A program made the position numbers and the translations under genes. 64,000 bases of DNA from the human T2T-CHM13v2.0 reference genome, Homo sapiens: NCBI RefSeq assembly GCF_009914755.1, contig NC_060928.1. One strand, 5' to 3'. Numbering within the stretch: the stretch's first letter is position 1; the number at the start of each line of letters is the position of its first letter. Of this stretch, positions 1 through 64,000 are shown in pieces. The notes beneath the pieces are model-generated. The model did no database searches and had not been told where the DNA came from. It saw only the letters and a list, made by a program, of their open reading frames with translations.

Positions 1-3000
1 GTTTCTCCATGAGACAACTGCCCCTGCAGCAAACTTCTGCCTGGACATCCAGGCATTTCCGTATATCCTCAGAAACATAGGCAGAGGTTCCCAAACCTCA
101 ATTCTTGACTTCTGTGCACCTGCAAGCTTAACACCATATGGAAGCTGCCAAGGTTTTGTTTGCTCCCTCTGAAGCCATGGCCCAAGCTGTACCTTGGCCT
201 CTTTTAGTCATGGCTGGAGTGGCTGGAACACAGGGCACTAAGTCCCTATACTGCACACAGCACAGGGACCCTGGGCCTGGCCCAGGCCCATGAAACCATT
301 TTCTCTTCCTAGGCCTCCAGGCCTGTGATGGGAGGGCCTGCTGTGAAGACCTCTGACATTTCCTGGAGACATATTCCCCATTGTCTTGGGTATTAAATTT
401 TTTCTCCTTGTTACTTATGAAAATTTCTGTAGCCAGCTTGAATTATTCAGAAAATGGGATTTTCTTTTCTTTTTTTTTAATTACACTTTAAGTTCTAGGG
501 TACATGTGCACAACGTACAGGTTTGTTACATATATATACATGTGCCATGTTGGTGTTCTGCACCCATTAACTCATCATTTACATTAGGTATATCTCCGAA
601 CGCTATCTTTCCCACCTCCCCCCACCCCACAACAGGCCCCAATGTGTGATGTTCCCCTTCCTGTGTCCAAGAGTTCTCATTGTTCAATTCCCACCTATGA
701 GTGAGAACATGTGGTGGTTTGTTTTCCGTCCTTGTGATAGTTTGCTCAGAATGATGGTTTCCAGCTTCATCCATGTCCCTACAAAGGATATGAACTCATG
801 CTTTTTTATGTCTGCGTAGTCTTCCATGGTATATATATGCCACAATGTCTTAATCCAGTCTATCAATGATGGACATTTGGGTTGGTTCCAAGTCTTTGCT
901 ATTGTGAATAGTGCCTCAATAAACATACGTGTGCATGTGTCTTTATAACAGCATGATTTATAAGCCTTTGGGTATATACCCAGTAATGGGATGGCTGGGT
1001 CAAATGGTATTTCTAGTTCTAGATCCTTGAGGAATCTCCACACTGTCTTCCACAATGGTTGAACTAGTTTACAGTCCCACCAAGAGTGTAAAAGTGTTCC
1101 TATTTCTCCATATCCTCTCCAGCACCTGTTGTTTCCTGACTTTTTAATGATTCTCATTCTAACTGGTGTGAGATGGTATCTCATTGTGGTTTTGATTTGC
1201 ATTTCTCTGATGGCCAGTGATGATGAGCATTTTTTCATGTGTCTTTTGGCTGCATAAATGTCGTCTTTTGAGAAGTGTCTGTCCATATCCTTTGCCCACT
1301 TTTTGATGGGGTTGTTTGATTTTTTTTCTGGTAAGTTTAAGTTCCTTGTAGATTCTGGATATTAGCCCTTTGTCAGATGGGTAGATTGTAAAAATATTCT
1401 CCCATTCTGTAGGTTGCCTGTTCACTCTGATGGTGGTTTCTTTTGCTGTGCGGAAGCTCTTTAGTTTAACTAGATCCCATTTGTCAATTTTGGCTTCTGT
1501 TGCCATTGTTTTTGGTGTTTTAGACACGAAGTCCTTGCCTATGCCTATGTCCTGAATGGTATTGCCTAGGTTTTCTTCAAGGGTTTTTATGGTTTTAGGT
1601 CTAACGTTTAAGTCTTTAATCCATCTTGAATTAATTTTTGTATAAGGTGTAAGGAAGGGATACAGTTTCAGCTTTTACATATGGCTAGCCAGTTTTCCCA
1701 GCACCGTTTATTAAATAGGGAATCATTTCCCCATTTCTTGTTTTTGTTAGGTTTGTCAAATGTCAGATGGTTGTAGATGTGTGGTGTTATTTCTGAGGGC
1801 TCTGTTCTGTTCCATTGGTCTATAACACTGTTTTGGTACCAGTACCATGCTGTTTTCATTACTGTAGCCTTGTAGAGTAGTTTGAAGTCAGGTAGGGTGA
1901 TGCCTCTAGCTTTGTTCTTTTGGCTTAGGATTGTCTTGGCAATGCAGGCTCTTTTTTGGTTCCATATGAACTTTAAAGTAGTTTTTTCCAATACTGTGAA
2001 GTCATTTGTAGCTTGATGGGGATGGCATTGAATCTATAAATTATCTTGGACAGTATGGTCATTTTAATGATATTAATTTTTCATATCCATGAGCATGGAA
2101 TGTTCTTCTATTTGTTTCCTCTTTTATTTTGTTGATCAGTGGTTTGTAGTTCTTGAAGAGGTCCTTCACATCCCTCGTAAGTTGGATTCCTAGGTATTTT
2201 ATTCTCTTTGAAGGAATTGTGAATGGGAGTTCACTCATGATTTGGCTGTCTGTTATTGGTGTATAGGAATGCTTGTGATTTTTGCATATTGGTTTTATAT
2301 CCTGAGACTTTGCTGAAGTTGCTTATCAGCTTAAGATTTTGGGCTGAGACAATGGGGTTTTCTAAATAGACAATCACGTCATCTGCAAACAGGGACAATT
2401 TGACTTCCTTTTTTCCTAATTGAATACGTTTTATTTCTTTCTCCTGCCTGATTGCCCTGGCCAGAACTTCCAACACTATGTTGAGTAGGAGTGTTGAGAG
2501 AGAGCATCCCTGTCTTGTGCCAGTTTTCAAAGGGAATGCTTCCAGTTTTTGCCCATTCAGTGTGATATTGGCTGTGGGTTTGCCATAAATAGCTCTTACT
2601 ATTTTGAGATACATCCCTTCAATACCTACTTTATTGAGTTTTTAGCATGAAGCACTGATAAATGTTGTCAAAGGCCTTTTCTGCATCTATTGAGATAATG
2701 ACGTGGTTTTTGTCTTTGGTTCTGTTTATATGATGGATTCCGTTCATTGATTTGCATATGTTGCACCAGCCTTGCATCCCAGGGATGAAGCCAACTTGAT
2801 CATGGTGGATAAGACTTTTGATGTGCTGCTGGATTCAGTTTGCCGGTATTTTATTGAAGATTTTTACATCAATGTTCATCAGGAATATTGGTCTAAAATT
2901 CTTTTTTTGTTGTGTCTCTGCCAGGCTTTGGTATCAGGATGATGCTGGCCTCATAAAATGAGTTAGGGAGGATTCCCTCTTTTCATATTGATTGGAATAG

Positions 3001-6000
3001 TTTCAGAAGGAATGGTACCAGCTCCTCCTTGTACCTCTGGTAGAATTTGGCTGTGAATCCCTCTGGTCCTGGACTTTGGGACCTGGTAGGCTATTAATTA
3101 TTGCCTCAATTTCAGAGCCTGTTATTGTTCTATTCAGGGATTCAACTTCTTCCTGGTTTAGTCTTCGGAGGGTGTATGTGTCCACGAATTTATCCATTTC
3201 TTCTAGATTTTCTAGTTCATTTGTGTAGAGGTGTTTACAGTATTGTTGGAAGTTTGTATCTCTATGGGATTGGTGGTAATAATCTCCTTTAACATTTTTT
3301 ATTGTGTCTATTTGATTCTTCCCTTTTCTTAGTCTTGTCAGCAGTCTATCAATTTTGTTGATCTTTTCAAAAAACCACCTCCTGGATTCATTGCTTTTTT
3401 TTGAAGGGTTTTTTGTGTCTCTATCTCCTTCAGTTCTGCTCTGATCTTAGTTGTTTCTTGCCTTCTGCTAGCTTTTGAATGTGTTTGCTCTTGCTTCTCT
3501 AGTTCTTTTAATTGTGATGTTAGGGTGTCAATTTTAGATCTTTCCTGCTTTCTCTTGTGGGCATTTAGTGCTATAAATTTCCCTCTACTCACTGCTTTAA
3601 ATGTGTCCCAGAGATTCTGGTGTGTTGTATCTTTGTTCTCATAGGCTTCAAAGAACATCTTTACTTCTGCCTTCCTTTTGTTATGTACCCAGTTGTCATT
3701 CAGGAGCAGGTTTTTCAGTTTCCATGCAGTTGAGTGCTTTTGAGTGAGTTTCTTAATCCTGAGTTCTAATTTGATTGCCCTGTGGTCTGAGAGACAGTTT
3801 GTTATAATATCTGTTCTTTTACATTTGCTGAGGAATGCTTTACTTCCAACTATGTGATCAATTTTGGAAGAAGTACGATGTGGTGCTGAGAAGAATGTAT
3901 GTATATTCTGTTGATTTGGGGTGGAGAGTTCTGTAGATGTCTATTAGTTCTGCTTGGTGCAGAGCTGAGTTCAAATTCTGGATGTCCTTTTTAACTTTGT
4001 CTTGTTGATCTGTCTAATGTTGACAGTGCGGTGTTAAAGTCTCCCATTATTATTGTGTGGGAGTCTAAGTGTCTTTGTGGTCTCTCAGGACTTGCTTTAT
4101 GAATCTGGGTGCTCCTGTATTTGGTACATATGTATTTAGAATAGTTAGCTCTTCTTGTTGAATTGATCCCTTTACCATTATGTAATGTTCTTCTTTGTCT
4201 CTTTTGCTCTTTGTTGGTTTAAAGTCCTTTATCACAGACTGGGATTACAACCCCTGCTATTTTTGTTTTCCATTTGCTTGGTAGCTCCTCCTCCATCCCT
4301 TTATTTTGAGACTATGTGTGTCTCTGCACATGAGATGGGTTTCCTGAATATGGCACACTGATGGGTCTTGACTCTTTATCCAATCTGCCAGACTGTGACT
4401 TTTAGTTGGAGCATTTAGCCCATTTACATTTAAGGTTAATATTGTTATGTGTGAATTTGATCCTGTCATTATGATATTAGCTAGTTATTTTGCCCATTAC
4501 TTGATGCAGTTTCTTCCTAGCATTGATGGTCTTTTCAATTTGGCATGTTTTTGCAGTGGCTGGTACTGGTTGTTCCTTTCCATGTTTAGTCCTTCCTTCA
4601 GGAGCTCTTGTAAGGTAGTTCTGCTGGTGAGAGAATCTCTCAGCATTTGCTTGTCTGTAAAGGATTTTATTTCTCCTTCACTTATGAAGTTTAGTTTGGC
4701 TGGATATGAAATTCTGGATTGTAAATTCTTTTCTTTAAGAATGTTGAATATTGTCCCCCACTCTCTTCTGGCTTGTAGAATTTCTGCCGAGAGATTGGCT
4801 GTTAGTCTGATGGGCTTCCCTTTGTGGGTAATCTGACCTTCCTCTCTGGCTGCCCTTAATATTTTTCCTTCATTTTAACTTTGGTGAATCTGACAATTAT
4901 GTGTCTTGGTGTTGCTCTTTTCAAGGAGTATCTTCGTGGGTGTTCTCTGCATTTCCTTAATTTGAATGTTGGCATGCCTTGCTAGGTTGGGGAAGTTCTC
5001 CTGGATAATATCCTGAAGAGTGTTTTCCAACTTGGTTCATTCTCCCTGTCACTTTCACATACACCAATCAGACATAGACTTGGTCTTTTCACATAGTCCC
5101 ATATTTCTTGGAGGCTTTGTTCATTTCTTTTTACTCTTTTTTCTCTAAACTTCTCTTCTCACTTAATTTCATTCATTTGATCTTCAATCACTGATACCCT
5201 TTCTTCCACTTGATCAAATTGGTTACTGAAGCTTGTGCATGCGTCCAAGTAGTTCTCTTGCCATGGTTTTCAGCTCCATCAGGTCATTTAAGGTCTTCTC
5301 TATGCTGTTTGTTCTAGTTAGCCATTCACCTAATCTTTTTTTAAGTGTTTTAGCTTCTTTGTGATGGGTTCGAACATCCCCCTTCAGCTTGGAGAAGTTT
5401 GTTATTACTGATTTTCTGAAGCCTTCTTCTCTCAATTCATCAAAGTCATTCTCCTTCCAGCTTTGTTCCATTGCTGGCAAGGAGCTGCCTTCCTTTGGAG
5501 GAGAAATGGTGCTCTGATTTTTAGAATTTTCAGCTTTTCTGGTCTGGTTTCTTCTCATCTTTGTAGTTTTTATCTACCTTTGGTCTTTGATGGTGACATA
5601 CAGATAGGGTTTTGGTGTTGATATCCTTTCTGTTTGTTAGTTTTCCTTCTAACAGTCAGGACCCTCAGCTGCAGGTCTGTTGGAGTTTGCCGGAGGTCCC
5701 CTCCAGACCCTGTTTGCCTGGGAGGCTGCGGAGGCTGCAGAACAGCAACTATTGCGGAATGGCAAATGTTGCTGCCTGATCCTTCCTCTGGAAGCTTTGT
5801 CTCAGAGGGGCATCCGATGGTGTGAGGTGTCAGTGGGCCCCTACTGGGAGGTGTCTCCCAGTTAGGCTACTTGGGGATCAGGGACCCACTTGAGGAGGCA
5901 GGCTGTCCATTGTCAGATCTCAAACTCCATGCTGGGAGAACCACTACTCTCTTCAAAGCTGTCAGACAGGGACATTTAAGTCTGCAGAAGCTTCTGCTGC

Positions 6001-7409
6001 CTTTTGTTCATCTATGTCCTGCCCCCAAAGTTGGAGACTTCAGAGGCAGGCAGGCCTCCTTGAGCTGTGGTTGGCTCCACCCAGTTTGAGCTTCCTGGCC
6101 ACTTTGTTTACCTACTCAACCCTCAGCAATGGCGGACTCCCCTCCCCCAGCCTCATTGCTGCCTTGTAGTTCAATCTCAGACAGCTGTGCTAGCGGTGAG
6201 CGAGGCTCCATGAACGTGGGGCCCTCCAAGCCAGGCGTCTGATATAGTCTCCTGGTGTGCCTTTTGCTAAGACCATTGGAAAAGCTCAGTAGTAGGGTGG
6301 GAGTGTCCCAATTTTCCAAGTACCATCTGTCACAGCTTCCGTCTTCTAGGAAAGGGAATTCCCCAACCCCTTGCACTTCCCAGGTGAGGTGATGCCCCAC
6401 CCTGCTTTGGCTCACACTCCGTGGACTGCACCCACTGTCTGACAAGCCCCAGTGAGATGAACCCGGTACCTCAGTTGGAAATAGAGAAATCACCAGTCTT
6501 CTGTGTTCACGCTGGGAGCTATAGACTGGAGCTGTTCCTATTCGGCCATCTTAGAACCAGACCAAATGGGACTTTCTCTTCTTTCATATTGCCTGACTGC
6601 AAATTTTCTGAACTTTCATGCTCTCCTTCCCTTGTAAAACTGAATTCCTTTAACAGCACCCAAGTCACCTCTTGAATGCTTTGCTGCTTAGAAACTTCTG
6701 CCAGATACCCTAAATCATCTCTCAAGTTCAAAGTTCCACAAATCTCTAGGGCAGGGACAAAATGCCACCAGTCTCTTTGCTGAAACATAACAAGAGTCAC
6801 TTTTGCTCCAGCTCCCAACAAGTTCCTCATCTCCATCTGAGACCACCTCAGCCTGGACCTTATTGTTTATATAACTGTCAGCTTTTTTGTCAATGCCATT
6901 CAATAGGTCTCCAGGAAGTTCCAAACTTTCCCATTTTCTTGTCTTCTGAGCCCCCCAGACTGTACCAACGTCTGTCTGTTCTCAGGTCCAAAATTGCTTC
7001 CATATTTTCAGGTATGTTTTCAGCAACACCCCACTCTACTGGTACCAATTTAGTGTATTGGTCCGTTTTCATGCTGTTGATAGAGATATACCTGAGACTG
7101 AGCAATTTACAAGAGAAAGAGGTATATTTGACTCACTGTCCCACGTGGCTGGGGAGGTTTCACAATCATGGCAGAAGGTAAAAGGCACATCTCACATGGC
7201 AACAGACAAGAGAAGAGAGGCTGTGCAGATAAACTCCCCTTCTTGAAACCAAGTCTCATGAGATTCATTCACTATCACAAGAACAGTGCAGGAAAGACCT
7301 GCCTCCATAATTCAATCACCTCCTGCTGGGTTCCTCCCATGATGCATGGGAGTTGTGGGAGTTACAATTCAGGATGAGATATATGTGAGAACACAGCCAA
7401 ACCATATCA
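1..7409 (-). mobile_element. THE1 (MaLR) element: internal sequence (1-~470 and 6564-7053) plus 5' LTR (7054-7409), split by a full-length L1
   Basis: The minus strand at 7409 begins TGATATGGTTTGGCTGTGTTC (THE1 LTR start). The LTR ends at 7054 next to the MaLR internal junction ctactggtaccaattta. THE1-int sequence continues on both sides of the L1. Confidence 0.9.
471..6563 (-). mobile_element. Full-length LINE-1 (L1PA5/6-like), ORF1 and ORF2 disrupted
   Basis: The 5' end reads GGTTCTAAGATGGCCGAATAGGAACAGCTCC. ORF1 fragments (5223-5558), ORF2 endonuclease (MTGSNSHITILTLNVNGLN, 4257-4469), RT (SLFADD) and C-terminus (684-1286) are present. The T-rich tail is at ~465-480. Imperfect TSD aaatgggattttcttttct (452-470) / aaatgggactttctcttct (6564-6582). 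Confidence 0.96.
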
Positions 7410-7429
7410 ATACACATGCCTGCATTTTA

Positions 7430-8573
7430 CTCCTTATATTCTGTGAACATAAGAACTCCAGTCGGCAACAAAATTTTGTTCACCAGCTTGCCTGGAACTG
7501 CTAACTTTTATTGCATTCCTTTTAGTAACTTCCCTACACTTCCTGCTAGCACTCCAATCTTCCTTTCTAAAGAAAATCCTTGCTCTTGATTCTTTCCGGA
7601 GACTATGCTTATACTTAATTTCCCTCAAAGTGTAATCAGTATGAACCCTACTATGTACCTTACCACTTCAAAAACAAAAATCTTTTCAGTGTATCTTAGA
7701 TACTTCTATTCAGTACATACGGAGCTACCTAAATTGGAGTTCTCCCAAGGCAGAATCTGAGCACAGGTGTTGACCTCCTTTCCCAAGGTAGAATCTTTCT
7801 AGTTGATGTGTGATAGAGAACGGTAAGGTCCTCTGTTTGCCTTATTTGCCAAAACAAATATCTAGTCTATTGGCAGTAGCCCACATGTCAGTACAAAAAT
7901 ATTTGGTATAATTGGAGGTTTCCCTGTCTGAGCACTGTCACAACATGAGGAATACAGCACACTGGCCCAGCAACTTCTACAGTAGTCAATCTTGCTTGCA
8001 CCTGCCCAGATTGAACCCTTCAGTTAATCAGCTGCTTTGTTTAACCAAGCTCAGTCACAGTTCCTTGAAGTTAGACTTTTTAGGCATCTGCCTCAAGTCC
8101 AAAAGACTTAGACGGCCAGCTTTTGTAATTCTATAGTATATGCAAGTTAAGCCTTGGGTAAGCAATTATCCAAATAAGGTAATGTAGCTGGGCATGGTGG
8201 CTCATGCCTGTAATCCCAGCACTTTGGGAGGCAGAGATGAGCAGATCACTTGAAGTCAGGAGTTTGAGATCACCTTAGCCAACATAGTGAAATCCCGTCT
8301 CTACTAAAAATCAACCAGACATGGTGGTGCATGCCTGTAATCCCAGCTACACAGGACGCTGAGGCAAGAGTCACCTGAACCCGGGAGACGGAGGTTGGAG
8401 TGAGCTGAGATCATGTTACTGTGCTCCAGCTTGGGCGACAAAGCAAGACTCCATCTAAAAGTAGCATAACACAAATGACTGGTTTGGGAGTTTATAGAAG
8501 TCTTAGAATTCTATTACTGTATGTAAGACATACATTGCTATTGTAGATAAAGCTAGCAAAAGTAAGAAGTCTT
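7430..8573 (+). pseudogene. EBLN lineage a, copy 1 (decayed bornavirus-like nucleoprotein; continues at 23250-23390 after the ERV insertion)
   Basis: With the Alu and ERV removed, the plus frame reads SLG*AIIQIR*..SITQMTGLG...AKVRSLLYMSLQLK, versus BoDV [22 protein letters not shown]...YEIRDFLEVSAKLK. N-terminal SLPGTANFY versus KLPGKFLQY. By-eye alignment. Confidence 0.55.
8186..8460 (+). mobile_element. Alu (AluS-like), diverged
   Basis: gctgggcatggtggctcatgcctgtaatcccagcactttgggagg ... gactccatctaaaa. Absent from the paralogous positions. Confidence 0.95.
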
Positions 8574-11500
8574 TTTGTTTTGTTTTAAGGAGCAGGGAGT
8601 TTAATAGGCAAGAAAGAAGGGGGAAGAAAGACACTCCCCTGTACAGAGACAGGGAGGGGGGCTCCAAAGCCAAGAGATGAAACCCCAAGTGCAGTGGACA
8701 CCAGCCAGGTGTATATGCAGAGGCTGGAGAAGGTGGCATCTGATTTGCATAGGGCTCAGGGCCCTCCTACCCTAACTTTTTAATACGCAAATCCAGGGTG
8801 CCATGATGTTCTACATACATAGGGATATGTGGGGGCAGCCAGGTTGCCAGGAACATATGGGGAAAGGTCAAGAAGGCCACGGGAATTGCCATGTTTGGGT
8901 GGACCCAGTTTTTAACAGCTGACATTTGCATATCAAAGGTTGCCTGCCTGGCTGTACGAGCTGGGGCTTTAAAAGAAACTTTAGCGGAGATGCTTTAAAA
9001 ATTGAAAACTTCTCAAGGACCCCTTTCCTTTCTACCTGCCTAAAATAATTTCTTAACTCCTACCACATTCCTCCCTGTGGCAATATCACACTAACTGCTG
9101 TTAGGGGGTTTTGGGCGATGACTCTTTCTGGCTACTTCCTGTTAAAAAGGGGCATCAAATGGGGAACAGCAGCTACGGCTCAACCTGGGGTTGACCTAAG
9201 GGTCCTCAGAAGAATGATGTGTCAATGTGTGGTTCACACATTGTTTGCAGCACCATTTGGAGTTTGATTGCTTTTAGGCAAGAAGAAACAATTCAAGTTA
9301 TAGTATTGAGTACACAGGGTCCAAATGTCAACATAAGCCATATAAGCAAGAGAGGGCTTAATAAGGGGGTTAACCAATTCCATAAAGAAGACTTTAATTT
9401 ATTAAAGAGGGATTGTAGCTACTCAGGGCTGAAGCTGGCATTTTCCCTGAGCCTGTTAATTCTGATTTGATTTTTAAGTACTTGCAGGTTTTCCTCTATT
9501 TAAGTAGAGGTGTTAATCCAGAAGGGGTATGTTTCATTTAAAAGTGCATTACTGAACTCAATAAAAAGTCTTAGCATACTCAGCGACAGTAAAACTCTTA
9601 TGCTTTTTTTGTTAGTAACCATTATTCCTGCTAATAAGGATAATTAAGCAAAATATGACAGCAATGGAAACTGTCCAATATTTCAATTAGAAGCTGCTAC
9701 TCTGTATAACCCTATTGCAAATAGTAGAGTGAGCATAGCAATTTCTACAAATGTGGTGTAGTAATTTCCATCTAAAATTTTATTTGCCAAGATATACAAT
9801 TTCCCTTTGGGGGTTTATGAAGTTCCTTAGTTTTATTTTCCCAAACAAAGGAACTTCAATTTATGGGCATCCTACTCACTTTTATTACCTGCAGAATTTG
9901 CAGGATAATTGCCCAGAACCAGTATATTGATTCAGATTTTTACATTACCCATCCCTTTTTCTTTTTTCCAAGCTGCAGAAGATCAACACTTGATTTACAG
10001 GAATAAGCAGAGTTAGTCTAAAATTTTGGCAAAAAGCTTAAAAACAGACTAGGATTTAATGACAAATGTATGATAAGCTTTGCAGCACAGTTTCTGTCCA
10101 GTCCTCATTTTTGGGAAAAACAAAGTATAGGGCTGTGTGTGTTGTTTATAGAATAAACTTTAGTCTTATACTTGGCCTGATTGTTTGCATAAAGTACAGC
10201 AAGAATGGTTATTTCTAATTTCAGATAAGACTTTAAGGCTGAGCCCAGCCATGGGTTTGTATCCTCCAATACCTGTGAGTTGGGTGAGTCTCTCATCTTG
10301 AGGTCCTAAGATAAACTCAGAGTTTCCAGACCTGTTAGAAAGTGACATTCTTTACTGACCACAGGTTACGAATCCTGTGCGGGGACTGCGTAGTACATAA
10401 GATATTAAGTCAGTTCTCCCCCAAGGGGCTTTTATTGGTTTTGCGTGTCAAGCTTGATTCCTTAAAGGAAACACACCCTTTCAGTCAAAGCCTTGGTAAA
10501 ATAACCAGTTTTTCCAATTGTGTCCTGTTGACACAATTGCTTTTAATTCTTGGGGTTTCATGAATAAAATAGTTTTTTTTTTTTTTTTTCAAAATGTGGT
10601 ATGTGGCACCTCCTGTTTTCCCAAGGAGCTCTATGCTACCAGAAGTTATTTTAGGACCTCTCATGCATGATTAAGAGTGGTGTAAGACAAAAAATGGAGA
10701 AAAATAATTCCGTTGACTGAGAAGAAAAGAGCCTTTCTCCAGAAAAACAAGATCCAAGAAGAGAAAAACATAAAAGCCTTTTAAATATACCTATAACTTG
10801 AATATACACCCTTAATTAAGCTGAACACTCTTTAAGAAAATCCTTTTAAATCCCTTGTTACTTGACTTTAGCCATACCAAGCAGTTAAGATTTTTGGCTT
10901 TTGAACTTTACAAAAAGTAATCTTACAGGTGAAACCGATGAGATTTAATTAGATTATTACTTAATGGCAAGTGTACAAGGTATTTTTAAAGGGGTGATAG
11001 GCAGCTTTTGAAACTATTATTTCAAAATTGTGACTGAGACAGTGAAAGAGACCTGACCCAAACAACTTCATTTTGTTTCCAGCCCCCAAGCTGTCCTTGC
11101 CCATCCCTGGGAGTAGGCTGAACCAACTTTGGGAGGAGCCTGGTTTACAGTCTATAGTTTAAAACAAAGATAACAACTGCTTCCCAAGATATACTTCCTC
11201 TTGCCTGGGGACCAGACCCAGTAAATAGCCACAAGATTAGAAACTATGGCCCAGGAGCCATGCAGCTGGAGGCTACAAGACTTTGGCCCTTGCTAAATAG
11301 CTCTTAAGATCAGTGCTTAAGATTTTGTAAACTCTGCCTTTGATGGACCAGCTGGCACCACCCAGATTGACAAACTGGCTTATATGATTTAGCACAAGAA
11401 GATAGCCACCATTGTAAAATGGCAGAGACTAAAAGTATTGCCACACAGTTACAGGTCATGTTCCCAAGGCCATGAAACAAGATGGAGGCCTTAGCCAAGT

Positions 11501-11918
11501 TTATTACTGATAATTTTGTTGGGCTGGCTTCAACAGCAGGCTTTATGGGATTCTGGATGTCAGAAACCCTTTCCCTTGAGGAGAATAGGAATCTGACAAG
11601 CCCCCAGATTTTTTAGAAACAAATGCTCGGGGTTGCAAAGTGAAACCAGCACTCAGGCAAAAAGTTTTCTCAGCAAGGCAATTTACTTCTGCAGAAGGGT
11701 GCTGCCTGCATCAGCCAGATCACAAGAGCACACTGAACAAAGAAGAGTTTTTATCCCTAACACAGTCTCTATCCCTGTGTCCTTCCCCTATTGGCTAGGG
11801 TTGGACTGCACAATGTAACCTGATGCTGATTGGCTAAGACTTAAACTTGTCCAAATAGGGTAAATGCATGATTTGTAAGGGAGGGAAGGTGTGGGAGTCG
11901 TCCCTTTGCTGCAGTGCA

Positions 11919-11948
11919 AGGCATGTTCAGACATGTCTAGGCAAGTCA
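11919..11948. promoter_or_regulatory. p53 response element in the 3' LTR10
   Basis: AGGCATGTTC AGACATGTCT AGGCAAGTCA: two perfect RRRCWWGYYY half-sites with no spacer plus a near-perfect third. Confidence 0.75.
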
Positions 11949-14900
11949 GGACACAAGAGTGGGAGGGCTGCTCACAGGCTAGAAACAAAGTACAAGGAGG
12001 TAGGGCCTCTGAGTCAAGGACAAGGACATTACACAATTAAACCCTTAGAAGAGGAATTCACCATCTCTGGCAATTTCCCCCTTTGTCTTTTGATACTTTT
12101 TCCTCTGCAAATTTTTCTAACATAATTCAGCTCTGTTGTTCAACTTGTTCACCTAGGAACAAAATCCTATCTGAGTATGGAGGAGGAGAGGTAGGGGTGG
12201 TTTTTGTGAGAACTGTTTCTATAATAAGTCTTTGCATTAACCCATGGATACGGGGTATGATGCAGCATCATACAATGAGTGCACCTGTAACAGTTGCAAG
12301 AGAGGTTAATATTGAAGTCAAAAGCCCTTTCCATTTACCAAACCACTTTTCCATGAGACTTGTGAAGGGGTTATTCCGGAATTTTTGGCTAACTAGGGAT
12401 GAAAGTACAGAATTGGACTCCAATAATAACACAGACTCTGCCATTTTCTGCTAACATGTCAAGGGCTATCATATTCTCCCAGGCCATCCAGCTGGTGGGG
12501 CCTAATTGTTCAGTGACCCCTTTAATGGCATCTCTTGTGTAATTGACAAGCTGCTGTTGATTATAGTAAATGTAATTTATCCAATCTACATTTTTGTTTA
12601 TAGTTGACCACCAGGACAGTGCTGATTTGAATCCTGTAGCTATTTGGTTTCAGGCTTTAAATTAATCTGGTACCCCTCGTGGGATTCCAATAGCATCTAT
12701 ATAAATGTGAGGGTCAAAAGACCTGTGAGGAGCAACCCTTTTTTCCCCAACATCCTTTCCTGTTACGTTGATGGAATGCCAGAGTGAAAGGGATGGCCAA
12801 TCAGACTAGAGTGCAAGTGCCACTCCAGTTACTAGGCAGAGTACCCAATTGTAGTCCACCACAGTACCACCATACATCTGCTTGAGAATAGACAAAGGCA
12901 GCTTGACTGGTAAGCTCTTGGAAAGGCTTGATTTCACTACACCCTTTTAGGTTTCTGAGGGACATTAATCCTTCCCTTTGCCATGAGAGACATGAGGTAA
13001 AATCAACATTAGGAGCTGGAGGCTGGATGGCCCATGGGGGCTGAGCTGTGGGGCCTTTAACTTCAGAGAACAGCAGTGAGAGAGTCTTCCATGCCTCATT
13101 GTCCCAGGCTGTGGGGTTTTGAAAGAGACTCACCATGCAGCTTATACCTGATTGGTCAGAAGACCCTCCAAGTGGGAAGGGTACTATTTGGGCCTCTGGC
13201 CTACCTGCTGCACAAGTGTAACAGTTGCTTTTGTTTAGTGTGCGAACAGAATATTTAATCCATTCCCAGCAGATATTTGCATCTCGGTATCCTGTTTCAA
13301 TTGCAGGGTTTGTCTTAGATCTTTTACTTCTACAATGTCTACTATGGTTTCATCATGGGGTATGGGAAGAACAGCCATTTGATTAGGATTTAGAAGGAGA
13401 GAGAGGTGAAGGAGTAATGAAGCACATCTCAAAGGATCCTGTAGGGTCTATTCCAGGAGCATCAGCTCCTAGGCCATAGAGATCTAGAATGGGGTTAGTG
13501 TCGGTAGACTTGGGGACAGTGACAGAGATTTGCACAGGGTTACATTGTTGGAGTTGAAAATTGGAGGGAGTTCTCTCTCTCTGGTAAAGTGGATGTAAGG
13601 CTTTAGGTCAGTGCAATCTCCTCCCGGGGAGGTCCAGCCTTGATACTTGGTGGTCCAGACCAAATCTTCCCAACTAGGACAGAACTTCCAATAACTGCTT
13701 TGTGCTTGCTTGGTGCAAGAGTCAGTTTTGTAGGCAGTCTTATTTATCCTGGAATGGCAAGGGTACCTTTCTGAAGAGGCAAGCTTTCTTTGGCTTTGGA
13801 GATGTCCACAGGGCATGACAAGACAAGCATCAAAGGTAATGGTTTGAGGAGAGCTAGATCTGGTTACATTGATACTAAAGTGTGACTAGCAATAGAAGGG
13901 AAAAAGAAATAAAACATAAGAGGATCAAACCTGTTTTAGCTTTAACTTGGTTGGAGCTGGCCCTGGAATAGCTGTCCATGATTGTGGAGGAGGTGGTCTT
14001 CCTTTGACCTGAGTGTGATGAGCCATCCCTTTTTGGTGGTGCAGACAGCTGTTCTTGGTCCTTAGAAGCACTAGATAGGATCCCTCCCAGGTGGGCTCGA
14101 GCTTCCCTTCTTTCCAACCCTTGATGAGGACGTTGTCTCCAGGCTGGTGGTGGTGAACTGGAAATTCGAGGGGTGGCCTCTGTGCTAGGAGGCCTTTGGT
14201 TCTAAGGGAAGAGAAAGTGGAGGATGGACCAAGTATATAGTTTTTGGGGAATAGATCTTTTGTTTCAAATGTAGGAATGTCAGCAGTGGAGTGTAAACAA
14301 AGCAACCCAAACAGCATTTCATAAGGGGTAAGCCAACATCTTTTGGAGGGGCAGTTCAGATTCTCAACAAGACAATGGAAAGGCATTTAATCCACGGTAA
14401 TTGAATCTCTAGGACTAATTTGGTTAGGTGTTTCTTCAGAGTCTAGTTCATTCTTCTCTTCCTGATGAAGGTGGGTGCCAGGGGATATGGTAGTCCCATG
14501 TTATATCCAGTACTTGGGCTAGTTTCTTAATGACATTTGTAGTGAAATGAGTCCTATTATCTGAATCAACATTTTCTATTAATCTGAACCTGGGTATAGT
14601 ATTTTCAACAAATGTCTTGACTGCATTGTTAGCAGTTGGACTTGAAAAGGGTGAATAGCTTCTACCCAATGAGTAAGGTGATCTACTATCACTAATATTT
14701 TAAGTGACCGATTGGGGGCATTTTGGTGTAATCAACTTGGACACTTTGGAATGGTCTTAATCCTGGATTTCTCCCAAGAGGTGGTTTTCTGAGGGTCTGC
14801 TTATTAATTTTCTTACATACTAGGCAACTATCTGTAACCTGTCTTGCTAAAGTATAAATTCTTATACATTCCTATAAACCCGGAGGCCTGCAACATATGT

Positions 14901-16868
14901 AGCTTGAGGTCCCCAAATGAGTCCCTTAATGCAGACGAGAGAGAACTTCTCTCATGAGGAGTTTGGATAACATTTCTCTTTGATCTGGTAACACCCATTT
15001 CCCTTATGAATTTTCTTTGTTCCCTATTTTTATCTTTTTCAGCGGGAGAAGAAATGGGGATTGCAGTTGGGGGAGGAAGACAAGGGGCTAAGTGAAAAAC
15101 AGGCATTTCAGAGGAAGTGGCAGTTTGTTTGGCTATTTGATATGCAAGGTTATTCCCTTGGCCTTCAAAAGCGATACCTTTCTGATGTCTTGGAACATGG
15201 ACAATAGCTATTTCTTCTGGTAACTGGAAGTTATCTAATACCTGAGTGATTAATTCTTTGTGGACCAGGTCTTGGCCTTTGTTAATAAGACCTCATTCAG
15301 TCCAAATTTTTCCAAAGGTGTGAGCTACCCCGAAGGCGTACTTGGAATCAGTGTAAATAGTCTCTTCTTGTTCTGCAAGTGCCTTAAGGCTTGATTTAAT
15401 GCAAACAATTCACATGTTTGGGCAGACCAATTAATGGGCAGTCTTTCTGACTATTTCAAGGGCTTCCCCATGACTACTGGGTACCCATTATGTCTCTTTT
15501 CTTCAATTACTCAGGAAGAGCCATCTATAAGTGCTGCCCCATTTTGAAAGGGGTCTCTCTTAAATCAGGCCTAACTTTTGTATGATAATTAAATCTAAAC
15601 ATTCATGCTCAGGTCTCTTTAGATTTGATTCCCAGTCAGGAAACTTGCTGGGTTAAATGAATTATCAGTTGTTAGGGTTAAATCGTGTCTTTCTAACAGG
15701 ATAGCTTCATACTTTAAAATTCTTGGTCAGTGAGCCATCTTCCTGCCTTCTGATTCAAGATAGTTCTAACCTGATGGGGCATGCTTACAACTAAGTTTCC
15801 CCCAAAGGCAAGCTTTCTGCTTACTTTAGTTAACAAGGTGGTAGCTGTGATGGATTGAATACATTCAGGCCATCCACAGGCTACTGGATCTAAAACTCTC
15901 AATAGGAAAACTATGAGTTTCTGGTGACCCTATCTTCTTGGTTAAGTACCCCTAAAGCTACCTCCCTATCTATGCTAACAAAAAAGTGAAATGGCTTCTC
16001 TAGGGAAGGCAGAGCTAAAACAGGGGCAGTTATGAGCAGATGTTTTAGTTCCTCAACCTGGTGGATTTCTTCAGAAATCCACAGGAGACGGTCAGACTTT
16101 TCCTGGATAAGTTTTAGGTATAAAGTTTTTGTTTTTAGGGCATATGAGTCAATCCATAAGTGGCAATATCCAACTAATCCTAGGATTTTTCCTGAGTTCT
16201 TGTTTAGTTTTAGACAAAAGTAAGGACACAATCCCTTCAACTCGTTCAGGCCCTACCCTTCATTTGCCCTTGATTATTAAGTGTCCCAGGTATTTAACTT
16301 CAGGCTTTATGAATTGAAGCTTTCCCTTTGAAACCCATACCCCCTCCTTGCAAATGGTTAAAGAGATGGATGGAGAAGGCAGTTACCACCTCTACAGCCT
16401 TACCAGATACTAGAAGTCATCCATGTACTGGAGCAGGCATATACATTTTGGGGTAGAAACTTGTTGTAACACTTATTCTAGAATTTGACCAAAGAGGTTA
16501 GGGGAATCTGAACCCTTCAGGTCGAACTGTCAACCAATACTGTTGCTTTCATCCAGAATGGGGATCTTCCCATTTGAAAGCAAAAATGTCTCAGCTGTCC
16601 TTGGGCAAGGGGCGTAACCAAAAGGCATCCTTCAAATCTGTGAACCACTGATGTTCATATGGAATTTTACTGAGAATGGTGTAAGCATTAGGAACAACAG
16701 GGTGGGTAGCCTGGACTATCTGGTTGATGTCCTGGAGGTCTTGCACCACTTGATATGAGCCATCTGATTTCTTCACAGGCAGTATTGCGGTATTATAAGG
16801 GGACATACAGGGTTCAAGGAACCCATCCTTGATGAGGCTTTCAATTATAGGTTTTAGGCCTATTCTGC

Positions 16869-20958
<4,090 letters not shown>

Positions 20959-21422
20959 TGAGAGTCCAGGTTTATTCGTCACACCAGGTAGGTCCCGATT
21001 CCTCACCCTGAGGCCACCACAATGAGGCAGTGGCATGCATCTCCTCATGAGAGGTGACCAGAGACCCTTTCCCTGGAGGAGAATGGGAATCCCACAAAAG
21101 CCCCTAGATTTGTTAGAAACAAATGCTCAGTGTCGCAAAGTGAAACTAGCACTCAGGCAAAAGGTTTTCTCAGCAAGGCAATTTACTTCTGCAGAAGGGT
21201 GCTGCTTGTCTCAGCCATGATTGCAAGAGCACACTGAACAAAGGAGAGGAGTTTTTATCCCTAATGCAGTCCCTATCCCTGTGTCCTTCCCCTATTAGCT
21301 AGGGTTGGACTGCACAATCTAAAGTCATCCCAGTTGGCTAAGACTTAAACTTTTCCAAAAAAGGTAAATGTGCAATTCATAAGGGAGGGAGGGGGTGGGA
21401 GTGGTCCCTCTGCTACAGCACA

Positions 21423-21452
21423 AGGCATGTTTGGACATGTCTGGGCAAGTTC
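21423..21452. promoter_or_regulatory. p53 response element (three perfect half-sites) in the 5' LTR10
   Basis: AGGCATGTTT GGACATGTCT GGGCAAGTTC; all three match RRRCWWGYYY. Confidence 0.8.
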
Positions 21453-23399
21453 AGAGCATAACAAGAGTGGGAGGGCTGCTTGCAGGCTAGAAACATAGTA
21501 CAAGGAGGTGGGGCCTCTGAACCAAGGACAAGGACATCACACAATTAAACCCATTGAAGAAGAATTCACCATCTCTGGCATGGGCCTGCACCCTGACTAA
21601 GATACCCTTTCTTTGACAGGACCATGCAGAAAGACATGCAAAGCACACCAGATTGTCTACAGCTTAAGACCAACCTTATAAATCCTTTATCATTAATTAT
21701 ACATTTACAGAAAACATAAACAGTGATCCTTATTATCACTTTTACTGGTATGTGCAGGGAGAGAATCCAAAATCCAGCTGAGTAGTAAGAAATTTTTACC
21801 CTTTTGCTGCCAGCATATTAGGCTTCTGGGTTCCCTTCCCCTTAGTTCAACTTTAAGCCAAACATTTTAAGGTTTGGAGAATTAACTTTTCCCAAGTTGA
21901 AAGTACACAAAGAAAAGATGCAATTTTAAACCACAAGAGAAGGAAAAACACCATAGAAAGGAGTTCTACTAAGGGTTAAGAGGTAATACCTCTCTTCCTG
22001 TTGGGAATGGTGTTTCCCCTATTTCTTTGCCTTCCCTATTTTCTCTTTTCCCTTCTGGCCTACTATAGGAGACATATTGCTTATCTCCAAAATTTTCTTC
22101 TGCTTGCGGAACTGCCTATTTTAGCTAAAATGAGGGTTTGACTTTGCAGCAACATAACCTTCCCTCCATGTGAGATCAAATACCTGAGTTAAATTTTGGA
22201 AAGCTTCCATGTATCTAACAGGTTCATCAAAAGATCAGCCTTAGTTTCTCTTTACTTGCCTAAGGTCCTGCAATGAGAAGGGAACTTTAAGGAGCGCCAA
22301 ATAAGGGAGACCCTTAGATGACTTCCCTGAAAGTTACTTTAATTTTGGGAACTATTTTCCCCGAGCCTGCCCGATATGGCCACAAAAGAAAATAAGCCAC
22401 TTTTTCTTCAGAGTTTCAAGGTTGAAGGAGTCCCAGTGCTTCAACATATACTCCAGGGCATTTGTCAGAGTGGTGAGTATGGGAGCAAGCTCAAAATCTG
22501 TTCTATCATTCCAAGATGCTCTTCACCTCTATATTAAATCAAATAAATCAATGGGCGTCTGTTAGCCTAGTACATATGCTTAGCCTTGGCTGCTGTACTC
22601 AAGTCATGGATGTGAGGCTTGCTGGGGAGAACACGGAGAACCCCCTTTACCCATGGGGTATTGGGAATGTTGGCCATGTTTGAACTAGCTTATTTTCATG
22701 GGGGATCTTGCCATCACGCAAGGCTGGGAAAAGTCCTGAGGCAACTGAGAATTTCTGGCCAGGGCATGCCCAGGTGTGATTCAAAGGTCTCCGGACCGGA
22801 TGTAGCCTCTGACAACCAATTCTGGGTGTTGGCAGAGAACCTCAACTATCCTGGTGCACAACTCTTCTCTCTCTATCTGCAGCCTCTTACTCTTTCTCTG
22901 CATGAAATGTGCAAGATTTTTACAGTCTAGAAGCAGAGTTTTCCCCTTTCCCTCCCGCAGTGAGGTTAGTTGCTACCACTTCTCTGGTAAGCACATTGTG
23001 TTTCTCAGCACAAGGCATGTTTGGATATGTCTGGGCAAGTCTCAGCCAATGCACCAAAATGGTACAGTTCCTATGAGTGGAGAACACCAGGTTCTTCATC
23101 TTGAGTTGAATTAGAAAAAATGACATGGACACACATGGAGTAGTTTTAAGGTGCAGGGAGTTTAATAGGCAAGAAAGAAGGGGTAAGGAAGAAGCTCCCC
23201 TGTACAGAGACAGAGGGAGGAGGCTCCAAAGCTGAGAGACAGAACCCTCAAGAAGTCTTCTATATATGTCACTTCAACTTAAAACTGCAAGTGTGAATAT
23301 TTGGACTTAAAGAACATTTGGTTTGGGTCAGGTCCCCCTTTTACTTAACTGCCTAGTTACTTGCAGAGAGTCCATTTTTGAGACTTTTTTTAATCCCTC

Positions 23400-23960
23400 A
23401 GTAACCTAATCTATAAAATAGCAGCAAGAGAACATATGAGAAAGTACTTTGAATACAATAAGCTGCTTCTCAAAGGTACACATGCTTTTTATAGAATAAC
23501 AGAAAATTACCTGGAGCAGTTTTCTGGCTTTCCTCAATGGGTTGGACATTCTGTTGACCCTGTGGTTAAACAATTAGGTACCAACATGAGACAAGACCCT
23601 ATTACATGCTGGAAGGAAACCACTATAAAAGCCTAAGAACCTGAGCTTTCGTTTCAAAAAGCAAATTCTCCTAAGTCCTCTGTGTAACAGCTCTAGCTTA
23701 CACTTTGGTCTCAAACCACCTTTCTCATACTACAGTATGTGGTAGTCTACATAATTGACACTCTAATGAAATTAGTGGTAAAAGGCACTAAGTTTCTTAT
23801 GGTCAAATTTAAACCACACATGCAGACTCCACAAATACCAGAGGCATGCATGAAAGCTCTGAGTGGGTCAGGTAAAACAAAGGGAAGTAAATGTGTGACA
23901 CATGGTCATGCAGCAATCTTGGTTAATGGCAGTTGAGAGAAAATCAAAGATGCTTCTTCC
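23400..23960 (-). pseudogene. EBLN lineage e, N-terminal half, copy 1 (paralogs ~40220-40760 and ~54210-54780)
   Basis: The minus frame gives HLLPFVLPDPLRAFMHASG versus VFLCLLIPGLHAAFVHGG, then QHVIGSCLMLVPNCLTTGST...SR*FSVIL versus [20 protein letters not shown]...KKRFKTMM. Confidence 0.45.
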
Positions 23961-23999
23961 TTGGCAACCTTATTGAAAATGGGACTGCTTCCTTCCTTC

Positions 24000-24140
24000 A
24001 TCACAAGCCTACTCCATATCCTGCTTTGTTTTCTTCATAATACTCACCTGTCTCTATTTGAATGCAAATTGTGGGAGGCCAGGGACTTACTGTTCAGTGC
24101 TGTATCCTAGGTGCCCAGGATCATGCTTGCCCAGCACTCT
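24000..24140. mobile_element. Ancient L2 3'-end fragment, present in all three units (also ~40790-40940 and ~54800-54950)
   Basis: gaatgcaaattgtgggaggccagggac...gttcagtgctgtatcctaggtgccc resembles the L2 3' terminus. Confidence 0.6.
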
Positions 24141-26058
24141 GTAGAGGTTGTGTATTGTTGGGATGTAGCAGTCAGGCAGTCGGGTGTGTTACCACTAAAA
24201 GTACCACATTTGTCATTGCTTAAAAAAGGGATTTCAGTGCTTTTGATTACTGACCCGGATTCCCTAGAAAGTTGATCCTGAAACTACTTCTGTGCTTCTG
24301 TGTATTGGGGAAAGGGGTAAACGGGACAGCAAGGGTGAGGGGATAAAGTGAGACAGGAAAAGAAGTTAGGTGACTTCAGCTGCTCACAGCTTTACCAGAA
24401 AAAAACACAACTGTTTATCGTGGCAGGCAAAATGAAACACTATTAAAACACTTTGTGAAGGGGGGTAGATCAAATCTTCCATTCTAGTAGTATACAGCTA
24501 AACTTCTTAGACTTGATGCCTTGATGTATATTAAGGCTACTAGATTAATAGAAGCTTATTTCTGAATTGAAACGATAAAATTGGTAATGACATTCTCAGG
24601 TAATCTTGTCTTGACTTTCAACTACACTAACTCTCATTGATTTCCAGTATCCCATGAATTTATGCTAAAAATGATATACTTAAAATGGAAGGGATAAGTT
24701 TGAATAGTACTATAAAAATCCAGGTTGACAATGTTATTTCTCTAGAAATACTACAAGTCACAAGTGTAAACCCTACCATCTTACTTATGCTCTCTGTTCT
24801 GCTTTTGTGCTTCAACTCTGCTTTCCCTGAGTTTATAAAAAGAGGGAAAGCAGAAGAGCTGCTACCAAATGGGATCATATTCTTTTTGATGTAGGACTTC
24901 TCACAGCTTTGGCTCTCGAAGTTATTGAGATGACGTTTGGGGTGTCAGGTGTCTATAAGAATTGACTGCCTGTGAAATGGAGGGGAAGGCAAGATTAGGG
25001 AGAAAAGTCAACTGATATGGGCTGGACCAAGTATTCACTAAGCTGGTGGGGAGTTCAAGAGCTAGTATTCCCCGTTTTCCTGAATCAGGCCATGATGGTT
25101 GGGCCCAAGAAGGAAGAACATTCTGCAGAGGCTTCAGGAAGAAGTTTTAAAGGTGGGAGTAGGTTACCCAAGTCAGAAGGATGTGAAAAGACTGAGAGGC
25201 TAGTATAGATAGAAGCCCTTATTAGATGTGAGTACAGTGGGAAGGCATAGGGTAAATAGTGCCAGGTAAAGTGTGTGTTGTGGGAAGGACTTCACCACCT
25301 AGGATACAGCTGCTGGAAGAAGTGAGGTGCTATGGCTATGAGGGAATGGGGGACTATTTACCCACCAACCTCTTAAATGCCTCCTGTTGTCCAACCCCAC
25401 TGGAAACAAGAGGACAAAGGACCACATGTGATGCAGTTCATAAACAATTGGCACATCTGGGCATAGAGCAGGGCAAAGGAGGATGAAATGTTTATGAAGG
25501 AAGCAAGTAGAGAAAAACATCTGGGTTTCATGTTGGAGAGAGAACCAGTGGTGATAGACTAGAAGAGTCCTAAAGGAATATATAGGGTACAAGTCCGGGA
25601 CGGAAGCAGTTTTTGGGAAGAATGGGTTAAGCTAAAGGGAAAATAGGCCTAGAAGCAGATGAACAGCAGAAAGTGTTCAGGAGCGGGAAGACCTGAGTGT
25701 TGGGGAACAGATGCTGAAGGCTGACACAGAGCAAAGATGCAGAGAGTCAGCTTCTATGTCAATGTTAAATACCTTAGAGGGTGGCTTGAGGGCCACAGTA
25801 GAGGATGTTTTCTAAGTATGGTTTTCACAACCAACACTATATTCATTTTTTCTTATGCATGAAAAAATACATCAGTTTAAAAAAAGTAGGAGGCTTAGCA
25901 TGTCTTTGACTTCCCTGTCAGTACGTCTTAACACATACAACTTCTACTGTAACATAGAAGCATTTTTAGGCCTCTTACACTCCTCCAATTCTTATCTTAA
26001 TGTTGAGGATAAGTGATTAAAGCACAGCAAATTACACAATATGAAGGTATTGCCAGAG

Positions 26059-26490
26059 TGTAGCAGGATAAGTGCAGACAAAATCCCTCAGATACCGGGT
26101 TAAAGAAGGAAGAGGCTTTATTTGGCTGGAAGTATCAGCAGACTTGTGTCTCCAGAACTGAGCTCCTCACCAAGCAGTTCCTGGCCCTTTTTAAGGGCTT
26201 ACAACTCTAAGGGGTCCACGTGAAAGGGATTGAGCAAGCAAGGGGTACGTGACTTGTTGGGGTGGGGGGGGCGGTGAGCAGGATCAATGCTTCTAGGAGA
26301 ATGTTTCTCTATACTATGTCTGAAATCTATAGATAACGCATGTGGTTAGAGCAGAGGTTAATTTTTAACCCCAGGTCTGGCCAGTGGTGCCAGTCAGTCT
26401 TGCCACTGACTTCATCCCTGTTGCTTTTCAGCTTTTACTTCCTCCTCCTCTTGGGAGACAGGAGACAGTAAGAAATGGCTCTTCTCCTCA
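26059..26490 (-). mobile_element. Solo LTR2-family (HERV-E/Harlequin) LTR
   Basis: TG...CA ends. The minus-strand 3' end is ttttgtctgcacttatcctgctaca with an upstream AATAAA. Flanks cagag/caggg. Absent from paralogs. Confidence 0.85.
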
Positions 26491-26891
26491 CAGGGACACA
26501 GCAGAGAAGATAGCAGCTCATTGGCAGTCTCTGCTGCACAAGAGTGCAGTGGAATTTGCTGGTGTACACCCACAGGTTCAGTCTAGGGCACTTTTAATTT
26601 ATGTAGTGGCTTTTCTTTAAAAAAAAAAAACCTCGCTAAATGCACAACAAATATGCAGATGGTGACTTCAGCAAGAAATAAAATCACTACTGAACAGAAT
26701 GACTAATGACAAATTTGAATCTTTAGCTCTTTCAAAGATGCTGGAAAACATTAAGGAACACTAGCTTGCACCTTCTACTAGTCCAGGCAGTTCTTATAGG
26801 ACCCTGTATGCTTTCTCCTTCCTGGGGTTTTAAGGTTTCCAGATACAGTAACATGTAGTTGATAGGCAGACAACTTCCCCTAGATAACTTA

Positions 26892-26943
26892 TTAGGCCAT
26901 TAAAAGTAATGACAAAAAACAACAATTACTTTTGCACCAATCT
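26892..26943. mobile_element. Internally deleted MADE1 (Hsmar1 MITE)
   Basis: ttagg|ccattaaaagtaatgacaaaaaacaacaattacttttgcaccaatct is the central and 3' arm of MADE1; most of the 5' arm is missing. Confidence 0.8.
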
Positions 26944-27699
26944 GGTGTTACACTAAGAACAGTTACCCTGATTATTCTCCATGGTTGTTGATAAACACCA
27001 TTAAACCATTAAATTTATACAGAAAATGCATCTACATATTCCCCAGGTATAAAGAAAGATGGACCAGTAGAAAGAAAAGTACCATTCCAAGCATCTCAGT
27101 GGTAGGAAGATGGATATCTGGTATCTCCTCTCCCTTGACCAGTTGAGGGGGCTGTGTTGGGATCCTCCCTGGTCTCTCTGAATAGATAAAACTATATATA
27201 CTCCATAGTATATATATTCCATAGTAGATGCATAGACTCTAGACAATTGATAACCCCCAGTGGGAACTGTTTCTCCTGAACTCAGGAGGAAGGGCCAACT
27301 TTGTTTTTTTTGTTTTTTTTTTTTTAGACACGTGTTTAGGCTAGATAGGTAAGACAAAGAACTCCCTAGATGAGCCAACACTAGGCAGGAAACCAGACCA
27401 GATGGTAAAATAACTAGTACCCAGGGTGAGAATACCAGAAGAAATTGTGAAAAATTAGAATAAATCATCTCCCATATTAGAGGAGCTGAAATGGGCAGCA
27501 CAATTCAGGGGGCTCCAGGGTGCTTTTGTGCTACCTAGTGTACTGTTCTCAGGACACTTTGAAACTTGCAGTATGTTTGGCTCCTTCAGCTTTGCCTAGG
27601 CATTTAGTGCAGCTTGCATCCAGATGACTATTTTTTGGGTAAAGGCCTGTGTTTAAAAATCACTGGTGTCCAGGGGTTTCCATTTCTTGGTAATGAGGA

Positions 27700-30400
27700 C
27701 CACTGCAGTGTGTTGGGGGTGGGGGTGGCTTTCAGTGTAGATCTGCCAGTCCCTCTTCAGGACACACTGAATCACCTATAACTTAGTGTAAGCCTGAGAG
27801 GAGTCTACACTGTGGAAGCCATAAGGAAGTATAAAGGCCTTGCTAGACAGTATGTAGCATCTAGAACAAAGAGTGGTAAAATTCAAGAGGCAGACAAGTG
27901 AACCAGACCATAAGTCTCTGGGGATGGCAAGTGGTGGGAAGGTAAACATGTGATAGACAAAGTCTAGTTAGTAAAGTCTATTTTACAAGCTCCTTTATTC
28001 TTATGGCTGATTAGAAACTCTCCTGTCATAGAGGTGGGGATTTGTTCCTTCTCCTTTGGATCCCAGTGCTGAACCATCTCGTGAGTTATTCTGCCTGAAT
28101 TGAGAATCTCATTGTTGAGTGAATGTTGATTGACCTGATCTTTCCTGATGCTTTTTGTATGCATCCTTCAGTCATGTTTCTAGAATATCACCTGGTATTG
28201 GATTCCCCTATCTGTGATTCAGCATGGTTGAGCTGGTCTCTACATGATAAAATGCTGCAGAAGCAAGATGTAGGAATGCTATTTAATTTTGAAGCATCCA
28301 GATGTCGAGTTACTTTGGCATAAGGAAACCATTCAGATCCTACAGTCTTCAAGAGACTCTCATGCATTTCTAAACTTAAGTATTTCATCAGTTACTTCAG
28401 GGATAAGAATTTGCATGGCGTCAGTCTCTAAGGAAGTTCTTAATTGTGACCAGTGTTGTCACTTGTGTTTCACTTGCAACAAGATAATTTTGGACTATGA
28501 ATGGTTGCCCAACATCTGTCCTTAGTCGAGAGTATTCTGATCAGGGTTCTATGGCACCAGTTATACACTGCTATCTTAGACATATGTGTAGCCACATCAA
28601 GATGTGGGTAATTAATATACATATCACTGATTTCTGCAGCAGACTTGAGTGGATTGAACCAGTCCTCAGAAGCTGAGTTGTCTCTTGAATCACAAAAGAG
28701 CAATGAAAATACTAATTGCAGGATGGTAAAGACCAAGTCGGTGAGTTGAATCATCAGTGACTGCAATTCTGCAGGACTCAGTTCCATAGCCTGTAGGGAG
28801 CCAAGTAACAGTGCCATCAGGTTTACTCATGAATTGGCACAGGAAAATGCTTCCAAAATGAGGGTATGACACTGCATACCATATTTATGTACATAGTCAG
28901 TGGTGAAAGCTGTCTCCTCAGATTGTTATATGGGATCAACAATTGCAGGCACATGCCCCTCTGTAGCAGGGGGAGTGGCATGAACAATTTGTAATGATTG
29001 GTAAACAGTTCAAGTACAATTGACCCTGCCACTTTCTCTGTAGCACAAATGATCAGCTTCTGAGCTCTTGACTATGTGAGCTTTCCTTGTATCTGCTTTA
29101 TTGCCTTCCACTCACAATCATGTACTTTAGCTGAAGGACTTTCTGGGGTGGCATACTGTGGTCTTCTACATTGTGTTCAAACCAGGTTGCTTTTCCTTCC
29201 CTTTCATCTTCATTTCTCTTAGCAAATTCAGGGCATAACATAATCTTCTAGGTTTGGGAGTGGGAAAGGGCAGGCTGGTAACAGGAAGGGAAAAGCCCTT
29301 CTCCAGGGAGTGTTGGGCACCCAAGTCAACCTGCATGGAACTATAGGTGAACCCAACCCTTTGTGTCTGTAGTGAAGTTTCCCACAAACTATACACCAAC
29401 ACTTGAGCCAGAAACTTGCAGCAAAAAGCCTTGAATATGTGAAGGAATAAAATGAGCCTTTATAGTTTTGGCGTCAATGAGTCTTGCAGCAATTATTGCC
29501 TGTGGTGCCAACATGGCCTCCCAGCTCTTCAAGTATCAGTCTCTTCCTCTCTTGCTCACCAGACTTTTTTGAAGCCTTGCTGTCCTGGTCGTGGGCAGTC
29601 ATATATGACTAGAGCTGGCCCCTCATGGTGTTGCAGGAATATCCTTGATGCTTTTACCTTGTTCTTCACTCATGTTTGTTCTGGGTAAGCATACTTCTGG
29701 AGTCTCATAAACAAGTTGTCTATTGGTCAGACAAAATTGTTGGTGCCAATTCTGCAAAGTATCCTGGTGCATCTTGGCAACCCACCTTATTAATTGGAGG
29801 CAAAATATTTGGCAAAGGAAGGACTAGTATGTTACAACCCGGTTTTGGGCAAGGTTGGAGTTGGTCATTTATGTGAGGAATACAAATTTTATAATTTCTA
29901 AGCTGCATCACTTTGAAATCTGCAGTTGAAACACTTGGTTTTGTTTTCTCTAGTTTCTCTTTATATGGATGCAATGTGAAAATCACTTTTCTCAGTTCTC
30001 GATGCTATTGTAATTTGAGTCTGACACGTTTGGGGAAAAAACAGAAGTCAGCAATGTTTGGTAGAAGCTTAAATGAAATGGCAATAGCATGCAAACTGGA
30101 GAATTTACCAAAAGGTCAAGGTTAATAACATGAACACTTGTAGGAGACTTAGAGTTACTGAGATCCCAGTAAGTCTGGACTCAATGAGCCTCCAATCAAA
30201 TGTGAATTCTGGCCTCATTGGTCAGTATGGCTTTCTCTGGACACTTCAGTTTTGGGTGCTCATTGAGCTGCTTCTTGAGGCATCAATGAGAGCCATGGGT
30301 AGAGGGCTACACCCACGACATGAGTTCACTTGGATCAAGAGAAAGATACTCCTTGTAGTGGAACATAAGACCAGAAATAGGAACACAAAGTAACAGGCCC
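27700..30400 (-). pseudogene. EBLG lineage 1, copy 1 (decayed bornavirus-like glycoprotein; split by the EBLN insert at 27985-29070)
   Basis: Ordered motifs versus BoDV G: NILPP...ELAPTILSDQ ~ QTFPP...ELESGKAMLSDG; SKRGRD ~ furin site KRRRRD; IQGFLLQVSG ~ LQSLLLGVFG; SCYQP ~ TYYPP; ATWF ~ VMWF. Confidence 0.7.
27985..29070 (-). pseudogene. Endogenous bornavirus-like nucleoprotein (EBLN lineage h), near full length, single copy
   Basis: Colinear motifs: VCSVIPSFWKHF ~ LCLLIPGLHAAF; ELSPAELQS ~ DLTELEISS; WFNP ~ MFNP; TQVTTLVTIKNFL ~ AQMTTYTTIKEYL; ILIPEVTDEILKF ~ LTIPVVAYEIRDF; WFPYAKVTRHLDASKL ~ LFPFLGAIRHPDAIKL; FLHLASAAFY ~ FPNLASAAFY. Absent from the paralog at ~59650. Confidence 0.9.
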
Positions 30401-30700
30401 AGAGCAAATGGGAAGTGGTAACTTGATAAATGTTGAAATAGTTGGTTCGGAAGGGTAGTGGGGACTATCTTCTGGAATATGATTAATAAACCTCAGAACA
30501 CATCAATATGGAATAAAGTTAATACCCATAGTGCTAGAGTAATGCAGGAATGGGCCTAGTTAACTTCCTGACTTGGATGGTTCTCTCCCTGTAGACTTGA
30601 ATGTCTACATGGGTATACATGCTTGCATTTATGGCTGAATCTATTACAGTGCTTCAGTTTTAATGGAAACTAAACTCCTCTACTGCCAGCATATGTCATC
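30300..30700 (-). pseudogene. EBLM (bornavirus-like matrix) directly upstream of EBLG-1, copy 1
   Basis: LVSIKTEAL ~ YVELKDKVI; LGPFL ~ NIPFL; LFHIDV ~ YFTIDV; LIIFQ ~ NIYFQ. The paralog gives VFQDLSSYYLPFAL ~ VYKDPIRKYMFLRL. Confidence 0.6.
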
Positions 30701-30709
30701 TTACATGCA

Positions 30710-31320
30710 GCTGGCAAGTTGGGATTAGGTGTTGATAAGTTCCAGGGATGGGGAGGAAATCCTGTGAAGTAAATGCCTCCAGATAGTGGAACTATTTGAG
30801 GCTCTTCAGGTACATTGCAAGGTAGCTATTCCTGTGAGTTTGGCTGGCTTTTCTAGAATTGAAGGGACTTGTTGTAGTCAACTTGATACCAAGTGTTGTG
30901 TTGGTCTCCTTATCAGAGTTCTATATTTGGATTCAATGTTTGTCTCTGAAAGGCTGTGGAAGCAGCAGTAGCTAGATTGCCCTAGAAACTAGTATTTTGA
31001 TGCTGTTGGGCAACTGTGTAGCTTCCATCTCTGCCACCATGGCCTGTGTTCACTTGGTGGCTTACTGATTAAAAACTAGCAGAGCTATTCCATCTGGGTC
31101 ATCCAGTGAGTCTTCTTTAGTTGCTTTGCAGTGGGTCATAATACGTGACATGAAACCTCCATGTCTCTGCATGTACTTCTCATAGACTTCCTTTTCTTTG
31201 GCTATGTAGTCAGTTTCTATTCAGTGTACTGACCAGAAACAAGACCACTGGCCTCAGATCAGGGTATGTTCTCATCTTAGGCCTCATGTCATCCCTGTTA
31301 AAGTAGATTCATAATGAGCT
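30710..31320 (-). mobile_element. Old ERVL-type (ERV3-16A3/HERV16-like) internal fragment; a longer paralog with an LTR16-like LTR lies at ~61330-62930
   Basis: Degenerate ERVL pol/integrase-like sequence (e.g. ctgttgggcaactgtgtagcttccatctctgccaccatggcc). Confidence 0.5.
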
Positions 31321-31329
31321 AGCTTGAGC

Positions 31330-32500
31330 TGTCATTTATTTTCCCTAAAGGTGGGGCCTTGGGAGATGTATTTTTCTTGGTGCTCTAAGCATAGCCAAGA
31401 AGCTCTGGAGTGTTGGAAATAGTGTTCTCAGTTAGCATTTAGAGCATAAGTTGGTCTCTTACTAATCCACAAACATCTTGGTTTTGCTGACAGAGGCTTA
31501 TAAATTCTCAAATGATATCATATTCAGGAACATATCTGCTTTTGGTGTCTTGGCCCTTCTGATAAAGGGGTGATAATGAGGACGCTTATGAAGTACACTG
31601 ATTCTCATCTACTACAAATGTTGAAAGTAGGCTGGCTCTGGTATTCCTGGTTGCGGTCAGTAATGCCTAGGCTTGTTTGCAAAGCCATAAGCTAAGAGTT
31701 AATGAGGAAATAATGAGGTCACTATTGTTGGGCTGTGGGTGGTGGAAAAATGGATGTCTTGCTTAGGTGGTATTCCCTGACTTCAAGCCCTCTTCCTTTT
31801 GTACTAAGTGAAACTTGCTGTCATTATTCCTGTCTGTAGAATGGGATTGAAATCTGTAGTGACTTAGACCTCTGATTCTTTTACAAGACTTTCTGTACTG
31901 AGAGAACATGAAGAACCATCTTCCCAGTTTCCCAGGAAGGCAGAGTTCCCAGGCTAAAAAGAGCTCTACAGAAGGTGTGCCTGAACACAGTTGGGCTTGG
32001 AGGATGTACAAAAGTCCTGCACTCTAAGCCCCTGTCTGAGTGTGCCAACCTGTATCCAAACTGCTACATCACATGATTCCCAGAATATAGGCTGGTGTGA
32101 TTGCTAGTGATGGAGGGTGCTGGTCTACCAAATACAGCGGTCACCTGGATGTTCCCAGGGGAGTGGCCAGAGGGCCATGTCTGGTGTTGCAGGTTCTGGA
32201 CAATAGCATACAGCACAACTGTACATTTTATATTTTCGTTCAACTGGTCAACTGTTACATTGTAGGTCAAGCTAGAACATAAGTATTACAGAGACTTGGC
32301 CTCAGTAAAGCTTGCTTGCGACTGATCACTGTCTTTTTGGGGATCAATCAGGGACTGCTTTATTATTTACAAGGTGTCACCCAACTGGTCTGACTCCCAA
32401 GCATTGGAACCAAGAATAATTCCAACTGGTAGGAAGAGTCAAAGCCTGGGATTCCAGGTGAAGGAAAACTTGTACTGAAATGTTAACTTGTACTTCTGTA
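31330..32500 (-). pseudogene. EBLN lineage c, copy 1 (paralogs ~44940-45600 partial, and ~62950-64000)
   Basis: SLFPH ~ MFNPH; LWLCKQA*ALLT ~ DWINGQPW..SLLT; VPEYDII*EFISL ~ IPVVAYEIRDFLEV; LRTLFPTLQS ~ PRSFPNLAS. Confidence 0.55.
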
Positions 32501-32699
32501 GACCCATCAGTGGATCATTTGATCGGTCAAAGCAGATCGGATCATTTGAGCTTATCTTCCTGTAAGAGAAATCTTTGGAGTTCAGGATGAGGTGTCTGAG
32601 TCTGAGGACATGGCTAGTAACTGACACTGACTTCCATGCCTTATAAGACGTGGGTCCTCTTGTGCTTCCCTCCCCTGGTATCTGGCAGTGCAGTGGGTG

Positions 32700-33370
32700 T
32701 GTAGGGAGTAAGACAAATCCCCAAAATGAACTGCAGAGGCAGATGCTCTGGGACCTAATGCAGTGTTGGCCAGGAGAGGGCAGCACCGAATCACAGGTGG
32801 AGCTCTGTGTCCTGAGAAACCTTGGTGAGGTTGGAGCCTCAGCCAGGCAGCCTCCAGAGGGTGTCCTGTGGAGAAGGAACTGGCAGGGAGTGGGGCTTTG
32901 GTGGGCCCAGTACTCCCAAATAGGAGACTGGAGGGCCTCAGAAACAAGCTCTGTCTTCTGCTGCTGTTCTCCGCCCTTCTTGCTCTTTAAGGCAGCTCTT
33001 AGAAACTGGAAGCCCTCCTCCCCAAGCCAGCCCTAAAGCTAGGAACATTACTCTCCCCTTCCCTTTCTGTGTAACAGCTGACCGTAAAGAAATTCTGACT
33101 TGCCTTGATAAACAGGTCATCAAATGCTCACTCCAGAGGGGTCCTGCTCCCTACCCAGAAAGAAGGAATGCTGTAGAGACCAAGGGAAATAAAACAGACC
33201 GGCCTTGTTGGGTTTCCCCACTCAGTCTGTGGGCATTAGGTCATGCCCTTGTCCAATCACAGTTGGACACAGCTGTCCATGCTTCATTAAACCTAAGCAG
33301 AAAAATGGTAATAGCAAGTTCTCCCTTTGGGCCTTCACTCTGGCTCCCGTGTCACATACAATTGATAGGA
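32700..33370 (+). mobile_element. MER34/MER39-like LTR, copy 1
   Basis: ggggtcctgctccctacccagaaagaaggaatgct ... gggtttccccactcagtc ... gtccaatcac ... ggctcccgtgtcac matches the MER34/39 LTR core. The 5' boundary is uncertain. Confidence 0.7.
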
Positions 33371-33429
33371 ATCTTTTTTGCTTAAAACAGCTGTGTGGAA
33401 CATACAGCTGTAGATGGAGGCAGGTTTGG

Positions 33430-34450
33430 GGAGATAATGGGTTAAGCTCAAAGAATGGTCTCAAAGCAAATGACTCCAAGTAGAAGGTGCTTAGAGGACC
33501 TCAGTGGGGAACAGATGCTGAAGTGCTGGAGCAGAACAAAGTGCCAGAGTCAGCTGCTTCCTGTGTCAACGGCAAACACCCAAGTGGCTGAGGGCCACAG
33601 TAGTGGAGGGTGGCATGTCTTTCAGAAGGACCCATGCTGGAGCAGCATGGTACATTCCCAGAACCAATGTGTCCACACTTATCTCCTGGGTGTAGAAAAT
33701 ACTTTGTGTGAAAGAATAAGTTCATGTCCTAGAGTCTGTTTTCACCATGCATGTGTTTTACTGCACACAAGTTCTATGCAAGTGAGCCTTCCTAGGCCTC
33801 TCAGGCTCACTTAGTGTTTCTCTTAATGTGAAGAATATTGGTTATACAGCATAGTAAACAATGAATATGAGATGTGGGGACACAGCAGAGCACACGGCAG
33901 CTCACTGATTTTCTTCCCTGCACTTGTGTGCAGCTGAATCTGCTGGTAAACACCCAAAGGGTCATCTCGGTGTATTTTCTATTTGTGTAGTGTCAGATCT
34001 AAAAAATCTTGCCGAAGATAATGAATGAGCAGATGGTAACTTCAGATAGCAAAGGAAGTCTATGGCACTTGGGTTCATTACACGGGACATTACATCAACT
34101 GGAAAATGCTGTCTGGAGCATTTAAACAGTGTATTATACTAGTCAAGGCAGTTCTCAGAGTTTTGTCTAAGACTTCCTTGGGGTTATGGTCCCTGTTACC
34201 ATATGTTGAACTTACAGGCAAACAACTACATAAGGTAATTAAGCTCAAGTTTTGGTCTAGGTTTAAAAGTGAGTTCTGACTTGGCAAAGTGTGTTTTTTT
34301 TTTTATCTTACAGGTACATATTCTGCTTACGTAAATTTAACATTGTTTTTTAAGGTCTCATGGATTATGCAGCATCACTTTCTAGCACTCTTCTTTGAGG
34401 ACTCCACTGGTGTAGAGATGAATATCTCATCCTCCACTTCCCACTACTAG
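33430..34450 (+). pseudogene. EBLN lineage b, copy 2
   Basis: PQWGTDAEVLEQN ~ PGIGHEKDIRQN; FHHACVLL ~ FSHCCSLL; EQMVT ~ AQMTT; RQFSEF ~ RDFLEV; LLPYVEL...VIKL ~ LFPFLGA...AIKL; SDLAKCVFF ~ PNLASAAFY. Confidence 0.65.
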
Positions 34451-35289
34451 TTGAGTGGCTCAGTGTGGATCCTCCTTGGCATCACTGCATGTACAAAGCC
34501 AGTTCTTGGACTCTATATAGGCCATTGAGCCCACAGTGAATGGTACTTTATAATTCAAGGAGGTAAAACAAACTCTGGTTTCTCAGATGTGTATGTATTA
34601 GGTTGGATAAATGAACCAGGCAGGAAATGTTCTTGGAAAAGAGCCATACACTAGGCAAGAAACCATCTAGAGGTAAGATCACTGGAATCTAGTGCTATAA
34701 TAGGCGGGAGAGTTAGGGTGTAACTACAGAAACAAGAGGAATTCATAACCATGACGTGTCAGGGGTGCCAGCATAGGGCAGAACATGCCACTTGAATGTT
34801 CCAGAGTTGAAGAAGACTACATGTTTAGGCATCCCAGGCATAGGAGAGAAGACTCATACTCTTCAAAGCCATTTTGCCTGTGTTGCAGGTTGGGCTGTTT
34901 AGAAACAGGTTGAAGTGGAATTTGGCATGAAGTATGGTATTTAGAGATCAAATTGTGTCTAAGAGATGGGAAAGCAGGATAGGGCTAACTGTAGTGTGGG
35001 GCCCAGAAGTGCCTTGGCCAGTGTCGGCATGCATGTGACCCATCATGGTTGTTCCATGGTGGCCTATCATGGTTGTATCATGGTGGCCTGAGATTGCTGG
35101 CCTGCATATGTCTGTAGTCAGCAAGTGGATGAGGGCTGCTAGGGGAAGGGCATGCCCTTGGAACTGAGGCAAACTCTGTAGAGGTGATGGCTGGAGGCTG
35201 CTGGCTGTGCTCCAAGCAGTTGCGGTAACAAGCCCTTGTTGAAGGGGATCTGGTGGTACATTCCCATGCCCTCAATCCAGTGATCTGGT

Positions 35290-36320
35290 GGAGCTGTCTA
35301 CCCTCTTTAGTCTCTTGCCTGAGTTCATGTGTGGATATGCTCAGTGTGGCTTTCTTGCTCAGGCCCTACCTTTCCTACTGAGCCCCAGATGGAATCTGAG
35401 CTCTTTCAGCACTAGATGCTTGACAAGACAGAAGCCATGAAGTGACAAGACTGTGTTCTATTCTGAGACCACTACACGATCACTTCCATTCTTTTAACCT
35501 ACCTAGGATTAATGTAAGAAGTTACTGTTTATAGGGTCTAAGTGTTCTGAACCGCTTTATGGTACGTCTAGCGGGGGTGGTCTGTATGCCTCTCACATGT
35601 CATGTCTATAGCTTGCAAAATTGACCAAATTAGCTTGGCATGCTATATCCATGCCCCAGATGGTTTGGACCACTAGGCAGACTTTCTTTGCTTTGATAAT
35701 AGATAGGTCCAGGGTTTAAAACTTAAAAAGCTACCCTCTATCTTTATCCTCTGTATTTTGCCTCTCAGAAAACCCTTGCAGGGAAGCACAACCCAGGCAG
35801 AATGGGTCCAGTGGCTGCAGCACAGATATTCTAGGCCCCTTGTCTGAGGTTCCTCAGGTGTGGGGGGTACATGTCCAGGAAGGAACTGTCCTGTCCCAGC
35901 CTTCTCACAGGCACAGAGGGGAGAGAATCCAGAGTGCTCTACCCAAGACAGGGCAGCACTTTAACCCTTTGCTTGCCTCATATGAAGGTCTTTAACTCAG
36001 ACCCTGAGCCTTGGGCAGATAGGAGGAAAAGCCTAGAAGGGTACCTACTGTTGAAACAGGCACTTATATAAGCATGGAGGCCAGATGGGCAATGTGGGCT
36101 GTGTAGGTACCAGCGTGATCTAAGGGTAGGGATTTTTTATGTGAAGCCCATGATGCCTAGTAGTGGCTGCCTTGCAGACAGTGAAATCCATCCAGTTTAT
36201 AATGTCATTGTAATGGACTGTATTTCTGGGAAGCTGCATGTGAGCATGGTGATCACTCCTGGCCCATATCCTGATTCATGTGAGATTCCCGTCTCAAGCA
36301 GGACCTCCATTGCACCCTGA
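35290..36320 (-). pseudogene. EBLN lineage d, copy 1 (paralog ~49450-50330)
   Basis: QLPRNTVHY ~ KLPGKFLQY; PSGLHAY ~ IPGLHAA; LLQQVLEP (paralog) ~ LLQMFNP; ASY.DMT ~ ASYAQMT; QIPSGA ~ TIQPGA. Confidence 0.55.
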
Positions 36321-36369
36321 CCTTCCTGGGAATGAATACTTTCATGACCTTCTATAATAGCATAGTCCC

Positions 36370-36760
36370 TATCTCTGAGGTCTCACAGGTGTGGCCTTAG
36401 AGTAATTGAGCCATAAGGCAAAGTGACCCTTAGAGTAGCCCATTTGTCATGGCTAGGAACAGAAGTCACCTGTCCAACAGGCTGTTAGCAGCTAATGTTC
36501 AACACCAACTATGAGTGAGCTTAGAAGTAGGCATTCTGAGGTGTGATCCACTTTGGAGTAGATCCGTTCTCACTAGTTGAGGCTTAAAATGAGAGCATGT
36601 TTCCAGCTCACAGGTTGACAATGCCAGGAGGGACTTTCAAGCAAGAGCATTTAGCTAAGCTTTACCTGAAGCCCTTATTTTTACAAACAGTGAGATTTAA
36701 ATGTTCTCTCATGTTGCTAATCTTTGGGGTCAATTGTTCGGCCTATAAATAGCTTTGTTA
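36370..36760 (+). mobile_element. Old MLT1-type MaLR LTR (paralog ~50385-50815)
   Basis: ccaactatgagtgagcttagaagt ... ttagctaagc ... gttgctaatctttggggtcaattgtt is typical of MLT1 LTRs. Confidence 0.6.
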
Positions 36761-36789
36761 AAAAGCCAGAAATATGATTTTTCTCATTC

Positions 36790-38265
36790 CAGAATAAAGA
36801 ATTAGGGACAGGCATGCCATGACCTTGAGTATCTACTACCTGAGATGGCCTCTCTTAGAACCACCTTGGAGACCATCTTCCTGAGACTTGGTGATTCCCC
36901 ACCATCAGCACAGAGCTGCGTAATAGCCTGTAGGCAGTTCCGTCAGGTAGAAGTATTATGGAAGTCGCGTGTTAATCCCCCTCATCACAGGTTTTTTAAA
37001 AACTAAAATAATCAGGTGAAACTAACATTAAGATTCTTGGGTTGAATTAGACTTGTGTTGCCCCTTGTCAGTTGCACTCTGCTCCTAACTTAGTCTTCTG
37101 GTCTTGACAATAATTTCCTGCCTAATGTAGGGGAACTCTGCCTTGTAGGCTCGCTGGGCATCAGATGGTAAAATCTCAATGCTTTCACTAAACCTTCCAG
37201 TTTTCAGGGAAATGGGTAAATGTTCTAAATCAAAACAAACTATAAGTGCACAAGTTTGAATAGCTTAGAGGTTTTCTGGCTCCTAAATGTGACTATTGTC
37301 TTTAAATTGGCAGGGTGGACAACTGGATTCTTCTGCCACCTAGTGGAAGAAACTAATCTCTCCACAGTGTTCTAGAGGTGGTGGCAGGGGCTAGATCAGC
37401 TGTGGCAGCAGCCAGAATCAGAATAGGGACCCCAGCCAGAACTAGGGCAGCTGTCACAGATGGTGGGGGGGGGTGGGGAGGGGGTACTCAGTCCTCAGTA
37501 GGAAGGACCCTGAAAAGAGGAGATTGTCCACTGTCTACCTCTTTCAGGGAAGAGCCAAGATTGCCCGCTGACAGAAGATGAGGTTTGAGATGCCTGCCAT
37601 GAAGAAAGTGCCAGTCAACCATGGTTGGGGTCTGTGCAGGGTACATCCAGGAAAGTCTTATTTATTTTGGGTATGGAATTACTCAGAAGTATTTGGCTTT
37701 GGTGTAGAATGTAGGTCTGTGTTTGATGTGTAAAAATGCTGATGACCCAGAGGAAAACTTTTCTACCTCCTGTTGGAGTCTGGATTGGGAGGTACAATCC
37801 CAAGCTTAAAGCTCATAACAGTGTCCTAGAGCAGACCTGACCCACAACCCAAGTACCTTCTTCCCTCCCTCCATGGCAGATGTGAGCTAGGGAAATGAAA
37901 GGTCTGCCTTTGGACACCGATGCAACAGTTCTAGAAGCTGAGGTTCTTGTGTTACTCTGGATCCCATTTGACTGTAATATTCTACTTGGTCTTTAGCTGC
38001 TGTAGAGCTCATGCCAGCAGGAGGGCTTTTTGCTCCTTGTGTTAGAGGCAGCTAGACCCTATAGCATCAGGCCAGGTTGGTGTGGTCCCAGGGGAGCAGT
38101 AGGAAGAAACACTTCAAGTCCTATCCCCTAACCATTCCCTGGTGCTCTCTGCCTGTGAACCTTGGGACTATTGGATAATGTCTTCTCTGAGTCCTAGAGC
38201 CAACTGTGAGAGACAAGAGTCTACCTGAATGAAGGACAGAGCTGGATGTGGACTCGTGCTGGTTG
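36790..38265 (-). pseudogene. EBLG lineage 2, copy 1 (paralog ~50850-52540)
   Basis: VSKGRPFISLAHIC ~ VQTFPPFMYCSFADC; INKTF ~ VNKTL; LLSRPED ~ WLNHPD; QPKNLNVSF ~ QCHRVNVTF. The paralog gives RLQ...NPGLRMV ~ RLQ...RPGLKRV and REH*G ~ KTYWG. Confidence 0.65.
37333..37346 (-). promoter_or_regulatory. CTCF core motif CCACTAGGTGGCAG (paralog CCACCAGGTGGTGT at 51765-51778)
   Basis: Near-consensus CTCF core. Binding cannot be shown from sequence alone. Confidence 0.55.
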
Positions 38266-38279
38266 TGGCTTTTTTTTTT

Positions 38280-38750
38280 TCAAGGTATCCTTTCAATTTC
38301 CTCTAAAATAGTCTGGCTCTCAGACTTTTGGATCCTTGGATAGTAGTCCAATTCTGATGTCTCCTTTATAGTCTCTGGGGGGAATTCTGTACTGGAAAAT
38401 CCACAGGCCAGGAAAGATAACTGTGGCCTTATTCCACTTGACCACCCACAGCCATCCTGTCCTTCCTGAGGCATCCTTTGCCTAACGCCTGCCAGGCCCC
38501 TGGGCTTTGCTAGAATCCTCCTCTCTATCGCTGTCACCATGCTGCTTGCACTGCTGTTCACCAGCTCAGGCACTTACATCTTCAAGTGTCTCTTTACCCC
38601 ACCTTGCCCAAAGAAGGCTGTGAGTCTCCCTTGGATGGCAGCTGCATGTGCTGCCCGGCCTAAATGCCCCTACTTTCATGCCTTGCTTCACACCCTACAT
38701 GCCATCCACTTTCTACCGCAATTGGTGACTATTTATCCTAGCAGGTACTA
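38280..38750 (-). pseudogene. Candidate EBLP (bornavirus-like phosphoprotein) upstream of EBLG-2 (paralog ~52560-53050)
   Basis: KETLEDVSA* ~ RGTLGDISAR; QQCKQHGDS ~ QRCDHSDS; RRILA ~ IRILG. The C-terminus YPRI...EEIERIP* ~ YPQL...DEWDIIP* is followed by an A-tract. Confidence 0.5.
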
Positions 38751-38899
38751 GGTAGCATCATTCAATCTTTGCCATCCTTAAAGTTGAAACATGAGGGAGT
38801 GTACTTACTTGATCACTCAATTGAGCTTAAGTTTATATGCTTAATGGCTTCTATCTTGTTCATAAAATATGCATGGCGGCTTTTACTCCTTACCTTCTA

Positions 38900-40190
<1,291 letters not shown>

Positions 40191-41741
40191 TGACTTGGGC
40201 ATATCTAAGGTACTAGCTGAGAGCAAGAGAATGTAGGAGAAAGTACTCTGAATGCAATGAACTACTACTTCCCAAAGGTATGCTGCTCTTGACAGAATGA
40301 CAGAAAAACTAGACCCCCATATACCAAAACTTTCTGGCTTTCAATTGGCAGTCCCTTGACCACAGCGTGTTTGAACAAGAAATATCAACATAAGACCCTG
40401 TTACATGTTGGAAGGAAGCAACTGTAATTAATAGCCTAAGATGCTAAGCTTTTGTTCCAAGATATGAGAGAGTTTGCTTTTTGATTGTCGAATAGCTCTA
40501 ATACATTCGTCTCAAAGCACCTGCATTCTCATGCTACAGTATGATGTATTCTATATCACTGATACTCTATACTGAAATAGTGAAAGACTCTTTGCATTTA
40601 AAGCTTAACCCACACGTGGACACTACAATATCAGATGTGTGTGCACAAGCTCTGAGATGCCAAGCAAGGAAGTGGAAGTAAAATTGCAGTGTGATCATGC
40701 AGCGTCTGTTAATGGCAGCCGAGGGTGAATCAAAGATGTGTCCTCTTCCTTGGCAACATTATTGAAAATAAAACTGTTTCCTGCCCCATCACAAGCTCAC
40801 TCTGTATCTTGCTTTGTTTCCTTCATAGTGCTTATCCCTACCTGTTAATTGCTGCATTTGAATGCAAACTCTGGGAGGGTAGGGAACTATTTACCCCTGT
40901 CCCTAGGTTCCTTAAAATGGTACTTGCCTATCACTCTGGATGTAGTTGTTAGGCAGTCTAATTAATACGATATTACTGCTAAGAGCAAAATCCTTTGTCA
41001 TTGCTTAGGAAAAGGACTTTTGTGCCTCAGATTACTTGGGATTCCCAGAAAATAGAGCCTACAACAAGACTTGGGTATATTGAACAGCAAGATTGAAGGG
41101 ATAAAAAGTGAGGCAGAAAGAGATGATTTCAGTGTCTCGCAGCTTTACCAGAAAACCCACAGCTGCTTGCTTTATCACACAGGCAAAAGGAAAACACTGA
41201 AAACATTTTATACAGGAGAGTGTATTCACAACTTACCATTGTAGTGGTGGACTGCTGAATCTCAAACTTGCAAGTATGTAAGGCTATTAGACTCACAGAA
41301 GGTTACTTCTGGTGAACTGAAACTTGTTAAAATTGAGTAGCTACTTTATTTCCAGTAGTCACCTGGGCTTGATTTTTAACTAAATTAGCTGGTTTATTGC
41401 TAGTATCTATTCCCTCATAACTCTAAAAGTGACACTTAACTGAAGGGATTAGAAACTTAAATAGCATCTTAAATCCAGCCGAGCAGTGTTCTCCAACTAG
41501 AAATTAGAAATCACAAGTGGCCATCTACCATCTTCTGCTGTGCTTTGTTTTGTGTGTGTGCTTCAACTCTGCTTTCTCTGAGCTGCAGAAAGAGGGAAAG
41601 CAGAAAGGGGTGCTACTAAAGGCATGTTGCCTTTCCTCATGTAGAGGAAAGCTTGGGCTCCTCGTGTGGGCTCCTCATGTGATCACAGCTTGGGCTCCAT
41701 GAAGTCTTTGCTGAGATGGAGTTTGGTGTCTAAGGAATGGC

Positions 41742-44936
<3,195 letters not shown>

Positions 44937-45791
44937 TAGTTTTTAGGATGGGATTGAAATCTCTAGTGACTTTAGACCTTAGTTTTCTAAGCCTCCTTAC
45001 ATTGACTGAGCATGATGGCTTATCCTTCAGTTGCCCAAGAAGGAAGAGGTCTCAGGCTAAGAATAGCAGAGAACAGCAGGCAGTGTGTCCAAACACAACT
45101 GGGCTCTGAGGACATACAGGAGTCCTGCCTTTTAGCCCCTTGTCTCAGTGTGTCAATTTGCATCCAAAGTTGGGAACTGTCACAAGATTCCTAGCATACA
45201 GGCTATAATTGAGTGGAGGGGGCCTGGCCCACGAACTATGGTAGTCACCTAGATGTTCCCAGGTAAGTGGCTGGTGAGTTTTTTGTAATGGTACAGGTTA
45301 TGAAATGGTGTATTTTTCTGTGGCATAGCTATATATTCTATATTTTCCTTTTAAACTGGTCACCTTTTATATTGTGGGTCAGGCTAGATGTAAGGGTTAA
45401 AGAGCTGTGGCCTTGGTAAAGGTTGCCTGTCACTTGATACTTTGTCTTTTGGGGAACCATGGGGAACTAAGAGGTCATCTCTGCATTCGAATCAGGGACT
45501 TGCCCAACAGAGGTGTGCCTCCCAAGCATTAGAACCTGAAATTCTCCCAATTGGTAAAAAGAGGAGAATTCCATGTGAAGTCTGTAGACCCCCAGTGACT
45601 CATTTGATCTGATGGGTCAAAGTAGGTTAGATCATTTGAGCTTATCTTCCTGTGAGGGGGAAGCCTTTGGAGTCCAGGATGAGGTGTCTGAGCCCGAGGA
45701 CATGGCTAGTAACTGACCCTGAATTCCATGCCTTGTGAGATGTGGGTCCTCCTTTGCTTCCCTCCCCTGGTATCTGGCAGTGCAGTGGGTG

Positions 45792-46460
45792 TGTAGGGAG
45801 TAAGACAAATCCCCAAAATGAACTGCAGAGGCAGATGCTCTGGGACCTAATGCAGTGTTGGCCAGGAGAGGGCAGCACCGAATCACAGGTGGAGCTCTGT
45901 GTCCTGAGAAACCTTGGTGAGGTTGGAGCCTCAGCCAGGCAGCCTCCAGAGGGTGTCCTGTGGAGAAGGAACTGGCAGGGAGTGGGGCTTTGGTGGGCCC
46001 AGTACTCCCAAATAGGAGACTGGAGGGCCTCGGAAACAAGCTCTGTCTTCTGCTGCTGTTCTCCGCCCTTCTTGCTCTTTAAGGCAGCTCTTAGAAACTG
46101 GAAGCCCTCCTCCCCAAGCCAGCCCTAAAGCTAGGAACATTACTCTCCCCTTCCCTTTCTGTGTAACAGCTGACCGTAAAGAAATTCTGACTTGCCTTGA
46201 TAAACAGGTCATCAAATGCTCACTCCAGAGGGGTCCTGCTCCCTACCCAGAAAGAAGGAATGCTGTAGAGACCAAGGGAAATAAAACAGACAGGCCTTGC
46301 TGGGTTTCCCCACTCAGTCGGGGCATTAGGTCATGCCCTTGTCCAATCACAGTTAGACACAGCTGTCCATGCTTCATTAAATCTAAGCAGAAAAATGGTA
46401 ATAGCAAGTTCTCCCTTTGGGCCTTCACTCTGGCTCCCGTGTCACATACAATTGATAAGA
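45792..46460 (+). mobile_element. MER34/MER39-like LTR, copy 2
   Basis: Almost identical to 32700-33370. Confidence 0.7.
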
Positions 46461-46539
46461 ACCTTTTTTGTTTAAAACAGCTGTGTGGGGCATATAGCCC
46501 TGGATGGAGGTGTGGGTGGGATATGTGGGTATGGGAAGA

Positions 46540-48560
46540 TAATGGGTTAAGCTCAAAGAATGGTCTCAAAGCAGATGACTCCAAGTAGAAGGTGCTTAGA
46601 GGACCTCAGTGGGGAACAGATGCTGAAGTGCTGGAGCAGAACAAAGTGCCAGAGTCAGCTGCTTCCTGTGTCAACGGCAAACACCCGAGTGGCTGAGGGC
46701 CACAGTAGTCCGGGTGTCATGTCTTTCAGAATGTACCCGTGCAGGAGCAGCATGGTACATTCCCAGAAGCAACGTGTCCATTGTTTTTTCTCTTGGGTGT
46801 AGAAAACATTACATTTGAAGGAGTAAGTTCATGTCCTAGTGTCTGTTACATTTCCACCATGTGTGTATTTTACTGCACACAAGTTTTACTTGTGTGTATT
46901 TTACTGCACACAAGTTTTCCTAGACCTCTGAGGCTCATTTAGTGTTTCCCTTAATGTGAGGAGTATTGGTGATACAGCACAGTAAACAATGTGAGTGTGG
47001 GACATGGGCCTTGTGGGACACAGCAGAGCACATGGCAGTTCATCAATCTCCCCTGCACTTGTGTGCAGCTGAATTTGCTGGTGAGCCCAGAATCATCTCA
47101 GTTTATTTTCCATCTGTGTAGTGTCTCTTGGGCAGAATTTTTTCTCCTTCAACTCCTATTCTAGAATCGGGTGCATGTGCAGCTTTGTTGCAAAGGTATA
47201 TTGCATGATTGGAGTAGGACTAAACCCATCACCCAGGTAGTGGGCATAGTGCCTAACAGGTACTTTTTCATCCCTTACACCCTCCCTCTCTTCCCTCTAG
47301 TAGTCCCCAGTGTGTATTGTTGCTGTCTTCAGATACTGTGTATTTCATGTTTAGCTCCCACTTAAAAGTGAGAACACATGACATTTGGTTTGCTGCTTAT
47401 TTGGTTAGGATAATGGTCTCCAGCTGTATCCATGTTGCTGCAAAGGACATGATTTTCTTTAATGGCTGTGTAGTAGTCCATGGTGTATATGTACCACATC
47501 TTGATTCAGTCCACTTTTGGGTACCTAGGTTGATTCCATATTTTTGCTATTATGAATTGTACTGTGATGAACATAGGGTGCAAGTGTCCTTTTGTTAGAA
47601 TAACTTATTTTCCTTTAGTATATATCCAGTAACGGGCTTGCTATTTCCAATGATAGTTCAACTCCTAGTTATGTTAGAAGTCTCCAAACTGTTGTCCAGT
47701 GGCTGAACTAGTTAACATTCCCACCAACAATGTATCAGTGTCCCCTTTCCTCTGCAGCTTTGCTAATGTGTTTTTACTTAACAAAAGCTATTCCAACTAG
47801 TGCAAGACAGTATCTCATTTTGGTTTTGACCTGCATTTCTGATCAGTGACTTCCCGTTGAGCCACTTACGTCTTCTTGTGAAGTGTCCATTGATGCCCTT
47901 TGTCCAATATTTAATGGAGTTCTTGTTGATTTAAGTTCCTCAGACTATTGCATGCATCATTTCCCAAAACTTGATACCTTTCTGTAGGCTGTCTATTCTC
48001 TTGCTTGATAATTCTCTTGCTTTGCAGAAGCTACTTGGTTTAATTAGGTCCCGCTTACCATTTTTTGTTGCAATTGCTTTTAAGGACTTAGCCATAAATT
48101 CTTGCCAAGACCAGTATAAAAAGATTTTCCCTAGGTTTTTCCCAGACTGGGCAGAATTTTTGCCAATTATATCTAATGTGCAGATGGTGACTTCACATAG
48201 CAAAGAATTTCTCTAAGGAACTTGGGTTCATGATAAACCTGGTTGACTTTTGGCTCTTAAGAAAGAGTGCTTTAAGAAACAACACAACTGTAGTATTGTA
48301 TACAGGTCAAAGTAGTTCTTAGAGATCAGTATGATATGACTTCCTTGAGTTTATGGGCAATGTTACCAAATGAGGAACTTATATACAAACAACTTCAAGT
48401 TAACAAAGCCCAGGCTTCCACCTAGGTTTAACACTGAGATCTGACTTGGACCAGTGTGTGTTTAAATACACTAAGTATGAAACCCATCTACATCTTTTCA
48501 GGTCTCATGGAAGATGCAGTAGGACTGGCTTTTTTTTTTTCCAATCACTTCTCTCTAAAC
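46540..48560 (+). pseudogene. EBLN lineage b, copy 3 (split by L1)
   Basis: Across the L1 TSD the frame reads SLGQNFCQLYLM ~ [13 protein letters not shown]. Also SNVQMVTSHSKEFL ~ SYAQMTTYTTIKEYL; FLEIS ~ FLEVS; FKYTKYE ~ FYWSKKE. Confidence 0.65.
47143..48147 (-). mobile_element. Older 5'-truncated L1 (L1PA13-16/L1PB-like) 3' end
   Basis: L1 3' UTR and ORF2 C-terminal sequence. 14-bp TSD tgggcagaattttt at 47129-47142 and 48148-48161. Confidence 0.88.
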
Positions 48561-51500
48561 ACTATTGATGGGGGAAGACAAATATCTGGTATATTATTGC
48601 CCACAACCGATGGAGCTCTGAGTATGGGTCCTCCCTGGCATACTTAAATGTGGAAAGCCCGTTCTTGGACCCTAGGCCATTGAGCCCATAGTGGGCAGTG
48701 CTTTCCATGAATTCCAGGAGGTACAACCAATTTTGTTGGATGTACATGTGTTGGGTAATTCAGACACATGGGAAATGCTCTTGGTGAGGAACCATCCACT
48801 AGGCAAGAAACCATAGTTGAGGTAAAATCACTGGAATCTAGTGTCATAATGCATGGAATTGTTGGATGTAACTATAGAAACTGCCAAAGTCCAGACACCA
48901 TGACAGATCATAGAATTGCCAGCACAGAGCAGAATGTGTTACTTGCAAATGTTCAGAGAGTTGAGGAGGACTTGGCTAATATGATGAGCAGGCATTCCAG
49001 GCACAGAGAAGAATTGCATGCCTTGCGACCCTTTTGACTAGTGTTGCAGGTTGGATTGTCAGAAAAGAGGTTGATATGGAGTTTGACATGAAATACGGCA
49101 TTTAGAGATCAAATCTTTTCTAAGGAATGGGAAAGGAAGCATGATTGGGTGGCAGGAGCACTTAACTGCACTGCAGGCCCAGCAATGCCCTGGCAAGTGT
49201 CAACATGCATGTGGCCCATCAGTTGTTCCACGGTGGCCTGAGATCACTGGCCTTCAGACATCTACTATGGTCAGTAATTGGATGAGGGCTGTTAAGGGAA
49301 GAGCATGCCCTTGGAGCTGAAACAAACCCTGTAGAAGGTGATAGCTGGAAGCCGCTGGCAGTGCTTCTGGCAGCTGGGGCAATGAGTCCTTGTTGAAGGG
49401 GGATCTAGTTGCTGTATTCTCATGCCCTCTAAATCCAGTGATCTGGTGATGTCAACCCTTTCAAGTCGTTGGCCTGAATTCACATATGTGTATATTCATC
49501 ATGGCTTTCTTGCTCGGGCCCTACCTTTCCTAATAAGTCTCAGATGGAATCAGCTCTTTAGGTACGAGATGACCGATTTGACACAGAAGCCATGAGGTTA
49601 CTGTTTTCTGTTATGAGACCACTACATGATCAGTTTCCATTCTCTAGACCAAAGGAAGTTCCTGTTTGTAGGATCTAAATTTTCAGAACCATTTTATGGC
49701 CCATGTAGCAGGGGTGGTCTCGTATGCCTCCTACATGTCACTTCAAGAGTTTGCAAAATTGACCCAGTAGTTGGTCATTTCCATGCTCCACATGGTTTGG
49801 ACCACTAGGAAGACTTTCTTTGCCTTGGTCATAGGTAGGTTCAGGTTCTAGGACCTGTTGTAATAAAGCCACACTCCATCTTTTCCCTCAGTATTTTGCC
49901 TCTTTGAAAACCTATCCAGGGAAGCACAGCCCAGCCAGAATGTGTCCAGTGCCAATGTCCTCAGCTCTGACCCTGAGCCTTCAGCAGAAAATAGGAGGAA
50001 AAACCTAAAAGGGCACCTACTGCCTGGAACAGGCACTCGAATAAGCATCGAGGCCAGATGGGCAATGTGAGCTACGTAGGTACCAGAATGATCCAGGGGG
50101 ATCTTGTCTATGACAAATACTATTCCTAGTAGTACTAACTAGCCTGTCAAACAATGAAAATCATTCTTCAGTTTGTCACTGCAATGCACTGGAGTTTTGG
50201 GAAACTGCATGTTAAGGCAATGTTGAAACAACTCTTGGTCCATACCCCGACTCATGTCCAACCCCTCTGTCCCAAACAGGACCTCTCTTGCACTCTGATC
50301 TTCTCAGAGATGAATACTTCCATGCCCTCAATAGCAGAGGTCCCTAATTCTGAGCTCTTCCTCACTTCCTGGTCTTGCTGCCTGTAGTAAGCCCCTTCCC
50401 TTTGAGGTTGGATGTAATGACCAGCTTCTCATATTCTTTACCTTTGTCTTAGAAGTTGTTTTAAGAGAAACCGGCTGCAATGTTACAAACTGCCCCTTGG
50501 AGCAGCCTTGTATGGCAAAAGGGAGAAGCCTTCAGTTTCACAGGCTGAGGAGCTGAAGCTCACCAACAAGAAGTGAGCTTGGAAGTGGACATTGAAGGTG
50601 TGACATGAGTCTCCTTGGGAACAGATCTCTTCTTGCTTAGTTGAGCCTTAAAGAATACATCCCAGCCCTCAGGTTGACTTGGAGTCATGAGACTTCCAAA
50701 CAGCGTCATCTAGCTAAGCTTTGCCAGCAATCCTTATCTGTAAACTGGGATGTGAATGTCTATCTTATGTTGGCATTTTTATGGTAAGTTGTTCGGCCGA
50801 TAAATAGCTTAATTAAAAAGCCAGACATCTGATAATCCATGTAAATGTGAGTTGTAAAACAGAAGTCATACAGTGCTGGTAGGCTTAGTCTAGTCTTCAG
50901 GCAAGTTTAGTTTGACCCATGCAGCATTTTTATTGCATTAATTCCTTTTCTTCCTACCGTGGTTAGCTTGATAACATGAAGGCTTTATGGTTCCTCTGTA
51001 AATGAAACTAAAGTGGTATCCTGGATCTCTTTCCACTATCTTCTACTTTTACCTTACTCTCCTTTCAGCCTATTAACAGGATGAGAGAGAAGGTACCTGG
51101 GTCAAAATACAATGGGGACCTGAATTGGTTAAGAACCATTGACATGGTCTTCTGAAAATCGGAGGTAGGGGAAGGGAGTGGGAATAGTACTGGAGATCCT
51201 ACCAGGCTCAGACCACAATGAAGAGTTAACAGGGATAGGCATGCCACGGCCTTGTGAGGATCCACCTTCTAAGATGGCCCCTCTTAGAATCACCCTAGAG
51301 ACCATCCGGAGACCTGGATTCCCTCTCAGTATAGGGAATGACCTACTTGTAGCCTGGGGTCAGTGCTGTCACATAGAAGTCACGTGATCCACATATTTTA
51401 ACCAGGCTAGTAGCCATGTTTTGCTAACTAAGAACCAGGTGAGATCACCCTTAAAGCTCTTGGGCTGGGTTAAATGTATGTTCAAGTCTCAACTATTCCC

Positions 51501-53199
51501 ACTTGTGAGTTGTAGCTCTGATCCTTATAATCTTCTGGTCCAGATAGTAATTCCCCTCCTACTGGTAAGGGATCTGCTCTGTAGGTTTGCTGGACATTGG
51601 AGGATTAACTATCCATGCTGTCCTCAAGCCTTCCAGTTCTTAGGGAAACTGGTAAATGGTCAAGGCAAAATGAACTAAGTGCAGGAGTTGATGTGGCTTA
51701 ACTTTTTTGGCTCTTATAAGGTACAGTTGTTTCTAGGATGGAGAATGGACAGTTGCGGATTCTTACACCACCTGGTGGGGGGAACAAGTCTCTCCAGGGT
51801 GTTCCAGAGGTGGGGCAGCAGCTGGTGTCAGAATAGGGACCCCAGCCAGAACTGGGGCAGCCGTCATGGACATGGGGGCACTCAATCCCCAGAGTAAGGA
51901 GGGCAAGTTTGACTGTCCACCTCTCTGAGGGGAAGACTTAAGCTGGGCAGCCTGTGGAGGATGAGGGTTGATGCTTGCCATGATGAAGTGCCCGTCTACC
52001 TCAGGCAGGGTGTATGCAGATCATATCCAGGGAGGTCTTTTTCTTGAAGGATGTAGACTTCCTCAGAACTGGTTTTGGCATTGAATGTAGGTCAGGAGTC
52101 CCAGTCTAGAGCTCAAAGCCCATGACTGTGTCCTAGAGTGTAACTGATCCATGTGCCTCCTTCCCTCCCTCTGTGGCAGGTGTGAGCTACAGATATGAGG
52201 TGACTGCATTGGGAACCTCCTGGAAGCCGAAGTTTTTACCCTGAATCCCATTTGACTGTGACATTCTACTTTGGCTTTGGCTGCTCTAGAGCTCATGACA
52301 ACAGCAGGGTTTTTTGCTCCTTCTGTTAAAGGCAGCTGGACCTTGTAGCATCATGTCAGGATGGCGTAGTCCCAGGGCAGCAGGAGGAGGAAGTGCTTCA
52401 AGTCCTAGCCCCTGAGTGTTCCCTAGTGCTCTCTGCCAGTGAGGCTTAGGACTGTCTGAATGTCTTCTCTGGGGCCTAGACCCAACTGTGAGGGAGACAA
52501 GAGTCTACCTGGATGAAGGACAGAACTGGATGTGGACTGTGTGTCTGTGTGTGTGTTTGGAGGTGGGGGGTTCCTCGATACCCTTTGTTTATTCAGTCCG
52601 GATCTCAGATTTTGGATCCCTGTGGTATACTCCAGTCTTCACTACCATCTTATTTGGGGAGATGGGGAGAACTCTGTGTATTGGAAAACTCACAGGCGAG
52701 GAAAGACGACCGGCCTTGTTCCATTTGACCTCTCACAGACATTCTGTACTTCCTGAGGCATCCTTTGCCTAATGCCTACCAGGCTCCTGGGCTTTGCCTA
52801 ACTTCCTCTGTCTACCCCTGTTTCTATACTCCTTGCATTGCTGTTGGCCAGCTTGGGCACTTAGACCATTCAGGTATTTCCTTACCCCACCTTGCCCAAA
52901 GAAGGCTGTCCTTACCCCTTAGATGGCAGCTTCACATGCTGCCTCAACCTAAGTGCCCCTACTTCATGCCTTGCTTCTCACCCTGTGTGCCAATCACTTT
53001 CTATCACAACTTGCAACCATATTGATCCTAGCACATACTAGGTAGCATTGTTCAATCCTTGCCATCCTTGAAGTTGAAACATGAGGGAGCATACTTATTT
53101 TCTCACAATTCTTATGTGTTGAGCTCAAGTTTATATGGTTCATGGCTACTGTGTTTTTCATAAAGTTCCCATGCTGGCCTTCTAAGTATTTTATTGACA

Positions 53200-54190
53200 G
53201 GAAGTTTATGAACACAGAATGAGAACTCACTCTACGTTTTTCTTCACCAGCTTTCCTGGAACTCTTAATTTGTACATATCCCTTATATCTTTGAATGTAC
53301 ATCCTGTTGATGAATTACTGAAAAAAGGCTCAGGCATGCATTTTCCTAGCAAACCCCCTTTTTTTTTAGGAAACTCTCTGGTTCAAGACTCTATGGTTAT
53401 GCTTAACTTACCACGTTAAGACCAAATGAAAACATTTTTTAGTATATCATAGATATTTTCTCTCACTACACACAGAACTACCTGTGATAGTTTGGATTCT
53501 CTCAAGGCAGAGCCTGAGCCTAGAGGTTGATTAAGTTTCTCATGGTGGAATCTTTGTGGTTGGTGTTAGTGTGCGATACAAAATGATAAGTCCTGTCACT
53601 CATTTGTCTACATGAATATCTAGCCTGTTGGCTATAGCTCACATGTTTGTACAAAAATACTTGGTATAACTGGAGGTTTTCCCTTCTTGCATTAGCACTG
53701 TCACATGAGTACAGCCCACTGGGTCAGTGACTTCTATAGGAGTCAATCTTGGTTGCACCTGCCCAGATTAAAACCTTTAGTTAATCAGGTGCTCTATTTA
53801 AACAAACTCGCTCACATGTCTTTGAAGTTAAGGACTTGTTTGGGCATCTTCCTGAAGTCCAAAAGACTTACACTGCCAGCTTTGCAATCCTATCATATAC
53901 ACACAAATAGGTTACAGCTTGGGTAAGCAATTATCCAAATAAGGTAACATAATACAAATGATGTGTTTGGAGTTTATAGAAATCTTGGAGTTTCTTTATG
54001 TAAGAATAGTATTGCTATTATAAACTAATGCTATAGGAAGTAACAAATCTTCTATACTGGTCACACCAGTTTAAAACCACAGATGTGAATATTTGGACTT
54101 AGACTGTAAATGAGTTCCAGTTCCACTTCTAGTTAACTGCCCTGTTGCTTTCAGGGGGTTGGTTTCTTTGAACCTGTGTTTTGATCTGTC
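53200..54190 (+). pseudogene. EBLN lineage a, copy 3 (uninterrupted)
   Basis: Paralog carrying the empty sites for the Alu and ERV. SFPGTLNLY and LG*AIIQIR. Confidence 0.5.
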
Positions 54191-55759
54191 AGGCATCCAA
54201 TCTCATCTTCAAGATAGGAGCAAGAGGATGGTAGGACAAAGCACTTGGAATATGATCAAGTGTATCTTCTTTGCAAAAGTCCATATGCTTTTGAAGGAAG
54301 AATGCCAGAGAAGCTTTACTTTCGTGGATCAAAACGTGCTGGCTTCCCTCAACTCATGGGTTAGTCTCTTGGCCCTGTATATGTAGAAAACAATCTCAAA
54401 GTGAGACAGGGCCTCATTACATACTGGAAAGATGCTACTATGATAGCCTAGGAACCTAACTTTTTGTCTCAGGATCTGGGAGAATTTGCTCTTTGACTGT
54501 TTAATGGCTCTAAAACATTAGCGTCCAGTCACACACACTGATGTGTATTCTACGTAACTGCCATTCTGTACTGAAACTAGTGGTATGAGACTTTTTTAAT
54601 ATGAAGTATAACCCACACATGCAGACTACAATGTCAGATGTGTGCACAAAAGCTTGAGTGTTCTAACTAAAACAAGGTGAAATGGAAGTAAATGTGAGAG
54701 TTGATTGTGTAATGACCTTAGTTATTGGCAGATGAGAGTGCATCAAAGATGTGCCAGTGTATTCACTGGCAATGTTATTGAAAACAGTACTGCTTCCTTC
54801 ATCACAAACCCACTCCATATCCTGCTTTGTTTCCTTCACAGTACTACTCCCTACCTGACTGTCTCAGCATATGAATGCAAACTGCAGAAGGGTAGAAACT
54901 TGCTATTTACTGCAGTAGCCTCTGGCCCTAGGATACTTGCCTAACACTGCATGGATATAATTGTCAGCCAGTCAATTGCATGGAATTTTGCTGAAAGTAC
55001 AACTTTTGTCATTGCTTAGGAGAAGAACTTTGGTGCTTTTGATATTACTTACTTGGGATTCTTAGAAAGTAGATCCTGAGAAAACTTGGGCGTATTAGTT
55101 TATTGTGGGGAGAAGTATCCAACCCCAGAACAGCAAGACTGAGGGGATAAAAAGCAGAAGCAGCAAGAAAGTTAGGTGACTTCAGCCACTCATTGCTGTA
55201 CTAGAAAACACGCAGCTGCTAGCCTTATACAAAACAAAAACATAATATTTTGTGAAAGGGGGTGTGTTTAGAACTTCCTGTTGTATTTATGGACTGCTGA
55301 ACTTTATACTTGTATACTTTCACATATATTAAAGCTGCTTGTTTCATCAGGTCAAAGAAACACTACTTAAAAACAATTGGAGGAGAACATGGCAGTGTGG
55401 ACTGCTGAATGTCTTTGCAGTTGAACTTTCAGGTACATGCTAAGGTCACTAGATTCGTAGGAACTTATTTCTGATACTAAACGTCAATAATGACTTTCAG
55501 GTAATCTTGATTTTGTAATTATGTTATATTGCTAGTGTCTATGCTATCTTTTTACTCTAAAAGTGACACACTTAAGGGATTAGAAGTTTCAATAGCATCT
55601 AAATTCCAGCCCAGCAATGTTTTTCTAACTAGAAATCACAAGTGTCAACCTACTGTCTCTCTGCTTTATTCTGCTTTTATGCCTCAACTCTGCTCATCCT
55701 GAGTCACAAAGAGGGAACTCAGAAGCACTGCTACCAAACTGGGTGTGTTCTTTGATCAG

Positions 55760-56480
55760 ATGGGGGCGCTCTCACAGCTTAGGCTCCATGAAGTCCTTGC
55801 TGAGATGGAGTTTGTCTAAGGAATGGCTGCCTGTGAAGGGAGGGGAAGAAGGCAGGATTAGGCAGAGATGAGGTCAACTGTGACATAGTCCCAAGAGAGC
55901 CTTCACTACCCTGATAGAGTTCCAGAGCTAGTATTGCGCCTCACTATCCTACATGGAGCCATGATGGTCAGGCCTCTGCAGGCCACCTTGCTTACACATC
56001 AGATGCAGGCTGCCCTGGGAGGGGGGATCTCGGGCAAAGCAGCTCTCTGCAGCTGAGACTGAGTCTCAAACAGCTGTGGCCTGGGGGTTGCTTGAGTACT
56101 CCTACAGTGAGAAGCAAGCCCTTCCTTGGAGGACGGTGTGGGTGGAACGCCTGCATGGCTACCACAGTGGCTCTGCTTCCAGAGTATGATGGCTCCCTGT
56201 GGCCAATCTAAGGGATGGGGAAGCCACATAAACTACCTGCCAGCGTCCTTGTCCTTCTTTTCCTGTGTGCATCAAACCCCCTGCACTTCGAGGTGTTTGC
56301 TTGTCCCCTCCAAGCAGCTGCTGGAAAAGCCGGCTCTCATTCCTAACGGTGTTGGTGATCTGCCCGAGTCCCAGTGGTAAAGGAGGCATAGCCTCTGAGA
56401 TGAGATGATGGTGGGGGCCGGAGCTCTTCATTAGGCAAGCAGTCAAGAATGATAGGGACTTACTATTTCCTGCAACACCC
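55760..56480 (-). mobile_element. LTR16-like LTR plus ERVL internal remnant (partial paralogs ~24900-25100 and ~41680-41740)
   Basis: gggaggggaagaaggcaggattaggcagag...agctctctgcagctgag...catggctaccaca resembles LTR16. Confidence 0.55.
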
Positions 56481-57429
56481 TCTGGGCCTAGGCAGGGCTA
56501 GTAGAGCTGAGCTAATTTGAGAAGCATGGCGATTTTGTCTGTATTTCCAAAGCCTAACTTTTACTTGTAAAGCTTATAGGCCCAAGTCAAGGTAATATAA
56601 CTAAAATTATGGGTATTATTCTAGGCTACTTCTCTCCCCATAAAAACATTTAGCGTAGTCTAACAAACCTACTCATAATTTTACTTCTGGTTAACTATTA
56701 GAGGCATAGTTAATGATATTGGCTTAACATTAAAAAACAAGGTAACTTAATGCTTATATTCCATCTCTAAAAATGTCACTGATATTTTGATTGCAATAAA
56801 GTCTAATGACTTAATTAGAATAAGCAGTAAGAAAAGTAAGGCAGTCTCAGAGCAGGGATCTCTGAGGACCAGTGCTACCCCTTGAAGTTACAAATTACAT
56901 AATGGGATTATCTGGAAGATTATTTTATTTCCAAATGATTATCTTGATATACTGTGAAACTCAAAGTTGGCTGCAGGAATTGATCCACATCTCCAGTTGG
57001 GTCACATTTCAATGAATGTTGTGATTGTTCACTAGTGAACAAATCTCAGGACAGAAAACGGAAAAATTATTTCTCCCCTAAAGAGGCCTTTTAACATACT
57101 ACTGTTTTTCAGAGACATTAATGGCATCTCCTCATTCTCTTCCAGCTGTTTAGGCATATTGTGTATTACTTTTTGATAACTCAATACAGCAATTAAATAG
57201 AGTCACTTATTCTGTTAACAGACTTCATGAGGATGATCAGAGCCCCAGAAGGAGGGAGGTATATTCTGCAGAGACTTAAGGAGAACTCTGCAGAAGTGGG
57301 AGTAGGTTACTCTAACTCAATGATTTTAAACACTGAGGGACTGGTGCAGGTGGAAGCTTTTACTCTCATAGACCTGAAAGTACAGTAAAAAGGCATAGGG
57401 TAAACAGCCAGGTGTAAAAGGGTTGTTGT

Positions 57430-57670
57430 GGGAGGGGATTCACCACAGGAGCCGTGGTCCTAAAAGGATGCAGATTTTAGAGCTGTGGGAATGGGAGACT
57501 GATCTCTCACTAACCCCCTTGTTCCCTCTTGTTGTCTAATCCCACTGGAAGCAGGACGGCAAAGGAATACATGTGATACAGTTTGTAGAAGACTGGCATG
57601 ACCAGGCACAGAGCAGCAGGGCAAAGGAGCATGGAAAAAGTTCATGCAGGAAGCAAGTATAGAAAAACAG
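57430..57670. mobile_element. LTR33-like remnant (paralog ~25280-25520)
   Basis: Degenerate match to the ancient ERVL LTR33 pattern (ggcacagagcag...). Confidence 0.4.
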
Positions 57671-57779
57671 TCGGAGTGTTTCATGTTGGAGAGACGGAAT
57701 CAGTAGTGATTGACCAAGAGGGTTCTAAAGGAATGCTTAGGGTATACAGGCATGGATGGAGGCAGTTTTGATTAGGAGC

Positions 57780-58800
57780 AAGAGGAACTAACTGGGGGGA
57801 AGAGATGCTGAAGGGCTAAAGCAGAGCAAAGATCCTGAGAAGCCAGAGTCAGCTCTTGGGTCAAAGGCAAACTTGCAGAGTGGATTGAGGGCTGGGCCAC
57901 AGTCGGGGAGGAAGATGGCATGTTTGCTAAGGATGTGCTTTAAACACCACTATGTTCACATTATTCTCTTAAGCGAAGACATAGGTCATTGGAAGGAATA
58001 AGTGGGAAGCTTGGTGTGTCTTCTATGCTTTCCCTGTCATTGGGACTTGATGCATACAACTCTTCGTGAACATAGAAGCGTTTGTAGACCTCTTGGGCTC
58101 ATGTAAATCATATCCTCATGTAGGGATGAGTGATAAAACACAATAAATTACACAATGTGAGCATGAGATATGGGGCCTTGCAGGGACACAGCCAAGAAGA
58201 CTTGCAGCTCAGGGGCATCTTCTACTGCACATAAGTGCAGCTCATTGTGCTGGTGTGCACCCACAGGCTCACTTTACTGCATTTTTAATTTGTATGGTGG
58301 CTTTTGGTTAGAGGAATTCTGCAAGTCATACAACAAACATGCAGAGGGTGACCTCAGATAGTAAGAAGTATCACTATTAAATGGTTTGTAACAAATTTGA
58401 GTTTGTAACAAATTTGCTCTTCCAGCTGGGAAACTTTAAGGAACCCTAGTTTACAATGCTTGATATACTAGTTCAGGCTGTTCTCATAGAACCCTGTTTG
58501 CGTTATCCTTCTTGTGACTTAGTCTGCATGCTACGCCTGTGGAATTCATAGGCTGATGATTTGAGATAATTTAGCTCTGGTGTTAAACCAGGTTTAGAAC
58601 CTAGTTACCTGATCTTTTGTGTTTTTCATATACACTAAATTTACATAAGCAGAATATGTATGGATATCTTTTCAGGTCTCACAGAAGATATACCAGTGCA
58701 GAGAAAAATGACTGAATTCCAAGCCCCTCACTGATGGGAAGATAGATATTTGGCATCTTCTCTACCCTGACCAGTTTGGTGGCTGTGTGTTGGGATCCTT
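57780..58800 (+). pseudogene. EBLN lineage b, copy 4
   Basis: Colinear with copies 1-3 (cagggacacagc, ctgcac..gtgcag, gcagagggtgacctca). Confidence 0.55.
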
Positions 58801-59289
58801 TCTGGCCTCCCTGAATGTATAAAGCCAGCTCTTGGACTCTATCTAGACCACTGGTAAACCCACAGAGGGCAAGGCTTTTCCTGAATTCAGGAGGTAGAAC
58901 CAACTTTGGCTTTCAAGACATTTGTCTGCTTGGACTGGACAGGTGAAAGACACAAAAATTCCCTCAGTGAGGAGCCAGCACTAGGCAGGAAACAAGGAAA
59001 AGAGGATAAAATACGTATCTAGGATGACAAAACACTGGAAGAAATGACTAGAAGTTAGAATGAAGCATGTCACATGTGAGACAAGCCAGCAATGGGCAGA
59101 AAACTACTTCAGGGGAATCTAGGTTAGTTTCTCGATACCTAGCATATTGTTCTCAGGAATATCTTTAACCTTCTAGTTGGTTCAATTGCCTCAGTTTCCT
59201 TTTATCCTTGAAAGCTTGTATCCAGATGACTATATGCTTTGGTTTAAGGTCTCTGTTTATGATAACTGGTGACCAGAGGGCTCCCCAGG

Positions 59290-59324
<35 letters not shown>

Positions 59325-59399
59325 ACAAAGACCATTGTAATGCATGTCAGAGGGGCAGTCAGTGTAGATCTGCCAGTCCTTCTTCAGATTCATTGCTGA

Positions 59400-61290
59400 A
59401 TTCCCTGGACACATTGCTTCATGACACATTGCTGGGTTACTTGTAACTCAAAAACATAAGCATGAGGGAGTCGAAGCTGTGGGAGGCATAAAGTACAGAG
59501 AGGCCTTGCTGGATGATGAGTGGTCTCTGACACAAAGAGTAGTACAGTTAGAGAAGTGGAAAGACAATGGAACAGGACCCTGAGTCTCCAGGGATGGCAA
59601 GTTGTGGGAGAGTAAACACATGGTAGATAAAGCCTAGTAAGTAAAGCTGGATACGTTGTTTTAAGGAATGAACTCTCTCTTATCTGCTGCTTCATTGCCT
59701 TCTGTTCACAGTCATGTACTTCAGCTTATAGATTTTCTGGGGTGGCATATTATAGTCTCCCATGGTGTGTTAAAACTATGTTTCTTTTCCTTCCCCCATT
59801 GTCTTTGATCTCTTCATCTTTATCCTCTTAGCACATTCAAGGCATAGCATATTCTAGGTCTGGGGATGGGAAAGTGCAGGTTGGTAACAGAAGTTCTCCT
59901 GAGACTGACATGCATGAAACTAGGTAAACCCAATCCTTTATGTCTGTGGAAAGGGGTTTGCTGTGGACCATACACCATCACCTGATCTAGAAAGTTGCAT
60001 CAAGAAGTCTTCTTAAGAAGGAATGAAATGTGAATCTATAGCCTTAGTGTGACTAGGTCTTGCAGTCATTCTTGCATGTGGTGCCAACATGACGTCCCGA
60101 GCTGATATTGTAACCTCAAATCTATTAGTCCCTTCCCCTACTCATCTTTTTTGAAGCCTTGCTGTTTTGTTCACTGCCAATCAAATAAGACTACAATTTG
60201 GCCCCCTGTGTTTCAGGAGTACCCTTCATACCTCCACCATGAGCCTCACACATAGTTTTGCTTTCTGTAAGCAGAGGCACAAGTCTCTGACAAACCTGTT
60301 TTCTGTCCATTGGTCATCAGAGTAAATTGTTGGCACCAGTTCTGCAAAATGTTGTACCTCATCTTTTCACTTTATTGGTGGGGGGCAAAACATTTGGCAA
60401 GTGGGGATTGGTATTTTATGACTTGGTTTTGGACAAACTTTGATTTACTCATTTGAGGAAGATAAACTTTGTCTAGGCTTCTTTAGCTTAACATCTGCAG
60501 TTGAAGAAACACTAGGTTCTGTTTTCTCAGGTTCCTCTTTGACTAGAACCAATGTGAAAATCCAATTTTCCTTGAAATTCTTGCTGCTGTGGTTGAGTCT
60601 GACATTCAGAAAAAAACAAGTCAGTTAACAATGTTTGGTAGAAGCTTTAAATGAAATGGCAGCAGCATGCACACTGGAGGATTAGCTGAGTGGCATCATG
60701 ATAAAGAACATATTTTGACAGTTATGTGGGTCCCAGTCAGTCTGAATTCAACAATCCTTTAATCAAAACACATGAATCCTGCACTCTGGTCAGTCTGGGT
60801 TCCTCTGGCCGCTTTTGTTCTGGATGTTCATTGATGAGGTGCTCTGTGAGGCATAAATGGAAGCCATAAGTAGAGAGCCTCACCAAGGAAAGTCATGACT
60901 TCACTTGAGTCAAGGGTAGAAAGATACTGCTCATAGTAGAACATAAGAACAGAACTGGGATCCAAAATAATTGGCCCAGAGCAAATGGGAGGTAGTAACT
61001 TGACAAATCTTGAAATACTAGGATTGGAAGAGGGTAAGGATTATTGTTTGGAAGAAAGAATTCGTATACCTCAGATATCACATCGATGTGGAGTACAGTT
61101 ACTATCCATCATGTTAGGGTAATAGAGGAATGGGCCTAGTCATCTCCCTGACTTAGATGGTCTCCCTTTGAATGGAGTAGCCTTCGGAGTGTCTAAGGGA
61201 TATTCAAGCTTGCTTTCACGCCTGAATTTAGTGTATCCGTTTTAATTAAAATGAAACATCTTGACTGCTAGCTTTTGTCCTCTTATATGC
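59400..61290 (-). pseudogene. EBLM-EBLG lineage 1, copy 2 (no EBLN insert)
   Basis: Colinear with 27700-30700 without the 1.1 kb insert. LHIDV and VFQDLSSYYLPFAL (ORF 60893-61081). Confidence 0.6.
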
Positions 61291-64000
61291 AGATACCAAA
61301 GTGGGATTGGATGTTCAAAAGCTTTGAGGGTGGGAAGAAAGCCCGGGGACAGAAATTGAGGAGGGAGCTGGAGGAGTCTGGGAGGATCAAACCACAATGC
61401 ATGCACGTCTTACCGTCTCAAGGAAAGAAGAAAGGTCAGGTAGGAAGTGGCTTAGACTGAGGAGTACAATACTAAGTGTTTTGGCAAAGCAGATGGCAAG
61501 TCCCAGGGCCCAACTTGCCCACTGGGAGTTCCAAGTGTCCTAAATGAGCCTGCCATAGTCTCCCAGCTGCACTGAAGCATCAGCTGGAAGCAGCATTTAG
61601 GAAGTGTGGTGTTCTAATGGACCCACAGTTGGCCCCTGTGCTGCACAGATCTACTTCCCTACACCAGTTCACAGAGCAGTGACTCCATGTCCACAGGCCT
61701 CTATTTTTGAGAGGAAACTTATACAGGAAGATGTTAGGGGAAGAAATGCAACTGCTGTGGCTGAAGTGGGTCTTGGCTCACAACTACTTCTCTTCCACCA
61801 CCAAAATCCACCCTGAATTCCCTTTGCACTCAGCTATCGCCTCAGCTGAGGATTGGTGCTGATCTGGTGGTGTGATCCACACCTTCATCCTGAGGTATTT
61901 CAACCTCTAGTGAATAGATGCTTAAGATAGGGCTACTTAATGCCCCAGTTACAATGGGACGAGAAATAAGATACTCAAGTGGAATACTTGGGTTCCATTC
62001 ATGTTCTTTACTGCTCCAGGGTGCCTAGTCTCCTGCTGGTCATTCTGTTGCCCTGCCACAAGGATGACTCAAAGTGACCAGTAACTCACTTGAAGCAGTA
62101 GAAAATGAGACCATTTTTCCTTCTCAACTGTAGGTTGCAGCATCCCTGTAATCATTCTACTGGGGATACAGCACCTCTGTAATGTACTATGGCATCATGA
62201 AGAAGGGCACTCCAAACTCTGAGCACATTCACTCAGTGCTGCTGCATGGCTTTCTGAGTCTCTCAGTGCTGAAGTCACCTGATTCAGAATGATGTTGTAT
62301 GATACCAGGTTACCTCATGATTAGGAGCCCATTCTGTACCACTTCTTTCTGATTCCAATTTATTGGTGACATGTCTGTGTGGAATTGCATGCCTGTGGAA
62401 GGAGCATTGCAAATGATCCCAGATAGTAGTGGTGGTAGAGATTCCTCAAGGAAGAAAGGGACATTCATAGTAAGATAGTTGTCTATTCCTGTGAGTCTAT
62501 ATGGCTGACTCTTTTAGAATAGAAATGGCTCAATGTAATCAACTTGCTAACAAGTGGTTTTTTGGTCTCCTTATCAGGGTGCTATATGGGGATGCAACAT
62601 TTGTCTAAAGAGCTGCACATTCAGAGTTACTAGACTGTCTCTAGAAATTGGCATTACATGCTGTTGGGCACCTGTGTAGCCTCCATGTCTGTTGCCACTA
62701 TAGCCTGTATTCATTTGCTAGTTGGCTGATAACTGGCAGTCATTTTGTTTGGGTGGCTCGGTGAGTTTCTGTGGTTGGTGCTCTGTAGTGAGTCTTCACA
62801 TGTGAAATGAAATTTACATGTCTACATGAACACACCTTTTCAGGGTTCTTTGTCTGACTTTGCAGTCCATTTGCATCTGGTCTACTGGTCAAGTGGTCTG
62901 GCCATGGGCCTCTGTTGTAGATTCATAGCAGATTAATTTGAGCTGTCAATTACTTTCCTCAAAGATGAGGGCCTGGGAGGCATTTTTATTGGTGTCATAG
63001 CCATAGAGCATAGCCAAGAGGCTTTAGAATTGGAAATAGTGTTCTCACTTAGCAATTTAACAAGTATGTCTTTCTTAATCCCAAAGTGGTACTAGTTTTG
63101 CTGATATAAGCTAAAACTCATAAAGAATATTGCTGTATGACTTAGGCATATACCTGCTTTGGTGTCTTGGCCCTTCTAATAAGGAGATGAAAAATATGTT
63201 GGAAATACATTTGGATTCTCAAAGTTGAAAGCAGGCTGGCCCTGGTATTCCCAGTACTGGTCAGTAATGCTTTGGCTTGCTCACAAAACCTTGAGCCAAG
63301 GGTCAAGACAATGAGGAAGAAATACCCATCTGTGTTGTGCTGAGGATGGTGGCAGAAATAGGTTTCTTGCTCAGATGGTATCTTCTCACTTCAAGCCCTC
63401 TTCCTTTGGAAAAAGTGAAACTTCCTTTCATTGTTCTTGTCTTTAGGATGGGATTGAAATCTGCTGTGAGTTTAGACCTTTATCTGTTTCACAAGACTCC
63501 CTGTATTGAGTTGAACATGAAGACTCATCTTTCCCAGTTCCCTAATAAGAGTTCCCAGGCTTAAAGCTCTATGAGAGGTATGTCCAAACACACTCAGGCT
63601 TGTAGGATGTATAAGAGCTTTGCCTTCTAGCCCCTTGTCTCAATGTCCCCAATTTGTATGCAGAGTTAAACTATGTCACAAGATTCCTAGTTTATAGACA
63701 GGCCTATAATTGAGTGATGGGGGATGGGGGGGCTTGACCTGCCAACTACGGCAGTCACCTGCATGTTCTAGGGGAGTGGCTATGCCTGCATGTTCTGGGG
63801 GAGTGCTAGTGAGCCATATTTGGTGTTATGGGTTATGGAATAGGATATCACTGTTCTGTGGCACAGCTATACATTCTATATTTTGCTTCTAAATTGATCA
63901 TCTTTTATATTGTGGGGCAGGCAAGTGTGTAAGTTAGAGCCTTGACCTTGGTAAAGGTTGCTTGGCACTTGGCACTTTGTTTTTTGGGGAACCAAGAGTT

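What the first reader, a model, noticed from the sequence alone, without database searches (positions are those of the whole stretch)
27985..29070. Younger EBLN inserted inside an older EBLG, in one unit only
The best-preserved EBLN (FLHLASAAFY, RHLDASKL, TTLVTIKNFL) interrupts EBLG-1 in unit 1, while the paralog at ~59640-59680 is empty. It has a minus-strand AATAAA near its 3' end (~27994-27999). The locus therefore appears to have acquired new viral sequence after the duplication, which is the strongest evidence for recurrent loading.
Basis: partly seen in the sequence, partly recalled or inferred. Interest (0 to 1): 0.85.

Follow-up and report, generated by a model that had tools for sequence, protein, structure and literature searches.

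The report
Carbovirus-like bornavirus N fossil, chr4
This stretch of human chromosome 4 is a broken, ancient DNA copy of a bornavirus nucleoprotein message that landed next to a DPPA2-like pseudogene after an old duplication, a known kind of viral fossil and not one nested inside a viral glycoprotein fossil.

Summary
Window 27977-29092 is about 1.1 kb of extra DNA in one copy of an ancient segmental duplication. The paralog has only 40 nt there (59647-59686). On the minus strand, 29005-28072 is a near-full-length, broken bornavirus nucleoprotein (N) copy. It aligns to Southwest carpet python virus N residues 27-333 of 370, with 137 of 295 identical, 9 frameshifts and 2 stops. The score is 459, against a maximum of 51 in 202 other window segments. 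Pfam, PDB and a genome-wide PF06407 search all missed it, because it is carbovirus-like rather than Borna-disease-virus-like.

The "EBLG host" reading is not supported. No G homology appeared with Pfam BDV_G or carbovirus G. The flank is a DPPA2-like pseudogene with a DCR domain at 29222-29401.

Insertion after the duplication is well supported, because the extra segment matches a whole N mRNA and the empty site carries TTTTAA. No target-site duplication could be shown, and the age is undetermined.

A second, independently integrated carbovirus-like EBLN lies about 106 kb away on the same strand.

This is a known kind of element. Carbovirus-like EBLNs in humans are already in print.

The parts
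27977..29092 (-). Extra segment present in unit A and absent from paralog B. It is the whole EBLN insert. The left junction is ambiguous within 27977-27999 and the right junction within 29077-29092.
   Evidence: Self-blastn break points; three-way alignment of A, B and D.
28072..29005 (-). N-homologous core of the carbovirus-like EBLN. It matches P0054 residues 33-348 (28979-28072), P0043 residues 15-316 (29005-28124) and SWCPV N residues 27-333. It carries 9 frameshift steps (about 7 events) and 2-3 in-frame stops.
   Evidence: tblastn; the genome search HSPs at 28109-28279, 28527-28709 and 28678-28869.
27994..28008 (-). It may be a decayed poly(A) tail or termination signal.
Evidence: A-rich window scan.
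29209..29995 (-). DPPA2-like pseudogene (RefSeq LOC100421142) lying immediately 5' of the EBLN on the same strand. Its DCR domain is at 29222-29401.
   Evidence: Hub annotation; Pfam PF14047 at E 3.2e-8 and 34 bits against a cut-off of 27; genome search at E 2.1e-6.
27007..27976 (.). Left flank of unit A, paralogous to 58633-59646 (70% identity over aligned bases, K2P 0.39).
29093..30758 (.). Right flank of unit A, paralogous to 59687-61340 (74% identity, K2P 0.33).
59647..59686 (.). Empty site in paralog B. The 40 nt between the two flank alignments contain TTTTAA at 59659-59664, the consensus L1 endonuclease target (the consensus is recalled).

Best explanation
Window 27977-29092, minus strand, is an endogenous bornavirus-like nucleoprotein element (EBLN). 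It is a reverse-transcribed, germline-integrated copy of a complete N mRNA from an extinct carbovirus-like bornavirus, and is now a dead pseudogene. It integrated into one copy (unit A, about 23250-32342) of an already duplicated DPPA2-like pseudogene unit, about 120-130 nt 3' of the DPPA2-like pseudogene and in the same orientation. The integration site carries TTTTAA in the uninterrupted paralog (unit B, about 54042-63988). Shown here: N homology, the carbovirus-like lineage, presence in A and absence in B, and the DPPA2-like nature of the host. Inferred: integration by the LINE-1 machinery at the T/A-rich 3' end of the older retrocopy, integration after the A/B duplication, and no present function.
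For: N homology. The frameshift-aware alignment scores 476 to P0054 (143 identities in 316 columns) and 393 to P0043. It scores 459 to SWCPV N, with 137 of 295 identical. The 202 other window segments give mean 35-36, sd 4.5-4.6 and maximum 51-52. tblastn with SWCPV N returns 5 collinear HSPs with summed E 9.5e-30. A whole-genome search with P0054 returns three HSPs here, E 1.6e-7 to 7e-3. P0054 and P0043 themselves match Pfam BDV_P40 at E 2e-22 and 2e-31. P0054 is 57-59% identical to the N proteins of the two carpet python carboviruses.

Lineage. In the ML tree the element sits in a 12-row clade with SWCPV, JCPV and the Hirundo EBLN (SH-aLRT 99). It is separate from the hsEBLN1 clade (100). 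The score to hsEBLN1 is only 62.

Insertion. The flanks on both sides align to unit B for kilobases, with a 40-nt gap at the site. The extra segment spans roughly the N 5' UTR to an A-rich 3' end, which is one whole mRNA. TTTTAA lies at 59659-59664 in the empty site. A and B are closer to each other (K2P 0.33-0.39) than either is to a third copy D (0.48-0.51), and D has no EBLN.

Host. A DCR domain lies at 29222-29401, and RefSeq annotates a DPPA2 pseudogene at 29209-29995.
Against: Standard tools miss it. A Pfam scan of each minus-strand frame found no BDV_P40 match at E <= 1. PDB phmmer on one of the three minus-strand frames found nothing at E <= 10. The genome-wide PF06407 search listed 23 matches, none on chr4.

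No target-site duplication is demonstrable. The best direct repeat is 10 of 12, and 42 of 300 shuffles reach that score. There is no clean poly(A) tail, only a 60% A remnant. LINE-1 mediation is therefore inferred.

Copy D gives no information about the left side of the site. Its 190 nt there are not significantly similar to A or B (27 and 169 of 500 shuffles reach the score). Copy C cannot be aligned across the site.

No orthologous genomes could be examined, so presence or absence in other mammals is untested.

The age indicators disagree. About 7 frameshift events suggest an age near that of the duplication, while 2-3 stops suggest a younger age.
Confidence: 0.88

Rival explanations
1. One reading: a younger EBLN nested inside an older endogenous bornavirus-like glycoprotein element (EBLG), in a locus that repeatedly captures viral sequence.
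For: The EBLN is real and unit-specific. The best frameshift-aware match to carbovirus G anywhere in the window falls at the paralogous empty site (59676-59566, score 49). A second EBLN lies about 106 kb away.
Against: That G score of 49 is the maximum of 210 segments with mean 37.8 and sd 3.8, which is what chance gives. Units A and B align to different, unrelated parts of G. tblastn with SWCPV G over 214 kb has a best E of 0.38. Pfam BDV_G gives no match at E <= 0.1 in 12 frame translations of the flanks. The genome-wide PF06208 search gives 6 matches, all on chr1 or chr9. The flank carries a Dppa2/4 DCR domain instead. Cultervirus G was not tested.
Confidence: 0.03
2. The EBLN was present in the ancestral unit before the duplication and was later deleted from unit B.
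For: Only two units can be aligned across the site, so parsimony alone does not decide. The indel count in the EBLN (about 11 per kb) is similar to that of the A lineage since the A/B split (about 12 per kb), so the EBLN is not clearly younger.
Against: The deletion would have had to remove exactly one whole N mRNA copy and leave flanks that abut within 40 nt at a TTTTAA motif.
Confidence: 0.06
3. The window EBLN and the EBLN at chr4:80583248-80583895 are two copies of one integration, spread by the segmental duplications of this region.
For: They lie on the same strand, about 106 kb apart, inside the same array of old duplicates. Both show a +1 frameshift at SWCPV N residue 280.
Against: Their codon-aligned identity is 64% at positions 1+2 but 37% at position 3, so they diverged under coding constraint, that is, as viruses. 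The same pipeline gives 76% against 71% for the chr12/chr3 pair. They are not each other's nearest relatives: 45% amino-acid identity to each other against 50-53% between the window element and four other human loci. Their flanks are not homologous and lie in a different order within the unit. chr12 also has a frameshift at residue 279, so that site may simply be indel-prone.
Confidence: 0.05

Closest known systems
Carbovirus-like EBLNs of primates, including human (Hyndman et al. 2018, PMC5834213; Kawasaki et al., bioRxiv 10.1101/2020.12.02.408005, the carboviral 'clade 1' and 'clade 2')
   Same: It is a degraded N-derived insertion that groups with carpet python carbovirus N rather than with Borna disease virus N. 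It is one of about 11 such human loci found here.
   Different: I could not establish whether this particular locus is in those catalogues, because their locus tables were not readable here. Which of Kawasaki's two clades it belongs to is unresolved. Its clade is sister to bat-like sequences (P0087 from Phyllostomus).
Classical human EBLNs hsEBLN-1 to -7 (orthobornavirus-like; Parrish et al. 2015, PMC4574747, passages read)
   Same: It has the same origin in principle: N mRNA copied into the germline, with poly(A) tracts and TSDs reported for those loci.
   Different: It belongs to a different viral genus-level lineage. Its score to hsEBLN1 is 62, against 459 to SWCPV N. Pfam BDV_P40 does not detect it. 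No open reading frame is kept. The TSD and poly(A) tail are not recognisable.
LINE-1-mediated processed pseudogenes nested at the 3' end of older retrocopies
   Same: It is an intronless, single-mRNA-sized insert in the same orientation as the neighbouring DPPA2-like pseudogene, at a site that reads TTTTAA in the empty paralog.
   Different: The hallmarks (TSD, poly(A) tail) are too decayed to test. That the DPPA2-like copy ends at this point is inferred only from copy D's homology stopping at 29078.

Membership tests
EBLN (endogenous bornavirus-like nucleoprotein element) | Significant sequence homology to a Bornaviridae N protein | tested here: met
   Scores are 459 to SWCPV N and 476 to P0054, against a maximum of 51-52 in 202 control segments. 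tblastn summed E is 9.5e-30. Genome-search HSP E is 1.6e-7.
EBLN (endogenous bornavirus-like nucleoprotein element) | Direct match to Pfam PF06407 (BDV_P40) above the gathering score | tested here: not met
   No match at E <= 1 in any of the three minus-strand frames. The locus is not among the 23 genome-wide matches. The link is transitive only: its close relatives P0054 and P0043 match at E 2e-22 and 2e-31. The model is centred on orthobornaviruses and the frames here are broken 9 times.
EBLN (endogenous bornavirus-like nucleoprotein element) | Lies in host chromosomal DNA with host flanks, not in a viral contig | tested here: met
   Both flanks are paralogous host sequence, and an empty paralogous site exists.
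EBLN (endogenous bornavirus-like nucleoprotein element) | mRNA-retrocopy hallmarks: single-gene length, poly(A) tail, target-site duplication | tested here: inconclusive
   The length fits one N mRNA (about 1.1 kb; N residues about 15-348 are covered). The 3' end has only a 60% A remnant. The best direct repeat is 10 of 12, reached by 42 of 300 shuffles.
EBLN (endogenous bornavirus-like nucleoprotein element) | Orthologous copies in related host species (germline fixation, age) | not testable with these tools
   No other mammalian genome is held. The last protein search returned a bat paralog-like ORF, not an ortholog.
Carbovirus-like lineage of Bornaviridae | Groups with Southwest and Jungle carpet python virus N to the exclusion of orthobornavirus-like N | tested here: met
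   The 12-row clade has SH-aLRT 99 and the 17-row carbovirus-like clade has 99. The hsEBLN1 clade is separate at 100 (quick IQ-TREE with LG+G4; 31 rows, chosen by hand from the 88 proteins fetched plus 11 of 15 human loci).
EBLG (endogenous bornavirus-like glycoprotein element) as the interrupted host | Homology of the flanks to a bornaviral G protein | tested here: not met
   Pfam BDV_G: no match in 12 flank translations at E <= 0.1. Genome-wide PF06208: none on chr4. SWCPV G by tblastn: best E 0.38 in 214 kb. Frameshift-aware scores are at noise level and inconsistent between paralogs. Cultervirus G was not tested.
DPPA2/DPPA4-like pseudogene (host unit) | Dppa2/4 conserved region (DCR, PF14047) | tested here: met
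   At 29222-29401 on the minus strand: E 3.2e-8 and 34 bits against a cut-off of 27; E 2.1e-6 and 39.3 bits. RefSeq annotates LOC100421142 there. Unit B gave no DCR match at E <= 0.01.
piRNA-cluster EVE trap (as proposed for EBLNs by Parrish et al. 2015) | Small RNAs of piRNA type mapping to the locus, antisense to N | not testable with these tools
   No small-RNA data are available here. The paper's three human EBLNs in clusters are hsEBLN-2, -3 and -6, and it has no mention of chr4 (passages).

The most novel reading that the evidence does not exclude
The ancient DPPA2-pseudogene duplication array on 4q21 (about chr4:80.58-80.75 Mb in T2T-CHM13) may be a preferred landing or retention zone for bornaviral N transcripts. 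Two carbovirus-like N mRNAs that had already diverged as viruses were captured independently, about 106 kb apart and on the same strand. With 11 strong carbovirus-like loci in 3.1 Gb, a pair that close is expected about 0.004 times by chance. This is my own rough, post hoc arithmetic. It rises to about 0.02 if I assume about 25 N-like loci of all lineages; that number is an assumed figure, not counted in any call. If the region is a germline-transcribed piRNA-type cluster, it would be a carbovirus-directed counterpart of the EBLN-piRNA loci described for orthobornavirus-like EBLNs.
Probability: 0.12. Interest if true: 0.6.

Novelty: already known. Interest (0 to 1): 0.25.

Why it matters
It adds little new biology. 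The element is a standard viral fossil, of a lineage (carbovirus-like EBLN) already reported in human and other primate genomes.

Three points are useful:

- **Annotation gap.** RefSeq does not annotate this locus. Pfam BDV_P40, a PDB sequence search of one of its three minus-strand frames and a profile-based genome scan all miss it. Carbovirus-like EBLNs need carbovirus queries and frameshift-tolerant alignment.
- **Relative dating.** The empty paralogous site gives a rare within-genome "before and after" view of an EVE insertion. It orders the insertion against an old segmental duplication.
- **A testable hint.** Two independent N captures within about 106 kb are a weak sign of a capture-prone region.

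Tried and rejected
- **Pfam on single frames, PDB phmmer on one of the three minus-strand frames, genome-wide PF06407.** All missed the element. I did not take this as evidence against N homology once carbovirus-like queries were used.
- **Profile of primate EBLN1/2 (A1) run by hmmsearch on stop-to-stop pieces.** It gave only two weak collinear hits (E about 1 and 34), so it was too narrow.
- **tblastn with hsEBLN1.** One hit at E 1.0 in the insert.
- **Whole-genome DNA search with the insert.** Machine error, not repeated. Whether the insert DNA has other near copies was therefore answered only at protein level.
- **Target-site duplication search.** Not significant.
- **Copy D as a third 'empty site'.** Its left side is not homologous, so I rejected it as evidence. 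Copy C cannot be aligned across the site.
- **Dating from lesion counts.** Frameshifts and stops disagree, so I give no date.
- **Mapping my two human groups onto Kawasaki's clades 1 and 2 through the bat relative.** Suggestive of clade 2, but it conflicts with the near-neutral 25% divergence of the chr12/chr3 pair. Left open.
- **Locus catalogues.** The PNAS version of Kawasaki et al. (PMC8157955) and Kojima et al. (PMC7865133) are not held. In the Hyndman supplement I saw only a file name, Homo_sapiens_AC107625.doc. The supplements of PMC10288550 and PMC11521997 held no human loci.
- **Text searches.** 'EBLN' with 'chromosome 4' (2 irrelevant papers) and 'DPPA2' with 'bornavirus' (1 irrelevant paper) found nothing on this locus.
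Full report
**What is at the coordinates**

The window is human chr4:80662001-80726000 (T2T-CHM13). Self-comparison shows that about 23250-32342 (unit A) is an old paralog of about 54042-63988 (unit B), at 63-70% identity in blastn. The alignment stops at 27976<->59646 and resumes at 29093<->59687. Unit A therefore holds about 1.1 kb that unit B lacks, and B has only 40 nt there.

TTTATT lies at + strand 27994-27999, which reads AATAAA on the minus strand.

**Is it N?**

Routine tools say no:
- The three minus-strand frames, with stops read as X, gave no Pfam BDV_P40 match at E <= 1.
- PDB phmmer, run on one of the three minus-strand frames, found nothing at E <= 10.
- A six-frame genome-wide search with PF06407 listed 23 matches, including the classical hsEBLN loci, but none on chr4.
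- A profile of primate EBLN1/2 gave only two weak collinear hits.

I then wrote a protein-to-DNA local aligner that allows frameshifts. With it, hsEBLN1 scored 62 and a Miniopterus EBLN scored 68. In 102 other 1171-nt window segments the mean was 34-35, the sd about 4 and the maximum 50 and 47.

A full HMMER search of 1.84 billion representatives with the EBLN1/2 profile returned 72 N-like proteins. I scored the fetched proteins of at least 90 residues against the insert. Five of them matched it very strongly:
- P0054: score 476, residues 33-348 of 356, window 28979-28072, 143 identities in 316 columns, 9 frameshifts and 3 stops.
- P0043: score 393, residues 15-316, window 29005-28124.
- P0063, P0062 and P0065: also strong.

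All five match Pfam BDV_P40 on their own, with E from 2e-16 to 2e-31. P0054 is an ORF in the barn swallow genome and is 57-59% identical to the N proteins of Southwest and Jungle carpet python viruses, which are carboviruses.

Against SWCPV N itself the insert scores 459 over residues 27-333 of 370, with 137 of 295 identical, 9 frameshift steps and 2 stops. Across the window, 202 control segments outside the insert have mean 36.1, sd 4.5 and maximum 51. Plain tblastn with SWCPV N finds five collinear HSPs with summed E 9.5e-30 in a 214-kb database. A whole-genome search with P0054 recovers the locus.

The N homology is therefore real and covers nearly the whole protein.

**Lineage**

I built an ML tree of 31 rows:
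- 11 human loci, read with X at every break.
- 20 fetched proteins, chosen by hand.
- 4 weak human loci were left out.

The window element sits in a 9-row clade (SH-aLRT 99) with six other human loci and two bat-like sequences. A close relative of those two, P0087, comes from Phyllostomus discolor. This clade is sister to SWCPV, JCPV and the swallow ORF (99). All of it is separate from the hsEBLN1 clade (100).

Carbovirus-like EBLNs in primates, humans included, are already in print:
- Hyndman et al. 2018, PMC5834213. I read the abstract and passages.
- Kawasaki et al., bioRxiv 10.1101/2020.12.02.408005. I read section 10 and passages. They describe a carboviral clade 1 endogenized in Boreoeutherian ancestors and a clade 2 in Simiiformes and Catarrhini ancestors.

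**Is the host an EBLG?**

No evidence supports that:
- Genome-wide PF06208 (BDV_G) gave 6 matches, all on chr1 or chr9.
- Twelve frame translations of the flanks (25000-27980 and 29080-32400) gave no BDV_G match at E <= 0.1.
- SWCPV G (a 526-residue open frame from L042) had a best tblastn E of 0.38 in 214 kb, and SWCPV L had no hit below E 1.
- Frameshift-aware G scores over 210 window segments have mean 37.8, sd 3.8 and maximum 49. The maximum does fall at the empty site of unit B. However, it is within what the largest of 210 values should be, and units A and B align to different parts of G.

What the flank does contain is a Dppa2/4 conserved region at 29222-29401 on the minus strand. It scores E 3.2e-8 and 34 bits against a cut-off of 27, and E 2.1e-6 in the genome search. 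This agrees with RefSeq's DPPA2 pseudogene at 29209-29995.

The EBLN therefore lies about 120-130 nt 3' of a DPPA2-like pseudogene, in the same orientation.

**Insertion or deletion?**

The evidence favours insertion:
- The extra segment runs from about where an N 5' UTR should start to an A-rich 3' remnant at 27994-28008. Extrapolating residue 15 at 29005 back to residue 1 gives about 29047, and the right junction is at 29077-29092. The segment is thus one whole N mRNA. A deletion in B would have had to excise exactly that.
- The empty site in B reads TTTTAA at 59659-59664. This is the L1 endonuclease consensus as I recall it.
- A third copy, D (window -9927..-9160, RefSeq LOC100421141), is more distant: K2P 0.48-0.51 to A and B, against 0.33-0.39 between A and B. 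D has no N sequence.

Two limits apply. D's homology starts exactly at A 29078, and the 190 nt to its left are not significantly similar to A or B, so D does not count as a second empty site. No target-site duplication can be shown: the best direct repeat is 10 of 12 (27988-27999 against 29091-29102), which 42 of 300 shuffles reach.

My reading is that integration followed the A/B duplication. I infer that it was L1-mediated and took place at the T/A-rich 3' end of the older DPPA2-like copy.

**Age**

The age is undetermined. The A/B distance is K2P 0.33-0.39, or 0.17-0.20 per lineage, with about 23 gap events per kb of alignment. The EBLN has about 7 frameshift events in 0.92 kb. By that internal indel clock it is nearly as old as the duplication. 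Only 2-3 stops in about 300 codons point to a younger age. I give no date.

**Recurrent loading?**

Within 214 kb (chr4:80572001-80786000) there is exactly one other bornavirus-like match. It is an EBLN at chr4:80583248-80583895 (window about -78753..-78005), on the minus strand.

It is not a duplicate of the window element:
- Codon-anchored identity is 64.3% at positions 1+2 but 36.6% at position 3, so the two diverged as coding viral genes. The same pipeline gives 76.2% against 71.2% for the chr12/chr3 pair.
- They are not nearest relatives.
- Their flanks are not homologous.

Both do show a +1 frameshift at residue 280, but so does the chr12 locus at residue 279.

Two independent captures about 106 kb apart among roughly 11 strong carbovirus-like loci genome-wide would be expected about 0.004 times by chance. 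This is my own rough, post hoc estimate. It is a hint of a capture-prone region, not a demonstration. No G, L, M, P or X sequence accompanies them.

**Verdict**

This is a genuine but ordinary viral fossil: a carbovirus-like EBLN inserted next to a DPPA2-like pseudogene after an ancient duplication. The EBLG nesting is not supported.

The kind is known. Whether this exact locus is already catalogued could not be checked, because the relevant locus tables were not readable here. Full-text searches for 'EBLN' with 'chromosome 4' and 'DPPA2' with 'bornavirus' found nothing about it.

Noticed in passing
outside the window: chr4:80583248-80583995 (window about -78753..-78005), minus strand; locus L021: A second carbovirus-like EBLN. 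It matches SWCPV N residues 36-311 with 112 of 262 identical, 8 frameshifts and 1 stop. tblastn summed E is 6.4e-22. It is an independent integration, judged by codon-position asymmetry.
   Followed up: partly
L015/L020 (chr12:51.47 Mb) and L017/L018/L024 (chr3:44.15 Mb): These two human carbovirus-like EBLNs are 74.5% identical at the nucleotide level, with almost no codon-position asymmetry (76% against 71%). They may stem from one integration copied within the genome, or from near-identical viruses followed by long neutral decay.
   Followed up: no
human genome: About 11 human loci are clearly carbovirus-like N (frameshift-aware score of 190 or more to SWCPV N). They fall into two groups: chr4 twice, chr12, chr14 twice, chr3:44 Mb and chr8, against chr3:10 Mb, chr10, chr19 and chr16. 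The Pfam PF06407 genome scan scores most of them weakly or not at all.
   Followed up: partly
window -85000..+88000 (chr4:80.577-80.750 Mb): The whole neighbourhood is an array of very old segmental duplicates at 63-77% identity that includes several DPPA2-like pseudogene copies. Examples are 23250-32342 against 54042-63988, about 82895-86747, about -9927..-8350, and -77912..-74001 against -49354..-46418.
   Followed up: partly
window -9927 (copy D) against window 29078: The homology of the DPPA2-like copy D to units A and B ends at exactly the position where the EBLN sits in A. This suggests that the point is the 3' end of the ancestral DPPA2-like retrocopy.
   Followed up: partly
window 59676-59566, minus strand: The best, though chance-level, match to carbovirus G in the whole window falls on the empty site of unit B (score 49; tblastn E 6.2).
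   Followed up: yes
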